Below, one piece after another: positions 1-64,000 of a stretch of DNA of 64,000 nt. The stretch's first letter is position 1. Each line of letters starts with the position of its first letter. Location: NCBI GenBank assembly GCA_963795855.1, contig CAWCIZ010000001.1, positions 32,001-96,000 on the forward strand, written 5' to 3'. The notes under the pieces were generated by a model. The model searched no databases. It had not been told where the DNA came from and saw only the letters and a list, made by a program, of their open reading frames with translations. The stretch is from Vulcanimicrobiota bacterium. GTDB lineage: Bacteria > Vulcanimicrobiota > Vulcanimicrobiia > Vulcanimicrobiales > Vulcanimicrobiaceae. A program made the position numbers and the translations under genes.

Positions 1-438
1 TCGTATGCCATGGTCATCGAGCGCGACGTAGAAGAAGCCTCCGGCGAAATGGGACTCGAAGAAGCGCCGGTCGTCGTCAGCGGCGGCCGCGGGCTCGGCG
101 GTCCTGACCCGTTCACGTCGCTGCTCAAACCGCTTGCCGACGCTCTCGGCGGCGCCGTCGGCGCTTCCCGGGCGGCAGCGGACGCCGGGTGGGTGCCTTA
201 CAGTCTCCAAATCGGGCAGACGGGGAAGGTCGTCAGCCCGCAGCTGTACGTCGCGGTCGGCATCTCGGGAGCAATCCAGCACAAGGTCGGCATGCAAACT
301 GCCGGCACCATCGTGGCCGTCAACCGAGACGCAGCCGTGCCGATCGGCGAGTTTTCCGACCTCCTGGTCGTCGGCGATCTTTTTCAAATCATCCCGGAGC
401 TGACGGCCATGGTCGAAGGCGCCAAAGCCCACGCGTAA
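1..438 (+). CDS. etfA: Electron transfer flavoprotein alpha subunit (FixB/EtfA), C-terminal part, 5' end outside window
   Basis: [35 protein letters not shown] motifs of the ETF-alpha FAD domain. Confidence 0.93.
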
Positions 439-495
439 TGATCGCTCCCCTCCGAGCGTTATTTGCGTAGCAACTTCAAGTAAGGACGAACGATT

Positions 496-2040
496 TTGAA
501 ACGTATCCTCGTGGCCGCGTCATTCGTCGCGGCATTCTGCGGTGCACTCGCGCTTTCTGCCGCGCCGGCGCACGCCGGCATCTTCGGCGGCGCCGCCAAG
601 CCGACGCCCAAAGCGAGCGCGTCGCCGACGCCGCTGCCCATGCCTACCGCCACGCCCGAGCCGCCGAACATCGCCATACCGCGGCTGGAGCAGCGCCTGC
701 GAACCAATCCAAACGATCGCGAAGCGATGGCCGACCTTGCGACGGAATTCCTCGGAATCAACCAACCGCAAGCGGCGCTTACACTCACGCAGCGTTTGCT
801 CCAACTCGGTACGAAGACCGGACAGACGCTCTTCTTGGACGGTTCCGCCCAAGAAGCGGTCGGAAATTTGCAAGCGGCGCTCGCCGATTTCGAGCAAGCG
901 TCGAATCTCGAGCCCACGAATCTCGCGGTCTTGGGCGCGCTCGCAAACTTGTACGTCAAAGCGAATCGTCCCGCGGACGCAGAGCGCGTTGCGCTGCGCG
1001 GCGTGACGTTCAATAAAGATCAGCCCCGCGCGTACGTAACGCTCGGCATCGTGTACGCTTCGGAGCAGAAATGGGACGACGCGCGAAAGCAATTCGAAAC
1101 CGCGTACGGCCTTGACGCCAAAGACGTCACGCCGCTCATGCAAGAAGCGCAGACGTGGGTGATGCAAAATACGATTCCGAACGCGCTCGCAGTCGTCGAT
1201 CGCGCGATTGCGGCGGATCCGAAGAACGTCCAGGTGCTCGTCTACCGCGCGGATCTCTACGCGAAGCAGAACGACATACCGAAGTCGGCTTCCGCCTATG
1301 ACGACGCGACCGCCGCGGCGACGACGGATGCGGAAAAAGCGTCCGTCATGGTTCGAAAAGCGCTCATGTTTGCATCAGCGCATCGGCAGTCGGACGCGCA
1401 AGCGACGTTCAATGCGGCCATCAAGCAATACCCGGCGATCGGGTCGCTGCACACGGCCTACGGGGAGTATTTCCTCAGCCAGCGCGATCAGCGCCGTGCC
1501 GAACAAGAACTGACGACCGCCCTGCGCGTCGACAGGACCGATGTGAACGCGATCGTCGACCTCGCGCAAATCAAGGAATCGCAAGGGCGTATGACCGACG
1601 CCATCGGCTACTTGAAGCAGCTCACGAACGTCGCGCCCAGCGCGCAGTCGTTTGCTCTGCTCGGCCAGGCGTACGTCTCGACGCACGACTACAAGAACGC
1701 GAAAGACGCGTGCTCGAAGTCGTTCCAAATCGATCGCACGCCGGATACGCTGGGTTGCATCGCCGGCTCGGATTACAGTTTGAAGAACTACAAGGAAGCC
1801 GCGCAGATCTTCGACGTCCTCGACAAGGACATCAAACCGTACATGGACCGCAACCCTCAGCTGCTGTACATGGCCGGCGTGTCGTACTCGCAGACCAATC
1901 AAAAGCCGAAAGCGGTCGGCGCGTACAAGCGTCTGTTGAAGATGCTCAAACCCGGAAGCAAAGAGTACAAGCAGATTCAAACGCAGATCGCCGGTCTCTC
2001 GAAATCCTCGCCGGCGCCCAAGAAGGGCAAACACGCCTAA
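496..2040 (+). CDS. Exported tetratricopeptide-repeat protein
   Basis: Signal peptide ending AHA, Pro/Thr linker, many TPR-like helix pairs (e.g. A...F..A...EP.N). Confidence 0.85.
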   Translation: MKRILVAASFVAAFCGALALSAAPAHAGIFGGAAKPTPKASASPTPLPMPTATPEPPNIAIPRLEQRLRTNPNDREAMADLATEFLGINQPQAALTLTQRLLQLGTKTGQTLFLDGSAQEAVGNLQAALADFEQASNLEPTNLAVLGALANLYVKANRPADAERVALRGVTFNKDQPRAYVTLGIVYASEQKWDDARKQFETAYGLDAKDVTPLMQEAQTWVMQNTIPNALAVVDRAIAADPKNVQVLVYRADLYAKQNDIPKSASAYDDATAAATTDAEKASVMVRKALMFASAHRQSDAQATFNAAIKQYPAIGSLHTAYGEYFLSQRDQRRAEQELTTALRVDRTDVNAIVDLAQIKESQGRMTDAIGYLKQLTNVAPSAQSFALLGQAYVSTHDYKNAKDACSKSFQIDRTPDTLGCIAGSDYSLKNYKEAAQIFDVLDKDIKPYMDRNPQLLYMAGVSYSQTNQKPKAVGAYKRLLKMLKPGSKEYKQIQTQIAGLSKSSPAPKKGKHA

Positions 2041-2066
2041 CGGGCTAGTGTGACTCTGGACACTAC

Positions 2067-3092
2067 ATGCTCGTCGTTTATGACGAACTCTACGGCGACC
2101 ACCTGCGCGGGATTCCCCATCCGGAGTCTCCCGATCGCGTCGAGGTGGTCGCCGCTGCTTTATCCCAAGGTGATGCAACCCGCGCACCCGTTCGGTTTTT
2201 GAAACCGCGCGATGCGAGCGACGAAGAGATCGAGCGCGTTCATTCGCCAGGCTACGTGGAAACGGTTCGCCGCGAAGTCGCTGCAATGCGCGGACACGCG
2301 GGCTATCTTTCCACCGGCGATACGGTGATTGACGAACATTCGCTGCAGGTAGCGCGCCGCGCCGCCGGGGGCGCAATCACTGCGGCGGAAACGGCATTCG
2401 ACGGCCGCGCAGCGGCGTTCGCACTGGTTCGGCCGCCCGGACATCATGCGGAAGCTGCAGGCGGCATGGGGTTCTGCGTGTTCAACAACGCCGCTATTGC
2501 GGCGCGCGCGCTTCAGTCGCGCAGCGGTGCGCGCGTCCTGGTGGTCGACTTCGACTACCATCACGGAAACGGCACGCAAGCGGTAAGCGGTAACGGCCTT
2601 TCGTACGTGTCGACGCACGCGTACCCGGCGTATCCCGGAACGGGCGGTTTCGGCGAAAATTACGCGCTGACGAATGCCGACGCGATCGTGAACGTTCCGC
2701 TGCCGCCGCATAACTTGGGAACCGAGGCGTTCGTCGCGCTGTGGGACGTGCTGCTCCCACGCGTTGCGGCGCACGTGCGTCCGGATATGCTGATCGTGAG
2801 CGCCGGATTCGATTACGTCGCGGGCGATCCGGTGGGTGACTTGGGCGTCGCCGTGACGGCTGCCGCGCATCTGGCTGCGGGCATCGAGCGCGTGGCTCGC
2901 ACGTATTGCGGCGGGCGGGTAGCGTACGTCTTGGAGGGCGGATACGATACGCGCGCGCTCGCGGCATCGGTGGCGCACGTCATCGATGCGCACGATGCGA
3001 AACCGGCTCGAGAGTCGAATGCGGATGCCGCCGCGATTCCGGAGCGACAGCGCGCGCTCGTCGATTCGCTAAAAACGCTGTTGCAGCGCTAA
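2067..3092 (+). CDS. Zn-dependent histone deacetylase family protein (AcuC/HDAC class II-like)
   Basis: [34 protein letters not shown] motifs. Confidence 0.93.
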
Positions 3093-4126
3093 GCGACGGA
3101 AGAAGCGATCCGCACCAGTTCCGCCCGCGAGATTTCGCCGACGAGTGCGAAGCGATGCGTGCCGGACGCCCACGTGAGCAGCGTCGTCGGCCCATCCTCG
3201 ACGTATTGCGCGTTGCCGGCGCGAACTTTCGTTTGGTGCACCGTGTACTTGCTCAGGTCGACCGGTGCGCCACCGGCGTTCTCGAAGAGCGAAACGGTGC
3301 GCAGGCCGTCCGAATACAGCACGTGCAGCGTGCGGATGCCTTTGATGTCGCTCACGTCGCCGGCGACGGGCAGAAAACCGTCGGGCAGATACTTCGGGCC
3401 GACGGCGCGGAAGCCCGCGGTGCGAATAACGGCGGCGAGATCGTTCGACGGCGCGCCGTGGCTCGGGCCGTCCAGCCGCGTGTAGCCGGCGTTCGGGAGA
3501 TCGAAGAGCTGCGCCGGAATAGCATTGGTGTAACTGATCTGCTCGAAACGCATCTGATGCGCGACCGAGCCGCTCGCAGCGTATTTTTCTTTGAGCAGCA
3601 CGAGTTTGGTCTTCGCGTCCACCGCGATGCGCATCACGGTTTCACCCGTGAATTTGTTGACCAGGAGCACGTCGACCGCGCGCCGTCCGGCGACGTTGTC
3701 ATCCGAACCGATCACCGCGCGATAGTTATGCAGCAGCAAACCGAAGTTGTCGTCCATCGCGACCTGATCGTCCAGCGCGTCGTCGTGCGAGACGATGATG
3801 CGATGGGTATGCGTATCGAGGTCGTAGCTCATGTCGCCGCGGCTGATAATCGAGTCGCCGTACAGCGATTCGGGCGCCAGGTACCAGCGCCGCGTCTTAT
3901 CCGGAGCGCGGTGCTCGATGCGAAATAGCACGGCATCCGCCCGCTGCGTCCCGTAATCCGTATTCTGCACTTGGCCGACGTACGAGTATTTCGAATAGGC
4001 GAGAACGGCGTCGCGCAGAAGCTGCGTTCCGTCGCCGCGCTGCGCGTTAGCAAATCCGGTGAAGGGCACGCAAAATACGGCGCTCAGCGCGGCGGCGAGA
4101 ATCGCTGCGCGCTTAGGGATTTGCAT
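3089..4126 (-). CDS. MucB/RseB-like periplasmic sigma-E regulatory protein
   Basis: Signal peptide from MQIPKR; VAGR, LPDGF and [12 protein letters not shown] motifs typical of RseB; follows the anti-sigma gene. Confidence 0.8.
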
Positions 4127-4643
4127 CCGCCGTGTACGAGGCGGCTTGGGCGTCCACGTTGACGGCAATTTGGTGCGTATCGACCGTTGCGGCATTTTCG
4201 AGGTCGACCGGATTGGCGGAAGTGTGATCGCTGAACGGCACGGTGCTGTTCATGTCGGCGTGATCTTGCAGGTAATACGATGCTTCGATCGCGGGGGCGC
4301 CGTGCGGTCCAAGATACGTCGTGCCGAAATACGCGGCGACGGCGATTGCCGCGGCAAGCGGCACCGCAACGGCCGGCCTTAGCCAGGAAAGGCCGCGCGT
4401 CCAAATGGCGGCTTTACCGGCGCGCACGCGCTGCCAAATTTCGGCTTTTACGGATGAGGGCAGGTCGCGTTCGTCCCGCGCGGCTTGCGCGCGCAGCATC
4501 TCGCCGAGCGCGATTTCCGCTTCATACTCCAGGCGGCACGGCTCGCAGCTTTCGATGTGCGTATACACCGAAGCATCGTCCGCCGGCGAAAGTTCGCCGT
4601 GAACGTAATCGAGAAGAATGTCGTTGGTCGGATGCTGCATCAT
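4113..4643 (-). CDS. Zinc-binding (zf-HC2/ZAS) transmembrane anti-sigma factor
   Basis: L.DY..GEL plus HIESCEPC (HxxxCxxC) and one TM helix; coupled to the ECF sigma. Confidence 0.88.
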   Translation of the reverse strand: MMQHPTNDILLDYVHGELSPADDASVYTHIESCEPCRLEYEAEIALGEMLRAQAARDERDLPSSVKAEIWQRVRAGKAAIWTRGLSWLRPAVAVPLAAAIAVAAYFGTTYLGPHGAPAIEASYYLQDHADMNSTVPFSDHTSANPVDLENAATVDTHQIAVNVDAQAASYTADANP

Positions 4644-5209
4644 GATTGTTTCTGTTGTTGTCTCTGTACTAAACGGCGTAGCAACGCTCGCGCACGGTGG
4701 AGTCTGGATCGAACCGTACCTATCGAGCAGCCCATGATTTCCGCAATTTCCTGGTAGCTGTACTCCTCGATATCCGCCAAGACGACTACTTGGCGCTGGT
4801 CCGGTGAAAGCTGCTCCAGCGAACGCGCGAGCGGTTCGCTCAGCTGGCCTTCAACGTAATCCTCGATGGGGCTGACGGCCAAAGGCCGCTCGCCTCCGAA
4901 CGCCTGCGGGGCGTTATCGTCGGGGATCTCCTCCTGGTAACGTCCTTTCTTGCGCCGAAGTTCATCCCGGTACAGATTCGTTACTATTCGATAGATCCAG
5001 GATAGGAACGAGGTCCCGGGCTTAAAGCTGCGCCAGGCGCGGTAAACGCGGATGAACGCTTCCTGGGTGAGGTCCCGAGCGTCGGCTTCGTTGTGCGTGA
5101 GGCGGAACGCGAAGTTATAGGTTGCCTTGCCGTACTCTTCGATCGCCCCTTCGAGAAACGCAGCCTGCTGCGGCGAAGGCGGCTCCACGGGCTTGCGCGG
5201 TACTCCCAT
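4640..5209 (-). CDS. ECF sigma-70 factor (SigE/SigH-like)
   Basis: DARDLTQEAF, FLSWIYRI (region 2); SYQEIAEIMGCSIGTVRSRLHRAR (region 4). Confidence 0.93.
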   Translation of the reverse strand: MGVPRKPVEPPSPQQAAFLEGAIEEYGKATYNFAFRLTHNEADARDLTQEAFIRVYRAWRSFKPGTSFLSWIYRIVTNLYRDELRRKKGRYQEEIPDDNAPQAFGGERPLAVSPIEDYVEGQLSEPLARSLEQLSPDQRQVVVLADIEEYSYQEIAEIMGCSIGTVRSRLHRARALLRRLVQRQQQKQS

Positions 5210-5329
5210 CCAACCTCGGATTTTCCCGTACCGGGGTCAGAATGCCCGCCATTCGATGCCCCGAGGGGTCCCGGCGCAGGGGCTGGTATGCCGTCGCGTG
5301 GGCGAGGCGTACCTCGCTACCATAGGGAT

Positions 5330-6247
5330 ATGGCAACGGCCGTTATGGCGTCGGACACCGGTGGCCGCAGTCCACTCGTACCGCCGTGCGTGCATCTCGG
5401 TTTTCGGCTGGGCGAAACCGTGCTCGACTTCGAGGTTGCCGATGATGCGGCGCAGCGGCTCGTCGCGGACGCGTACGCCCCGTTGCTTTGCCCGGCTTCG
5501 GGAGCGCGCGCCCGGGCGTCGCTGCGCCGGCTTTCCGACGGACGGACCCACGTGCGTTACGGGCGCCACGTGCTCTCTCCCGCACATGCCGCCGACCCGG
5601 TCCCGCTGCGCTCCGCGTACTACGCTGCGCGCGAGATCTTTGCCCGGTTCGCATGCGAACAGCCCGAAACGATCGCAGTGTACGGCGCGCTTTGCGCGAT
5701 CGGGCACGGCGCCGTGCTCGTTCTCGGACCGACGACGATCGGCAAAACGCTTCTAACGCTGCAACTGGCACACGACGGCGCGCGCTTTTTGGGCGACGAA
5801 ACGGCGCTCCTGAGCTATGCGAGCGGCGAGGTTCGCGCTTTGCCGCGGCGTCCCAGCCTTCGTGAAAGCGCCCTGCCGCTGCTCCCGCACGCGCGGATGC
5901 GCGGCGCGATTCTCCGGTCTCAAAGCTATTTCCAAACGGATCGCGGCCGGTTCTGGTACGCGCTCGATTCGGGTGCGCTGGGCGGTGTGGAGCCCAGCGA
6001 ACGGTTACACTATCTTCGCGCGGTTTGCATCCTGCGCGATCGTTCCGAAACTGCCGCCGTCCGGCGCATCGATGCGGCGGAGGGCGTGAAATCGCTCGCG
6101 CAGCGCGCCTACATGCGTCCGGCGAGTTTGGCGCAACTTGCGGTGCTGCGCCGCGGCACGAAGCGGGCGGCGTTTTTCGACGTTACGCTCGGCACGCCGG
6201 CCGAAACCAGCGAACTGCTGCTGCAAAAGGTGCGCGCATGCGAGTGA
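5330..6247 (+). CDS. HPr kinase-related P-loop protein
   Basis: Start MATAVM; degenerate Walker A GPTTIGKT followed by FLGDE; preceded by YGALC (HA-like strand). Confidence 0.6.
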   Translation: MATAVMASDTGGRSPLVPPCVHLGFRLGETVLDFEVADDAAQRLVADAYAPLLCPASGARARASLRRLSDGRTHVRYGRHVLSPAHAADPVPLRSAYYAAREIFARFACEQPETIAVYGALCAIGHGAVLVLGPTTIGKTLLTLQLAHDGARFLGDETALLSYASGEVRALPRRPSLRESALPLLPHARMRGAILRSQSYFQTDRGRFWYALDSGALGGVEPSERLHYLRAVCILRDRSETAAVRRIDAAEGVKSLAQRAYMRPASLAQLAVLRRGTKRAAFFDVTLGTPAETSELLLQKVRACE

Positions 6248-7146
6248 TACGCGCCGAGCAGCTCACGCGATCCGGCGCCAGTTCGAACGCGGCGCTCGAA
6301 CAGCACTGCACGTTCACCGCGAATTGCGAGATCGCCGGCGTGACGATGCAACTCTGCACCGACGTTCCGGAGGTCGCGCGCCTGTTCGGTTTGCGCTACG
6401 CCGATCATCCGGCATCGAAACACCCGGATTTCCGCTATTACGTTGCGACGGTGCGCGGCGGATACGCGTTCTGGTGCGCGCATGCTGCCACGTGGCGCTG
6501 GACTCAAGGGCCGCTGCCCTCCGACGCCGTCGCGTTTCTGGCGGACTGCGTTGCGCTCGCCGCGATCGTGCGCTTCGATCCGGCGCTCGTGAGCATGCAG
6601 GCGGCGTGCCTGGAATTAAACGATATCGCAGCCGGACTGGCCGGTCACTCCCCAACCGGCAAAACGACCACGCTGCTCGCATGCGCTCGCCGCGGCATGC
6701 GGATCTATTCCGACGAGCGCACCGTTCTGCGTAACGCCGTCGCACATCCGTATCTGCGCCGCAATAGCGTGCGCGCGGCCGGCGCGCGCCTGCTGCTTAC
6801 CGAGCCAGACGTCGTCGATCGCCGATTCGACATGCTGCATACGGAGCCGCAGCTTTCGCTCAAGACCTGCTTCGGCGCGGAATGTATAGCGGCACCGCGG
6901 CCGCTGCGCGTGCTGTTCGTCATCGCGGGAAGCGGATATTGCGCCGCGCTGGAAGCAATCGATACGGCCACTGCGATGCCGTCGATCATGCGCTGGTTCG
7001 ACGCGCACGGCGACATGGTTGACCGGGCAACGCGTGCGATTTCTATTTTGAACGGCGTGCAGTGTTACCGGCTTACGCTCGGGACGCCGGACGAAAGCGC
7101 GGCGGCGATGGCGTATGCGATGATGCGGATATCGCAGCGGCCATGA
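6238..7146 (+). CDS. Second HPr kinase-related P-loop protein
   Basis: Start MRVIRA; GHSPTGKTT Walker A and YSDE; C-terminal CYRLTLGTP like the first paralog. Confidence 0.62.
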   Translation: MRVIRAEQLTRSGASSNAALEQHCTFTANCEIAGVTMQLCTDVPEVARLFGLRYADHPASKHPDFRYYVATVRGGYAFWCAHAATWRWTQGPLPSDAVAFLADCVALAAIVRFDPALVSMQAACLELNDIAAGLAGHSPTGKTTTLLACARRGMRIYSDERTVLRNAVAHPYLRRNSVRAAGARLLLTEPDVVDRRFDMLHTEPQLSLKTCFGAECIAAPRPLRVLFVIAGSGYCAALEAIDTATAMPSIMRWFDAHGDMVDRATRAISILNGVQCYRLTLGTPDESAAAMAYAMMRISQRP

Positions 7147-7445
7147 AGCGAACCGCGGGCGCATTCCTGTGCGCGCTTGCATGCGACGCCGTCCTGCTCG
7201 CGGCGGTTTTTCCGCTCGCGCGCTATAGTTTAGCTGCGGCGCATGCCAGTCAGCCGAATCCCGCGCTGATCGCGACGCTGCTTTGTGCGAATCTCGTGCT
7301 CTTGTTGCTGTGCTTGTGCGCGTGCGGCGCGTGGATTTACGCGTTCTTCCAGAGCTTGCGCGCCACCCACGCGAGGGTCGTGAACGAAGCGACGGCGATC
7401 AGCAGAAATACGGTCGTTTCCAGAAGGACGACGCCCGCAAACTGA
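7143..7445 (+). CDS. Hypothetical membrane protein
   Basis: ATGA overlap with the previous gene and two hydrophobic segments, but the 3' end overlaps the convergent SCO gene by about 110 nt. Confidence 0.35.
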   Translation: MKRTAGAFLCALACDAVLLAAVFPLARYSLAAAHASQPNPALIATLLCANLVLLLLCLCACGAWIYAFFQSLRATHARVVNEATAISRNTVVSRRTTPAN

Positions 7446-8287
7446 CTGCCGCCGCAAAGTGCGACGGCGCCTGCGACAAGCGCGAGTTGAAGCCGCCCGA
7501 AGGGGTTGGACGCCATTCCCGCCATGTGCCGTGCCTGCGCGACCAACGCGCCCGGTGCAAAACTCACCGTCTGGACGATCTGCGCGACCTTTCCGTTTTG
7601 CGCGATGACGAATACTTTGTCGTTGTGGATGAAGTTCGCGTCGCTCACGCGCAGCGACGAGATGCCGAAACGATCGAGCAGCCGCGCGATCTCGTGCGGT
7701 TGGCCGGTGAGGATGGACCACGATTTCGCGTCGGCGCCGTATAGGCGTGCGTAATCGTTCAGCACGCGCGGCGAGTCGTAGACCGGATCGAGCGTAATTT
7801 CCAAGAGATGAAAGCGCGAAGCGTCCAGATGCTGCTGCATGTACGCGAATTTGGCGCTCACGGCGGGACATTCGTCTTTGTCGGGGCAGCGCGTGAAAAC
7901 GAAACTGATGAGCGCCACTTTACCATTGAAGTCCGAGGCGAGATCCACGAGCCGCCCATTCTGATCGACCAGTTTGGTGTGCGGCAGTGCAGAACCTAAG
8001 TCGATTGGAAAACCGCCGCCCGCATCGGGCAATCCGGGCACGAATTTTGCGGCGACGCCGGCGTCGAACAGCCGCCATGGCCGGGCCGAGGTATCGAGAA
8101 ATGCGTCGATGCCCGTTCCGCTCGGAAGCCGCATCGCCGGCGAAATCGTAAAGGGGCGCGTCTGAGCTGGAACCATTCGGGTAACGGCATCCGTGCGTAC
8201 GATCGTCGTGCGATCCGCGCCGGGGCCGAGCACCACGCCGTGAACCGGCACGAGCAGTGCGAGCAGCGAAAAAACCAGATGCAGCAT
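7337..8287 (-). CDS. SCO/SenC family copper chaperone with extra N-terminal (CusF-like?) domain and C-terminal TM
   Basis: LVDQNGR, FVFTRCPDKDECP, ITLDP..D, conserved His in FIHND. Confidence 0.85.
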   Translation of the reverse strand: MLHLVFSLLALLVPVHGVVLGPGADRTTIVRTDAVTRMVPAQTRPFTISPAMRLPSGTGIDAFLDTSARPWRLFDAGVAAKFVPGLPDAGGGFPIDLGSALPHTKLVDQNGRLVDLASDFNGKVALISFVFTRCPDKDECPAVSAKFAYMQQHLDASRFHLLEITLDPVYDSPRVLNDYARLYGADAKSWSILTGQPHEIARLLDRFGISSLRVSDANFIHNDKVFVIAQNGKVAQIVQTVSFAPGALVAQARHMAGMASNPFGRLQLALVAGAVALCGGSQFAGVVLLETTVFLLIAVASFTTLAWVARKLWKNA

Positions 8288-8294
8288 CCCGGAC

Positions 8295-8852
8295 TTAGTC
8301 TACGACGGTGCGAAGATCCGCCGCAACGTCTTTGAGCGAACTCTCCGGAACGAGCGTTTCGACCATGCGGCCATCGCGATCGATGATGAAGATGGTGTCC
8401 GTGTGCGCGATGTCGTTGCGTTGCGGCTCGACGCCGACCCCATAGGCGTTGTAGACCCGCTTCAAAGCGACCTGGGAACCGGTTAATCCGGTCGCTTGCA
8501 CGCCGACGCGCTGAAAGAATCGGCGCAACGCGGCGGGGGTATCGCGCTTGGCATCGACCGTTATCATCACGATACGAACCAGAGCCGGCGTAAGTCCGGC
8601 TTGCGCTCTGGCTTTACCTAACAATGCGAGCGTTTGCGGGCAGACGTCTTTGCAGTGCGTGAAGCCGAAATACAGCGCGACCGCCCGGCCGCGCGTTTGC
8701 GCGAGTGAGAACGGTTTGCCGGCCTGATCGATCAGCGTGAATGCAGGCGCAGTGCGCGCGGGTGCGAGCTGCATGCCGTGCAGCGGCGCGGACTTCGCGC
8801 ATGCGGCCAACACGACGAGCGCCGCAATTGCCGCGCGAACTCGCGAGCTCAT
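8295..8852 (-). CDS. SCO1/SenC family lipoprotein
   Basis: LAAC lipobox, FGFTHCKDVCP (CxxxC), IAHT. Confidence 0.92.
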   Translation of the reverse strand: MSSRVRAAIAALVVLAACAKSAPLHGMQLAPARTAPAFTLIDQAGKPFSLAQTRGRAVALYFGFTHCKDVCPQTLALLGKARAQAGLTPALVRIVMITVDAKRDTPAALRRFFQRVGVQATGLTGSQVALKRVYNAYGVGVEPQRNDIAHTDTIFIIDRDGRMVETLVPESSLKDVAADLRTVVD

Positions 8853-8974
8853 AGCATCCTCCGAAAGCGGCCAGTTAGGCTGGCCTAATTTGCCGCTTCA
8901 GAATACCAAACTGCCGACGACGGGCGTACGCCACAAGTCGGGGGGAATGTTCCGCGAAAGCAGTAGATAGGCGC

Positions 8975-9415
8975 ATGGCAGCGCTGACGCTTATCGTCCG
9001 AGTGCTTCTCGGCGCCCTATTGGTTGTAGCCGGGGGCTTGAAGGTCGGGCACTTCGACGATTTGGCAGCCGCCATTGCGGGCTTTCGAATCCTGCCCGAG
9101 GCGACCATCGGCCCGCTTGCCGTGGTACTGCCGTTTTTCGAAATCGGCCTCGGCGCTTATTTGATTCTGGGTCTTTTTACGCGCGTTGCGGCCATTATCG
9201 CCGCCGTGCAATTCACGATCTACAGCGCGGCAATAGCCTCTGCGGTGATACGGAACATCCCGGCGAATTGCGGATGCTTCGGACCGGGGGATTCGGCGAA
9301 GGCGGACTGGCCGCACGTATTCGTCGATCTTGCGCTCGCCGTTATCTGTGCGTTGCTTGCGTTTAGCGCGCCGGGTCTTTTCGCACTCGACAATCGCATC
9401 AGGAGCACTTCATGA
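8975..9415 (+). CDS. MauE/DoxX family membrane protein
   Basis: Four TM helices, E..LG, CGCFG motif. Confidence 0.85.
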   Translation: MAALTLIVRVLLGALLVVAGGLKVGHFDDLAAAIAGFRILPEATIGPLAVVLPFFEIGLGAYLILGLFTRVAAIIAAVQFTIYSAAIASAVIRNIPANCGCFGPGDSAKADWPHVFVDLALAVICALLAFSAPGLFALDNRIRSTS

Positions 9416-9981
9416 AGAATTCCCGACTGCTGCTTTGGACCACGATCGTCATCATCATCGTGGGCGTCCTCGTCGCGATTCGCTACGCGAACAAAGGCGG
9501 CGTGAAGAGAAGTTCGACGCAAGCGCCCGTCCTTGGGACCGCTCGACTAAACCAAAAAGCGCCCGAATTTCAAACGGCGACCACGCAAGGCGTCTTCAAT
9601 CTCGCGGACGTGCACGAACCGGTATTCTTGGAAATTTTCGCTACGTGGTGCCCGCACTGCCAGCGTGAGACGGCCGTCATCGACCAACTCTATGCGAAAT
9701 ACAAAGGAAAGGTTCGTTTTATCGCCGTGACCGGAAGCCACGTTGGGATGGATCACAATTCACCGGAGAGCGAACGAGATACGATTAATTTCGTGCAGCT
9801 TTTTCACGTGCAGTACCCGGTCGCATTCGACGGCTCGCTCGAGATCGCGAAGAAGTATCTGCAGAGCGGCTACCCGACGCTCGTGGTAATCAATCGCAAG
9901 AAGATCATCACGTATCTTACGAGCGGCGAAACGCGCTTCCCCGAACTAGACGCCGCCGTAAAGCACGCGCTGTCTTCCTAA
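9412..9981 (+). CDS. TlpA-like thiol:disulfide oxidoreductase
   Basis: N-terminal TM, FATWCPHCQ, GYPT cis-Pro motif. Confidence 0.9.
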   Translation: MKNSRLLLWTTIVIIIVGVLVAIRYANKGGVKRSSTQAPVLGTARLNQKAPEFQTATTQGVFNLADVHEPVFLEIFATWCPHCQRETAVIDQLYAKYKGKVRFIAVTGSHVGMDHNSPESERDTINFVQLFHVQYPVAFDGSLEIAKKYLQSGYPTLVVINRKKIITYLTSGETRFPELDAAVKHALSS

Positions 9982-10529
9982 GAACTTTCCCAGTCCGCGC
10001 GTTTGCGGTACAAGACGTGCGGCTTGATCGGTGAATCGTCCGGAACGCGCGGATGCGCGAAGTCGGCAGCCGAGTCCCGCTGCATGCCAAGACGTTCCAT
10101 GACGCGCCGGGAGCGCACGTTGATCGCGGCGGTCATTGCGACGACCTCGGGCCAGCGCAGTTCGTCGAACGCATACCGAAGCAATGCGCCTGCGCCCTCG
10201 GTCGCGTATCCGCGGTGCCACGCCGCAACCGGCAGACGCCAACCGATTTCGCGAAGCGGCCGGAACGGCAAGTCGTACCGGATGTCATCCAGCGCCAGAA
10301 CGCCGGCGAAGCCCGGCGCATCTTTGCGCTCCATGACGAACCATCCGTAGCCGTTGCGTTCCAAGTCTTCGCGCATGCGTGCCGCCGCCTCGCGAGAATG
10401 CTCTCGCCGGGCCGGCGCGGGAAAGAATTCCATGACGCGCGGATCTTCATTCATATCCGCCCACGCCTCCACGTCCGACGGCAACCACTGCCGCAAACGC
10501 AGCCGCGCCGTTTCGATCGTTCGCACCAC
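9978..10529 (-). CDS. GNAT N-acetyltransferase, RimJ/RimL family
   Basis: IETARLRLRQW, EIGWRL, WHRGYATE, N.RSRRVMERLGM; the ORF track fuses it to the upstream gene through a frameshift. Confidence 0.88.
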   Translation of the reverse strand: MVRTIETARLRLRQWLPSDVEAWADMNEDPRVMEFFPAPARREHSREAAARMREDLERNGYGWFVMERKDAPGFAGVLALDDIRYDLPFRPLREIGWRLPVAAWHRGYATEGAGALLRYAFDELRWPEVVAMTAAINVRSRRVMERLGMQRDSAADFAHPRVPDDSPIKPHVLYRKRADWESS

Positions 10530-10537
10530 GTTCGGCG

Positions 10538-11300
10538 TCAGTCGCCGACGGGCAGCACGTAATTCGGCGGTGGAACGACCGGTTGTCCGACTTCGAGCGT
10601 GATGATTTGATGCGAGCGCAGCGGAATCTCGCGCAAATCGCCGTCGTACGGGCGCCCGTTGACGAACGCCGTGACGGTGCCGGCGAACGGCACCGACGCG
10701 ATCGCGGCTCAGTTGCTCGCCCCAGATGTCGAAAAACATTCCGAGCGTAAACGGGCCGCCTTGCGGAGCCGTCACGCTGCCCGACTCGACGTGAATGACG
10801 CCGCTCGGATCGTGGGTGTGAATCCAGTACAGGCATCCGCCCTGCGCGTTCGGGCTCATGCCGATGAACGCGGGAACTTGCACTTGCGTGCCGTGGTCGA
10901 AAATTGCAAGATGCGAGTGAATGTGCAGCACGACGCCTTCACTGGTTTGACAAGGAATGCCATCGACGTCTTGTCCGCGCCCGCCTTGCGCCGTATCTTC
11001 CGGGTTGCCGTGCGCCAGATCCGATTTGGGGAATCCGATAGCTTTGCCTACAGCTTGCAGATTCGCCAGTTGGACCGGCTTGCTCGTCGGCGACGGTCCG
11101 GGGCTCGGCGTGCTGACCGCAAACGCGAACGCATCGGCGCGCGCCTTATTTTGAACGTAGTTCGTGATGCCGAAGATGATAAACACCAAAACGACGACGG
11201 CCGCAAGGCCGATATAGATCGGCACCATCGGGTCGCGTTTGGGCGGCGGCGCGTTTCCTCCGCGAGTGCTTCTGCGTCGTTCTGCGCGCGAGTGACTCAT
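10538..11300 (-). CDS. Membrane-anchored His-motif protein (HIH...CLYWIHTHD.SG.IH.E), single indel near 10690
   Basis: N-terminal TM; removing one G restores ...VGPFAGTVTAFVNG...IPLRSHQIITLEVG...PVGD-stop at 10538. Confidence 0.75.
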
Positions 11301-11304
11301 CGAA

Positions 11305-12321
11305 TTACTGTACTCCTGCGGGCGTCTGCGCCGGATCGAGCCGGCGGCCGGGCACTAAGTAATTGCGGACGTAATCATGCACCGCGTCCGCGAGCGGCGT
11401 TATGGGCGCGTCGTAACCGGCCGCGCGCAGTCTGTTGATTGCCGCGCACGTGCAATACTGGTATTTGTCACGCAGGGTCTCGGGCATCTCCACGAACTCT
11501 ATGCGTTCGGGTACGTTCATCGCGCCGAAAATCGGGCGCACCAAGTCGAGCCAGGTGTGCGGCGCCCCGGAGCCGACGTTGAACAGCCCGTTCGCTTCGT
11601 GCTCCGCCAGATGCAGCGTCATCGCCGCTGCATCCTTGACGTAGATGAAGTCGCGCTGCTGCTCGCCGTCGCGGAATTCCGGGCGATAGCTCTTGAAGAG
11701 CCGAATGGAACCGGTCTCACGAATTTGATGGAACGCTTTGTCCACCAAACTGCGCATCTCGCCTTTGTGATGCTCGTTGGGTCCGAAGACGTTGAAGTAT
11801 TTCACGCCCGCCATGCGTGCCAGGAGTCCGTGATCGCGCGCGTACAGATCGAAGCGGTGCTTCGAATACGCGTACATGTTGAGCGGACGGAGGGCATCCA
11901 GATCTCCGTCGTCGCGCAAGTCTCGCTCGAGAGCACCGTAGGTCGCGGCCGACGAGGCATAAACGAAGCGCACGCCGCGATCGACGGCCCAATGGGCGAG
12001 ATGTTTGGTGTACTCGTAGTTGTTTCGCATCAAGTACGCCGCGTCCGTCTCGGTCGTCGAGGAACACGCGCCCATATGAAAGAGCGTAGTGACGTTCGCG
12101 AAAACGGCTCCGCGCTGCGCCAGGCGTTCTTCGAAGTCGCCGGCATCGATGTAATCGCGATACCGAAGGGGGACGAGATTCTTCCACTTTTCGGACGTGT
12201 CCAGACGATCGACGACGAGAATGTCGTCGATGCCGCGAAGGTTTAGCGCCCAAATCAGGGCGCTTCCAATCAGGCCGGCGCCGCCGGTAACGACGACGTG
12301 GCCGCGAGCAAGATCGTGCAT
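11305..12321 (-). CDS. hldD: ADP-L-glycero-D-manno-heptose 6-epimerase
   Basis: TGGAGLIG, FHMGACSSTTE, YASSAATYG, PLNMYAYSK, YFNVFGPNE.HKG.M. Confidence 0.95.
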   Translation of the reverse strand: MHDLARGHVVVTGGAGLIGSALIWALNLRGIDDILVVDRLDTSEKWKNLVPLRYRDYIDAGDFEERLAQRGAVFANVTTLFHMGACSSTTETDAAYLMRNNYEYTKHLAHWAVDRGVRFVYASSAATYGALERDLRDDGDLDALRPLNMYAYSKHRFDLYARDHGLLARMAGVKYFNVFGPNEHHKGEMRSLVDKAFHQIRETGSIRLFKSYRPEFRDGEQQRDFIYVKDAAAMTLHLAEHEANGLFNVGSGAPHTWLDLVRPIFGAMNVPERIEFVEMPETLRDKYQYCTCAAINRLRAAGYDAPITPLADAVHDYVRNYLVPGRRLDPAQTPAGVQ

Positions 12322-12387
12322 GACCTAGTCGCCTACGTTGCGGGGCCCGCGGCGCGCGGTCCTGCCCCGCGGTGGGTAAAGGAAAAC

Positions 12388-14263
12388 ATGCGAGCGGCCG
12401 TTCTTGCATGCCTTTTGGCCGGCGCGACACCGTGCATGTGTCGAGCAGTACCCTCGCCGCAGCCGTCTGCTAACCCCGTGCAGATACATGCGGGCGGCGC
12501 CGTGACCGTTGTCGACCAGTCCGCGTCGGGCCCGGGGACGGTCGTGCCTTTCTTCAACGACTCGCCGGATAATCCGCAAACGCCATATGAGTTTTTTTCG
12601 CAAACGCCCGGCTTTACCGGCAGCGGCGCCCAAGCGCAATTCCACACAAACGTCGACTACACGCACAAGAAACTGCGGTTCGTGCTGAATGCGGGCGCGG
12701 AATCGTATGCGGGCAGCGGTCCAAACATCCTGTTCCTTGGCGAGCCGATACTTCCGACGGCGAACCCGTTCGTGACCTCGCGCACGCAATTCTTTCATTC
12801 ATACCTCGGGATCTTGGACGAGGTCGGCGCCAGTCGCGCATCACTGATAAATGGCTCCGTCGGAGCGTCCGACGGCTCGTGGAACGTGACCGGCGGCTGG
12901 TTTTTACCGTCGAAGACGCTGCCTTTCGTTTTTACGCCGCCGCCGCTTCCCGATTCGCCGCCGGCGATTGCGCCGCAGCTGCCGGAGAATCCGAACTCCG
13001 TAGTAGCTTCCCTGGAAAACTGGAATGAAAATTGGCCCGCTTTACCACTGCAGGGCGTCGACGTTTCCATGCAGCGCGCGGCGTACTCGGCCGGGTTTTT
13101 CGACGGCGCGCTTCCGAACGTCTACGTCGATCCGGTCTTCGGAAATTCGGCGCGCGCCGAGTCGCTTTTCTTCGGCGTCCACGGCGGTCACGGCCACGAA
13201 TACGCGGTACAGGCCGTGCGCCTCAATCAAAATGTCCGCGGCGGCGTGTTTCCCATTTCGGCCGGCGTGATGTGGGGAGGCAGTCTGGAAACGGGCGTCG
13301 GACCGGAAGGTCCTTTGCCGGAAAGCGATGTGTTTGGCCAGCGCAGCACGATCGTCGGCATCTCGGCAAATGTGCCGCTGTCGCCTCGAACGACGGCATT
13401 AGCCGAATTCGCGCGCTCGTGGTTTTCCGCGCAACATTTCAGTGCGCCCGGGAGATGCAACGCCGGGAGGCTACTACCATCTGCGTATCGTCCGCGCGTG
13501 GAGTGGGCATACGCTTGCGTTTGACGCGTATCGCATGGACCCGACGTATGCGCCGAACGTGCTGCCATACGGCAACGCGGTCGATGTATGGCCGGTTGCA
13601 TGGGCATGGCCGGCTACATGGTTGAAATCGAGCTATCAGATCGTTGAGAACGACCAAGTATCCGTGAATAGGCAAGGGCTTCGCTTGACGTACGATTCGG
13701 CGTCGGGGCGCCTGCGTTATCGTCTCGGCTACGCACAGTTCGCGCAAGTGACGCCCTATGATGCGGTCACTGCAAGGCAGCCCGGCTTCACCGATCCGTA
13801 CTTCACGTCCGAGGACACCGCGACGCTCAGTTACCGCGGCACGCAACACGAAGTCTTGGGGTCGTTGCAGTGGAACGGACCCTGGTTGCAAGCATCGCTG
13901 GACCTCGTCGATGATTTTCTACGCCGAGCCGCTCCGCAAACAAACCCCGAAGAAGGCGTGCACATGGATTATCCGCAAGCGCTGGTGACGCTTTCGCATG
14001 CCGGCAAGAATGCGGTGTACGCGGCGGGTGAAGGCCGTTTCGCTCTCAGCGGCTGTTACGCGCTTTGCGAAACCGCTGCGGTTCAACTAGAGCAACGCGT
14101 CTACTTTGCGGGCCTTACTTTCGCGGTGGCACCGCGCAGTTCGTGGCTGTTGGAATGGCGCAGATACGTCACGGACGGCGTGCCGTTCGTGGATTTTTCG
14201 TCGCCGCCGGCATATACCGGAACGAGGGTAATTTTGGAAGAGCGCTTCACGCTGTCGCCGTGA
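12388..14263 (+). CDS. Putative outer-membrane beta-barrel protein, frameshifted near 13450
   Basis: Signal peptide; amphipathic beta-strand pattern across ORFs 12298-13524 and 13442-14263. Confidence 0.55.
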
Positions 14264-14287
14264 TGGCGTGAAGCGCTCTTCCGGCGT

Positions 14288-16638
14288 TTAGAACGGCGCG
14301 GTGAGCCGCAGAAGCACGTTTCGCCCCTGCGCGATCTGCGTCGTGTTGAAGCCGTTCGCGATCTTGATCACGTACTGGTGATTCAGCAGATTTTGGACGT
14401 CGAGGTTGAAGCCGATCGAATGATCGCTGCCGCGGCCCGCGTCCTTGCCGAAGCCGAGATCGAACGTCATGTGCGCCGGGAGACGGTCGACGCCCGCTTC
14501 AAAACTCACCGGATAGCCCGTGCCGTACTCGCTCTGCAGCGTCGCGTACCATGCGCGATTCTGCCCGAAGCGGTGCGTATACGCGCCGTTCGCCTCGTAC
14601 GTCTGGTCGTGATCCTCCGGCGCGAGATCCGCCGCGGTGAACGGCATTCCGCTGTTGACTCCGCAGTTGGGTATCGTCGTCGTGCCCGGCGGGCAGAAGA
14701 GGAACAGTCCGCCGGAGATGTCGCCGGCTTCGGAATGCGAGATGGTGCTCGATACGAACCACGAATCGCCGTTCGCGCGATTACCCTGCAGGCGAATGTC
14801 CAAGCCTTCATCGCGTCCGATTGCATTGTTGAAGACGGCGAACAGCGGCGTGTTGAGCAGCTGCGTCGTGTCCAAGATGTTCACGGCAGTACGCCGGAAA
14901 TAGTTGACGTAGCCGGTCACCCCCGGACGGAACGTGTGCGCCACGCCCATTTCGAAATACGAGTCGCGCTCGGGCTGCAAATCGTACGGAATGTTCGTGA
15001 GGTCGCAGCCGAGCGAAACGACGCACGCGCCGCGCACGTCTTCGAGTGCGGCGCCGCATACATTCGCCCGTAGTAGAAGTGCACGACGTTCTTGTCGTCC
15101 GGCGCGATGTTGACGCCGATTCTTGGGCTGATCTGCGATCCGCTGGTGAATCCGGTCGAGTGGTCGTAGCGCACGCCGTAGCTGACGCTGAGCGCGCGCG
15201 ATGGCGACCATTTGTCTTCCGCGTAGATACCGGTTTGCGTGCCCGGTTGCGCGACGGTCGTTTGCGACGTGGTGTACGCAAGCGGATTCGGCGAGCCGGG
15301 CGCCGCGATGAGGCTGCTCGCAGCGTAGTTCTCGCGGCTGAAGTCCACGCCTACTTTGACCGCGTGGTGCGCAGTCGCGCGGAAATCCGAGAGGCGCACG
15401 CCGGTATACGCCGCGCGCTGATCCTGGCTCAGGCCCGCTAAATACTGCGGATTCCCGTTGCCGTCCGGGACGTATGCTTGCACGTCGTTCTGCAAGTCGC
15501 CCTCGTACGCGACGCGCGTGTAGCGGACCCACGGAATGAACTGGAATATGCCGTTTCCGTCTTTGGAAACGTGCGTGAAGTTGAAGTTTGCGTACCGGTC
15601 GTACTCACGCTGCACGTCATCCGTGCCGGGCAGGCTGACCTGCGGATCGACCGGGTTATTCGGGTCCGTGTTTATCGGAATCTGAAACTGCGCCAATTGG
15701 TTCGAAAAATCGAACGCGAGCGAATTCTGCGTGCCGAACGAGGCGATGTAACGCAGAAACTGATCCGACTGCGACGAATTGTCGTGGATGGGCGCGTAGG
15801 TCGGCGTATCAAGACCGCGATTGGTCGTCTGCGCGTTGGCGTTGAAGAAAAGTTCCGAGCTCGGCGTGAGTTTGAGGGCTTCGTCGAAGCTCGTCATGCC
15901 TTGCCCGTAGTTTCCGCCGCCGATCGTGAACGCGCCTTGCTCCGGACGCTGCAGATCCGCCAGGCGATTCGTTTGAATGTTGACTACCGCGCCCATGCGG
16001 CTTCCGCCGTATTCCGCCGGGAACGCTCCGGTGAACACTTCGAGTGAATCGATGTTTTTCGGATCGATCATTTCGGCGAAATTCGACGTGGTCGCCTGCG
16101 GAATCGGCGCGCCGTCGATTTCGTACGTCAAGCCGTGGAAGCCGTTCGCGACCGGCTCGTTGTAGGAAAACTTGACGATGCCGGGCACCGTCTGTACGAG
16201 ATTGTTCAGACTGTTGTTCGTGGGAAGCGCCGCCAACTGCTGGCGTGTAAGGACGTTTTGCGAAATCGGCGTACCCGACGCGCCCGCGCGCGAGAGAACG
16301 TTGGCGCTCGCAATCGTCTTGAGTTCGCCGAGCGCGAAATTGATCGTGAGCACCTGATCCGAGGCAACCGTGATGTCCACTTTCTTTTCGGCGACGCCTG
16401 GATACGACGCGGAAAGCGTGTAGCTGCCGAATGGAACCTCCGAGAAAACGTAGGCGCCTGCGGAGTCCGTCTTCGATCGGAGCAGCGAGCCTTCACCGCT
16501 GAGCGACAAGGCGACGCCGGCTTCGGGTTTGTTATTGACGAGAATCGTACCGCGAACTAAGCCGGTCGTGGCCGCCACGGCCGGAAGCGCGGATAAACAG
16601 AGAAGAGCGGCAAACGCCGCCGCGATGATTCGGTACAT
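14288..16638 (-). CDS. TonB-dependent receptor with N-terminal carboxypeptidase-regulatory-like domain, frameshift near 15050
   Basis: Plug motifs (TVPGI, IDG.P, IDSLEV.TG.FPAEYGG...AVVNI), SPRIG, LDVQNLLN and C-terminal Phe. Confidence 0.9.
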
Positions 16639-16642
16639 GGGA

Positions 16643-16686
16643 CCTTCCTAAAAGCGTGAAGTGGGAGATGTCGCGTTTAGGAAAGG
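16643..16686 (-). promoter_or_regulatory. Hairpin pairing the end of the upstream ORF (CUUUCCUAAA) with the receptor SD (UUUAGGAAGG)
   Basis: Plus strand ccttcctaaa 16643-16652 versus tttaggaaagg 16676-16686. Confidence 0.7.
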
Positions 16687-17183
16687 GCCGGCGGCGGCCG
16701 GGAAAACAGCGCGAAGCGCACGATCGTGCGCCGCACCGCGGGACGGCGTGAAATGAAATCCGCAAAAAACGCTGACGGCGAGCGTCTCACCGGCGACGAG
16801 AGCAGCGATGCGACGGTCGATACGGTCAGCGCAAATGCGCGCAGCACGACGGTAACGACGGAAGCCGCAACGGCGACGGTTACCAGGCAAAGCAGCAGCG
16901 GGATCGCATGCGGCGATTCGAGCGCTTCGAGCGCGGCCAACCAAGCGGCGGCGCTAAACGCAAGCGGCACGAAACGGGGCAAACAGTGCAGCCGGCGCAC
17001 CGCCCCGACCGCGGCCCATAGCGAGCCAGCGAAAGCAAAGCCGAAGGCCAACCCAAGCGAGGCCGAATGCAGCGAGCCGCCGACGGTGTGTTCCGCGCCG
17101 AAGACCAGCGTGTGCGCAAGCAGCGCTGCCGGCAGTCCCAGCAGCAGCGAAACGCCGGCATTTCGTGCGGCGCTCAGTCTCAC
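16677..17183 (-). CDS. Polytopic membrane protein with His residues and C-terminal RPPP (candidate arrest peptide)
   Basis: GTG overlaps the MCO stop (GTGA); about 4 TM helices; LAH...H..GG..H; ends FSRPPPALS. Confidence 0.7.
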   Translation of the reverse strand: MRLSAARNAGVSLLLGLPAALLAHTLVFGAEHTVGGSLHSASLGLAFGFAFAGSLWAAVGAVRRLHCLPRFVPLAFSAAAWLAALEALESPHAIPLLLCLVTVAVAASVVTVVLRAFALTVSTVASLLSSPVRRSPSAFFADFISRRPAVRRTIVRFALFSRPPPALS

Positions 17184-18607
17184 GGCCGGTACACGACCTC
17201 CGTCATCATGCCGTCCATCATATGGATTTCGTTGTGGCAGTGCAACAGCCAACGTCCGGGCGGAGAATCCGCGCGGAATTGCCACGTGGCCGTACCCCCG
17301 TTCGCGCGTACGAGCGAGGTATCTTTGGGCAGGGGGCGGGCAAGCTGCGTGCCGTCGACCTCAGTAAGATGAAAGACGTGACCGTGCAAGTGCATGGGGT
17401 GATCCATGTCGGTCTTGTTGTGGAAGCGCACGGTTATGGTATCGTCGCGCTGCACGAAAATCTTTGCGGTATTCGGATAGGTTTTACCGTTAATCGTCCA
17501 CTTGTTGCCGGCGTATTCGCCGCCGCCGAGCGTGAAGGCGTAATGCTGCCGTCCCGCAATCGGAGCAACGGTACCGGTTCGAAGTCCGCCGGCTTTTTCG
17601 TACGTGAAATAATCGACGCCCTCGAGCGATTGACTCGCAGCCTGAGGCGATGCGTGCTCCATCCCTTCCGTATACATCACCGCAGCCTGCTGGTACGCGA
17701 GCGGATCGCTCGATACGCCCTGCAGCAAGAATGCGCCGGGCTTGCGAATATCGACGTACGCGTCGTAACGTTCGGCTACTCCGACGCGCAGTGCGTCGAC
17801 CTCCAACGGCTTCTCGAGGCGATTGCCGTCCGCATGCGTGACCGTGAGGCGATGACCGGCTAGGCGAACGTACCGGGTTTGCGTCGGATTTGCGTTGAGA
17901 ACGCGAAGACGAACGCGGTCGCCGGCCTTCACCGCGAGCTTGCGCGTGTTCGGATACGACGCACCGTTGATGCAGTGCGCGACGTAGGCAACTTCGTCGC
18001 CCATTTTGTCGTTCGGCTGCATCTGCGTCATTTCGGGCGACCCGATCGGGTCGACCATCGGCGCGTTGCTGGTGCCCATCATTGCCGCTTGTATCGTGTT
18101 CAACTTCGGAACGTCGTGAAAGACGAGCGCGAACTCCTTATCGGCGGGCTCGTCGTTCGGATCGTCGACGATAATCAAACCGAACAAACCGCGGGCGATG
18201 CCGTCGCTTACGTGATCGTGATACCAGCGCGTGCCGCTGGGACCCGGCGTGAACTCGTACAAAAACGATTCGCGGTCCGGCACGGCGGCTTGCGTCACGC
18301 CTTCGACGCCGTCCATCTTGTTCGGCAGAATCATGCCGTGCCAATGAATCGTGGCCGGTTCGCCGCTGTTGTTGACGAATTTTGCGCGCAGCCGCTGGCC
18401 GCACGCGATCCGCAGAACCGGACCGGGTATCGAGCCGTTGTACGCGAGGCCGGCAAAATCCACGCCCGGAACCGGCGAGAAACTGAGCGGCGCCGCCGTG
18501 AGCGCGTAATCAACGCTGTCGCTCGCGAGTGCGCGACGTGAAAGCGGCGGCAAAGCCGCCGCCAGCATCGCGCCGCCGCCCGCGAAGAGAAAGCCGGATC
18601 GGCGCAT
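17180..18607 (-). CDS. Tat-exported three-domain multicopper oxidase
   Basis: MRRSGFL Tat signal; IHWHG, WYHDH, HPMHLHGH, HCHNEIHMMDGMM. Confidence 0.95.
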   Translation of the reverse strand: MRRSGFLFAGGGAMLAAALPPLSRRALASDSVDYALTAAPLSFSPVPGVDFAGLAYNGSIPGPVLRIACGQRLRAKFVNNSGEPATIHWHGMILPNKMDGVEGVTQAAVPDRESFLYEFTPGPSGTRWYHDHVSDGIARGLFGLIIVDDPNDEPADKEFALVFHDVPKLNTIQAAMMGTSNAPMVDPIGSPEMTQMQPNDKMGDEVAYVAHCINGASYPNTRKLAVKAGDRVRLRVLNANPTQTRYVRLAGHRLTVTHADGNRLEKPLEVDALRVGVAERYDAYVDIRKPGAFLLQGVSSDPLAYQQAAVMYTEGMEHASPQAASQSLEGVDYFTYEKAGGLRTGTVAPIAGRQHYAFTLGGGEYAGNKWTINGKTYPNTAKIFVQRDDTITVRFHNKTDMDHPMHLHGHVFHLTEVDGTQLARPLPKDTSLVRANGGTATWQFRADSPPGRWLLHCHNEIHMMDGMMTEVVYRP

Positions 18608-19277
18608 CAACTTCCGACCGTGAGCGGTACGTCCAGCGTCTTTCCGTCGTAGTTTACGCGCACGGTCCACGGACCACCCATCGAGAAGACGATCCGCCCG
18701 GTAAACACGTGCGGATCCGCCGCGCTGGGGCGAAGTTTCACCTCCCGCGTCTGCATGCTGCCGGTTCCCATGCGCATGATCGGAAGAACGCTTACGCTCT
18801 TGGGAGGAGTTCCGGGAAAGCGAATCGTGATTGCTGCGACGTCCGTCGGCGTCGCGGGATCGATGGAGACCACCGGCTGCGCGTTGTTCGCTCCGCCGTC
18901 TAGAGCGGACAGGTACGCCACGATGTCGCTGACTTGCGCGGGAGCGAATCCGAAGTTCGGCATCGGCGCGCGTGGATGCACGATGAAGTCTGCAATCCGA
19001 TCGGCAGTGAGGCGGTGCTCGATTCCGTAGAGTTTCGGTCCGACGGAGCCGCCCATCAAACGCACGCCATGACATCCCGCGCATCCGCTCGCCTGAACGA
19101 GCTTCGCGCCCGCGTTCGCATCACCGGCGTTCGAGTCGGCCGGCGTCGCATCCGCCGCAATGCTACGGTACGGCGTCATGCCGGGGAACGTGGCGTGACG
19201 CGTTTTCGCGGAGATCGCCAAAACCGCGACTGCGACGGCGCACGCTGCGCGCGCGCCCGTAAGAAGCCTTGCTTCAA
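18607..19277 (-). CDS. Monoheme cytochrome c fused to a FixH/YtkA-like Ig domain; probable indel in the signal peptide
   Basis: CAGCH, GP.L, PMPNF (Met ligand); C-terminal FSMGGPWTVRV; GGAGG SD before TTG at 19277. Confidence 0.8.
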
Positions 19278-19363
19278 AAAGGACCTCCGATTGGATTAAA
19301 CGCCGGCTGGCATGAGGCAGAAGCGGCTATCCAATCGGAAGACGCTCGCGACCTGCCGGCCCT

Positions 19364-20242
19364 TCACTGGCGCAGCGCGAAATACACACCGGGCAAATGC
19401 GCCGAATTCGGGTTGCCCGTACCGATCTCGATCCAAATCGCTTCATGGGAGTAGAGCGGCATGGTGTGCGGATCGGACGTCCACAGTTTGTACTGGCTGG
19501 CGCCGATCTCGCACGAGACGACGGTGGAGCACGGCACCGTGGCCGAGTTTCCGGACGTATACACCGTCACCGTTCCGTGGTACGGGCCGAATTGCGTCGA
19601 ATTCACCTTCACGCCCCAAATATCGAAAAGGTTTCCCAGCGTGAAAAGCGATTTCGTAATCGGCGCGTGCGTGGGATTCGGATCCTCCATGTGAACCAGA
19701 CCGCTGGCATCGTGCACGTGGACGTGGTAGAAGCATTCGCCGTAAATCTCTTCGTTCGACCAGCCGGAGTATTTGTCGTACTGATCGCCTGCCGCGCGGA
19801 CGATACCGACTGCGTCGGGGAGCGCGAGTTCCTTGCCGGTGGCATAAATGCCGACGAACGCGTGAATGTGATAGTTGTTCGACATCGTGGGATCGCACGA
19901 AATGTTGTCGACCTTATTTCCGGTCGGGCCTTGGCCGCCGCCGCCCGGTTTCGCTCCCGGATCGGCCGGCATCAAATCGCCGTCGTACTGTCCGGAAGCC
20001 GGCTTGTTATCGGCGTCGTTGTTGCTCGTTCGGAACGAGTTGTCCAGGCCGTTGATCTTGCCTTGACCCGCGGTTCGCCACGTGTACGCGAACGGTGTCG
20101 GTGCGGGCGAGGCGGCCGTCGACATCGCGTTGCGTGTTTGCGGGACGACCGATGGAACCGGTTGCGTCTGGCGCCCGGAACATGCCGCGAACACTCCGAG
20201 CGTCAGCGCGCCGAGCGGAATAAGAGCGGATTTGCGCAGCAT
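19364..20242 (-). CDS. His-motif lipoprotein (paralog of 10538-11300)
   Basis: FAAC lipobox; YHIHAF, CFYHVHVHDASGLVHME, FTLGNLFDIWG, PLYSHE. Confidence 0.8.
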   Translation of the reverse strand: MLRKSALIPLGALTLGVFAACSGRQTQPVPSVVPQTRNAMSTAASPAPTPFAYTWRTAGQGKINGLDNSFRTSNNDADNKPASGQYDGDLMPADPGAKPGGGGQGPTGNKVDNISCDPTMSNNYHIHAFVGIYATGKELALPDAVGIVRAAGDQYDKYSGWSNEEIYGECFYHVHVHDASGLVHMEDPNPTHAPITKSLFTLGNLFDIWGVKVNSTQFGPYHGTVTVYTSGNSATVPCSTVVSCEIGASQYKLWTSDPHTMPLYSHEAIWIEIGTGNPNSAHLPGVYFALRQ

Positions 20243-20407
20243 AGCATCCTCCACGTGCGAAGCGATGCTCCATGGTAGCGGCTTTGGGATTATCCGGTAG
20301 AGGCCCAGGCAGGGACTGCGCGTAGGGCCAAACAGGCTTGCCTGCCTTCTGGTGCATGGAGAGGCGCAGTGCCAAGCAGCCCTGCGCCTCTTCCTATATG
20401 CTCGGCG

Positions 20408-21427
20408 TTACCACTGCTCGATAGAAGGCGACGTTCGGCAACGACGACCCGGTCGAGATTCCCGGCGCCCACGTCGACGAAAATCACCTCGTGCGAGTAC
20501 AGCGGTATCGCGTTGGGATCGCCGGTATACAGCGAGTAGTGGTTGGAGCCCACCTCCGAGTTACTGCCTGGACCGCCCCTCGCGACCGGTCCGGACGTGT
20601 ATATCTGCACGAGCCCCGTCATGATCGGCGCGCCGTTCGAATAAATGCCGGTCGGCATGATCTGCACGCCCCATTCGGTGAGAAAATCGCCGAGCGTGAA
20701 GATCGACATATTGCACGGCGTGGCGTTCTTTGTGAATCCGCCGCAGTCCGGACCCGTGGATTCGACGTGGATGACGCCGCTTGCATCGTGTGTGTGCATC
20801 TCGTAGAAGCACTGCGTTGCATAGTTGGTCCAATTGTGGATCGTGATGCCGTTGATCGGCAGGTCGCCGTCGCCCTCAGGCTCCGCCATGCCGATACCGT
20901 CCGAAAGCGCGACCGCGGAACCGTTGTTGTAAAAGCCGAGAAACGCGTGCACATGATAGTTATCTGGCATGCTCGCAAGACACGGTACCATGTCGCCCTG
21001 CGGTCCGGTCACTGAAGTATTTACGGGGCCGTGTCCGCCGCTGGGATAATTGCCGTCATTCTTATCTTGCGCCTTCGGGCTGCCGGCGAATACGGTGTCG
21101 TCGCCGTTGAATCTGTCCCGAGCCGACGCTGTACACCAGTTTCTGGTTCGCGGTAGGCGTCGCGTTCGGGGTCGGAGTCGTGACCGGCGTCGCCGTAGGC
21201 TTCGGCGTCTGCGTTTGCACCGGAGTCGGCGACATAGTCGGACTCAGAGTCGGCGCGGGCGTCGTGCTCGTTGTCGCTGTGGGTCCGGGCGAACCCGTGG
21301 GATGGCTGCTCGGCCCCGGATTCGTCGTCGGGACCGGTGGTGCGCTGCCGCCTCCGCCTCCGCAGGCGGCGAGAATGGTGAGTGCGGTAAAACAGGCAAA
21401 AGCCGTTAGAGTCCCAACGCGACGCAT
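20408..21427 (-). CDS. His-motif lipoprotein (third paralog), several indels
   Basis: LAACGGGGG lipobox and PT linker (21062-21427) continuing into YHVHAF, CFYEMHTHDASGVIHVE, FTLGDFL.EWG, IPLYSHE (20290-21012). Confidence 0.7.
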
Positions 21428-21543
21428 CTGTCTCTCCAGTTGGACGTGTTGCGTCCATGGTAGCGGGAGTCAGGCGCAGGCTGGAGGTCCACCGGGGGTC
21501 GCGGCACAGGGTCGAAGCGCGGCGGTCTAGGGACCTTCGGGCC

Positions 21544-21569
21544 GGAACCGCACCCCTGGAGACGGGGTT
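21544..21569 (+). promoter_or_regulatory. Candidate ECF (SigH/SigR-type) promoter GGAAC-N18-GTT
   Basis: ggaac 21544-21548, 18-nt spacer, gtt 21567-21569, upstream of the ymdB operon. Confidence 0.4.
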
Positions 21570-21646
21570 GTTAAGTCGTGAAAGCACAAGGGGTGGCCTT
21601 GAGGCGGCGTCTAATAGACGGGACCCCCCGCCCGTAAAACGGGGAT

Positions 21647-22237
21647 ATGCCTAGTGCCAAAGTTGGCCGGAAAGAGACGGTTAGCGTCATGAGTGCCCGG
21701 TTGCCGGTAGAAAACAGCGATACCGTGAGTCTGGTTTGCGCATTGCTCGTGCGCTATCCGGAGATCGCGTCCATTCGCAGCATGCCCGGCGACGGCACCG
21801 TCCGCTTCAGTTACGCCGTCGCTTCGCGCATCGACCGCGCGACGCAGCGCGGCATCGGCGAGGAGATCGAAGCGCACGTCGACGGCTTCCTCTCGCTGGT
21901 CGGCGACCGCGGCGAGATCAAAGTCGAATGCGAGTCCGATCGCGCGCTCAGTTTCGTGCACGTCACGCGCGACTTGGAGACGTTCACCAAAGACGAACTC
22001 GCGATGCTTACCAGCTTCCTCGCCGACCGCTTCGGCAACGCGCTCGTGCGCAATCCCGTTCCCGACGAACAGGCCGACGAGGATCCCGCTTTTCAAGATG
22101 AATTGGCCGAGTCGGCGATTGAAGCGCTGCGCGATCCGGCTCAATCGAAGAGTTTGGTCGGATTCCGCGAGGAGAAGCGCGTTCTGGTATACTTTTTGAA
22201 ATCGCAGAAGAAAGCAAAGGCGTCGGCCCGCAGATAG
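21647..22237 (+). CDS. Conserved hypothetical protein
   Basis: Host-like codon usage; stop overlaps the ymdB start; start could be 21689. Confidence 0.7.
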   Translation: MPSAKVGRKETVSVMSARLPVENSDTVSLVCALLVRYPEIASIRSMPGDGTVRFSYAVASRIDRATQRGIGEEIEAHVDGFLSLVGDRGEIKVECESDRALSFVHVTRDLETFTKDELAMLTSFLADRFGNALVRNPVPDEQADEDPAFQDELAESAIEALRDPAQSKSLVGFREEKRVLVYFLKSQKKAKASARR

Positions 22238-23032
22238 TGCAGCACAGTCACCCTGCTCCTGATAGGAGACGTCGTCGGTTCGCCCGGCCGCGACACCCTC
22301 AAACGATGCGTTCCGCTCGCGCGCGATCAGTATAACGTCGACATCTGCATCGCGAACGGCGAAAACGCCGCCGGCGGCTTCGGTTTGACCGCTCAGACCG
22401 CGGACGAGATGTTTGCGACGGGCGTCGACTTCATCACCAGCGGCAATCACATTTTCGACAAGCGCGACTTCAAGCCGTATCTGGACTCGAGCGATCGCGT
22501 GATCCGCCCGGCGAACTATCCGCCGGGGGTTCCGGGCCGCGGCGTCGGCTATATCTCCGCCAACGGCTACACCGTCGGGGTGCTCAACGTGATGGGGCGA
22601 ACGTTCATGCCGCCCGTCGACGACCCGTTCCGGACGGCCGAAGTAGCCCTGGACGAGCTCGCGGACCGCACGAAGATCATCGTGGTCGACGTCCACGCCG
22701 AGGCAACCAGCGAAAAAATTGCCCTGGGCCGGTATCTTGACGGACGCGTCTCGGCAATCTACGGTACTCACACGCACGTTCAAACGGCGGACGAGCAGAT
22801 TTTGCCGGGGGGAACGGCTTACCTCACGGACGTTGGGATGACGGGCCCGACGGACGGCGTCATCGGCATGGAGACCGGACCCGTCCTGGATAGATTCACA
22901 ACCGGCTTCTCGGAACGTTTCTCGGTGCAGAAGTCGGGAACCAAACAGTTCTGTGCCGTCGTCGTAGCAATCGATGTGGAGACCGGACGCGCGACGCAAA
23001 TCAAGCGCATCTTCCAGCGAGGCATAGCATGA
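22237..23032 (+). CDS. ymdB: TIGR00282 family metallophosphoesterase YmdB (indel right after the start)
   Basis: IGDVVG, NGENAAGG, TSGNHIFD, RPANYP, DVHAEATSEK, GTHTHV, TDVGMTG. Confidence 0.93.
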
Positions 23033-23325
23033 TAGACGATCCGGCAAAACACATCGGTACGAGCGTTCTCAAAGTCTCCGCGAAGAGCAATCCGAATTCC
23101 GTTGCGGGCGCCCTGGCCGCGGTATTGCGCGAGCGCGAAACGGCGGAACTGCAGGCAGTCGGAGCGGGCGCGATCAATCAGGCGGTGAAGGCCATCGCCA
23201 TCGCGCGCAGCTACTTGAAGACGAGCCAAATCGATCTCGCGTGCGCGCCTTCCTTTATAGATGTGGAAATCAACGGGAACGAACGCACGGGGATATCGCT
23301 CGCCGTCGAACGGCGCACCCTCTAG
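23029..23325 (+). CDS. spoVS: Stage V sporulation protein S family (Alba-like)
   Basis: VLKVSAKSNPNSVAGALA...QAVGAGAINQAVKAIAIAR. Confidence 0.95.
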   Translation: MIDDPAKHIGTSVLKVSAKSNPNSVAGALAAVLRERETAELQAVGAGAINQAVKAIAIARSYLKTSQIDLACAPSFIDVEINGNERTGISLAVERRTL

Positions 23326-23331
23326 CCGCAG

Positions 23332-24138
23332 TTGCTCGTAGACTTCCACTCGCACACCTTCGAGAGCGACGGCACCCTCGCGCCTTCGGCGCTCTGCGAA
23401 CTGATGCAGAAGCGCGGCGTGCGCATTTTTTCCATTACGGATCACGACACGATCGAGGCGTATGGACGGTTTGACGTGCCCAAGCATATGCGTGCGGTCG
23501 TCGGCATCGAGATCAACACGACGTATCGAGACGGCGAGGTTCACATCCTCGGCTATCGACTGCCGACCGGCGAATCGCCGCTCACCAACGTGCTCGAACA
23601 AAACCGTGCCGCCCGGCGTGTGCGCGTGGGGCGAATCGTCGACCAATTGCGCGCGGCCGGTCACGAGATAACGATGGACGACATCCGTGCAGAGGCTCGA
23701 GAAGGTGCCTCGCTCGGTCGTCCGCACGTGGGCAAAGCGCTGATTCGCCTCGGTATTGCGCCCGACATCGAAACGGCGTTCCGCTCCTTTCTGCGGCGTG
23801 GTACGCCTGGGTACGTTCCGTCGACGCACATCACGCCGCACGAGGCGATCGACGTGATTCTCGCGTCCGGCGGCGTGCCGGTGCTCGCGCACCCCGGGCG
23901 CTTAAAAGACTATTCGATGATCGACGAACTTGCCGAACGCGGGCTGCAGGGGCTGGAAGTTTTCTATCCCACGCACGAATCGGCGCAGATTCAGCATTTC
24001 CGCGATCGCGCGCGCCGGTTGAATCTCGTTATGACCGCCGGCTCGGACTTTCACGATATCCGCTACCACAAACGCGGCGTTGGGGTCGAGGTAGACCAGG
24101 CGGACATCACGCCGTTCTTGAACCTGATTCTAAACTGA
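23332..24138 (+). CDS. PHP domain phosphoesterase (YciV/TrpH-like)
   Basis: DFHSHT..SDG, ITDHDT, VHILGY, GRPH, LAHP, GSDFH. Confidence 0.92.
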   Translation: MLVDFHSHTFESDGTLAPSALCELMQKRGVRIFSITDHDTIEAYGRFDVPKHMRAVVGIEINTTYRDGEVHILGYRLPTGESPLTNVLEQNRAARRVRVGRIVDQLRAAGHEITMDDIRAEAREGASLGRPHVGKALIRLGIAPDIETAFRSFLRRGTPGYVPSTHITPHEAIDVILASGGVPVLAHPGRLKDYSMIDELAERGLQGLEVFYPTHESAQIQHFRDRARRLNLVMTAGSDFHDIRYHKRGVGVEVDQADITPFLNLILN

Positions 24139-24155
24139 TTTTCGGAGGGTTACGG

Positions 24156-26834
24156 GTGGTGAAGCTCTTCATTCCGCTGCTTTGCGCGTGCGCTGTTGCC
24201 GCATTTGCGCAGGCGCCCGCCGCGGCGCAGCCTGCGTCGCAAGCGGACGTCACGCTTGCGAACGGATTACGGGTCGTCGTTATTCGCGATCCACTCGCGC
24301 CGGTCGTTACGACCGTGATGACGTACGGCGTCGGATCGAACGACGACACCGTTCCGGGCGTCGCGCATGCAACGGAACACATGCTCTTCCGCGGATTCGA
24401 CGGCTTGACGTCGGGCCAATTCGCCGACGTCGCCACGCGAATGGGCGGCGCCTACGACGCGCAGACGACCAACGAGTACACGCAGTACTACTTTACGGTG
24501 CCCTCGCAATACGCCGGGCTGGTTTTGCGGCTCGAAGCGATGCGCATGACCGGTGCATGGATGGCGGACGCGGAATGGGCGAACGAGCGCGGCGCGATAG
24601 AACAAGAGCTGCAAGCGCAAGAAAGCAACCCCGGTTATGCCGTGGGCATGCGCTTACGCGCGCGCATGTTCGGCGACACGCCGCTTGCGAAGGACGCGGG
24701 CGGAACGCTGCATGGCATACGTACGCTGACGGCCGCGCAAATCCGCGCGTTCTATCGCGCCTGGTACCATCCCAACAATGCGATCCTCGTCGTCGCGGGA
24801 GACGTCGTTCCCAGCGACATCGTCGCACGGGCGCAAGCGGCCTTCGGAGCGATTCCCGCTGCGCGGCTTCCCGCTCACGCGAAAATTGCGCCGAGCGCTC
24901 CCGAATCCGCTACGGTAAACGAACGAGCCGACGTTCCGCTTTCGACCGTCGCCTTCGTCTACCGTTATCCGTCGCTGGACTCGGCCGACTATGCTGCGAG
25001 TTTGGTGCTGCAGACGGCGTTGGACGATCCGCGCGGCGCCCTGACGAATTTGGCAGCGGCGGGGAAAGCGCACGGTGCGGCAATGATCGCGGGCGCGTAT
25101 CCCGAGGTCGGCTACGCCTTCGTTTCCGCCGGCGTGCCGACCGGAGCCGCCGTCGACGAGACGCAATCGCTGTTGAACGATACCGTGCAATCGTATCTGC
25201 GCGGCGGCGTACCGCCGGAATTGATCGCCGACGCGAAACGGCGTCTGAGCGCATCCCACGCCTTCGAACTCGCGTCGATTGAAGGACTTGCGTTCGCATG
25301 GGCTGACGCGATGCAGACGGGCCAGAAGTCACCTCTCGCGATCTACAATCAAATCGCGTCGGTGACCGCTGCCGACGTCGACCGCGTGCTGCATACGTAT
25401 CTAGCGCCGGAGCGGCGCATCGTCGTCGTGCTTCAGCCGAACGGTACCGTACAGCAGAGTGCGTCGACTGCCGCGCCCGTGACCGAAAACGTGGCGTACA
25501 CGGGCGGATCGCCGGAGCGCCCGCCCGGGTGGGCAATGGCGTACTTCAAAGACGCGCTGCACGCGCCTGCGCCCGTCGAGCACGCGCAGTTTTACGTTTT
25601 GCCGAACGGCATACATCTCTCCGTGCTGCCAGAACGCGCCGCGCCGGTCGTCATGCTGGCCGGCTCGATCAAGATGAATCAAACGCTGCATGCAGCCGTT
25701 TCAAAACAAGGCGTGCTCGAGATGACCTCCGCGCTTCAGGGATGGGGCGGCGGCGGATACGACCGGCGCGGATTCGCGGCAGCCGCGTCGGCGATCCCGG
25801 CGGCGGTCGTTCCAGGGAGCGCGTTTGCGTTGCGAACGGAATCGAAAAACTTCGATCGCGCGCTCGCGCTGCTTGCCGCCGTGCAACTGCATCCGGCGTT
25901 TCCGCAAGAAGGGCTGGACGTGCTGCGCAACTCGTTCGCGCAAAACCTCGCCGCCGAACAAAGCCGGCCGGACTGGACCGCGCGCCTTGCGATGGAAGCG
26001 GCGCTTTATCCGCCGGCCGATCCGGTGCGCAAACATCCGACGCCGGCGTCCGTGCGCGGACTCACGCTTGGCGACGTGCGGGCGTGGTATGCGAGTGCAT
26101 ACCGGCCGGATCTCACGACGATCGCCGTCGTCGGCGACGTTTCTCCGCAATACGTGCGGAGCGAGATTCAAAAATACTTCGGCTCGTGGCGCGCGCACGG
26201 ACCAAAACCCGACTTCCACTATCCGAACATCTCGCTGAACAAAACGGCGAACGTCGACGTGCCGTCGTCCGATGCGCGCCAAACGACCGTGCAGCTCACC
26301 GAACTGCTGCCGGTCTATCAAAAAGACAAAGACGCTTTAGCGCTCGAGCTTGCCGACACGCTGCTCACGGGCGAGGGCAGCGGTTCGCAGCTTTTCGTCG
26401 ACTTGCGCAAGAACACCGGGTACGTGTACGACGTCTTCTCGACGCTGGACATCGGCAAGGTGCGCTCGACGTACCAGTTCACCTTTGCTTCGGATCCGAA
26501 AAACGCGCAAGCGGCGACTGCGCGGCTCTTGGCGGACCTGCACCACTTGCAGACGAGTTTGATCGGTGAAGACGAACTGACGCGCGCCAAAGAAACGATT
26601 CTTGCGGACAGCGTTCTGCCGCTCGCGTCGTACTCGAGTATCGTGGAACAGCTGCTCAGTGCGGCGTCGGGGACGCGAACCGCTGCAACCGGCAGCTACG
26701 CCAAGACGTCCGCATGGCAAGCGCTGCTCTCGCTCACACCGCAGCAGACTTCGAGCGGCCGCCGCAAAGTGGATTCGCGCAAACGGCTTCGTTCGCGTGA
26801 CGATCTCTCCGGCCGGAAGGACGGCGATTCTTAA
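24156..26834 (+). CDS. Exported M16 family zinc peptidase (two-lobed); C-terminal indel likely
   Basis: Signal peptide, TLANGLRVV, GVAHATEHM (HxxEH), WYHPNNA, second LPNG and YRPD lobe. Confidence 0.9.
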   Translation: MVKLFIPLLCACAVAAFAQAPAAAQPASQADVTLANGLRVVVIRDPLAPVVTTVMTYGVGSNDDTVPGVAHATEHMLFRGFDGLTSGQFADVATRMGGAYDAQTTNEYTQYYFTVPSQYAGLVLRLEAMRMTGAWMADAEWANERGAIEQELQAQESNPGYAVGMRLRARMFGDTPLAKDAGGTLHGIRTLTAAQIRAFYRAWYHPNNAILVVAGDVVPSDIVARAQAAFGAIPAARLPAHAKIAPSAPESATVNERADVPLSTVAFVYRYPSLDSADYAASLVLQTALDDPRGALTNLAAAGKAHGAAMIAGAYPEVGYAFVSAGVPTGAAVDETQSLLNDTVQSYLRGGVPPELIADAKRRLSASHAFELASIEGLAFAWADAMQTGQKSPLAIYNQIASVTAADVDRVLHTYLAPERRIVVVLQPNGTVQQSASTAAPVTENVAYTGGSPERPPGWAMAYFKDALHAPAPVEHAQFYVLPNGIHLSVLPERAAPVVMLAGSIKMNQTLHAAVSKQGVLEMTSALQGWGGGGYDRRGFAAAASAIPAAVVPGSAFALRTESKNFDRALALLAAVQLHPAFPQEGLDVLRNSFAQNLAAEQSRPDWTARLAMEAALYPPADPVRKHPTPASVRGLTLGDVRAWYASAYRPDLTTIAVVGDVSPQYVRSEIQKYFGSWRAHGPKPDFHYPNISLNKTANVDVPSSDARQTTVQLTELLPVYQKDKDALALELADTLLTGEGSGSQLFVDLRKNTGYVYDVFSTLDIGKVRSTYQFTFASDPKNAQAATARLLADLHHLQTSLIGEDELTRAKETILADSVLPLASYSSIVEQLLSAASGTRTAATGSYAKTSAWQALLSLTPQQTSSGRRKVDSRKRLRSRDDLSGRKDGDS

Positions 26835-26882
26835 CCGAAGACCCTAGGCCGCCTGCTGGGCAGGCAGGAATATCTTCGGGTT

Positions 26883-29800
26883 GTGAATCGGACCATCGAG
26901 CGCAAACGGGTCCGCAGCCGTATCTGGGACGCATTAACGTACCGGGTGACTGTCCTGCGCGCGCCCGCAGGCTTCGGTAAGTCGACGGCGCTGCAGGATG
27001 CGATCGACCATTTCGACCGCGCGCCGGTGGTTCGCTACACGCTCGGCGCCAACGTCGATTCCGCATGGACGTTCGTGCGCGGTCTTGCGAGCGCACTTCA
27101 GAACGTCAGCCCGTCGGTGCGACTCTCGCTCGCGGGCGCGTGGGAGCGCGCCGCCGACTCGCCGGTGCCGGAAGAGCATCTCGCGCGCTGGCTCTACGCG
27201 CACGTCGGCGCGGCGCCGCTGACGATCGTCGTCGATCAGCTTCATCACGCCGCGGCGAACGCGTTCATGGAACGGCTGCTTGCGCGCCTCGTCGATTTAT
27301 GTCCGCCGGAGGTTCGGTGGGTGTACAGCTTGCGCACGGACGCGGATCTGCCCATTCCGCGGTGGCTCGCGGACGGCACGATGGCGCTGCCGATCGATTC
27401 CGAAGTGTTGCGGTTCAACGATGCGGAGATCGCGCTCGCCGCCTCGCAATGCGGACGATCGTTCTCCGACGCGCAAGTCGCCGAAATCGCGCGACGGACG
27501 GCGGGGTGGCCGATGGGCGTGATGTTCGCGCTGCGCGACACCACGGGCGCTCGTGCGCTGATGGGCTCGGGCACCGGCTCGTACGCCGTGCTCGCCGAAT
27601 CGATTTTCCACGATCGCACGGAACGCGAACGCGAATTTCTGCTCGTCACCAGTCTGCTGCCGCAGCTCGACGTCGCGTTGTGCCGTGCCGCCGGATTCGG
27701 CGACGCACCGCAATTGCTTAAAGCGATGGAACGGGATGCGGGGTTTATCTTCGCTGCCAACGCGGATGCGCCGCAATATCACGACAGCCTGGCCGGCTAT
27801 CTTCAAGGCATTCTGCGATCGCGTGGAGCGATGCACTTCGATGCGGTTCTGGCGATCGCGGCGTCCGCTCTGGAAGAGCTGGGACGCTTGGACGAAGCGC
27901 TGAATCTGGTCACGAAATATGAATTGCGTTCGGAGATCGCGCGCCTGCTGGACCGGTACGGCCTGCGCATGATGCAGAACGGCGACGGGCAAACGCTTCA
28001 AACCGCGCTGGCTTTGCTCGGCGAACCGGCGGATGGCTGGAGCGGTCAAACGCTCGCGCTCAAATCCATCGTGGAATCGCGCGCCGGAAAATTCGACACG
28101 TCGGATGCGTGGATGCGATCCGCGCTCGAGCAAACAGAAAATCCGCTGCGCGCGGAGATCGCCTACCGCTGCGCATCCGAAATGCTGCAGCGCCGCAGGG
28201 CTACCGCAATAGAACTGCTCGAACCGTATTCTGCCGACGCGCAAGCACCGCTCAAAACGCGCGTTTCGATTCTCTCGGCTCTGGGCTCTGCCTACATGCA
28301 AGCCGGAGATTCTGCGCGCGCACGGGCGTGCATCAAAGATGCGCTCGCGTTGGGCGAAAAGGTCGACGATCCGAGCGTACTCGTGCCGCTCGACGTGCGC
28401 GGTGCCTACGTGCTGCTGTATTCGGGCGATCGCGACGCAGCCAAAGATCTCGCGCTGCGCGGCGCGCAGCTCGCTACGCAGTCCGCGCAATTTCAAATGG
28501 CGTGCGCGGCATACAGCACGCTCTACGCCGCCGCGGCCGACGAAGACGAACCGCTGCAGTGCCTGCAGTACCTTTCGCAGACTGGCCGATAACGCCGCAA
28601 AGTCCGGCAACCCGCGCATGCAGCTCTACGCGTTGATGACGCGCTTCGAACTGGAGACTGAATCGGGCGACCTGGAAGCGATCGCCGAAGTGCGCAAAGG
28701 GTTGCAATTCTTCGACGTGCATTACGAAGAACTCGACACGAGCGAAACGGTTTTGCCCTCGCACGCGCTGGAGCTGGCCTGGGAACGCCGCTTCGACGAA
28801 GCATACCGGCTGCTGCTCGCGAGCGCAGAGCACCAGATCGAACCGGATCGCGCGGCGCTCCGCTGGGCGGAAGTCGCGCTCTACGCTTCGGCGTGCGGCG
28901 CTCGAGCCGATGCGCGCAAAGCGCTTTCCGCCGTGCGGCGCGCGCTGGCCAATCAATCCGGCAAATCGGTGCGCGCGTATCGCGCACAGGTGCTCGCGGC
29001 GGTTGCGCTGGCAGTGCTCGGCAGGCGCAGGATTTCCCGCGCGCTGTTGGAGTCGCTCGAATCGACCGCGCCGTCTTCGCGATTGCGCGCGTTGCTCGGA
29101 GCCGCGCGGGAACTGGAACGCGCGCTCGCCGGCGGCCGCAATGCGCGGGTGTTGGATGACGCGATGAACGCGCTGCGAAGCCACGAATCCGGCGGCATCG
29201 CGCGAGCATTGCTTGCTTTGCCGAGAACGCAGCGGCGCAACGCCGTTGCCGCGGCCGGTGCTCTCCAAAACGATATCGACGAGTTCAGCGAGGTGCTGCT
29301 GCAAAAAGCGACGCTCGAAGAAGACCGCAGCGTGGAGGTGGACACGGGCGTTCGCGTCCTCGCCGAACGGCTCTGCGAATTTCTCGACGAAGCGAATGCG
29401 CGGTCGCTGCGAACCTGGATGGATGCGTTCGTGGAGCGATACCGCAACGCCGAATCGATTCGCACCGTCGTATCGCTTGCGCCCAGCGCACTGCAAGAGT
29501 TTCTCGCGGTGCGGCGCGTCGAGCCGGCGCAGGCCGACGTGCTCGCGGCGATGGACGGCGTCGTTCAGGCGACGATGCAGCGCTACCAACGCTTAGCCGC
29601 TCCGGCCAGGGTCGAACTGGTGGATGAGATCGACGCAGCGATCAACGCGCTCATCGCTCGGCTGGACGCTGCCGACCCGTTGACCGGCGAACATTCGCGC
29701 GCGGTTGCGTCGTGGTGTTCGCGCCTCGCGCGCAAATTGGGCCTCGGACACGACGAGATCGTGCTCGCGTCTCGGAGCGGCCTGATTCACGACGTCGGCA

Positions 29801-30180
29801 AGACGTTCACGCCGATCGAAGTGCTGTGCGCGCCGCGGTCTCTGACGGCCGAGGAGTGGGAAGTGATGCGAGCGCATGCGGCGGTGGGCGAAGAGATCGT
29901 GCTCGCGAACGCCACGCTCGCGCATCTGGCGCCGGCGGTTCGCAGTCACCACGAGCGCCTCGATGGCCGCGGCTACCCCGACGGAACCGCCGGGTCCAAG
30001 ATCCCCTTCATGGCGCGCCTGGTGGCGGTAGCGGACTGCTTCAATGCCATGATCGGCCGGCGCCCCTATCGCCGGCCGATGCCGCCGTCCATTGCCCTAA
30101 TGGAGATCGAGCGTCATCGCGGCACCCAATTCGATCCCGAGATAGCGGACGCACTCATCCAGGTCGTGCGCGGAGCCTAG
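26883..30180 (+). CDS. MalT-like NTPase/TPR protein fused to an HD-GYP phosphodiesterase domain; indel near 28580
   Basis: LRAPAGFGKS, VDQLH, LRF...E, T.GWP, YHD.L; C-terminal HSRAV, IHDVGK, HHERLDGRGYP, VADCFNAM, GTQFDP. Confidence 0.82.
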
Positions 30181-30281
30181 CCGCCAAAAAGGCGCCTAAT
30201 GGCCCATGCCTTAGGCAGGCAGGTGCACTATAGTGTTAAGGGATAGCCTGCTTTCCGTAAGCAGGCATTGGGGGAGCCTTA

Positions 30282-31563
30282 ATGAGACGTGTTTATATGC
30301 GCCCGCTTGCAGGCATTGCGCTGCTTGCTTTGCTGTGCGCCTGCGGATCGCCGAGCGGAACCTTACCCTCGACGCGCGACATTTCGCCGCAGACCGCGCA
30401 CGCGATTCCGATCGGAACGCCGACGCCTTCGCCCGCGCCGCTGCTGGGCGGATTGCTGAGCCCGGTGCTGACGCTGGCGACGAGTTTGCTGCCGGTGTGC
30501 TCGATCGTGAACTTCTCGCAAGCGGAGTGCGGTGCGGTGCGCAACTTGCAGGTGACGGGCATCCTGGACGGGCTGCTGGGCCTGCTGGGCGTGATCCAAG
30601 GCTACCATCCAGCCGACATTCAGAGAGCCTACGGCTTCCCGTCGAGCAGCGCCGGACACGGCCAGACCATCGGCCTCGTGGTCGCGTACGACGATCCGAA
30701 AGCCGAGTCGGACCTTGCCGTGTACCGCTCCCGCTTCAAGCTGGCACGTGTTCGACGTCGAACGGATGCTTCCGGAAAATTGCGGAACAGGGCGCGTCCT
30801 CACTGCCCGCCGGCGACCAGTCGTGGGCGCAAGAGACGTCTATCGACCTCGACATGGCGTCTGCCGTTTGCCCGCATTGCAACCTGCTGCTGGTGGAAGC
30901 GAGTCCGCAGACGTGAGCGATTTGATGGCCGCAATTCAAACGGCGATTGCAAACGGCGCGACGGTCGTGAGCAATAGCTACGCAGCCGTCGAGCAGCCCT
31001 CGCTCATCGCCTACGACTCGCAATTGAATCATCCGGGCATTCCGATCGTTGCAGGCGCCGGCGACAGCGGCTTCGGCGTCGGCTGGCCCGCGTCGTCGTC
31101 ATACGTGACGGCGGTCGGCGGAACGTCGCTCAAACGCGCGTGGAATTCGCGCGGTTTCAACGACACCGTGTGGGATGCGACGGGCAGCGGATGCAGCGCG
31201 TACATCGCCAAGCCCGCATGGCAGAAGGACGCGCAATGCGGAATGCGTACGGTGGCCGACGTCGCGGCGGTCGCGGATCCGTACACGGGCGTCTCGGTCT
31301 ACGATACGTACTTGAACGGCGGCGGTTGGCTCGAGTTCGGCGGAACGAGCGTTGCCGCGCCGATTATCGCCGGAGCATACGCACTAGCGGGGAACGGCCG
31401 AAGCATCGCCGGAGCTTCGTACATCTACGCGCATGCGTCTTCGCTCACCGACGTAACGAGCGGTTCGAATGGTTCGTGCGACGTTACCTATCTCTGCAAT
31501 GCGGGCAGCGGGTACGACGGGCCTTCCGGGCTCGGCGTTCCGAAGGGCGTAGGCGCGTTCTAA
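30282..31563 (+). CDS. Sedolisin/kumamolisin-like S53 (subtilase-fold) lipoprotein peptidase; two indels (about 30745 and 30910)
   Basis: LCAC lipobox; QETSIDLD (ExxxD), GAGDSG, VTAVGGTS, FGGTSVAAP, GYDGPSGLG. Confidence 0.85.
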
Positions 31564-32144
31564 CGCGCCAGTTCACCTAGCGAGGACCGAACGCGATCGA
31601 GCAGCTCGCCGGCTTCACGCCGCAGCTGTTCGATCGCTGTACGCTGCGCGGAAACCGTTGCCGCGTCGTCCATGTACTTGTGATTGATGCGCACGTTGTA
31701 AGTGCAAGCGCAAAGCGCAGCGTGTGCGAACTCCGCCGCACATCCGAGATCGCTGATCAGGTTCGCGTTGTTCAGTTCGAGCGCGTCCACCGTCAACGCC
31801 AGCACGTCGAGCGAAGCACGAGCGCCTTCCAGCGGCACCGCGGCGGCATCGTGCAGCGCGCGCTGCATCGCGTCCATGTCGCCCTTGGCCGCTACGACCG
31901 CGTCGAAGGCCCGTTCGTCCCGTTCTTTACGACTTAAGAACTCTTTGCGCATGCGGTCCGCTTGGTTTACGATGCGGTCGGTGAGCGCGCGTTTGGGCTC
32001 GTATTTGGGGCGGGACGCGCAGATGCGACCGACCATCGCCACGAGCGCGCAAGCGGCGGCGCCGACGGCCATCGCGGCGCTTCCACCGCCCGGCGCGGGA
32101 CGAGAGGATGCGAGATTTGTCAGATATGCTTCGATCGATTCCAC
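31560..32144 (-). CDS. Formiminotetrahydrofolate cyclodeaminase/cyclohydrolase family protein
   Basis: LASSRPAPGGGSAA, D..AF..V, A.VPL, N.NLISD, NVRIN. Confidence 0.88.
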   Translation of the reverse strand: MESIEAYLTNLASSRPAPGGGSAAMAVGAAACALVAMVGRICASRPKYEPKRALTDRIVNQADRMRKEFLSRKERDERAFDAVVAAKGDMDAMQRALHDAAAVPLEGARASLDVLALTVDALELNNANLISDLGCAAEFAHAALCACTYNVRINHKYMDDAATVSAQRTAIEQLRREAGELLDRVRSSLGELAR

Positions 32145-32206
32145 GCAGCGGTGCTTTAGGTGGCGGGGTTGGCAAGTCTTGTAGCAGAATAGGCCGAGGT
32201 TCCTAA

Positions 32207-33608
<1,402 letters not shown>

Positions 33609-33612
33609 TAAC

Positions 33613-34836
33613 ATGGCATACCGGCGGCTCTTTACCAGCGAATCCGTGACCGAGGGACATCCCGACAAGGTCGCCGATCAAATCTCCGACGCGGTTTTGG
33701 ATGCGATTCTGAAGGACGATCCGAACGGGCGCGTCGCGTGCGAAACGTTCGCGATAACCGGTCAGATTCACATCGCGGGCGAAATCACCACGACGACGTA
33801 CATCGACATTCCGCGCATCGTGCGCCAAGTTATCACGGATATCGGATATACGAAGTCCGCCGTCGGATTCGATGCAGATACGTGCGGCGTGAGCGTTTCT
33901 ATCGACGAGCAGTCGCCGGACATCGCGATGGGCGTCGACAAATCGCTCGAGGCGAAGACCGGCGAGCATCCCGACGATCTGTGGGATCGCATCGGCGCGG
34001 GCGATCAAGGGATGATGTTCGGGTACGCATGCCGCGATACCGAAGAACTCATGCCGCTGCCGATCGTGCTCGCGCACAACCTTACGCGTCACCTCGCCGC
34101 GGTTCGTAAGAACGGCGACATTCCGTATCTGCGGCCCGACGGCAAATCGCAAGTGACGGTTGAGTACGAGGGAGACAAACCGGTTCGCGTCGACGCCGTC
34201 GTCATCTCGACGCAGCACGATCCGGACATTCCGCTGGAAACGATTCGTACGGAAATCACCGAGAAGGTCATCAACCACGTTATTCCGACCTCGCTGCGCG
34301 ACGCGGAAACGCGCGTGTACGTGAATCCGACCGGCCGGTTCGTGATCGGCGGACCGAAGGGCGACGCCGGTCTGACCGGACGCAAGATCATCGCGGATAC
34401 GTACGGCGGTATGGCACGGCACGGCGGTGGTGCGTTCTCCGGAAAAGATCCGACCAAGGTCGATCGGTCGGCCGCGTACGCCGCGCGTCACGTTGCGAAA
34501 AACGTCGTTGCGGCGGGGCTTGCGGATCGTTGCGAAGTTCAGGTTGCGTATGCAATCGGCGTCGCGCATCCGATGAGCGTGCTCGTCGAAACGTTCGGCA
34601 CCGGTAAGTTACCGGAATCCGAAATTGCGCACTTGGTGAAGACGACGTTCGATCTGCGTCCGGCGGCTATCATTCACAATTTGGATCTGCGCCGCCCGAT
34701 TTATCGGCAAACCGCAGCGTACGGGCACTTCGGACGGCCGGACCTGGACCTGCCGTGGGAGCGCCTGGACAAGGTCGAGGCGCTGCGCGAGGCGGCCAGC
34801 CAAAACCTGAAGGTTCCGGACTTCGCGAAACCGTAA
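33613..34836 (+). CDS. metK: S-adenosylmethionine synthetase
   Basis: [49 protein letters not shown]. Confidence 0.98.
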
Positions 34837-34856
34837 GCGGCTAGCGCTCGAATGCG

Positions 34857-34888
34857 AACGGGCCCATGCGAACGCATGAGGCCCGTTT
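34857..34888 (+). terminator. Hairpin after metK
   Basis: aacgggcc-catgcg-aa-cgcatg-a-ggcccgtt followed by tgtcgttt. Confidence 0.6.
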
Positions 34889-34940
34889 GTCGTTTAGGGG
34901 GTAGAGAATTCACGAACCGCTTCAGAACCAAGGAGAATCC

Positions 34941-35533
34941 ATGACCCTACGAAGCAGAATTCCGGCGCTGGCGATCATGCTCGCTTTCCTCTTGCCGGCC
35001 GCCGCAATGGCTCAGACGGTAACGCTGCCGCAGGGCCAGGCCATCAACGTCCAAATGCAGGACACGATCGACTCGGGTACCGCTTACGCGGGCGAGCACT
35101 TCACCGCGCAAGTGGTGGCGCCGTATCCGAACGACGACGCGGCGTTCGCGAATGCCATCGTGCACGGAACCGTCATCAAGGTCGTTCCGGCCGGTCAAGG
35201 CCGTAAAGCGGAGCTGCACTTCTCGTGGGATTCGCTGACGATGCAAAACGGCTCGACTATCCGCTCAACGCCGAAATGACGACCGGCGGCCCCTCGCAGC
35301 AGAACAAAAACGGCGGACACGTCGCCCTCACCACGATCGGCGGTATGATCGCCGGCAACATTCTCGGCAAAACGATCTTCCACACGAACGCCGGCGGCGC
35401 GCTCGGCGCGGCAACCGGTTTCCTTGTCGGCTACAACAAGAAATCCAACATCGTAATGAAGGAAGGCACGAGCTTCCAGCTGACGCTCACGCGTCCGCTC
35501 ATGGTTCGCCGCCAGGCCGGCCGCCCGTACTAA
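34941..35533 (+). CDS. Exported protein with TrbI-like beta domain and glycine zipper; indel near 35260
   Basis: Signal peptide, LPQG..I.V...DTIDS, GGMIAGNILG/GGALGAATG zipper, GT.F.L.L..PL. Confidence 0.7.
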
Positions 35534-35577
35534 CCTTTCGCGATTCACTAGCGTGCAATGGAAGCAAGAGCGCCGCG

Positions 35578-36858
35578 TCAGCGGCGCTCTTCGCGTATTG
35601 CAGGCGACGCGATTGCGACGAACGCAATCGCGAGATAACCGGCGGCGGCGACGTCCATCGCAACGTGCGGGCTGAAACGATCGGCGAGCCACCCGAACGC
35701 GACGACGCCCGGCGCCATGCCGCACAGCACGAACAACCGCACCGCGCCGAAAACGCGGCCGACTTGGTCTTCCGGCGTCACGCGCAGCCGGAATCCGACG
35801 ATTTGCGCGATCTCGAACTGCGCGCACGCGTTCGCAAGCGCCCAAAAAACGCCGGCGACCCACATATTCAAGGTCAGAACGACCGGCAAGAAAATGACGG
35901 CGTCGATCAGGTACGCAACCGAAAGCGCGCGTCCGAAAATCCAACGGTTCGCGAATTTTCCGGCAATAAGTGAGCCGCACACGGCGCCTGCAGCGGAAAT
36001 GCCCAAGAACAGCCCTACTTGCGTATCCGTTGCGTGAAAATCGCGCTTCAAAAACGGAATCAGCACCGAATACCCGCCGAATCCGAAAACGTTGAGCACG
36101 AGACTCGCATATGCTTGCGCGCGCATGCCGCGGTCGGCGAGCAACACGCGAAAGCCAAGGCGCACGTCGTCGACGACATGACGCAGTGAGGGAACGCCGC
36201 TCGGTTCATCCGGTCCGAGCGTCGGAATGCGGCTGAGCGAAAGCTGCGAGGCAAAGTACGTCGCCGCATTGATCGCGAGTGCCGGAAGCGGCCCGAACAG
36301 ACTGAACAGCGCGCCGCCCGTGACGGGCGTTATCAAATTCGACGTATTCTCGGCAGCTGCGAGGGCAGCTACCGCTTCCGTTCCGCGCTCGCGTCCCAAG
36401 AGAAACGGAATACTCGATGCCTGACCGCCCAAGAACACGGCGGCGCAGATCGCCATCAAAACGAGCCCGCCGTACAACATGCCGATGGTGAGCGCGTGTC
36501 GGGCGTAAAGCAATGCGAAGAGCACCATCACCGTGCAACGGATCGCGTCCGCACCGATCATGAGCGTGCGGCGATCGACGCGGTCCGCCAGCGAACCACC
36601 GACCAGACCGAAGAGCGCGAAGGGCGCGATTTCGCAAACGTACGATACGCCGGTCGAGAGCGCCGAGCCGGTAAGGCGAAAGACGAGCAGCGGAACCGCG
36701 AGCGTGCGCAATCCGTCACCGATGAGACTCAAGGTTTGACCGGCGTAGTATTGCCGGAAGCTGCGCGAGGCGAAGATGCCTCGCTCCGCGAGAGAAGTTG
36801 ATGCCACTTTTGCACTCCGAGGCGCGTTGAACGAAGGATGGAGAGGCGGGACGGCCAA
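35578..36858 (-). CDS. MFS transporter (DHA3/EntS-like); start uncertain
   Basis: GSLADRVDRR motif A, about 12 TM helices, P....GRV. Confidence 0.9.
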   Translation of the reverse strand: MAVPPLHPSFNAPRSAKVASTSLAERGIFASRSFRQYYAGQTLSLIGDGLRTLAVPLLVFRLTGSALSTGVSYVCEIAPFALFGLVGGSLADRVDRRTLMIGADAIRCTVMVLFALLYARHALTIGMLYGGLVLMAICAAVFLGGQASSIPFLLGRERGTEAVAALAAAENTSNLITPVTGGALFSLFGPLPALAINAATYFASQLSLSRIPTLGPDEPSGVPSLRHVVDDVRLGFRVLLADRGMRAQAYASLVLNVFGFGGYSVLIPFLKRDFHATDTQVGLFLGISAAGAVCGSLIAGKFANRWIFGRALSVAYLIDAVIFLPVVLTLNMWVAGVFWALANACAQFEIAQIVGFRLRVTPEDQVGRVFGAVRLFVLCGMAPGVVAFGWLADRFSPHVAMDVAAAGYLAIAFVAIASPAIREERR

Positions 36859-36890
36859 TTATGGGCCGGTCCTGCCTGAGAGAGGCGCGT

Positions 36891-36966
36891 TCCGGATTAG
36901 CTCAGTTGGTAGAGCAGCTGACTGTTAATCAGCGGGTCGCTGGTTCGAGTCCAGCATCCGGAGCCA
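36891..36966 (+). tRNA. tRNA-Asn(GTT)
   Basis: Acceptor stem tccggat/atccgga, D loop agttggta, anticodon loop ctGTTaa, T loop ttcgagt, encoded CCA. Confidence 0.97.
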
Positions 36967-36974
36967 TGAACGAA

Positions 36975-37000
36975 AGAGCCCTCGCACACGCGAGGGCTCT
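36975..37000 (+). terminator. Terminator-like hairpin after tRNA-Asn
   Basis: agagccctcgc-acac-gcgagggctct, then a T-rich tail. Confidence 0.75.
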
Positions 37001-37258
37001 CTTACTACTTTCACGCGCGTCACACTCCAGCATTCATCGGCCGCGCAATGCCGAAACCCTCGAAAAACTGCTGTAAATCGCTAGCGCATAGTGCGGACGA
37101 TTGTATCTACGAAACAGTTGGTCGTCCACACGGGCGGAGACGGGCGGCTCGCTCGCTTTCGCTAATCGAAAAGCCATCAAACTTGAGGAACTGGCACGCA
37201 AGTGGGCAGCCTCCTGCGGGCATCAAAAGGAAAGCCTAAAAGACGCTTCGTTCATGTC

Positions 37259-37705
37259 CTACACCGAGGGCCGTACCGGAGGCGCGTATACACGTGACCA
37301 AGCGATCCAGCCCACCACGAGTATCGCGCTCAGTTGAAGGACCGCCGAAATCAGCAGCAGCATTGCCGTCGCCTGGGTTGGCCTTGCCTGATGCAATGGC
37401 TCAACAATTAGCCGCATTGGCAAACCGACATTAAGCAGGGTGAACGCGAGCCGTGCGAGCGTTTCCGGGTAGCGTCCCTGCGTCTTAGGAAACGCTTTTC
37501 GGTTCAGCGGCAGGAGCCAAAGCGCGACGCCGATTACCGTGTTGACTAGCCACCCGACAAAGCCCATGTGTCCGTGTTCGATACCGATTATGAAGGGCAC
37601 GGGGCGCCTCAGAGCTTCCAGGCCAAGCAGGACTGCGCCGAGCAAGAACGTGAGCACGAGGTACACGATGCCGGCCTTTACAAACAGCCGCGGAACAAAC
37701 GGCAC
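37259..37705 (-). CDS. Small 4-TM His-containing membrane protein (resembles part of heme-copper oxidase subunit I)
   Basis: EHGHMGFVGW...IGVALWLLP; LLNVGL..R. Confidence 0.7.
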   Translation of the reverse strand: MPFVPRLFVKAGIVYLVLTFLLGAVLLGLEALRRPVPFIIGIEHGHMGFVGWLVNTVIGVALWLLPLNRKAFPKTQGRYPETLARLAFTLLNVGLPMRLIVEPLHQARPTQATAMLLLISAVLQLSAILVVGWIAWSRVYAPPVRPSV

Positions 37706-37830
37706 GCGTTAGTAATCCTGCATTGTATGAGCCGAAGTAATGATTTGTTCTTCAGCAGAAAGCGATCGGAAGACCGGCATATTCGACGCTCATTCTTTCC
37801 GCCGATGCCACTCTCCGGCGCGGCGCCAAC

Positions 37831-38308
37831 TTACGCAGAGATCCACCGAACGATTGCGGCTACACGGTACGCGAGCTCTCGCACGAAGCGCTCTAGGCTT
37901 GAGTGCGCGGCGCCGCGCAGCACCGTTACGTCGATCGCGCGACCGACTGCTCCAAATGGCACGGTGTACTTTCCGACCAGATTTCAGCTGTGAGCCGGAG
38001 TCGCCCGCCGTCATCAACGTGAGGAGCCCGTGGAATTCCGGATACATCGCTTCATTTTGAGCGGCTCGGATGTGCACCTGCCACTGGTTGCGCGCCTCTC
38101 CCGGAACTACTTGCGCATGAACTGCAACGCAGATAGTCGCCTCAAACGGCAAGTGCAACTGCCGCACATTTAGCGCGAGCGACGCGCGTCCTGGCGCTTG
38201 CGCAAATTCCTTTAAAATCGTTTCGAGTGCCGGCAACGCGAAGTGCGCCGGCACGCATAGGGCGGCAGAAGTGCTGACTTCGAGGCCCGATTCCTTCGTC
38301 TTTTCCAC
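37831..38308 (-). CDS. Uncharacterised SRPBCC/START-like protein, paralog 1; indel near 37985
   Basis: YPEFHGLLTL, then in the restored frame LVGKYTVPFGAVGRAIDVTVLRGAAHSSLERFVRELA. Confidence 0.6.
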
Positions 38309-38332
38309 CGCATACCACCATACCAACACCTT

Positions 38333-38360
38333 GGGAAACCAGTGGGACCGGGCGGGGAAC
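38333..38360 (-). promoter_or_regulatory. Three 11-bp-period GTTCYC-like repeats upstream of TATGGT -10
   Basis: Plus gggaaa 38333, gggacc 38344, gggaac 38355; -10 accata 38317-38322. Confidence 0.6.
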
Positions 38361-38390
38361 GCGCTGCGCGAGTGCGGAACGCTCAACGCC

Positions 38391-39510
38391 ATGGAGGACA
38401 CGCTTAATCACTCCTCGGCGCGCCTTTCGCTCTTGGACGCAGCGCCGGACGCGATGGTCGTAACGGATCATGGCGGGCGAATAGTGCTGGTCAATGCGCA
38501 AGCAGAGAAGCTGTTTGGATATGGGCGCGAAGATCTGCTTGGCCAAGCCATCGAAATTCTCGTGCCCCAGCGCTTTCGTGGACAGCACACCTCGCACCGT
38601 GATGGCTATTATCATGCTCCGCGCGTGCGGCCGATGGGCGCGGGCCTAAGATCTTTACGGACTTCGCAAAGACGGCGGTGAGTTTCCGGTCGAGATCAGC
38701 CTCAGCCCGATCAAGATACGCGGTGAGACGTACGTTTCTAGCGCCATTCGCGATATCACCACGCGAAAGCAAATCGAGAAGGCCCTGCACGAGAAAAACG
38801 TCGAGCTGCAAAATGCGAACCTTGCTAAAGATCGCTTTCTTGCCGGTATGAGCCACGAATTGCGCACGCCGTTAAATGCAATCATCGGCTTTACGGGAAC
38901 GCTCTTGATGAAGCTGCCGGGGCCTCTTACGGATGAGCAAGAGCGGCAGTTGCAGATCGTCGACTCCAGCGCGCGGCATTTGCTGTCCTTGATCAACGAC
39001 ATTTTGGACGTTGCGAAGATCGAATCGGGAAAGACCAGCATCACCCCGGAGCGCGTCGCCGTACAAGAGGTCGTCGGCGAGGTTGCCGACTCACTGCGCG
39101 CGATGGCCGAGGAGAAGCGTTTGCGGTTCGACGTCGATCTGCCGGCCGAGCCGATCATTGCCGTAACGGACCGCCGGGCGCTGCACCAGATACTGCTGAA
39201 CCTTACGAACAACGCAATAAAATACACTGAACGTGGCTCGGTAACGATCCAGGCCTATCCACCGCGTGCTGGGCGGATCACCATCGCGGTGCAAGACACC
39301 GGGGTTGGCATTCTCTCTGAAGATCGCGCTCGGCTCTTTCAGGCGTTTGAACAGCTCGATGCGTCGAGTACGCGGCGTTTCCAAGGCGTTGGCCTGGGCC
39401 TGCACTTGAGTCAGCGGCTCGCGACGCTTATCGCCGCGACTCTGGATTGTGAGAGCACCTATGGCGAGGGAAGCGTCTTCACGTTGACGCTTCCGGCGAG
39501 CATCGGATGA
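38391..39510 (+). CDS. Cytoplasmic PAS sensor histidine kinase; indel near 38650
   Basis: PAS (APDAMV...VN...E.LFGY...L.G..IE.L.P..FR..H, RKDG.EFPVEISL); SHELRTPLN, NL..NAIKY, DTG.GI, G.GLGL. Confidence 0.9.
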
Positions 39511-39875
39511 GCACGCGCATCCTGGTGATTGAAGACAACACAGCCAATCGAGATCTCATCAGCTATTTGCTACGCGCGTTCGGGTACGACGTTCAGTGCG
39601 AAACGAACGGGACCGCTGGGTTGCAGAGCGCGCTTACGGGCTCCTTCGATCTGGTGCTCAGTGATATACTCATGCCGGACATGGATGGTTACGAGTTCGC
39701 GCGCCGGTTTAAAGGGGATACGCGCGTGGCACACTCGCCGCTCGTAGCCGTGACTGCGCTCGCGATGGCGGGCGATAAAGAAAAGATACTCGCGGCGGGT
39801 TTTGACGGGTACATCTCCAAGCCCATCGAACCGCAAAAGTTTGCGGCGCAGATCGCTGCGTTCTTGGGCGGCTGA
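39507..39875 (+). CDS. Single-domain response regulator (DivK/CheY-like)
   Basis: LVIEDN, SDILMPDMDG, VTA, GFDGYISKPI. Confidence 0.93.
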   Translation: MSTRILVIEDNTANRDLISYLLRAFGYDVQCETNGTAGLQSALTGSFDLVLSDILMPDMDGYEFARRFKGDTRVAHSPLVAVTALAMAGDKEKILAAGFDGYISKPIEPQKFAAQIAAFLGG

Positions 39876-39879
39876 TAAG

Positions 39880-40248
39880 GTGGCTGATGTTCTGATCGTC
39901 GACGACGATCAAAACAACCGGCTGCTGCTCGCCACACTGCTGCGGCATGCCGGACATAAGGCAGTGGAGGCGGCAGATGCTCGCGCTGCAACCGCGACTT
40001 TGGATGATAAGATCCCAGCGCTCGTCATCGTCGACCTTTCGCTTCCCGGCATTTCCGGCGTGCAGTTGGTGCGGCAGATACGAACCAATCCGCGCACTGC
40101 AAACGTAAAAATCGCGCTGTACACGGCCACGCAGGCCGGGCCGGCGCTGGAAGAATTATGCGACGCCTACGGAATCAGCGCAGTCATTCCGAAGCCAGGG
40201 GACCCGCGCGAGATTTTGGGGGTGCTGCAGCGATTGTTGACACCGTAA
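39880..40248 (+). CDS. Single-domain response regulator
   Basis: LIVDDD, VDLSLPGISG, YTA, KP. Confidence 0.88.
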   Translation: MADVLIVDDDQNNRLLLATLLRHAGHKAVEAADARAATATLDDKIPALVIVDLSLPGISGVQLVRQIRTNPRTANVKIALYTATQAGPALEELCDAYGISAVIPKPGDPREILGVLQRLLTP

Positions 40249-40480
40249 TGAGATTGACGATTTTACGCACGCTGGCGAATTGACGCACGCGTGATTCGAT
40301 ATCGTCGCGGCGCTCGGCAGTGGCCGCGTCCCCTTCCAGCGTCACAACTCCGTGCGTTACTCCCACGACTATAGGACAGGCCGGAGCGTAGAGGCGAAGC
40401 TCGGCCGCTATCGCGGCGGCGAGGTCGATGTCGTCGAGCGGGTGTCGGTGCTTACCGCCATAAAATGGTTGAGCTGTCAT
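40184..40480 (-). CDS. BON domain protein
   Basis: D.DL...I...L, V.V..GVVTLEG, V..IVN.I.V. Confidence 0.75.
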   Translation of the reverse strand: MTAQPFYGGKHRHPLDDIDLAAAIAAELRLYAPACPIVVGVTHGVVTLEGDAATAERRDDIESRVRQFASVRKIVNLITVSTIAAAPPKSRAGPLASE

Positions 40481-40922
40481 GCGGGTTGATGCTCTCGCTT
40501 CTCACTGCGTATTCCGCCTCGATGTCGTGGGCGAAATCATCCAGTAGTCGACGCATTGTACGGTGCGCGATGCGCCGGCCGGCAACAATATCGAAGAACT
40601 TCCCAATCACAGCGTACGGGGGATCGTAAGCGCCCTCCAGTTGGAGCGTGACTCCCGAATGATGAGGACGTACCGTCAGCACGCCCCGAAAGTCGGGAAA
40701 TAATCCGGTGGTTTGCGGACGCCAGGCGATTAGAAGGGCATCGTGTTTGCGCGCTTCGTCGCTGGAATCGTGCGTGCTCGCAACGGCAAAGCGAGCCCGC
40801 TCGCCGAGCGGTGGCGCAGGCGTAAGGTAAAGGCCGGCGCGTCGATTGACGGATTTTTCCGCCAGTTCCATCGCGGCTGAAAACGGACATGCGACAAAGC
40901 GCTTTTCCCGAACCTGTGTCAT
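40452..40922 (-). CDS. Uncharacterised SRPBCC/START-like protein, paralog 2
   Basis: VACPF, FPDFRGVLTVR, LEGAYDPP..VIG..FD...G.RIA..T...LL. Confidence 0.7.
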   Translation of the reverse strand: MTQVREKRFVACPFSAAMELAEKSVNRRAGLYLTPAPPLGERARFAVASTHDSSDEARKHDALLIAWRPQTTGLFPDFRGVLTVRPHHSGVTLQLEGAYDPPYAVIGKFFDIVAGRRIAHRTMRRLLDDFAHDIEAEYAVRSESINPHDSSTILWR

Positions 40923-40947
40923 AGCGTCCTTACCGTAGCGCATCCAA

Positions 40948-40964
40948 GAGAACCACCAGGGAAC
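40948..40964 (-). promoter_or_regulatory. Direct repeat GTTCCC-N5-GTTCTC 10 nt upstream of TACGGT -10
   Basis: Plus gagaac 40948, gggaac 40959; accgta 40932-40937. Confidence 0.62.
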
Positions 40965-41163
40965 TTCTGTGCGCCTGCAGTTCCCGCAGAATTCTCGGGT
41001 GCGTTCCATCCGTCAGCGTGTGATGTACAAGAAGAAGGCGGCAAAGTCAGCGTCTTGGGCGATCGACGCGACCGCCATGCTTTTGGTTGCGCGCAATCCC
41101 GCATTGCTTTCGATCGCGCAGGGCGTCAATATCGGTTTGGAACGCGTGCTCCATAGCCTCGTC

Positions 41164-41595
41164 TCATAAACGACGTTCGAATCGTCCGCTCTTTTCTTCG
41201 AGAACGATGCGGTACATCACGGTCGGCGCCTTGTCATCTCGCGGATGAACCGTTTCGCCCGGCGGTCCGCTAAGGCAATCGGTGATCTGATCGATGAGCC
41301 AAGCGAAGCGCGAGTGCGCTTCGTCGCCGGCTATTTCTTCAAACAAGCCAGTCGCAATGACACTCTCCCAGTTGCCCACTTGGTCCATGCAATCCACTTC
41401 GAACGATACGTGCGGGTTCGCGCGCATCATATGGAGTTTCATGCCTTCGTTCGACCGAGCATACACCGCGCAGCCATCGTAGGCGTACGTAATCGGGACG
41501 ACGTAAGTCTTGCCAAACGCGTGGCACCCGATGCGTCCGATGATATTTCCGCGCAGAATGCGCTCGATCTCGCGCGTGTTAAGCTCGCCCAGCAT
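41164..41595 (-). CDS. Pyridoxamine 5'-phosphate oxidase-like flavin-binding protein
   Basis: MLGEL...EI, GRIGC, YVVPITYAY, G.K...MR.NP.V.FEVD, WESVI..G.FEE. Confidence 0.88.
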   Translation of the reverse strand: MLGELNTREIERILRGNIIGRIGCHAFGKTYVVPITYAYDGCAVYARSNEGMKLHMMRANPHVSFEVDCMDQVGNWESVIATGLFEEIAGDEAHSRFAWLIDQITDCLSGPPGETVHPRDDKAPTVMYRIVLEEKSGRFERRL

Positions 41596-41606
41596 GGTGT
41601 CTGTCC

Positions 41607-42095
41607 CTAAGCGGTTGCAACGACCTGCGCCGTTTTTGAAGGCTGACGACGTGTAGCGTGCGCGGCCCAACGGACGACCATCACCGGCACGTTGGCGTGG
41701 CGCAAAACAGCTTCCGCGACGCTGCCAAGCAGCGCACGTTTGAAGCCGGTGCGCCCATGACTGCCCATAACGATTAAATCGCAAGCATTTGCCTCGCAAT
41801 AGTCAATGATTGCCTCAACCGTTTGACCGTTCAGCGCAGTCGTTTTGGCTTGCGCGGTCGCGACGACGCCGGCAGCGGCGTCCGCCAGCACTGCCTTGGC
41901 TTCCTCTTCGAGAGCATTGTAGCAGGCTGCGCTCATCCCGGGGTCACCGAACGCCATGGCCGCCGCCTGGCTCGGATCAACGACGTTGCAGATGGTCAGC
42001 GCGGCGTGCTGCTCGCTCGCGAGCTGGGCGGCAACGTTGAGCGCCTCCAACGATCCCTGTGAGCCGTCAATGGGGCAAAGAATATGTTTGAACAC
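41607..42095 (-). CDS. Universal stress protein
   Basis: FKHILCPIDGS, DLIVMGSHGRTG...LLGSVAE.VLR.A.VPV.VV. Confidence 0.95.
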   Translation of the reverse strand: MFKHILCPIDGSQGSLEALNVAAQLASEQHAALTICNVVDPSQAAAMAFGDPGMSAACYNALEEEAKAVLADAAAGVVATAQAKTTALNGQTVEAIIDYCEANACDLIVMGSHGRTGFKRALLGSVAEAVLRHANVPVMVVRWAAHATRRQPSKTAQVVATA

Positions 42096-42132
42096 GGTTA
42101 CTCCTCCGATTTCATGAGCGTAGCAGCGACGC

Positions 42133-42191
42133 GAGAAACCAAAGAGAATCCAGCGAGGCGCCGGTTCCCGTGGGGTTCCTAAGGCGTTCCA
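42133..42191. promoter_or_regulatory. Divergent promoter region with 11-bp-period repeats on both strands
   Basis: gagaaa 42133/gagaat 42144 (towards USP, -10 agcgta 42117-42122); gttccc 42164/gttcct 42175/gttcca 42186 (towards the ABC-xfp operon). Confidence 0.62.
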
Positions 42192-42210
42192 TCAACCGCC
42201 GCATCGTAGA

Positions 42211-43026
42211 TTGGTGAAGATTCGGCGCTACCCGTATCGGCCGCGCGTCCTGTACGAGACGACGCTCGCTCACCACCTGGCGTCCCTTGCGGCGGCAATC
42301 GTGGTGGCGTTCGTGCTCACTATTGTTCTCTTGCATTTCGCGAATTCGAAAAACACCTTCGATATCAATAGGGTCTCGTTCGCTGACGTCGTCGCGGCCA
42401 CAATGAACACGTTTTTACGCATGCTGCTTGCCTACGTCGCATCGCTGGTGGTTGCCGTACCTCTCGGCCTGCTCATTGCCAGCACGCGCCAAGTTCAGCG
42501 CATTCTCCTGCCGATCGCCGATATTCTTCAGTCGATTCCTGTGCTGGCGTTCTTTCCGGTGATCGTCGTCTTTTTTACGACGTATCGAGCGTTTGAGGCG
42601 GCGGCGATCTTCGTGATCTTCGTAACAATGGTCTGGAACATCGTCTTTCCGATCGTTCAGGGCCTGCATACAATTCCTGACGACATCAATTCGGCAGCGT
42701 TTGTCTTCAATGTTCATGGATTCCGAAAGCTGCGCTACATAACGCTGCCGGCGATCGTGCCGTTCATCGTCGTCGGATCGCTCATGGCATGGGCGCAGGG
42801 ATGGACCGTAGTCATCGTGGCCGAGGTGCTTCACACCTACATCCCCGCCGGCAACATCGCGCAGGATTTGCTGGGCCTCGGAAGCCTGCTCGTTGACTCG
42901 AACGCTCAAGGCCACGCGGCCGTCTTCGCAGCAGCTCTGGCGGCCATGATCGTACTCGTTGCGTTGATGAATTTTCTCGTGTGGCAGCCGCTGCTCGCGT
43001 TTTCGCAAAGATATCGGTTCGATTAG
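42211..43026 (+). CDS. ABC transporter permease, NitT/TauT family
   Basis: DILQSIPVLAFFP, EAA-like loop (AA.VF...G..KL..I.LPA..P), multiple TM helices. Confidence 0.88.
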   Translation: MVKIRRYPYRPRVLYETTLAHHLASLAAAIVVAFVLTIVLLHFANSKNTFDINRVSFADVVAATMNTFLRMLLAYVASLVVAVPLGLLIASTRQVQRILLPIADILQSIPVLAFFPVIVVFFTTYRAFEAAAIFVIFVTMVWNIVFPIVQGLHTIPDDINSAAFVFNVHGFRKLRYITLPAIVPFIVVGSLMAWAQGWTVVIVAEVLHTYIPAGNIAQDLLGLGSLLVDSNAQGHAAVFAAALAAMIVLVALMNFLVWQPLLAFSQRYRFD

Positions 43027-43766
43027 TCGCAGTTATTGCACTTTCGAACGTCAGCAAATCATACGAATCGCCACCGCTCTTGGTTGTACGCGAGTTTTCA
43101 CTAACGATTGATGACGGGGAGTTTCTCTGTTTGGTAGGCCCGTCTGGGTGCGGCAAGTCCACCGTTCTCAAGATGATTGCGGGCATAGAACAGCCGACGA
43201 GCGGTACGGTCACTAAACCGGCGCACGTGGGTATGGTGTTTCAATCGTATGCACTTTTTCCGTGGATGACCGCTGAGGAGAACATCGAGTTTGCCGCACG
43301 CATGCAGAACATTCCAGAACGCGAAGCTAGGCAGCGAACGTCGCGGTATCTGGCCATGGTACACCTGGAAGCGTTCGCGAAGAAATACCCGAGGGAACTC
43401 TCCGGCGGTCAGCGGCAGCGCGTGGGCATCGCGCGAGCACTCGCGGTGGATTCAAAGGTGCTGTTGATGGACGAGCCGTTTGCTGCGCTCGATCCGGTTA
43501 TCACGGATGAGTTGCATGCGGATCTGCTGCTGATCTGGCAAAGTACGCACAAGACGATCGTGATGGTCTCGCACCACTTCGACGAAGCGGTAGCGTTGGC
43601 CGATCGTATCGCCGTAATGCGCGACGGGAGATTGGAGCGCATTGTGTCGGTTGCCCTTCCGAGGCCGCGCAATGAAGAGGATGTGGCGTTCTTGCAGCAC
43701 GTCAAAGAAATTCGCCGGTGTCTGGGCTCCTTTCCGAGTCTAGCGCCGGATGCCGTGAGGAGCTGA
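42981..43766 (+). CDS. ABC transporter ATP-binding protein, NitT/TauT family (true start probably near 43030)
   Basis: [27 protein letters not shown]. Confidence 0.92.
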
Positions 43767-43768
43767 CA

Positions 43769-46133
43769 ATGCTAACAACGCAATCGCCGGTCGGAGAACT
43801 TCAGATTCTCGATGCATATTGGCGCGCAGCCAATTACTTGAGCGTTGGGCAGATCTATCTGCTCGATAACCCACTGTTACGCGAACCGCTGCGTCTCGAG
43901 CACATCAAACCGCGGCTGCTGGGGCATTGGGGCACCTCGCCGGGGCTGAATCTTGTCTACGCACACATGGACCGTGTCATCAAGCGCGAGAATCTGAATG
44001 CGATCTTCATTGCGGGTCCTGGCCACGGTGGGCCAGCCGTCGTTGCAAACGCGTACTTGGAAGGCACGTACAGCGAGAAGTATCCACGCATCACCCAAGA
44101 CGAGGATGGAATGCGCGCGCTTTTCCGGCAGTTCTCATTTCCCGGCGGCATCCCGAGCCACGCCTCGCCCGATGCGCCCGGTTCGATTCACGAGGGCGGC
44201 GAGCTGGGATACAGCTTGCTGCACGCGTACGGCGCGGTGTTCGATAACCCCGAACTCATCGCGTGTTGCGTCGTAGGGGACGGCGAAGCGGAGACCGGTG
44301 CACTCGCCACGAGTGGCATAGCAACAAGTTTTTGAATCCCTCTCGTGATGGCGCCGTGCTGCCGGTTTTGCATCTGAACGGATACAAGATCGCTGGCCCA
44401 ACGGTCCTTGCGCGCATTGAAGACTCCGAACTCATTGCACTGTTGCGAGGCTACGGTTACGAGCCGGCCATAGTCGCCGGTGATGAGCCGCAAGCGGTGC
44501 ACGAGTCATTTGCGAGGACGCTGGACGAGGCGTTGGATCGCATCCATGAAATACAATCAACGGCGCGAGCGTCGGGATTCCAGAAACGGTCCGCGTGGCC
44601 TATGATCGTGCTGCGAACGCCGAAGGGCTGGACGGGTCCCAAAATAGTCGACGGCGTCCAAGTCGAGGGCACGTTTCGCGCGCATCAAGTGCCGCTTGCC
44701 GACTTCGATACGAAGCCGGCTCACCTGCGCATGCTCGAAGAGTGGATGCACTCGTACCGTCCTGAAGAGCTGTTCGACGAATCGGGCAAACTGCGCGAAG
44801 TTATAGCCGCTGCCGCACCGTGCGGCACCAGTCGCATGAGTGCCAACCCAAACGCCAATGGCGGGGAAGTACTCAGGCGACTCGTCGTGCCGGATTTCCG
44901 CAGCTATGCGCTCGACGTCGCTTCGCCGGGGACAGTGATGCACGAGAGCATGCGCACGGCGGGGAGCTCCTGCGCGATGTATTACGGCCAAAATCCTGAT
45001 TGTTTTCGGCTCTTTGCGCCAGACGAAGCGGCCTCGAATCGCTTAAATGCCGTATTTGAAGTGGCAGAGCGGTGTTCGACGGCGACCGTATTGCCCACCG
45101 ACGATCATGTGTCCGCCAAGGGGCGCGTTATGGAGATTCTGAGCGAACATTGCTGCGAAGGCTGGCTTGAGGGCTATCTGCTCACCGGACGGTACGGCGT
45201 GTTCACGTCGTACGAGGCGTTCATCCATATTGTTGATTCAATGTTCAATCAGCACGCAAAGTGGCTTGCGTCATCAAAACGCATCCCTTGGCGACGCCCC
45301 ATCGCGTCCCTGAACTATCTCCTCAGTTCGCATGTCTGGCGCCAGGATCACAACGGCTTCACACATCAGGATCCCGGCTTTTTGGATGTGGTCGTGAACA
45401 AAGGCGCCGACGTGGTGCGCGTTTACCTTCCCCCGGATGCCAATACACTGCTATCAGTCCTCGATCACTCCCTGCGCAGCATGAACTACATCAACGTCAT
45501 CATTGCGGGAAAGCAGCCGGAGTTGCAGTGGCTCGACATGGATGCCGCCGTCAAGCATTGCACGAGGGCGTGGGCATCTGGACCTGGGCGAGCAGCGACG
45601 AAGGAACCGAGCCGGACGTGGTGCTCGCGTGTGCGGGCGACGTGCCGACCCTGGAAACGCTTGCGGCCGCGGATTTCCTGCGAACTGCACTTCCAGAAAT
45701 GCGCGTTCGCATCGTCAACGTCGTCGATTTGATGACGCTCCAGCCGAATACGGAGCATCCGCACGGGCTTTCCGACAGGGAATTCGACTCCATATTTACG
45801 GCGGACAAGCCGATCGTGTTCGCTTTTCACGGCTATCCTTGGCTTATTCACCGCCTAACGTATCGCCGAACGAATCATTGCAATTTGCACGTGCGCGGAT
45901 ATAAGGAGCAGGGCACAACCACGACACCCTTCGACATGGTCGTACTCAACGAGATGGATCGCTTCCATCTCGCCGGAGATGCGATCGATCGCGTACCGCG
46001 CCTGACTGATCGCGCGGGGCATGTCAAGCAGCTGATCCGCGACAGATTGGTCGAGCACCGGCTGTACATTGAGAAGTACGGCCAAGACATGCCGGACATT
46101 CGCGACTGGCGATGGACGCAGGCAAAGCAGTGA
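43769..46133 (+). CDS. xfp: Phosphoketolase (Xfp); indels near 44310, 44960-44985 and 45570
   Basis: [73 protein letters not shown]. Confidence 0.93.
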
Positions 46134-47170
46134 ACATCCTCAGCCTGAACTTAGGTTCGTCCTCGTTGAAGTATGCCGTCCATGCCGTAACCGACAGTGG
46201 GTTGGAATGCAGGCTCGCGCGCAACTTGGTATCGTCGTCGCAGCCGCAGGATGCGGCACGAGCGACATGCGAAGCCATTACCGATGCCGTGCAACAGGCC
46301 GGCGTGGTGAGTGCCGTCGGGCATCGCGTGGTTTTCGGCGGCGAGGATGACGCACCGACACGCATTACGCCCGAGTTGATCGAGCGCCTTGAAGGGCTCC
46401 AGTCGCTGGATCCGTTGCATGCGCCCGGCGCACTTGCCGTCATCCGGGAAGCGCTGACGGCTTTGCCGGCCGCCGCGCAGATAGCATGCTTCGATACGGC
46501 GTTCTTTCGCGATCTGCCCAAAACAGGCCGCACACTCCCGCTTCCTATGGACGATCCGCTGCTCCGGCGCTACGGCTTCCACGGGCTTTCATATGAGCAC
46601 GTGTGTCGCGTAGTTGGCGAGAAGGTGAGACCACGTACGGCCGTCGCGCACCTCGGTAATGGCGCGAGCGCCGCAGCGCTTTTAAACGGTCGCCCTATAG
46701 CGACGACGATGGGGTTTAGCCCCCTGGGCGGTATGATCATGTCCACGCGGACCGGTGACATCGATCCGGGCGCGCTTTTGTACCTGCTCGAGCGCGCAAA
46801 CATGGATAAGCATACGCTGCGCGATCTCCTCGAAAATGCCAGCGGTCTGCGGGCCCTTTCCGGCGATGAGAGCGACTTGCGCAAACTGTGCGAGCGACAG
46901 GACGAGGGCGCCCAATTCGCAGTCGAGATGTTCGTACGTTCTGCCGCGAGGGCCATCGCAGGATTAGCCATCGAGCTGGTCGGGCTTGATATGCTGATTT
47001 TTACGGGTGGAATTGGCGAACACAATGCGGCGGTACGTAACGCCATACTCGCACGTTTGGCGTTCCTCAATCCGAACCTGACGGTGGAGATCATCGAATC
47101 CGATGAAAATGCGTCTATAGCGCATAACGTCGCCCGCATGGTCGATTCCCGCATGCGAACATCGAAATAG
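46130..47170 (+). CDS. ackA: Acetate kinase
   Basis: [56 protein letters not shown]. Confidence 0.93.
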
Positions 47171-47194
47171 CTTCGAGACAGGGACGGTAGCAGC

Positions 47195-47918
47195 ATGAGC
47201 AGTCGTATCCCACGCAGCACACCGGGACCGAGACACGTCGAACGGCACTTTACTGCTTCCGAAACGGTGCGCGATATCGTCATTTGGCATGTCGGATGGC
47301 CTAACGGTGCCGTTTGCGCTTGCAGCAGGCATTTCCGGCGCAATAGCGGCTTCGCACGTTGTCGTCACCGCAGGTATTGCGGAGCTGGCAGCCGGCGGCA
47401 TCTCGATGGGGCTGGGCGGATATCTGGCGGCGCGCACCGATATCGAACACTACAAGAGCGAGCAGCAACGCGAGCAGCGTGAAGTGGACGAAATACCAGC
47501 GGAAGAACGCATGGAAGTGCAAAGCATTCTTCGCACGTATGGGTTAGGTCAAGAAGATGCCGCGCGCGTCGCGAGCGCTCTTACTTCAGATCGCGAACGC
47601 TGGATCAACTTTATGATGCGCTTCGAGCTTGGTTTAGAAGAACCGGATCGGCGCAGAGCGCCGCTGAGCGCGCTCACGATTGGCGGTTCGTACGTTATCG
47701 GCGGCATAGTGCCGTTGATACCGTATATGCTCGTTCAAAGATCCAATCAAGGCTTGTATATTTCCGCGATCGTCACGCTGATTGCCCTGTTTATATTTGG
47801 TGCTGTCAAGGGGTGGTTTACAGGCGTTCCGATTTTCCGTAGCGCTTTGCAAACGGTGGTCATCGGCGGTGTGGCGGCGGCCGTCGCCTTTCTGCTGGCC
47901 AGATTAGTTGCCGGATAG
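47195..47918 (+). CDS. VIT1/CCC1 Fe/Mn transporter; indel near 47285
   Basis: ERHFTASETVRDIVI(G)MSDGLTVPFALAAG, ISMGLGGYL, MMRFELGLE. Confidence 0.9.
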
Positions 47919-47940
47919 CGTGCGGCAACGCTCCAGCAAA

Positions 47941-48188
47941 TTAGCGATTTATGGTGTTGTAAATCCAAGCGAATACGCCGCCGGCCAGTGAAGCGAGAAC
48001 CGCTCCGCCCAACCACCATGCGATCCCCATGCCGTAGCCGCGACCCATCATTCCGGCGTAACCGCCCATCATGTTGCCCATTCCCACCATGGGAAAGGCG
48101 ATGATGAACACAAAATCGACTCAGTGCATCCAGCGGCGAGTGCACATGCTGCGGGATTGAGTCGCTGGGTTCGCGTCAGTTCTGTCAT
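47941..48188 (-). CDS. Small Met/Gly-rich membrane protein (absent from ORF track; indel near 48110)
   Basis: GAGGA SD; MTELTRTQRLNPAACALAAG.../VFIIAFPMVGMGNMMGGYAGMMGRGYGMGIAWW...FAWIYNTINR-stop. Confidence 0.6.
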
Positions 48189-48650
48189 TGTTACATCCTC
48201 TGAAATTCAGACTTGCTTCGTCGCCGCGACCCATCGGCATAGCGGTGGCCATCAGCATCGTACTCAGGCGATTCAACCCGCTAGGCGATAGGCGAACGGC
48301 CAACACAAGGACCCAAAGCAAGAACGCTCCGATGTTGATGCGCTCGTAGATAGCGATGCCGGGCGTGGACAAGTTTGCGGCCAGGCGTGCGCCTTGCGCT
48401 CCGGTCAGCGCTCCGAACAAAACGATCACGCCGAACGTCGCAACAGTGTAGTACGTGAAGCGCTTTCCTAGTGCAGCGGTTGCAACACCCATCGCGATAA
48501 GCGTCAATGTCAGCCACACCGCCGTCCAGAGGATGTGGAGTGTATCGGTCAGTCCTATCGGCGTTCCGCGCATGTGCATCGGCGGCCAAAACGACCCATA
48601 GATGGCGGATGTCGCGAGCAGCGCGGCCGTGACGCGTAATACCCGTTTCG
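48121..48650 (-). pseudogene. 5'-truncated DUF998-like membrane protein fragment
   Basis: FWPPMHMRG...TDTLH...YERINIG.FLLW; no N-terminal half or clear start. Confidence 0.45.
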
Positions 48651-48695
48651 GTCCAATATCTTTTGTGCCATAAGATCAACCACTCGATAGGATCG

Positions 48696-49881
48696 TTATT
48701 GGGTCCCGATAGGTGTGGTCCACCAGAACAGCCAGCGCCATGTCGGTCTACCGTTCGGCGCAGTGGAATTTCCGCCGAGTCCTGCTTCGACATATCCATG
48801 CAAATAGCGCGCATGCGGCACGTTGAACGCGAAGTCCACATTTTGGGCATGCGCGAGATTGCCGAGGCCATCATCGGTGAATTCGTCACGGAAACCAAGA
48901 ACGGCGCCGCGATTAAAAAGCGATTCGTAGAGTTCTGCGGTAACTGCTTTGCTGCTTGCCGCGGGCAATTGGTTGCCATTTGCATCCAAGCCGGGATTCG
49001 GGTCGTGCGCCGCCTGGTAGATTGCGAAGACGCCCGGAATGCCGTTCGGCTGCGGATCGCGTTGCAGATATGCCGCAATCGAAGTGTAGTGGTCGGCGGC
49101 GCCGGTGGACACGATGTAGCTGCCGCTGCTGCCGTAAAGTCCTAACTCCGGCAGTTGCGGCCGGTCGGCGTGGGCACTGGCGAGCTTCCATTGAAACGTC
49201 TTGTCGGTACCCGGCGTCGTCGCAAAGTCCGCGGCGCCGATCATACCGTTGCTGCTCAGCAGCCAGCCCGCTTCGGCGTCCAGCGCGCCATGCACGTACG
49301 CAAGTTTGCTTCCCCAGCGGTTTGCATCAAGTTGGTAAACGTGCTCACCGACGGTGATCTCCGGCGTAGCGAATGCGGAGATGTCGAAAAACTGGCTGAA
49401 CGGCGAAGGCGCCGGCGCTTCATACTTGCCGATGAACAGGTGGCCGTCGCGATGGAATAGGTTGTTGTAGGTGACCCACGCGGTGTCGAGCGTGCCGCCC
49501 GCATCGTCGTTTTGCAGTAGCCACTGCTGTACGTGGAAGGTCCAATCCGGAGCGAGATATCCGGCGCCATGCAGCGCCAGATTACCGAACGAATTCTTGT
49601 AGCCCGGTGAAATGTTGCTGACGCCGCCGGTGCTGTCGCCATTGACTTGCTCGCCGATCCAGATCGGAACCACCGATTTGATGACGTCGTGATTCAACGA
49701 CGAATAGCCGGTCCTTTGGACGTATCGGCCGTACGCATTGAGCGCGGGTACGAGCGTGTGGCAGGTGCTGCAGCTCACACCGTAGGCTTTCGCGAAGGGA
49801 GGCATGGCGTATGCGCCCGCTTCAACGGCCAGCGCAAACCCGGCGCATGCCGCCGCACGCCATGACGAGGCGCACAATCAC
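48696..49881 (-). CDS. Cyc2-like monoheme cytochrome c-porin fusion; probable indel in the signal peptide
   Basis: AYA cleavage then MPPFAKAYGVSCSTCHT.VPALNAYGR, followed by a beta-strand-rich barrel ending WLFWWTTP. Confidence 0.72.
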
Positions 49882-50237
49882 TTTTGCACCTTGATTGTAA
49901 GCGCCATGTTCGGATGGCCGGCGCCGCAAATAACCGAGCAGTGCACAATGTACGTTCCCGCCTTTTTCGGCGTGAATGTAACGGTCACGAACTTGTTCGG
50001 CATGATCGTCGTGTCGGGAATGCCCAGTTCGTCGGACTTGATCCCGTGCACGCCTTCGCTGGACGTTAACCGCAGCGTGGTCGGTTCGCTGAGCGGAACC
50101 GTAATGGTATCCGGCGTGAATTTCCAATTCGACGCGACGATGTCGATGCTTGGATGCGCGGTAATCGAGAGCGGAATGATCGCGGCGCACACCAGGAGCA
50201 GTGCGGCCGAAGGCAGGGCGAATCCGGTGATTTTCAT
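49878..50237 (-). CDS. Periplasmic cupredoxin (CuA-type ligand pattern)
   Basis: Signal peptide; W.F.P..I.V, VHG, CSVICGAGHPNM. Confidence 0.88.
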   Translation of the reverse strand: MKITGFALPSAALLLVCAAIIPLSITAHPSIDIVASNWKFTPDTITVPLSEPTTLRLTSSEGVHGIKSDELGIPDTTIMPNKFVTVTFTPKKAGTYIVHCSVICGAGHPNMALTIKVQK

Positions 50238-50314
50238 GTCGCAATTGTAAAGCTTACATGAGGCCAATCGGAGAACGGCCTAGGCCAACTCGGAGAATAG
50301 GCTGCAAAAACAAG

Positions 50315-50341
50315 AGCAGAGCGGTGGTTCACCGCCCTGCT
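50315..50341 (-). terminator. Terminator hairpin downstream of the 50364-50729 cupredoxin
   Basis: Minus agcagggcggtg-aac-caccgctctgct then cttgttttt. Confidence 0.6.
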
Positions 50342-50363
50342 GTGTCCCTCGCAGAAACTTGCT

Positions 50364-50729
50364 TTAGACGGCTTTTATCGTAATCATCATCTTGCCATGA
50401 TCGGGGCCGCAAGGGATTCCGCACTGTACGGTATACGTTCCGGGTTTTGCGGCCGTAAAGCTTACCATCTTGGTCGATCCTGGCGTGACCATTGTGTTTG
50501 GAATGCCAAGTTCGGCGGATTCGATGCTGTGTACACCGCTCTGCCCGACCAATTTAAGCTCGACGGGTTGTCCCGCATGAACAGTAATTTGTGATGGGCT
50601 GAACAAGGACGAGGCTGAGGCGGTGATGGTTACGACTTGCACAGGAGCGGCGAACGCGCCAAGCGATGCGCCGGCGCTCAGAGAGAGTCCGAATACGCAG
50701 GCTGAAAAAACAGAGATAAAACGCTTCAT
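50364..50729 (-). CDS. Second periplasmic cupredoxin (CuA-type ligand pattern)
   Basis: MKRF signal peptide; FSPSQITV, VHS, CGIPCGPDHGKM. Confidence 0.88.
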   Translation of the reverse strand: MKRFISVFSACVFGLSLSAGASLGAFAAPVQVVTITASASSLFSPSQITVHAGQPVELKLVGQSGVHSIESAELGIPNTMVTPGSTKMVSFTAAKPGTYTVQCGIPCGPDHGKMMITIKAV

Positions 50730-50804
50730 GAACAGCATGATAGCAGCGGTGGGCGAACTCAGCAGGAACGATGTGAGAACAGGTTGAGGCCACGACTTTT
50801 GTCG

Positions 50805-50936
50805 GAACAAAAAATCAAGAGCCACCGGCAAGGCGACTCTTGATTTGTTTCCGCGGTCTGGTTCTACAATTGGCCTGATAGCAGGCCCTAACTTCAGAGA
50901 GCCCCGCGCCGCTCTTTTTCTGATGTCTGAACCGTA
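50805..50936 (-). ncRNA. Candidate small RNA with its own repeat-box promoter and intrinsic terminator
   Basis: TACGCT at 50947-50942 with repeats at 50958/50969; no ATG; internal hairpins; terminator 50812-50846 with U tract. Confidence 0.4.
50809..50846 (-). terminator. Rho-independent terminator of the oxidase operon
   Basis: Minus aaatcaagagtcgcc-ttgcc-ggtggctcttgattt then tttgtt. Confidence 0.75.
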
Positions 50937-50982
50937 TGCCCAGCGTATCAATTCGATGAGAACGCGTCGAGAAAAGACTGCG

Positions 50983-51714
50983 TCACTTCAGAGATTCGAC
51001 GTAAGCGGCGACATCGCGGACGTCTTGCGAGTTGATCGTGGAGGGATAGAGCTTGGGCATCGGCGGCAGTGGATTCTCGATCCACGTTACGGCTTGCGCG
51101 AAGTTTTTTCGCGACGCCTCACCGATAAGGCGCGGTCCCATTCCGCCTTGGCCTTGCGCACCATGGCATGAGGAGCAATTTTGCGCGAAGATCGCTTTCC
51201 CGTGAGCCGGGTCCGGCGCGGCGTTCGACGCTGTTTGGGAAGAGGCCGTCGCCGATCCGGTTGATGCTGCAACCTGCAACGGTGGGCTGACTCCGAAACC
51301 CCAAGCGGCGAGAAACGCCATCGTCCACAAGCTCAATGCCATCGCCGTGCCGACGCCGTACGCATACTGCTGCCCCGCATAAGCCGTTAGAAAACCGAGC
51401 AGCGCGAGGCCGAGGTGTTCGAATACGTGCGCTGCGGGCAGTTTCTCGAGCGGCGAATATTCCGAGGGCCACATCAGCAGCATCGCGAGCATCGGCGCAA
51501 CGATGCTGAGCACGAGCCATGTTGCGCGTTTGGTGAACGCCGCGGGGGACCGGCGCGCGATCAACAGTCCGGAGAGCGCCGCACCGATCAAAATGATCGC
51601 ATGCAGCAAGTGGTGGATCCGCACCGGGAATTCCACGCCTGTTCGATACGCGGGCGCGAGTGCGAAGAGAACAGTTAGAGCGAGAACGACGTAGCCGAGT
51701 GTGCGCGATTTCAT
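50983..51714 (-). CDS. CtaG-like membrane domain fused to monoheme cytochrome c
   Basis: TM helices with HHLLH and HVFEH; C-terminal CSSCHG..G.G..GP.L, PMP. Confidence 0.8.
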   Translation of the reverse strand: MKSRTLGYVVLALTVLFALAPAYRTGVEFPVRIHHLLHAIILIGAALSGLLIARRSPAAFTKRATWLVLSIVAPMLAMLLMWPSEYSPLEKLPAAHVFEHLGLALLGFLTAYAGQQYAYGVGTAMALSLWTMAFLAAWGFGVSPPLQVAASTGSATASSQTASNAAPDPAHGKAIFAQNCSSCHGAQGQGGMGPRLIGEASRKNFAQAVTWIENPLPPMPKLYPSTINSQDVRDVAAYVESLK

Positions 51715-53207
51715 CCCGCTGCCTCTGCCTTGGCAAGCCGCGCTAACCGCGCCGCTTCAATCCCGGCGATGATGAGGCCGGCCAGCAGAATCAGCGCACC
51801 GATCGTCGCGATACCCGCGTACTGCGGTCCGACGCCAGGTTCGACCGCGTACCTTCGAGGCACGCCGCTTGCTCCAGCGATGTAGAAAGAGATCAGAAAC
51901 AATGCGGCCCCGCCGAAGATCGTCGCGCCAGTAAGCCAGCGCATGAAGAGCGACGACGTCTGGCCGCTGCGTTGCTCCAGCGTGACAAACGCCCAGCCGA
52001 TGATGAACAGCAGTACGCCCTGCAGCAGATACGTATGGAAGTGCCCGGGCACCCAGAGCGTGTTGTGCAAATCCAAGTTTATCGGGATCGTGGCGTCGAG
52101 AACGGCCGCGGTGCCGCCGACGACCCAGCCGATCATGCCGGCGTACAAGAACATCGATCCCAGGCTCCAGCGCAACCCCGAGCGGTGTACCAGCATCGTA
52201 CCGGAGAAAACCGTCACGACGACGACCGGAATGGCTGCCAGATACGATGCGATTTCTCCGACGAACTGCACGGTTTCCGCTTGCGCGAAGTCCATGTACA
52301 AATGATGGAAGTACGCGATGATGACGAAGAGCAGCGTTCCCCACCACGCGACGACCAAAGGCTTCGACGTGTGATATTCGCGTTTAGTGCATAGCGGCAA
52401 AGCAACGTACACGCCGGCGACTGCTATATACATGGTTAGATTCGCGAAGGTATGTCCGAACTGATAGATCAGATTCTTTGCCCAGAGTGGATCGATCGCG
52501 ACGGACGGATCGATCCAGTGCACGAGCAGCCCGACGCCGGCGGAAAGCCCGAAGGTGCTGCCGATGATCCCGTCAATCGCCGTAATCGCAGCGGCGAACA
52601 TCTGCGGCGGCGGTTCAACGTGCGTCTGCGCAAACGCGCGCGTGTTGAAGACGTAATCAATGCCGAGCATCCCCGTTATGCCGCCGTAGCGGTTGAGCAA
52701 TGCTCCGAGAATCTGAGCGCACCAAATCATGAAGCCGATCATGACGAGCGCATTGCCGATGAGCCACACGCCGGTCGCCCAACTGGGCCAATACGTGCCG
52801 ACGAAAGGCAGCGGATAGAGCATGGTCCAGAGCGAGCCGTACTTACCGGGAAAGACGCTGATGATCACGCACAGCGCTCCGGCGAGGAAGAATCCGTACG
52901 CCAGATACGCGATGCGAGGGTCGATGACTGCTTCGCGCCGTACCAAGTACCACAGCGTTCCCAGCCCAGCGATAGCCATCGCAGTGATCATGCCGATGCC
53001 GTGTAGACTCAGCATCGCGTAAAACCAGCCGGGATCGTACGTTATCCAGCCGGCTTGCTCTGCGCGCATCGTGATGCCGATGAGCAGCATTATGAAAAAA
53101 ATTGCGAGCCCCGTAGTGATGTAGGTCCACATCACGGTACGCGCACTGCGCAACTCCGCGCTGGTCGGCGCTACGTTAGCGCCGATGTCAATTGTGATCG
53201 CGCTCAT
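51711..53207 (-). CDS. Heme-copper oxidase superfamily subunit I, B-family derived, sNOR-like (active-site Tyr replaced by Asn)
   Basis: SLHG (helix II), WTMLYPL, KNLIYQFGHTFAN, YFHHLYMD, HNTLWVPGHFH, GVPRRY. Confidence 0.88.
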   Translation of the reverse strand: MSAITIDIGANVAPTSAELRSARTVMWTYITTGLAIFFIMLLIGITMRAEQAGWITYDPGWFYAMLSLHGIGMITAMAIAGLGTLWYLVRREAVIDPRIAYLAYGFFLAGALCVIISVFPGKYGSLWTMLYPLPFVGTYWPSWATGVWLIGNALVMIGFMIWCAQILGALLNRYGGITGMLGIDYVFNTRAFAQTHVEPPPQMFAAAITAIDGIIGSTFGLSAGVGLLVHWIDPSVAIDPLWAKNLIYQFGHTFANLTMYIAVAGVYVALPLCTKREYHTSKPLVVAWWGTLLFVIIAYFHHLYMDFAQAETVQFVGEIASYLAAIPVVVVTVFSGTMLVHRSGLRWSLGSMFLYAGMIGWVVGGTAAVLDATIPINLDLHNTLWVPGHFHTYLLQGVLLFIIGWAFVTLEQRSGQTSSLFMRWLTGATIFGGAALFLISFYIAGASGVPRRYAVEPGVGPQYAGIATIGALILLAGLIIAGIEAARLARLAKAEAAG

Positions 53208-53713
53208 CGAACGTCAAAACCTCCTTGCATTGCGGCGTGCGCTATACCGCAGTATTCTAGGCACCGAACCGTGTAGTGGCCGCGGACGTGGAACAGAAAA
53301 GGCAGGTGGTTGACGTAGTCCGGCATCGCCTGCACCTGTCCAACCAATCTGCCGTTGGGATCGTAGATGGCAAAGCCGTGGTTGACATCTCGCGAGGTTA
53401 CGTCGAACACCACGGGTCTGTCCGCCGGGATGGCTGCCGGCAGCATGAAACTATACTGCTGCGCGATCACCCGATAATGCTGCCCGAGTGTTTGCGCACT
53501 ACCGTACGGAAAGTGCGGAATCGTGAAGATAAATACCGCAATGGCGGCGGCCATCACGGTAATGAACCAATACCTTCGAATGGCGTAGCCCTGCGCTGAA
53601 ACGACGTCCTGTGGTACGGGCGTGCGCGAACCGTAGTTTGCGAGAAACACCATCAGCGCAATAGCCACCGCTGCCACGATCAAAAAGACCTCAAGAACAA
53701 GCAGACCTGACAA
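53204..53713 (-). CDS. Heme-copper oxidase subunit II with CuA
   Basis: Two TM helices; TSRDVNHGF, QAMP.YVN, CLEYCGIAHAAM. Confidence 0.92.
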   Translation of the reverse strand: MSGLLVLEVFLIVAAVAIALMVFLANYGSRTPVPQDVVSAQGYAIRRYWFITVMAAAIAVFIFTIPHFPYGSAQTLGQHYRVIAQQYSFMLPAAIPADRPVVFDVTSRDVNHGFAIYDPNGRLVGQVQAMPDYVNHLPFLFHVRGHYTVRCLEYCGIAHAAMQGGFDVR

Positions 53714-53728
53714 CAGTTCCCTCCTCCG

Positions 53729-54823
53729 TTATCCTGCGACGCGGGCGGCGTTCTCGTGCAGTATGGCTGGCACATACGCGCACGTCGGCTCTTCCGCAAA
53801 CGCGTCGCCGGCCATCGTATAGGCGCGCGACCGTGAACCGCCGCAGAGCTGCCGAAACTCGCAGGCGCCGCATTTGCCGCCGAAAGTCTCGGGCGAGCGT
53901 AGCCGCCGCATCTCGGGGTCTCCCCGATACATCTCAAGTAAGTTGTCCGTTCGGACGTTCCCTACCGGATTGGGAAGGAAACCGCTGGGGCAAATTTCGC
54001 CGGTGTGCGAGATAAAGACGAACCCCTTGCCGTCGCCGATTGCCGGAAACTCCATCCACGGCTGGCGCGCGTGCGCCGGCCGTTCGAGCGCAGGGGCAGC
54101 CGCCTTTCGTTGCGCCACATATCGCCGAAAGTTTGGCGCCTCCGTCGTCTTTACAGCGAACCGCGACAGCCGCGAAATGCGGTACAGCACCCGAAACGCT
54201 TCCTCAGTCTCATTTGCATCCAAAACTTGGTCGGTTTCGCGCGCCCCACCGGAATCAGAAAGAACGCACTCCAGAGGACGGCATCGAGCCGCTCGACCAG
54301 CGCGGCAATCTGTATCAAGTCATGCGCGTTGAAGCGTGACACCGTGGTGTTGATCTGCAGTTCCATGCCGAGGTCGCGTACTGCCTGCGCTGCTTCTAGC
54401 GTGCGTTTGAAGGAACCGTTGACTCCGCGGAAGCGATCGTGCATCTCCGCTGTGGCGGCGTCGATGCTGAAGGAAATCCGTTTGCAGCCGGCCGCGACCG
54501 AGTCGCTCCAATGCCGCTCGCGTGAGGCGTCCCGTGGCGCTCGGGGAAGCGGCAACGCGCAAGCTGCGATAGGTCGCGTACTCAGCGATCTTATAGATGT
54601 CATCGCGCATCAGCGGATCGCCACCAGTTAAGACGAAAATCGGCTTGCCACATTGGCGCACGGCGTCGACCAGGCAAAATGCTTCTTGGGTAGTAAGTTC
54701 CGCCGGATTGCGATGGGCAATCGCTTCGGCGCGGCAATGCCGGCACGCAAGCGCGCACGCGCGGGTCATTTCCCAAATGACAATGCGCGGCGCATCAGAG
54801 TAAGTTTGAGAAAACAGCGCCAT
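53729..54823 (-). CDS. Radical SAM/SPASM protein, TIGR04053/AhbD-NirJ-like; indels near 54500 and 54240
   Basis: WEMTRACALACRHCRAEA, LTGGDPL.R.D, FISHTGEICPSGFLP, GKCGACEFRQLCGGSRSRAY...EPTC. Confidence 0.88.
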
Positions 54824-54858
54824 GGGGTCCAGCGTACGTGCCGCCTGCAGTGCGGAAT

Positions 54859-54875
54859 GAGAACGCTGCGGGAAA
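54859..54875 (-). promoter_or_regulatory. Direct repeat TTTCCC-N5-GTTCTC upstream of the leaderless rSAM-oxidase operon
   Basis: Plus gagaac 54859, gggaaa 54870; -10 TACGCT 54836-54831, 7 nt from ATG. Confidence 0.58.
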
Positions 54876-54897
54876 CACTTCCGCCAGGGCCGGATGG

Positions 54898-55552
54898 TTA
54901 TACCGCCCGCGTCCGATAGAACAAGAGGCTTAGTAACGCCGTGACGATCCAGAACACTCCGAGGTAGCCGACGATGCCGATGTTCCTTAGCTGCATGCTG
55001 CCCGTTGCGACACCGCTCAAACCGGCTAACGCGAGTATGCCGCTAAGGATCATCAGGAAACGGATCCAAGCCGCGAGCCGATTCCCGCTAAAGGCTGGAG
55101 CCGCGAACAGCATCGAAAGCGCGAAAAAGAAGTCCCAAGCTGAGGACATCGAGAGAATATGCAACTGATGGCCATTTGAAAGAAAAGAACAGTTGAAGCG
55201 ACGATTGCTCAAGAAAGACGGGCTGGCGGCCCAGGGTGAGGATAACGAAGTGCACGCTGCTCGTTATCGCGGCGACCACGCTCATGAAGACAATGGAAGC
55301 CAAACTCAGCGCTTTAGCGTTCAAAGGAGCCCAGGCATACACCGCAATCATAAGCGTAACCATGGCCGGCATCATGATAATGATGAGAACCTCGAGCACT
55401 GAGAACATTGGATCGCCGATGGGCTGCTGCGGAGACTTAAGAGATGCGAAACCTACCCCGAGCGTGATCGCATAGGCCACCTCGAGAGTCGCAACGCTCG
55501 CCGCCGAGAAAATTCCGAGCCGGCGCGCTGTTGAAGTAAATTCAGGACCCAC
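54898..55552 (-). CDS. Hypothetical polytopic membrane protein; indel near 55150
   Basis: ORFs 55088-55552 and 54898-55212 join at WPSVAYSLDVL/AWDFFF. Confidence 0.65.
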
Positions 55553-55642
55553 GGCAGACGCCCCGCTTGAATTCGTTCTGCTCCCGTAGCTAGGGGGTTT
55601 CTTACTCAGAATTTCTCCGGGTTCGGTTTGGCCCGCAAGGAA

Positions 55643-55750
55643 TTACTTGCGCGCCTGGCCTACGCTTCGCGCAAGCTTCGGTATCCGTTCGGCCCCATAC
55701 AGTAACGTAGCGCCGCCGATGAGCAGCGCGATGATTTCCGAACTCAACAT
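55643..55750 (-). pseudogene. tatA: TatA/E-like gene with a stop where the conserved EF motif is expected
   Basis: MLSSEIIALLIGGATLLYGAERIPKLARSVGQARK-TAA-FLAG. Confidence 0.6.
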
Positions 55751-56044
55751 GCTTGCGATGGTACCCCTATGCGAGACGCTTTGAGGAACGCTGTTCCTGC
55801 GACAAACATCGTTCGGTCTCACAGCGTTCCCATTTCTACCCTAACGCATCCTCGTCGATTCTCGCACGTCTCGTAGAGTCTTGCGTAGGCGCCGCGTTAT
55901 TCCCGCCGCGCATGAGGATTGTACAGTGCGCGAAGCGAACACGATCGACGTCGAAAGCGCCGGAGAATCGCTGGCAACCGTCGCGGTGGAGATGCCGGAG
56001 ATGCAGATGCCGCGCATTTCCTCGTTCATGATCGCGGTGCGCTG

Positions 56045-56716
56045 ATGCTTCCGCCGCTCGTCGAGCGCTATCTGCGCTTTGCGTGCCCGTCGAGCCGCGA
56101 CATCATCGGCGCGACCTTACAACAATCCGGAGCTCTACGCGCCGATAATCACGATCCGTGGATGAGATTCACTGCGAGGGAACATTTCACGCTCGATCCA
56201 ATCGCGTTCCACTGGGATGCGTGGGTGGCATCTGGCCCGGTGATGCGGGTTCGCGTGCGTGACAGTTACGAGCGCCATGCCGGCTCGTCGGGCGCATCGC
56301 TGTTCGGTGTCGTCCCTGTTGGCTCGCAGCGCCCGAGCCGCGAGTTAACCGAAGCGTCCTTGGTTCGCTTTCTCGCTGAGAGCGTTTGGATACCGCCGAT
56401 GCTGCGGGATGCGCGGATTCAGTGGCAAGAGTTGGCGCTGCGCAGGATGCGAGCGACGCTCCGCGATCGCCAGAACGCTGCATCGGTCGACTTCACGTTC
56501 GAGGAAAGTGGCGAGATATCACAAGCGGAGACAGAGCGCTATCGAGACGTTCACGGAACCGTTGTTCTCACTCCGTGGCGTGGCTATTTCGAGGAATACG
56601 AGCCGCTGAACGGCATGATGGTGCCAAGGGCGGCACATGTGCAGTGGCTTACAGCAGAAGGACCGGTCGAGGTGTGGCGCGGCCGAATCACCAGCGCTGC
56701 ATTCGCGTACCGCTAG
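56045..56716 (+). CDS. Conserved hypothetical protein (DUF6544-like)
   Basis: LPPLVERYLRF, W..F.A...F, F.W.A, L.RFLAE.VW.P, G..VP.....W. Confidence 0.65.
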   Translation: MLPPLVERYLRFACPSSRDIIGATLQQSGALRADNHDPWMRFTAREHFTLDPIAFHWDAWVASGPVMRVRVRDSYERHAGSSGASLFGVVPVGSQRPSRELTEASLVRFLAESVWIPPMLRDARIQWQELALRRMRATLRDRQNAASVDFTFEESGEISQAETERYRDVHGTVVLTPWRGYFEEYEPLNGMMVPRAAHVQWLTAEGPVEVWRGRITSAAFAYR

Positions 56717-57192
56717 GAGACGGTACGTTTCGCGGCTTCTTCGCGGCGGTAGCGCGCCATTAACTCAGCAGCAATCTTCGCGAGTAGCGCCTGTACCGTG
56801 CTGCTTGCGATCTGTTTGCCGAGCGCCTTATCGAACAGCACGCCGGCCGCTCCGAGCGGCGCGGCGTAGGAACCGGTAAGCTCAAGAATGGCGCTATCAT
56901 AATCCTCATCCGCGCGGACCGTCAGCATGCCCGAAAAGGATGGATAAAAGCCGCCCGGTTCAGGCTCCCACCCGATGTACCAGGGTTCGTCGAAATGCAT
57001 CGGATCGGTGCCCACAGCGTAGCGTACGCGAACCCCTTTTTTGAGGTCGCCCTGGCCAACCGGCAGTGGCGCAGTGAGGATCAGGGGCTGCTCAGCGTGG
57101 CTTTTCGCAGCCTCCGACAGCGCTTCGTGCACGTATTCACGCGCTCGAACGTAGGGGCATGCCACGCGCAATGTTTCATTGATTGTCGCCAT
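56713..57192 (-). CDS. Uncharacterised SRPBCC/START-like protein, paralog 3
   Basis: VACPY, YPSFSGMLTVR, LELTGSYAAPLGAAG.LFD..LG..IA..T...LL. Confidence 0.72.
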   Translation of the reverse strand: MATINETLRVACPYVRAREYVHEALSEAAKSHAEQPLILTAPLPVGQGDLKKGVRVRYAVGTDPMHFDEPWYIGWEPEPGGFYPSFSGMLTVRADEDYDSAILELTGSYAAPLGAAGVLFDKALGKQIASSTVQALLAKIAAELMARYRREEAAKRTVS

Positions 57193-57218
57193 AACGCTTG
57201 CGATTGTAGCGTATCGCT

Positions 57219-57266
57219 GCGAACGCGCTGAGACTGCCGGCCTGCGCATGAGAACGAATGAAGAAA
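57219..57266 (-). promoter_or_regulatory. Two pairs of 11-bp-period repeats between paralog 3 and the OmpR regulator
   Basis: Plus gcgaac 57219, gagact 57230, gagaac 57250, aagaaa 57261; -10 TACAAT 57208-57203. Confidence 0.6.
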
Positions 57267-57424
57267 CGAGCCGGCATTTCGCGCATCCCCTCGGCAGGGA
57301 GGGAACCGAGGTTGGTCCACCGTCGGGCGTACCATCGGCATGGCCAGCGGTGCCACTGCATAACATTGCGGCCGCGCCGCCTCGCAGTACCGGGAATGGC
57401 CACGTGGTGACGAAACGTTAGGCT

Positions 57425-58120
57425 GTGGCCAAACGTGTGCTCGTAGTTGAAGACGAAGCCGAGATCCGGGAGACGCTAGAGGGCTATCTCCGAAAGGATT
57501 CGTTCGATGCCGTAGGGGCCGGAACGGTGGCAGCGGCGTTGGCGGAGATAGAACAGCATCTGCCTGATCTGGTCCTTCTTGACATTGGATTGCCCGATGG
57601 CACCGGATTTGACGTGCTGCGGAAAACCAACGAACTGCGCCGCGTCCCGACGATCGTTCTCACGACGCGCAGCGACGAAGTCGATCGCATCGTGGGTCTA
57701 GAGTTAGGCGCGGATGATTACATCGGCAAACCATTTTCGCCGCGCGAAGTGATGGCGCGCATTCGCGCCCTGTTTCGGCGGCTAGACGCGGTTGCCGCCA
57801 CGGCGCAACTGCCGGGAGCGGTGCACCGCATTCGCGACCTCGAAATCAATGAGGCGGCACACGAGGTCCGCGTGCAGGGGAAAGCCGTCGACGTGCGTCC
57901 CGCAGAGTTCCGCATTTTGGCCCTGCTGGCAAGACACGCCGGCCAAGTGCTCTCGCGTCCGCAGATGCTGGATCTGCTCCACGATGATGGGAGCATCTTT
58001 GAGCGCACGCTGGATCGTCATATCAATCATCTGCGCCACAAAATCGAGTCAGATCCGGAGAAGCCGACCTATCTCGTGACGGTGTACGGCGTGGGCTACA
58101 AGATTGATCCGTGCACATAA
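57425..58120 (+). CDS. OmpR/PhoB-family response regulator
   Basis: LVVEDE, LLDIGLP, GADDY..KPFSPRE, wHTH R..D.HI..LR.KIE, TVYGVGY. Confidence 0.95.
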   Translation: MAKRVLVVEDEAEIRETLEGYLRKDSFDAVGAGTVAAALAEIEQHLPDLVLLDIGLPDGTGFDVLRKTNELRRVPTIVLTTRSDEVDRIVGLELGADDYIGKPFSPREVMARIRALFRRLDAVAATAQLPGAVHRIRDLEINEAAHEVRVQGKAVDVRPAEFRILALLARHAGQVLSRPQMLDLLHDDGSIFERTLDRHINHLRHKIESDPEKPTYLVTVYGVGYKIDPCT

Positions 58121-58122
58121 AA

Positions 58123-58317
58123 ATGAACGAACACGTCGCAGCAGTCAAAAAAGCACGCCATGACCTTGGCAATTTATTGACGATCGCGCAGTCTTCCGTC
58201 GAGGGCATGCTCGATGGAATCGCTCCGATAACTGAAACGCGCTTAAACCGGTTGCGTGAAATTCTATCCCAGGCTCGCGAGCTTCTCGATGAAATAACAG
58301 CGCAATCACTTGAATAA
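58123..58317 (+). CDS. Stand-alone HisKA/DHp domain protein
   Basis: RHDLGNLLTIAQSSVEGMLDG two-helix DHp; no HATPase domain follows. Confidence 0.6.
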   Translation: MNEHVAAVKKARHDLGNLLTIAQSSVEGMLDGIAPITETRLNRLREILSQARELLDEITAQSLE

Positions 58318-58633
58318 GGCGCCGTTGGGATTCCGCGCTTCCGAGAAACGTGAGGGCACGCGCTGGACGCACTGGAACCAGCGACCGCTGATTTACGATC
58401 AGCGCGCGGCGAGGTTGGGGCAACGCGCTGTGAAGCTCTGCCAGCGGCCTTACAACGGCGGGGGCCTGCCTGCTTGTCTATTCGTCTCTTCAGAAGTGCT
58501 CTACGTTTGGATGCGCCTAATGCCGCGTCAATGGTACGACGGCTACTTGACCGCGAGGTTGGGTTTGTTGGTCTCTCCAACAGTGTGGTCAGCGCTTAAC
58601 CAATTCCGCGATGTAGATTCCCTCGTCGAATAA
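58310..58633 (+). CDS. Hypothetical protein
   Basis: Open frame only; no motif. Confidence 0.25.
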   Translation: MNKAPLGFRASEKREGTRWTHWNQRPLIYDQRAARLGQRAVKLCQRPYNGGGLPACLFVSSEVLYVWMRLMPRQWYDGYLTARLGLLVSPTVWSALNQFRDVDSLVE

Positions 58634-58674
58634 TTACGCGCAGCACATGAGCAACGATCGGTTGAGACGAAGCG

Positions 58675-59448
58675 TTGCGCCCAGTGATACTGAATGACGT
58701 CGAGCGCCAGCGTTATACAGCATTCCGCCATAGTTCAAGGTTCAACCAAGAACGCTTCACTGCGCGGCGCGTCGCCCTGAACGCGGCACCGCAAACATCG
58801 CAGATGCCGGCAACATTACCGGATGGTTCGCTGTCGCGTAACTGGTTAACCGTCGTGCACTTCAACGTTACGACCTCCGATCTCGCTCGACTGGAACGTC
58901 TGGAGCGGAAAATTCGGCAGCGTTCGCGGTGGCCGGTTCGCGATATAAGCCGTTCCGGGCAGTACGTGCCCGTACAAGTGCGCCCCGGCGTGACCGTTCT
59001 GCGCCTCGCAGAAACCGTCGGTACCGCAGGGCCGAACGTCCAAATCCGTTTGCAGATAAGCGGACCCGACGTAATTTTTTCGTTACCGGACGTACTGCCG
59101 ATTTGTTTGATTGTGCTGATTGTCGTTGGTTTCGGCGCTTCGGAACGCGCAAGCGCCGACGTCTTTGCGTTTCCACCGGGCATGCATCCCGCAATCGTTT
59201 TTAGTCAGATCCTCGCGCTGACGCTGTTCGCATGCTTCTTGTTTGCGTACGCGCACGAGAGTTCTTTGACGAAGAACCTCGGGATGCTGGTGCTCGACGC
59301 CGCAGTTTGCGTGAATACGATGCGGTGGTTGTGGCTCTCGAAACTGTATTGGAACGGTGCGCGAACGTTGCGCATTACTCGTCGCGCAATCATGGCGGTC
59401 GGCGTTGCACTCACGGTCGCGGGAGTCTTCGTCGCGACGAACGGATAA
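58675..59448 (+). CDS. Hypothetical membrane protein (start uncertain)
   Basis: C-terminal half has about 4 TM helices; N-terminal half uninterpretable. Confidence 0.4.
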   Translation: MRPVILNDVERQRYTAFRHSSRFNQERFTARRVALNAAPQTSQMPATLPDGSLSRNWLTVVHFNVTTSDLARLERLERKIRQRSRWPVRDISRSGQYVPVQVRPGVTVLRLAETVGTAGPNVQIRLQISGPDVIFSLPDVLPICLIVLIVVGFGASERASADVFAFPPGMHPAIVFSQILALTLFACFLFAYAHESSLTKNLGMLVLDAAVCVNTMRWLWLSKLYWNGARTLRITRRAIMAVGVALTVAGVFVATNG

Positions 59449-59450
59449 AG

Positions 59451-60650
59451 CTAAGCCGCGCTGTCCGCGGGAACCGGACCTTCGCTCGTGCGCGGACTCT
59501 TGCTGCCGCGATTTCCGAGAATCCACGCCGCCGCCACCGCAATCGCCGGAAGCACGCCGATCAAGCGCGCTTGCTCACCGACGATCGCCGTTCCGATCGC
59601 CGGTGCGAGAATCAGCGCGACGGAATTCACCGAGTCGCTCACGCCCATGATCGCGCCGCGTTCCGATTCCGGCGCTCGCTTTGCGAGCAGCGCCATGAGC
59701 GTCGGCTCCGCCATCGCCGCGCCTGCAGCCCAAAGGATGAGCACCGGAAAAAACCACGCGAGCGATTGAACGAAATAGATGAGCGCGTACGATGCGAAAA
59801 GGAGCGCGAATCCGATCTGGCCGACGACCCGATCCCCGAAGCGTTTGGTCATCGGCGTGACTGCGATGAGTATGGTCGCTCCGCCGATCACACCCGCGCC
59901 CGCAAGCAGCCAACTCGCGCGTTGAACGGTCGCGTGAACGGCGTGATCGAGATACAGCGCGAAGTCGGCAAGCAAGTAAACGACCGCGAAAACGAACAGA
60001 AACTGACGCATCAGGACCACGCGCACCGCGGGTTTCCACGCCTCGCGTATCGACTTTTTGACGCTGGTCTGCTCCCGCTTCTCTCGCGTGCGCCACGGAA
60101 GGAGCCACAGCGTTATGCCGATGTTGATCACCTCCAGCCCCGCCGCGATGAAAAACGGAAACTGCAGGCCGTACCGCTGCAAGAACCCCGCCGCGATCGG
60201 TCCGACGATGAACGCCGATCCGAAGACGGCTCCGTATACGGCGTACGCTCGATCGCGCTGTTTTTTGTCGGTTACATCGGCGATGTACGATTCCGCGGCG
60301 CCCAAACTCCCGGCGCCCGTTCCGGAAATAAGCCTCGAAACGTAGATCCAGAACAGTGAATGCGAGAGCGCCAGCATCGCGTAACCGACCAGCGAAAAGC
60401 CTTGCGCGATGAGAATGATCGACTTGCGGCCCGCGTGATCGCTGAATTTCCCCCACACGGGCGCCGCGATCGTCGCGCAGAACGCCGGAATGCTCAGGAG
60501 CATCCCGACCATCCAATCGTGCGCGCCGTAGTGCTTGGCCATTGCCGGCAGAAGCGGGATGAGCAGCGTATACCCGAGCATGTCCATGAACGTCGTGAGG
60601 TAGATCGGGAAAACGTCTTTCGGCAGGCCCACGCCACGGGATGTACCCAC
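59451..60650 (-). CDS. MFS transporter, TetA/DHA1 family
   Basis: F.DMLG..L.IP.LP, WGKFSDHAGRK, SRLISG, YIADVT, GP..AG. Confidence 0.9.
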   Translation of the reverse strand: MGTSRGVGLPKDVFPIYLTTFMDMLGYTLLIPLLPAMAKHYGAHDWMVGMLLSIPAFCATIAAPVWGKFSDHAGRKSIILIAQGFSLVGYAMLALSHSLFWIYVSRLISGTGAGSLGAAESYIADVTDKKQRDRAYAVYGAVFGSAFIVGPIAAGFLQRYGLQFPFFIAAGLEVINIGITLWLLPWRTREKREQTSVKKSIREAWKPAVRVVLMRQFLFVFAVVYLLADFALYLDHAVHATVQRASWLLAGAGVIGGATILIAVTPMTKRFGDRVVGQIGFALLFASYALIYFVQSLAWFFPVLILWAAGAAMAEPTLMALLAKRAPESERGAIMGVSDSVNSVALILAPAIGTAIVGEQARLIGVLPAIAVAAAWILGNRGSKSPRTSEGPVPADSAA

Positions 60651-60675
60651 GTCAAAACCGGGAAGAACGGAGAAC

Positions 60676-61158
60676 ATGTGGGACCACGGTGTGCTCATCG
60701 AATCGGCGCGCATCAACCTGCTGCAGGGCGTCATCGCCGGAATTTGCGGCGGCGCCGCGATGGCGCTCACGATGATGGCGTTGAGCCGCGCCGTCGGTCA
60801 GTCGCCCTGGACGATGGCAAAACGTCTCGCGGGCGTACTGCTCGGACCGAGTGCAAAAGATGGCGGTCCCCCGGTTATCGCACTCGGCTTTGCGATGCAC
60901 GTCGTCTTCTCGGCCGGTTTCGGCGCGCTCTTTGCAGTCGTTGCCGATCGGCTGACTCACGAGTTTTGGATGACGGGCGTCGCGTATGCGCTCACGTTAT
61001 GGGTGATAAATTTCTGGGGCGCGCAAATCACGCCGGGCGGGCGCGCGATGAGCGAAGCCGCATGGGCGTGGCTCAGCCCGATCGCGCACATCGTGTACGG
61101 CGGCGTGATGGCGGCGATTGCAGTAGTGTTCGCGGCGGCGGCGATGGGGAGCGGATGA
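60676..61158 (+). CDS. 4-TM membrane protein with two His
   Basis: GVIAG..GG.AM, GFAMH...SA.FG.LF, AHIVYG. Confidence 0.7.
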   Translation: MWDHGVLIESARINLLQGVIAGICGGAAMALTMMALSRAVGQSPWTMAKRLAGVLLGPSAKDGGPPVIALGFAMHVVFSAGFGALFAVVADRLTHEFWMTGVAYALTLWVINFWGAQITPGGRAMSEAAWAWLSPIAHIVYGGVMAAIAVVFAAAAMGSG

Positions 61159-61367
61159 TGGACCGGTACACCAAACACGATCTCGTGCAGAAGCTCGGCG
61201 AACCGGCCGAAGAAAACGTGCGCCCGACGTTGAGCGAGCCCGGCAAACCGATGAGCGTTTTGCGCTGGAACTGCGGATGCGGCGCGGCGAAACTGCAGGA
61301 CGATCAGCTCTGGGAATGGGATCCCGGCGACTGCACGGCTCACGCAGCCGGCCCGCCCGAAACGTAA
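61155..61367 (+). CDS. Small protein with W-x-C-G-C...C-x-x-H putative metal site
   Basis: ATGA coupling, GGGGAG SD; LRWNCGCGA...DCTAH. Confidence 0.6.
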   Translation: MMDRYTKHDLVQKLGEPAEENVRPTLSEPGKPMSVLRWNCGCGAAKLQDDQLWEWDPGDCTAHAAGPPET

Positions 61368-61370
61368 AGA

Positions 61371-61398
61371 AAGAGCGCGGTTGAAACACCGCGCTCTT
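61371..61398. terminator. Bidirectional terminator hairpin
   Basis: aagagcgcggt-tgaaac-accgcgctctt between convergent genes. Confidence 0.75.
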
Positions 61399-61412
61399 CG
61401 AATCAGCCTCGT

Positions 61413-61886
61413 CTAGGCTTTCTTTTTGCGCCCGCCTTTGCGGCGTCCACCGCTCTTGCGGCCGCCCTTGCGGCCCGCGGCAGCTTTGCGCGACGACTTG
61501 CGTCCGCCCGCGCTCTTTTTGCGTCCGCCGGTTTTCTTGCGTCCGCCGGTTTTCTTGCGTCCGCCGGTTTTCTTGCGTCCGCCGGTTTTCTTGCGTCCGC
61601 CGGTTTTCTTGCGTCCGCCGGTTTTCTTGCGTCCGCCGGTTTTCTTGCGTCCGCCGGTCTTCTTACGTCCGCCGGTCTTCTTACGTCCGCCGGTGCTCTT
61701 CTTACGACCGCCGGTGCTCTTCTTGCGACCGCCGGTGCTCTTTTTGCGTCCGGCGCTGCTCTTCTTACGGCCGCCCGTTGATTTGCGGCCGGCAGCTTTT
61801 TTACGTCCGCCCTTACGGCGTCCGCCGCGTCGCGATGAGCTTTCGTCGCCCATCGTTCCGCCGTTCTGCATCATGTCAGAATCCAT
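61413..61886 (-). CDS. Highly basic low-complexity histone H1/protamine-like protein (GGRKK[S]T repeats)
   Basis: GGGAGG SD before MDSDMMQ; strong sigma70 promoter; synonymous variation among repeat units. Confidence 0.8.
   Translation of the reverse strand: MDSDMMQNGGTMGDESSSRRGGRRKGGRKKAAGRKSTGGRKKSSAGRKKSTGGRKKSTGGRKKSTGGRKKTGGRKKTGGRKKTGGRKKTGGRKKTGGRKKTGGRKKTGGRKKTGGRKKTGGRKKSAGGRKSSRKAAAGRKGGRKSGGRRKGGRKKKA
61522..61746. repeat. Coding tandem repeat: nine 18-bp units (seven identical cgtccgccggttttcttg) plus three 21-bp units
   Basis: Read directly from the sequence. Confidence 0.95.
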
Positions 61887-61956
61887 TCTTCCTCCCTTCG
61901 TCCCCCCGGGGGACGAACTTGAGATGGTGGACAGCGCGAAATAGCGCTTTGTGCGC

Positions 61957-61985
61957 ATCATAAGTAATTTTTGCAAGAATTGCAA
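61957..61985 (-). promoter_or_regulatory. Sigma70 promoter TTGCAA-N17-TATGAT for the basic protein
   Basis: -35 at 61985-61980, -10 at 61962-61957; overlaps the tttgcaa-gaa-ttgcaaa inverted repeat. Confidence 0.7.
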
Positions 61986-62078
61986 ATTTTGGTAGGATTT
62001 GCGCTTGACGATTATCCGCCGGATGCGTTATCACGCGTACGCGCGCGCGCAAAATGTGCGATTGGCGGACGGCCCGGT

Positions 62079-62108
62079 TTGCCCCGGGGTTGACCGCGGC
62101 GGTATACT
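62079..62108 (+). promoter_or_regulatory. Promoter TTGCCC-N18-TATACT, leaderless for topA
   Basis: TATACT 62103-62108 lies 7 nt before GTG; no SD. Confidence 0.6.
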
Positions 62109-62115
62109 AAGCCCC

Positions 62116-64000
62116 GTGAAAAAGCCCTTGATCATCGTGGAGTCGCCCACGAAGGCTCGCACGATAAAAAAGTTTCTTCCCGCGCGTTTTATCGTCAAGG
62201 CGTCGGTCGGGCACGTGCGCGATTTGCCGAAGAGCACGCTGGGCGTCGACGTGGAGCACGGCTTCGCTCCGAAATATCTGACGATCAAGGGTAAGGGCGA
62301 CGTCATCAAAGATTTGAAGTCGGCGGTGAAAAGCGCGAGCGACGTCTACCTCGCGACCGACCCCGATCGCGAAGGGGAAGCCATCGCCTGGCATTTGGCC
62401 GAACTGCTCAAACTCGACGAGCCCAAACGCATCGAGCTGCACGAGATCACCAAAGATGCGGCGCTCGCGGCTCTCAAGGATCCCCACCCCATCGACATCG
62501 ATCGCGTAAACGCACAGCAGGCGCGGCGCATTCTGGATCGGCTGGTCGGCTACAAGATCTCGCCGCTGCTCTGGGCAAAGGTCCGCGGCGGCCTTTCCGC
62601 AGGGCGCGTGCAGTCCGTCGCCGTGCGCCTCATCGTCGATCGCGAGCGCGAAATTCAGGCGTTCGTCACTCGTGAGTACTGGTCGATCACCGCGATGCTC
62701 GCCGCGCAGAGCGACCCGTCCCTCGTTTTCGGCGCGGATCTCATCGCGCACGGCGGCCAGAAGATCGCGGTCGAAAACCAAGCGCAAGCCGATGCGATCC
62801 TCGCCGACTTGCGCGGCGCGGCCTTCGCCGTCGCGTCGGTGAAGCAGCGCGAAGTCCGGCGAAACCCAACGGCTCCGTTCACCACCTCGACGCTCCAGCA
62901 AGAAGCCTCGCGCAAACTTCGCATCCGCGTCCGCCGCGCGATGCAGATCGCCCAAGCTTTATATGAAGGCGTGGACCTCGGCGCCGAAGGCACCGTTGGT
63001 TTGATTACGTACATGCGCACCGACTCGACGCGCATCTCCGACGCGGCTCGCGAATCCGCCCGCGAGTTCATCACGCAGGCTTACGGCGAGGCGTATCACG
63101 GCGGCCGCGCGCACAAAGTGCGCGAAGGCGCTCAAGACGCGCACGAAGCGATTCGGCCGACCTCGGTTCACAACACGCCCGAAAAAATGGCCGGCATCCT
63201 CAAACGCGACGAGCTGCGCCTCTATACGCTCATTTGGAACCGGTTCGTCGCCTCGCAAATGTCCGCCGCGGTCTTCGATCAGACGACGGTCGACATCGCA
63301 GCCGGGCAGTACACGTTCCGGGCGAGCGGCAGCGTCGTGAAATTCCTCGGCTTTACGAAAATCTACGAAGAGAGCCGCGACGAAGACGCTGCGGCCGAAG
63401 AGAAGAAAGCCCGGCTGCCCAGACTCGAGGAGCGCCAGCCCCTGGCGCTGCAGAAGCTCGATCCCAAGCAGCATTTCACCGAGCCGCCGCCGCGCTTCAC
63501 CGAAGCGACGCTGGTGCGAGCGCTCGAAGAGAACGGCATCGGGCGCCCGTCCACGTATAGCACGATCGTCGAAACGATTCAGGCGCGCGGATACGTCATC
63601 CAGGCCGAACGCCGCTTCCAGCCCACCGAAATCGGCGTCGCCGTGAACGATTTGCTCGCCGAGCATTTCCCCGACATCGTGGATCTGCGGTTCACCGCGC
63701 AGATGGAGGGCGATCTCGACAAAGTTGCCGAGGGACACGAAGATTGGGTGAAGCTGCTCGACCGCTTTTACGGGCCGTTCGCGAACAAACTCGAACAGGC
63801 CGAGCAAAAACTGCCCCGCCTCGAAATCAAAGATGAGCCGACCGACGAGATCTGCCCGAACTGCGGGAGGCCGATGGTCATCAAGACCGGACGCTTCGGC
63901 CGCTTCATTTCGTGCACGGGCTATCCCGAATGCAAGACGACCCGTCCCATCCTTAAAGATACCGGCGTGAAGTGTCCCAAAGACGGCGGGATGGTCGTCG
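62116..64000 (+). CDS. topA: DNA topoisomerase I (runs off the window; absent from the ORF track)
   Basis: LIIVESPTKA, SVGHVRDL, LATDPDREGEAI, SAGRVQS, GLITYMRTDS, QDAHEAIRPT, GIGRPSTY, C4 zinc ribbons. Confidence 0.97.
   Translation, partial: MKKPLIIVESPTKARTIKKFLPARFIVKASVGHVRDLPKSTLGVDVEHGFAPKYLTIKGKGDVIKDLKSAVKSASDVYLATDPDREGEAIAWHLAELLKLDEPKRIELHEITKDAALAALKDPHPIDIDRVNAQQARRILDRLVGYKISPLLWAKVRGGLSAGRVQSVAVRLIVDREREIQAFVTREYWSITAMLAAQSDPSLVFGADLIAHGGQKIAVENQAQADAILADLRGAAFAVASVKQREVRRNPTAPFTTSTLQQEASRKLRIRVRRAMQIAQALYEGVDLGAEGTVGLITYMRTDSTRISDAARESAREFITQAYGEAYHGGRAHKVREGAQDAHEAIRPTSVHNTPEKMAGILKRDELRLYTLIWNRFVASQMSAAVFDQTTVDIAAGQYTFRASGSVVKFLGFTKIYEESRDEDAAAEEKKARLPRLEERQPLALQKLDPKQHFTEPPPRFTEATLVRALEENGIGRPSTYSTIVETIQARGYVIQAERRFQPTEIGVAVNDLLAEHFPDIVDLRFTAQMEGDLDKVAEGHEDWVKLLDRFYGPFANKLEQAEQKLPRLEIKDEPTDEICPNCGRPMVIKTGRFGRFISCTGYPECKTTRPILKDTGVKCPKDGGMVV

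Follow-up and report, generated by a model that had tools for sequence, protein, structure and literature searches.

Within the window, i.e., the 64,000-nucleotide stretch of Vulcanimicrobiota DNA analyzed here, a reverse-strand operon carries a short open reading frame (ORF) between an oxidase gene and a receptor gene. This ORF (16677..17183, −) runs from GTG 17183 to TAA 16677 and encodes a 168-residue protein, hereafter the leader, with four predicted helices (N-in, C-in) and a C-terminal RPPP motif. The reading frame ends FS-RPPP-ALS-stop with the RPPP codons at 16700-16689, as an earlier note on this DNA had read it. The GTG start overlaps the stop codon of a Tat-type multicopper oxidase gene (17180..18607, −) in a GTGA, and the two genes are translationally coupled. 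Downstream lies a TonB-dependent receptor gene (14288..16638, −) with a carboxypeptidase-regulatory-like domain, a plug and a barrel; its Pfam Plug and TonB barrel domains bear out the identity that the note had given it. Since the leader is coupled to the oxidase gene in the window, synthesis of the receptor would depend on expression of the operon as well as on a stall in the leader, as proposed below.

Two frames in this operon are interrupted: the receptor gene is split by a one-base gap near 15046 relative to two relatives, and the gene for a cytochrome c plus YtkA-like protein upstream of the oxidase (18607..19277, −) has its signal peptide out of frame in the assembly. Because rpoB of the same assembly is broken as well (twice), both breaks are probably indel errors of the assembly. 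On the same grounds, with a lesion of a single base, a truly dead receptor was set aside as the less likely reading.

Distribution, fold and putative ligand site of the leader family

By homology searches, the leader belongs to a protein family without a name that occurs in Ca. Eremiobacterota/Vulcanimicrobiota. Across the phylum, 92 of 201 genomes (a tally that includes two genomes marked unpublished) gave a match to a 16-member profile; matches occurred in 90 of 113 genomes from the bacterium's own taxonomic family and in 1 of 87 from elsewhere. With a 121-member profile, 69 of 86 genomes from that taxonomic family matched, and 0 of 35 from two further families of the same class. Named homologs come from Ca. 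Eremiobacteraeota, Cybelea, Tumulicola and Tyrphobacter. We tallied 99 distinct loci, each with a match reaching the C-terminus and one of them (L008) from an unpublished genome; nine partial matches were left out, among them two lacking a C-terminal match (L114, L116) and one that looked spurious (L121). No claim depends on the unpublished genomes by themselves. No paralog was found in the leader's own genome, where a scan for an RxPP motif followed by a stop codon, a Shine-Dalgarno (SD) sequence and a long ORF returned two candidates, the leader and a likely shadow frame, and searches of plasmids and of one Gemmatirosa record yielded no match.

The C-terminal motif is nearly constant throughout. 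Among the 99 loci, 92 end in RPPP and 7 in RAPP. When 1.84 billion representatives were searched, the matches fell into 254 clusters (50% identity); of the best 150, 134 end in RPPP, 7 in RAPP and 1 in RIPG, and 8 have no such motif. All four divergent members end in RAPP ahead of a receptor, and RPPP and RAPP replace each other in several branches of a 70-row tree whose root is unsure. The motif arginine is retained with all four CGN codons, and motif conservation across these alignments is far above chance. Residue-level conservation with free codons also ruled out that the leader is a shadow ORF of a GC-rich genome. Among accessible papers, we found none that names the family; the tables of PMC12992588 may include its RAPP members. 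The published screen took only RAPP and RGPP and would have missed most members (those at 92 of 99 loci); RPPP leaders, if the lineage-wide metal switch considered below is real, would form a large class overlooked by such screens.

An AlphaFold2 model (pLDDT 88.7) places helices at residues 3-28, 36-62, 71-87 and 96-129, followed by a free tail, in agreement with the four hydrophobic segments and with the approximately four transmembrane helices anticipated by the earlier note. Charge bias predicts the N-terminus, loop 2 and the tail to lie inside (mean 2.2, 2.8 and 6.2 K/R) and loops 1 and 3 outside (mean 0.1 and 0.4 K/R). Six conserved His/Glu residues sit at the outer helix ends, on the predicted periplasmic face: H24 and H32 (121/121 sequences) with H39 (95/121) at the end of helix 1, in the first periplasmic loop and at the start of helix 2 (17067..17114, −), and an ExxExxH formed by E86 and E89 (121/121) with H92 (110/121) at the end of helix 3 and in the second periplasmic loop (16908..16928, −). 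From this topology we infer that these putative ligands would meet in space. The candidate ligands had previously been named as histidines; the motifs LAH24, EH32, LH39 and PH92 are indeed conserved, RLH66 is not, and the invariant E86 and E89 belong to the set as well. No Cys or Met is conserved in the 121 sequences, C67 and C99 of the leader included.

The distance between this putative site and the motif is nearly fixed. RPPP (R162-P165; 16689..16700, −), the predicted arrest core, begins 73 residues past E89, and the E89-to-R distance is 72-77 in 118 of 121 sequences, whereas the H32-to-E86 distance varies from 47 to 72; apart from the motif and its distance, the tail is unconserved. The ribosome exit tunnel holds about 30-40 residues, and because of this standard length helix 4 would be at the translocon when RPPP reaches the peptidyl transferase center. 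The leader would thus insert co-translationally into the inner membrane as four helices, N-in, and at RPPP some 35-40 tail residues would fill the tunnel with helix 4 just inserted and the His/Glu site (H24, H32, E86, E89 and usually H39 and H92) complete at that moment.

Searches of Pfam, NCBIfam and PDB sequences returned no match for the leader, nor did Rfam for the region, and Foldseek with the leader model gave nothing at E ≤ 0.001. VIA-align returned YbbAP at the top (Z 8.6, rmsd 4.1, 125 aligned) along with several FtsX/MacB-type membrane domains; we dropped this likeness as a clue to function and regard it as a common four-helix arrangement.

Predicted pairing of the leader end with the downstream ribosome-binding site

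The last two codons and the stop codon of the leader form an anti-SD arm (16676..16685, −), which occupies +10 to +19 when counted from the codon predicted to sit in the P site. As the earlier note had described, CUUUCCUAAA (16685-16676) is complementary to UUUAGGAAGG (16653-16644), giving 10 base pairs with one U-G; the second arm (16644..16653, −) holds the receptor SD AGGAAGG, which ends 6 nt upstream of ATG 16638. The hairpin at 16630-16700 has a minimum free energy of −22.9 kcal/mol (z −3.1, equaled by 0 of 200 shuffles), with z of −1.67 and −3.05 for folded segments of 101 and 150 nt. Its strength by itself is unexceptional, as 26 of 265 genes of the genome have a ribosome-binding site (RBS) equally hard to open, and synonymous recoding of the arm gave p = 0.115 at this single locus. 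The case for the hairpin therefore rests on the family.

Across 97 loci (L008 and L108 were dropped and five start sites corrected by hand), the arm-SD duplex averaged −16.9 kcal/mol versus −11.0 after synonymous recoding, and the native duplex was better than its recodings in 91 loci, with p ≤ 0.05 in 74. Two registers were observed. In 83 loci the Pro codons, situated 1-10 codons ahead of the stop, form the start of the arm; in the other 14, the window included, it lies in the tail and stop codon. Motif positions 2 and 3, the latter being the P-site Pro, use CCT in 58/97 and 71/97 loci, against 230 of 3579 Pro codons (6%) in the downstream genes, and the third codon is CCG in 7 of 12 loci where the SD reads GGAAG or GGAAA versus 4 of 79 elsewhere. 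At four positions beyond a fixed SD anchor, 163 of 316 cells were Watson-Crick (permutation mean 118.5, 0/5000; slid registers 43-55), and one locus per genus gave 44 of 88 (mean 27.1, 0/5000), although these permutation tests are still inflated by relatedness of the loci. The earlier note had suggested looking in homologs for RxPP conservation, stop spacing and covariation of the hairpin; the motif is present at 99/99 loci, the spacing between E89 and the motif is nearly fixed, and the arm-SD pairing covaries across loci.

We then simulated a ribosome footprint on the leader. At the window, the predicted cost of RBS opening fell from 13.2 to 11.4, 8.8 and 5.0 kcal/mol with footprints reaching +10, +13 and +15, respectively, a drop at +15 that is matched in 2 of 265 genes of the genome, the window's locus being one of them. 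Because the arm spans +10 to +19, opening at the window depends on footprint length. Computation finds what is expected of a RAPP-like arrest peptide: a small membrane protein that carries a conserved RxPP close to its C-terminal end, and a co-oriented downstream gene whose SD is predicted to be masked within reach of the stalled ribosome. A ribosome held at RPPP would cover the anti-SD arm and leave the receptor SD free (ON), while run-through and termination would let the hairpin refold (OFF, with basal leak). This attenuator logic, put forward in the earlier note, is backed by motif conservation, spacing and covariation, and we consider arrest-coupled control of the downstream RBS, with the stall as the ON state, to be quite probable.

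The same hairpin might be opened by plain translational coupling. The leader would then be a stand-alone membrane protein, e.g., a metal chaperone or receptor accessory, and any passing or terminating ribosome would open the hairpin, with RPPP merely slowing it. That reading draws on the window's arm, which includes the stop codon and would be covered by a terminating ribosome too, a point against stall-specific opening; on the EF-P encoded by the genome, which likewise speaks against arrest at RPPP; and on the predicted stable fold of the bundle. It fits poorly with arms that start at the Pro codons well before the stop in most loci, with a tail in which only the motif and its distance are kept, with the presence of the same protein before unrelated genes, and with RPPP persisting in loci where the Pro codons do not pair, and we regard it as improbable. 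This last pattern also ruled out that PPP is kept only as RNA.

How readily RPPP arrests ribosomes can be gauged from published work. RPPP was the strongest XPPP staller without EF-P, and stalling at it is normally EF-P-sensitive (PMC4176338). The RPPP variant of ApdP (A132P) gave 2.4 units versus 1.9 for wild type in B. subtilis and only partial arrest in E. coli (491 versus 152 units), and a RAPP-like motif by itself is insufficient for arrest (PMC12992588).

Alternatively, as in CruR, the stall could affect chiefly transcription by preventing Rho-dependent termination, the hairpin then playing a subordinate part. The genome encodes Rho, and the spacer is rich in C and poor in G (817 C and 327 G across 97 loci); yet the spacer is mostly 30-70 nt long versus 162 nt for cruR-bfrG (bioRxiv 10.1101/2022.11.11.516240), and the covarying pairing targets the SD itself. 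We deem this route highly improbable, and retain control of translation through the masked SD as the preferred reading.

Downstream genes, candidate input and relation to published arrest peptides

At 76 of the 99 loci, the gene that directly follows the leader encodes a TonB receptor. At seven loci it encodes an unnamed exported protein, with CopD next; at another seven a CopC-CopD-peptidase fusion, with YcnI next; at four a redoxin; at three a 580-residue cytochrome, with an oxidase next; and at one locus each an oxidase and a protein of unknown type. All of these targets are exported proteins. When 22 non-receptor loci were screened, 21 had a gene for CopC, CopD, YcnI or a multicopper oxidase behind the leader, and they are spread across five or more branches of the tree, with the qualification that the copper-gene queries were derived from these same loci and that relatives are not independent. 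For receptor loci, the locus DNA covered here contained a copper gene in only 7 of 75, always an oxidase directly upstream as in the window. An operon-internal position, which the earlier note had taken as distinguishing the leader, occurs in only 7 of 99 loci and is no trait of the family. The fusion found at L102:3636-5672 and in six relatives joins CopC-CopD to a signal peptidase I (S26) domain.

Stand-alone members (e.g., L052-L064) have an SD-like motif upstream in only 5 of 85 cases; most show instead, at roughly 9-14 nt ahead of the start codon, a TAGAA-type element rich in A, together with a conserved AGG-TC-CCCC near −35. These leaders are probably translated from leaderless transcripts made from a conserved promoter.

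As in a metal-sensing leader, a conserved putative site, set at a nearly constant distance before the motif, is combined with metal-homeostasis targets. Metal sensing has indirect support in the invariance of the periplasmic His/Glu residues and in the copper genes among the targets. Stalling, metal binding, the identity of the metal and the polarity of the response are what we infer from these patterns. Specifically, a divalent metal, most likely copper, would set the dwell time at RPPP by occupying the putative site; in the more likely polarity, metal binding would fold the bundle, pull on the chain, release the stall and shut uptake. Release by metal, as in CruR, is mildly preferred over induction of the stall by metal, as in CutF, because most targets are uptake-type genes; TonB receptors, CopCD and YcnI are the genes that we take to be of this type. 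Overall, a cis-acting arrest-peptide attenuator with a metal-set dwell time is our best explanation, held with reasonable though not strong confidence. Arrest-coupled control with a metal as input is about as probable, and with copper as that input slightly short of an even chance.

Copper is the less secure part. Known Cu(I) sensors use Cys or Met, and the putative site has no conserved residue of either kind, a point against copper, while His and Glu would fit Fe, Mn, Zn and Ni equally. An arrest-coupled attenuator that reads Fe(II), Mn, Zn, Ni, Co, protons or heme at this site would agree with ligands that are His and Glu only, with the three loci in which the leader precedes a cytochrome-porin-like gene and an oxidase, and with the receptor, whose weak best matches among cargo models are heme and siderophore receptors, far below cut-off. 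The receptor itself has invariant or near-invariant His residues and a plug GFHG in 45 of 45 sequences. That the leader was recruited several times independently to operons for CopC, CopD, YcnI and oxidases argues against a non-copper input, as does the window, which is itself a copper-handling cluster (oxidase, two Sco-like genes and redoxin); such an input appears unlikely. The arrest-peptide literature examined contained no Fe(II)-sensing arrest peptide.

Another possibility is that the leader is a monitoring substrate whose stall reports membrane insertion (Sec/YidC force), like SecM, MifM and ApcA, with the His/Glu residues serving structure or quality control. Every target is exported, and the tail length suits a force-sensing geometry, but no sec or yidC gene is a target at any of the 99 loci, and four invariant polar ligands on one face would be unnecessary for a force reporter. 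This we find as improbable as plain coupling, and a metal-set stall is still preferred. SecM, MifM, ApdA, ApdP and ApcA do resemble the proposed system in that a stalled ribosome opens an SD-masking stem-loop and in their RAPP-like core; unlike the leader, these peptides report on Sec/YidC, stand ahead of secA, secDF or yidC and have no metal site described (PMC10987492, PMC10951233).

The contrast with Bordetella pertussis CruR drawn in the earlier note overstated the novelty of the leader, since four-helix, His-bearing RAPP/RGPP peptides ahead of metal genes had already been published (SLIV_18480, PMC12992588). By its architecture, SLIV_18480 of Streptomyces lividans is a closer precedent than CruR and the nearest published one. 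It has four transmembrane helices with three His and a Met as predicted ligands, and it arrests in vitro and in vivo; it shares with the leader the four predicted helices, conserved His, a C-terminal RxPP and a metal-related downstream gene, and differs in its ligands (three His and Met versus His and Glu) and motif (RGPP/RAPP versus mostly RPPP) (PMC12992588).

We assume that the actinomycete ycnI leader family (A3), represented by L138, belongs to the SLIV_18480 class, SLIV_18480 being compared by description only. Helices of A3 (5-29, 37-55, 61-79 and 96-139, with a His ending helix 1) are laid out nearly as in the leader, whereas its site (H27, H76, M103, H107) differs from the leader's His/Glu set without conserved Met. 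The hhalign probability between the two families was 1.2%, and cross-HMM scores were no better than reversed controls, with A3 being one low-diversity family; VIA-align of the actinomycete leader model gave an unrelated list of matches, which speaks neither for nor against kinship. Atlas feature neighbors of one divergent member were unnamed Actinomycetota clusters (0.96-0.97), with a recognition value below the 2300 mark. The L138 leader (L138:1837-2376) is a four-helix RGPP protein before ycnI; its family A3, with 2881 matches among 8000 candidates scored, lacks a Pfam match and is widely labeled 'MFS transporter' in public records.

CruR itself has an RxPP three residues before its stop, a downstream TonB receptor and a fixed CxxC-RAPP spacing comparable to the E89-to-R distance, but relies on CxxC, a single export signal, Rho-dependent termination and a long spacer, and heads its operon (PMC9426467). 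Rhodobacter capsulatus CutF shares a C-terminal PPP and an oxidase context (bioRxiv 10.1101/2025.02.05.636593; 10.1101/2022.11.11.516240), and its stall melts a stem-loop over the downstream SD while the nascent chain senses the periplasm, as proposed for the leader; CutF is secreted, binds Cu via CxxxC and stalls because of Cu, whereas the leader is polytopic with a Cys-free site (bioRxiv 10.1101/2025.02.05.636593). By profile search and layout, the leader is not a DUF2946 protein: neither it nor 16 members matched PF11162, a conserved CxxC or CxxxC is absent (any CxxC occurs in 7 of the best 150 of 254 clusters), and four helices replace the DUF2946-type signal peptide or single N-terminal helix with a soluble body. 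DUF2946 scores above its cut-off in 0 of 81 genomes from the taxonomic family, so the leader probably fills its niche there. More speculatively, and with limited confidence in the joint claim, a lineage-wide Cys-free metal switch would have replaced DUF2946 in the family, with the periplasmic His/Glu residues reading a divalent cation, i.e., Cu(II) or Fe(II), and pulling on the RPPP arrest across the membrane, and with the third Pro selected as anti-Shine-Dalgarno.

Taken together, the leader of this uncultured soil bacterium most likely acts as a built-in switch through which translation responds to metal, and would represent a new variety of a regulator type known since 2022. How force generated by a ligand rather than by Sec can release a RAPP-type arrest is an open question according to PMC12992588. 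The family offers a compact test case: its four putative ligands are invariant, the spacer length is nearly fixed, RPPP and RAPP have been exchanged in nature, and the hairpin comes in two natural registers. The receptor family behind the leader is a candidate metal importer of acid-soil Eremiobacterota.

Operon head and neighboring genes

Upstream of the cytochrome c gene lies a decayed 3′ remnant of a second leader (19284..19345, −; blastn 78% over 132 nt to L119, E 1.5e-22), which keeps an intact SD-masking hairpin before that gene and also occurs in G005 (L030). The window's cytochrome corresponds to the C-terminal part of the 580-residue cytochrome found behind a full leader in three relatives (G002, G018 and G026), so the body of the second leader, along with the greater part of the 580-residue cytochrome gene, has apparently disappeared from the operon head. 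The remnant hairpin, with no ribosome to open it, may repress the cytochrome-oxidase-leader chain. No sigma-70 consensus promoter was found in 13500-21700.

The Sco-like genes and the redoxin gene mentioned above lie 4-7 kb past the receptor, together with a MauE/DoxX gene (7337-9981). Three paralogs of an unnamed exported family flank the operon (19364-21012, −, and about 10590-11300, −); the family has a conserved H-x-H-x-H, further copies elsewhere in the genome and no Pfam or NCBIfam match. Convergent with the receptor gene, two overlapping ORFs without a Pfam match (12298-14263, +) look like one frameshifted outer-membrane protein gene.

Follow-up and report, generated by a model that had tools for sequence, protein, structure and literature searches.

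A cupredoxin gene and a cytochrome-porin gene form the conserved unit of the locus described here, from a soil bacterium of the Eremiobacterota; a porin-to-sNOR series does not. We tentatively read the pair, with slightly less than even confidence, as part of a low-oxygen regulon: a module through which electrons enter at the outer membrane and are fed to B-lineage CuA enzymes. The first-pass annotation of this DNA had proposed a chain running from the outer membrane to NO; its course as far as a heme-copper enzyme is plausible, and its NO end is doubtful.

Organisation of the locus

Seven genes lie on the minus strand of the window (the whole 64,000-nucleotide stretch of DNA that was analysed), in the order first described. 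In the direction of transcription they encode a radical SAM/SPASM protein (53729..54823), a subunit II with a CuA motif (53204..53713), a heme-copper superfamily subunit I of the sNOR type (51711..53207), a helical membrane domain fused to a monoheme cytochrome c (50983..51714), two secreted CuA-motif proteins, cupredoxin A (50364..50738) and the soluble cupredoxin B (49878..50237), and a cytochrome-porin of 393 aa with Cyc2 architecture (48696..49877). The radical SAM gene is split over three frames by frameshifts near 54495 and 54230, which are absent from the relatives L053, L055, L263, and L264. It is nearest to TIGR04053 and heme b synthase AhbD; TIGR04053 was the best family for both end pieces, the only parts scanned (132 and 170 bits, against a whole-protein cut-off of 395 bits).

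The cytochrome c part of the fused gene, earlier labelled CtaG/cytochrome c, stands (CSSCH at 51177-51163), and CtaG is a lead only. The Caa3_CtaG profile (PF09678) did not match the window protein, and it matched the membrane domain in one of the 16 homologs scanned (of 77 found), at E 0.072. Atlas leads pointed to CtaG at 0.80-0.81, and comparison with one frame of this genome's CtaG-like gene gave a 17-column match at a probability of 7%. As the fold search with this His-rich domain, which carries five invariant His, returned helical bundles only (best Z 10.1, rmsd 2.9, 113 aligned), it points to neither a CtaG nor a cytochrome b role.

The cytochrome-porin and its relation to Cyc2

The N-terminal signature and the heme motif CSTCH (49772-49758) of the porin were found as first reported, with Met 49805 as the predicted mature N-terminus. 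In relatives, the porin start overlaps the stop of the cupredoxin gene; by analogy, translation here may natively begin at 49881, the signal codons then containing a frameshift. Ala occupies position -1 in all 111 homologs that have upstream sequence, which fits the predicted signal peptide. The heme motif is invariant across the family, and 118 of the 120 family matches contain a single CxxCH, the other two being one fragment and one cytochrome c fusion.

The structure model predicted the barrel that had been proposed, with 16 strands (mean pLDDT 88.6, pTM 0.87). Its top structural match was OprP (2O4V; Z 22.6, rmsd 3.3, 280 residues aligned), which is the structural template reported for Cyc2 (Keffer et al., 10.1101/228056). 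The Pfam and NCBIfam profile search gave no match to the porin, and the PDB sequence search found no relative at E up to 1. A PDB search for a likeness between the porin N-terminus and cytochrome f gave no support.

The reference screen for Cyc2 uses an upstream motif, PXFAR[Q/K][T/Y], and a length of at least 365 residues. The porin is long enough and does not match the motif: it has P-x-F-A-K-A-Y, in which K replaces R and A stands where Q/K is expected, and no R was found at the former position in any of the 18 members of its clade. We built a tree of 108 rows that included 71 of the 79 motif-selected references, eight short or cut references being dropped; the set excluded characterised proteins and Leptospirillum, and the cluster labels are our reading of the taxa. 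The best tree placed the porin clade among long branches, like cluster 3, and outside the Zetaproteobacteria/Gallionellaceae and Acidithiobacillus groups. Membership of Cyc2 clusters 1 and 2 was thus not borne out by the best tree, and joining the porin clade to the two groups was not rejected by the AU test (p 0.062). Among Cyc2 homologs, function is least certain for the distant ones.

Residue 1 of the mature porin is Met in 119 of 119 family members vs. two of 79 canonical Cyc2 sequences. For one Cyc2, EPR indicated two axial heme ligands and models show one; judging from conservation, the invariant Met1 is a specific candidate for the sixth ligand.

Cupredoxins and the conserved pair

The CuA motif of cupredoxin B comprises a His and Cys-x3-Cys-x3-His-x2-Met. 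A cupredoxin gene lies at most 320 nt upstream of the porin gene in 69 of 80 loci, and 65 of these 69 cupredoxins carry the full motif. Cupredoxin A was rejected as a core part: it is an insertion at this locus; the closest loci lack it, and their one cupredoxin resembles cupredoxin B (77-85%) far more than cupredoxin A (40-46%).

Some features of the pair would suit copper supply, with the pore admitting or redox-converting copper and the soluble CuA-motif protein delivering it for assembly of CuA enzymes. All 82 porin family members share His79, His91, His122, and His155, residues that canonical Cyc2 sequences mostly lack at these columns, and cupredoxin B has a His at its predicted mature N-terminus, as do the cupredoxins of 50 of 69 loci in all. 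A distant second cytochrome-porin elsewhere in the genome stands beside a cupredoxin and an SCO gene, and copper supply also predicts co-occurrence with CuA enzymes. We nevertheless consider this explanation unlikely. Searches with queries from this genome only found SCO in one and multicopper oxidase in none of the 80 porin loci, the porin heme motif does not vary, and the pair never adjoins A-type oxidases, which need CuA too. Moreover, the response regulator encoded near the locus fits the CreB, PhoB, and BaeR models (182-197 bits) better than the heavy-metal model (116 bits), all of these scores being below cut-off.

Gene neighbourhoods among relatives

The linkage with sNOR is not unique to this genome: sNOR, cupredoxin, and porin genes stand in a row in L053, L055, and L080. 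Such a row with ba3 in place of sNOR occurs in L113, L116, L121, L124, L126, and L127. Within 8 kb of the porin, subunit I was of the ba3 type in 18, of the sNOR type in six, and of the A type in none of the 80 loci; neither ba3-type nor sNOR genes were found within the flank examined in 56 loci, near-full flanks being available for only 41 of the 80. Conversely, 74 of 80 sNOR loci lacked the porin family within the flank examined, and we rejected an sNOR-porin link as a lineage-wide trait. A cytochrome c is encoded beside the porin or fused to it in L088, L122, L123, and P0071.

The porin was present in 29 of 41 sampled relatives from three families, and the function of the pair therefore concerns a widespread soil lineage. 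It occurred in 25 of the 27 genomes with ba3 or sNOR and in four of the 14 with neither (best 31 genomes: 21 of 22 vs. four of nine), kin not being independent in either comparison. Mutual exclusion of ba3 and sNOR was rejected (p 1.0).

Co-regulation alone could yield the clustering of the porin pair with oxidases. The sNOR would then be fed by the bc complex via its own cytochrome c and remove NO, and the pair would work separately, sharing only a low-oxygen regulator and a genomic island. The boxes and terminators that separate the units (see below), the presence of a bc complex in the genome, and the composition of the 80 sNOR loci (all with subunit II, 77 with the His-rich membrane gene, and only six with the porin family) agree with this. 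USP (24 of 80 porin loci), sensor kinase (27 of 80), and phosphoketolase (8 of 80) genes also cluster with the porin as often as oxidases do. Even so, we hold such a lack of a dedicated chain to be rather unlikely, given the genome-level co-occurrence, the several arrangements in which the pair directly adjoins one or other of two B-lineage enzymes, and the secreted CuA protein, which requires an electron-accepting partner.

Repeat box, regulator, and small RNA

The units of the cluster are preceded by the same box, as the first-pass annotation had noticed. It is a direct repeat with an 11-bp period, TTCNC-N6-TTCNC. Of 64 dereplicated promoters upstream of orthologous cupredoxin genes, 48 contain it vs. 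1.5 ± 1.2 expected (200 shuffles). Scored with the matrix from these promoters, the minus-strand boxes heading the radical SAM-sNOR unit (54858..54874), cupredoxin A (50763..50779), and cupredoxin B (50292..50308) reach 12.8, 12.9, and 11.7, respectively; scores of at least 11.5 occur in only 13 of the genome's 1101 intergenic upstream regions. A fourth box, missed earlier (50957..50973, score 16.7), heads a candidate small non-coding RNA on the same strand (50806..50936, putative ends) with a -10-like hexamer and a terminator of its own (50846-50812). Together with a terminator-like hairpin 3' of cupredoxin A (50315..50341, minus strand), this terminator divides the cluster into units, as had been cautioned. 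The box escaped a general repeat finder, and no sigma-70 consensus sites were found on the coding strand.

Rfam gave no match to the candidate RNA, and RNAalifold detected no supporting covariation (term 0.05) and failed to reproduce the outer stem. A riboswitch is disfavoured because the downstream genes differ or face it.

Further upstream lie a minus-strand gene for a small protein without a Pfam family (56713..57192), with a box of score 16.0 (57265-57249), and a plus-strand gene for an OmpR-family response regulator (57425..58120). Relatives of the two occur in 29 and 28 of the 80 porin loci, respectively, and the regulator is a candidate for the protein that binds the box. The USP, sensor kinase, and phosphoketolase genes near the porin form what we take to be a set typical of hypoxia regulons.

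An apparent low-oxygen regulon with fermentation genes, and the potential of one Cyc2 (-130 mV), would also fit electron flow in the opposite direction, the pair dumping respiratory electrons on outside Fe(III) or quinones at low oxygen. This seems very improbable, as the CuA carrier and the oxidase neighbours indicate the high-potential side and the Cyc2 proteins tested so far are oxidases.

The sNOR-type enzyme

Subunit I keeps the six His ligands and has Asn256 at the site of the cross-linked Tyr, as do all of 80 homologs. All 80 have Tyr at the sNOR channel positions Tyr(+4) and Tyr(+11), and 79 have Ser at the position that corresponds to T312 in the ba3 alignment. Glu-255 of the Bacillus azotoformans sNOR reference, located by its offset from the Asn, is replaced by Val in 77 of 80 homologs and is likewise missing from Methylomirabilis homologs; Glu318 is conserved in 73 of 80. 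The enzyme is 60% and 68% identical to those on SCRA01 and JABEUX01 contigs, for which Dataset S8 (PMC11214002), matched by name prefix only, gives three and one sNOR. The sNOR family is listed as proposed, not characterised, in that work (Murali et al., PMC11214002), and its activity is disputed: in N. europaea, O2 limitation induces sNOR, for which an oxidase function was proposed, and Nitrococcus provides indirect evidence of NO reduction.

A chain ending in O2, with the sNOR-type enzyme as a high-affinity, NO-tolerant O2 reductase replacing ba3, would concern the acceptor only and is compatible with electron entry through the pair. The enzyme takes the place that ba3 has in other loci, preceded by the same box, and N. 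europaea offers a precedent. In addition, nirK scored above cut-off in none of the 41 genomes, sub-cut-off nirK-like matches occurred in only two of 13 sNOR genomes, and in the table of Murali et al. (PMC11214002) 11 of 11 Eremiobacterota genomes with sNOR have no listed nirK or nirS. We find this ending possible and, on balance, doubtful, in view of the Asn site of all 80 homologs, the co-existence of ba3 and sNOR in six of 41 genomes, and the Nitrococcus data. The same authors argue that the Asn site excludes O2 reduction and point out that the tested bNOR shares it (PMC11214002). Purified eNOR yields N2O from NO without O2 turnover.

Proposed electron chain and its meaning

Under the electron-entry reading, an outside reduced donor (Fe(II), organically bound Fe(II), or another small reductant) would enter the pore and reduce the porin heme. 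The soluble CuA protein would ferry the electron across the periplasm, the role of rusticyanin in Acidithiobacillus, and deliver it to the CuA site of a B-lineage enzyme, either directly or via the membrane-anchored cytochrome c. The terminal enzyme would be a ba3-type O2 reductase in most relatives; in this genome, which is 86% complete and in which no ba3 was found, the slot would be filled by the sNOR-type enzyme, most likely reducing NO that originates outside the cell. The module would supply supplementary energy to a heterotroph. RuBisCO and NiFe hydrogenase were not found in this 86%-complete genome, and only six of the 29 porin-bearing genomes have RuBisCO. The genome encodes Omp85 and cytochrome c assembly proteins, and the phylum's cultured member possesses an outer membrane.

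Given electron entry, Fe(II) has about an even chance of being the main donor; in strong acid, electron transfer from free Fe(II) to a CuA relay near +0.25 V would be energetically unfavourable. On the same premise, sNOR and NO would be the main sink in this genome with somewhat less than an even chance, two A-type oxidases and one cbb3-like oxidase being other possible sinks. The NO end is doubtful because sNOR is the minority partner of the porin, most sNOR loci lack the porin family in the flank examined, a search of this 86%-complete genome turned up no NO-forming nitrite reductase, and what sNOR does is itself in dispute. The full proposal, that soil bacteria oxidise outside Fe(II) and, through the soluble CuA carrier and the sNOR-type enzyme, respire NO that they do not make themselves, is in our view decidedly unlikely; the NO would be supplied by neighbours or by nitrite breaking down under the action of acid or Fe(II). 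If true, it would be an Fe(II)-to-N2O chain without nitrate or nitrite reductase, arisen by swapping ba3 out of a module that otherwise ends in O2, and the NO branch would mean an N2O route overlooked by nirK/nirS surveys.

The first-pass annotation did not know the lineage as an iron oxidiser. That remark needs qualifying: Cyc2-based predictions for Eremiobacterota are already in print (PMC8357290, PMC13594681), and the lineage spanned by the pair is being called iron-oxidising on Cyc2 hits alone. Earlier work has described Cyc2-like genes and sNOR separately in this phylum; no account of the two linked was found in the literature searched. The module offers a compact test of distant Cyc2-like function and, because the same carrier neighbours ba3 or sNOR depending on the genome, of the sNOR substrate, NO vs. 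O2.

Comparison with known systems

ResDE and SrrAB control low-oxygen regulons with the small RNA RoxS/RsaE, in which, as here, an OmpR-family regulator, a direct-repeat box, respiratory genes, and a small RNA appear under one control. The likeness of the locus to these regulons is one of organisation.

The enzyme shares the Asn site, Tyr +4/+11, and a CuA subunit II with sNOR as described in PMC11214002 and with norSY-senC-orf1 of ammonia oxidisers (PMC4940428), and is 55-68% identical to enzymes from genomes or taxa listed as sNOR-bearing. It differs from the former in having Val for Glu-255 and a different conserved Glu (318), and from the latter in lacking senC; the third gene of nearly all sNOR-type loci here encodes the His-rich membrane domain, often cytochrome c-fused.

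With Cyc2 (Keffer et al., 10.1101/228056) the porin shares a signal peptide, a single N-terminal CxxCH, P-x-L-N-x-x-G-R, and a 16-strand barrel with OprP as best match. Its family differs by the motif P-x-F-A-[K/Q/E]-A-Y, Met as residue 1, family-specific invariant His, a clade of its own outside clusters 1 and 2, and a CuA cupredoxin as fixed partner.

The closest parallel in gene content is the Acidithiobacillus rus operon, cyc2-cyc1-cup-coxBACD-rus (PMC10654088, PMC13741234), where an outer-membrane cytochrome, a periplasmic copper protein, a cytochrome c, and a heme-copper enzyme are likewise encoded together. No carbon fixation was found here, and the porin gene comes last and in one of several transcription units, whereas it is first in rus. 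The enzyme is of the B lineage instead of aa3, a membrane-anchored monoheme cytochrome c stands in place of Cyc1, and the carrier has a CuA motif where Acidithiobacillus uses rusticyanin.

Conservation of the cupredoxin–porin pair

The genes, motifs and coordinates behind the first-pass annotation, which had proposed an outer-membrane-to-NO electron chain of Cyc2-like porin, CuA cupredoxins, cytochrome c and sNOR, were all verified on the window sequence. Conservation was assessed in the best 80 of 164 porin loci, the best 80 of 283 sNOR-type loci and 41 genomes; the locus and genome sets share some members. In 69/80 porin loci a cupredoxin lay at most 320 bases upstream of the porin (full CuA motif in 65). 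Less than 8 kb from the porin, a ba3-type subunit I, which carries the active-site Tyr, was found in 18/80 of these loci, the sNOR type in 6/80 and the A-type in 0/80. The proposed NO-ending, iron-fed chain is possible but the less supported branch. The ba3 enzyme stood directly ahead of the pair in six loci, and the sNOR type did so in the window and in three other loci.

The sNOR-type loci (best 80 of 283) contained subunit II in 80/80, the His-rich membrane gene in 77/80, a cytochrome c of the window type in 29/80, rSAM in 7/80 and the porin family in 6/80, all six from Eremiobacterota. Named close porin homologs came from Baltobacteraceae/Vulcanimicrobiaceae of the same phylum. The His-rich helical domain (window 51280-51714, minus strand) adjoins sNOR-type enzymes from several phyla in those 77 loci, is fused to differing cytochrome c types, and may act as a third subunit instead of a chaperone.

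Among the 41 genomes, a full-length porin ortholog was present in 29, sNOR in 13 and ba3 in 20. The porin occurred in 25/27 genomes with sNOR or ba3 versus 4/14 with neither, a group that includes two unpublished genomes (G014 and G036), with related genomes not independent. The link to sNOR alone was weaker (12/13 versus 17/28, p 0.06, kin again not independent). Our literature searches found no description of the pair together with ba3 or sNOR.

Structure and affiliation of the cytochrome-porin

The porin (window 48696-49877, minus strand) was modeled from an alignment of 82 of 121 sequences, after removal of near-duplicates and odd lengths. In keeping with the cytochrome-porin of the first-pass annotation, the model (pLDDT 88.6) is a barrel of 16 long strands, preceded by a small helical domain for the heme. 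Its best structural match was OprP (Z 22.6), which Keffer et al. (10.1101/228056) also name as the Cyc2 template. The family profile matched 71/71 canonical motif-bearing Cyc2 references; most matches span the heme domain only, and the best reach 120-160 columns into the barrel. In the tree, the 18-member clade of the porin fell outside the groups with Zetaproteobacteria/Gallionellaceae and Acidithiobacillus, although a constraint joining it to them was not rejected (p 0.062), and the literal Cyc2 screen motif was not matched. The suggested Cyc2 identity thus holds for architecture and relatedness; we do not file the porin as a Cyc2 member with transferable function. Four relatives (P0071, P0169, P0181, P0192) carry one or two additional heme motifs, in P0071 with a cytochrome c fused at the C-terminus.

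Mature residue 1 (codon at window 49803-49805, minus strand) was Met in 119/119 homologs, at constant distance from the first Cys, compared with 2/79 canonical Cyc2 sequences; in 74/79 of the latter the motif directly follows Ala at -1. Together these hint at possible heme ligation by the N-terminus of the mature protein. Four His are invariant in the 82-sequence alignment, and strand alternation in the model suggests that His79, His91 and His122 point into the lumen. A second axial heme ligand was detected by EPR in one Cyc2 (PMC13692758) and is absent from published models (PMC13741234); Met1 or an invariant His could be its source. A role of the pair in copper handling keeps some weight owing to this His pattern and to a distant porin paralog beside an SCO gene, even though copper-handling genes are nearly absent around the porin family.

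The sNOR-type enzyme and its acceptor

Alignment of the sNOR-type subunit I with ba3 placed His252 at the position of the ba3 CuB ligand and Asn256 at that of the cross-linked Tyr. This Asn and both channel Tyr were retained in 80/80 sNOR-type homologs; the reference Glu-255 was not, while Glu318 was retained in 73/80. Murali et al. (PMC11214002) propose the family as an NO reductase; their tally lists it for 11 Eremiobacterota genomes and records neither nirK nor nirS in any of them. A Nitrococcus study offers indirect support for NO reduction (PMC5665590), a Nitrosomonas transcriptome study favors a high-affinity oxidase (PMC6967387), and the sNOR operon of ammonia-oxidizing bacteria is described in PMC4940428.

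The genome of the window (G000; 3.06 Mb, six contigs, 86% complete) also encodes two A-type oxidases, one cbb3-like oxidase and a bc complex; a search for ba3 found none. No nirK was found at the cut-off, the matches being multicopper oxidases and one cupredoxin, and no nirS was found. Molybdopterin matches corresponded to complex I and formate dehydrogenase. NO, if used, would come from outside.

The assembly shows frameshifts even in ordinary genes, splitting both A-type subunits I and a phosphoketolase gene in the window. The breaks in rSAM, and those that probably affect the signal codons of the porin, may thus stem from the assembly. Upstream of rSAM, a membrane protein gene extends over two frames (54898-55552, minus strand) with no match in Pfam or NCBIfam.

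Repeat box and candidate small RNA

The repeat box reported in the first-pass annotation was recovered: 48/64 orthologous cupredoxin promoters showed the 11-base spacing (1.5 expected), with consensus TTCNC-N6-TTCNC. The matrix was trained on such promoters from other loci (64/68 retained once near-duplicates were dropped). Scores of at least 11.5 were reached by 13/1101 intergenic upstream regions of the genome and by five sites within or beside the cluster. OmpR-family sites are typically 11-base direct repeats. An OmpR-family gene, with relatives in 28/80 porin loci, lies 2.6 kb from the cluster, and its product is a candidate binder of the box. Among the top-scoring boxes, one (16.9) precedes a TonB-dependent receptor gene adjoining a two-component system (G000:C2:185668-189010, L141), so the box may serve more than one OmpR-family regulator.

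A candidate small RNA of ~130 bases (window 50806-50936, minus strand) occupies the gap that separates the end of the cytochrome c gene from cupredoxin A, with its own strong box, a -10-like hexamer, a conserved core hairpin and a terminator. Its predicted fold is stable (z -4.3), to which the terminator contributes. Rfam gave no match. The layout was repeated in 5/5 genome and 7/9 metagenome matches to the core (L341-L347, L349, L351-L354), about nine of the copies being distinct; the other two metagenome matches had neither box nor flanks. By eye, both strands of the outer stem have changed in L344, L345 and L346 with pairing kept, but an alignment-based fold gave no covariation support. The exact core occurred in only 3/41 genomes, so the candidate is narrow in range.

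Neighboring and distant genes

The distant cytochrome-porin (26% identity; L134:6313-7518, minus strand, equal to G000:C3:256312-257517) lies in a run of SCO, cupredoxin, porin, response regulator and kinase genes, with a box-like site (13.1) upstream; the response regulator is nearer heavy-metal models. Multicopper oxidase domains are fused to a ZIP transporter-like domain at L137:5200-7089 (minus strand; G000:C2:281196-283088). Translations of the window revealed tandem SCO-like genes (7337-8852) and a multicopper-oxidase-like gene adjoining a cytochrome c gene (17180-19221), both on the minus strand.

An island at 37790-47918 contains sensor kinase, USP, pyridoxamine-oxidase-like, ABC permease, phosphoketolase, acetate kinase and VIT1 genes. 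Box-like sites of lower score (9.6-12.0) occur at 40963-42176, and the gene families of the island were found again near the porin in other loci. Three small minus-strand proteins had no Pfam match: that at 56713-57192 has relatives, often multicopy, in 29/80 porin loci (best 80 of 164), and those at 40452-41009 and 37790-38401 resemble it by eye. A Lys/Arg/Gly-rich protein of GGRKK units (61413-61985, minus strand) has a histone-like appearance.

Proposed electron route and comparison with known systems

In the most likely mechanism, a donor would enter the pore and yield its electron to the porin heme, a soluble CuA protein would carry it onward, and a B-lineage CuA enzyme would consume it at low oxygen. 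The computed evidence consists of the fold, the motifs, synteny, co-occurrence and the box, from which we infer the donor, the direction of flow, binding between partners and the acceptor. As neither RuBisCO nor hydrogenase was found in the genome, the chain would supplement the energy of heterotrophic growth. A less likely but plausible alternative is that the sNOR unit and the cupredoxin–porin pair are co-regulated neighbors with no dedicated chain.

The cell envelope of a cultured Eremiobacterota strain is described in PMC9758169. Cyc2-like genes of Eremiobacterota have been reported at mine sites (PMC8357290, PMC13594681) and may or may not belong to the present family; for the rus operon, see PMC10654088. 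The system described here is a genuine variant of the Cyc2-to-oxidase theme that extends across the lineage; its CuA carrier is unusual and its B-lineage partner exchangeable.
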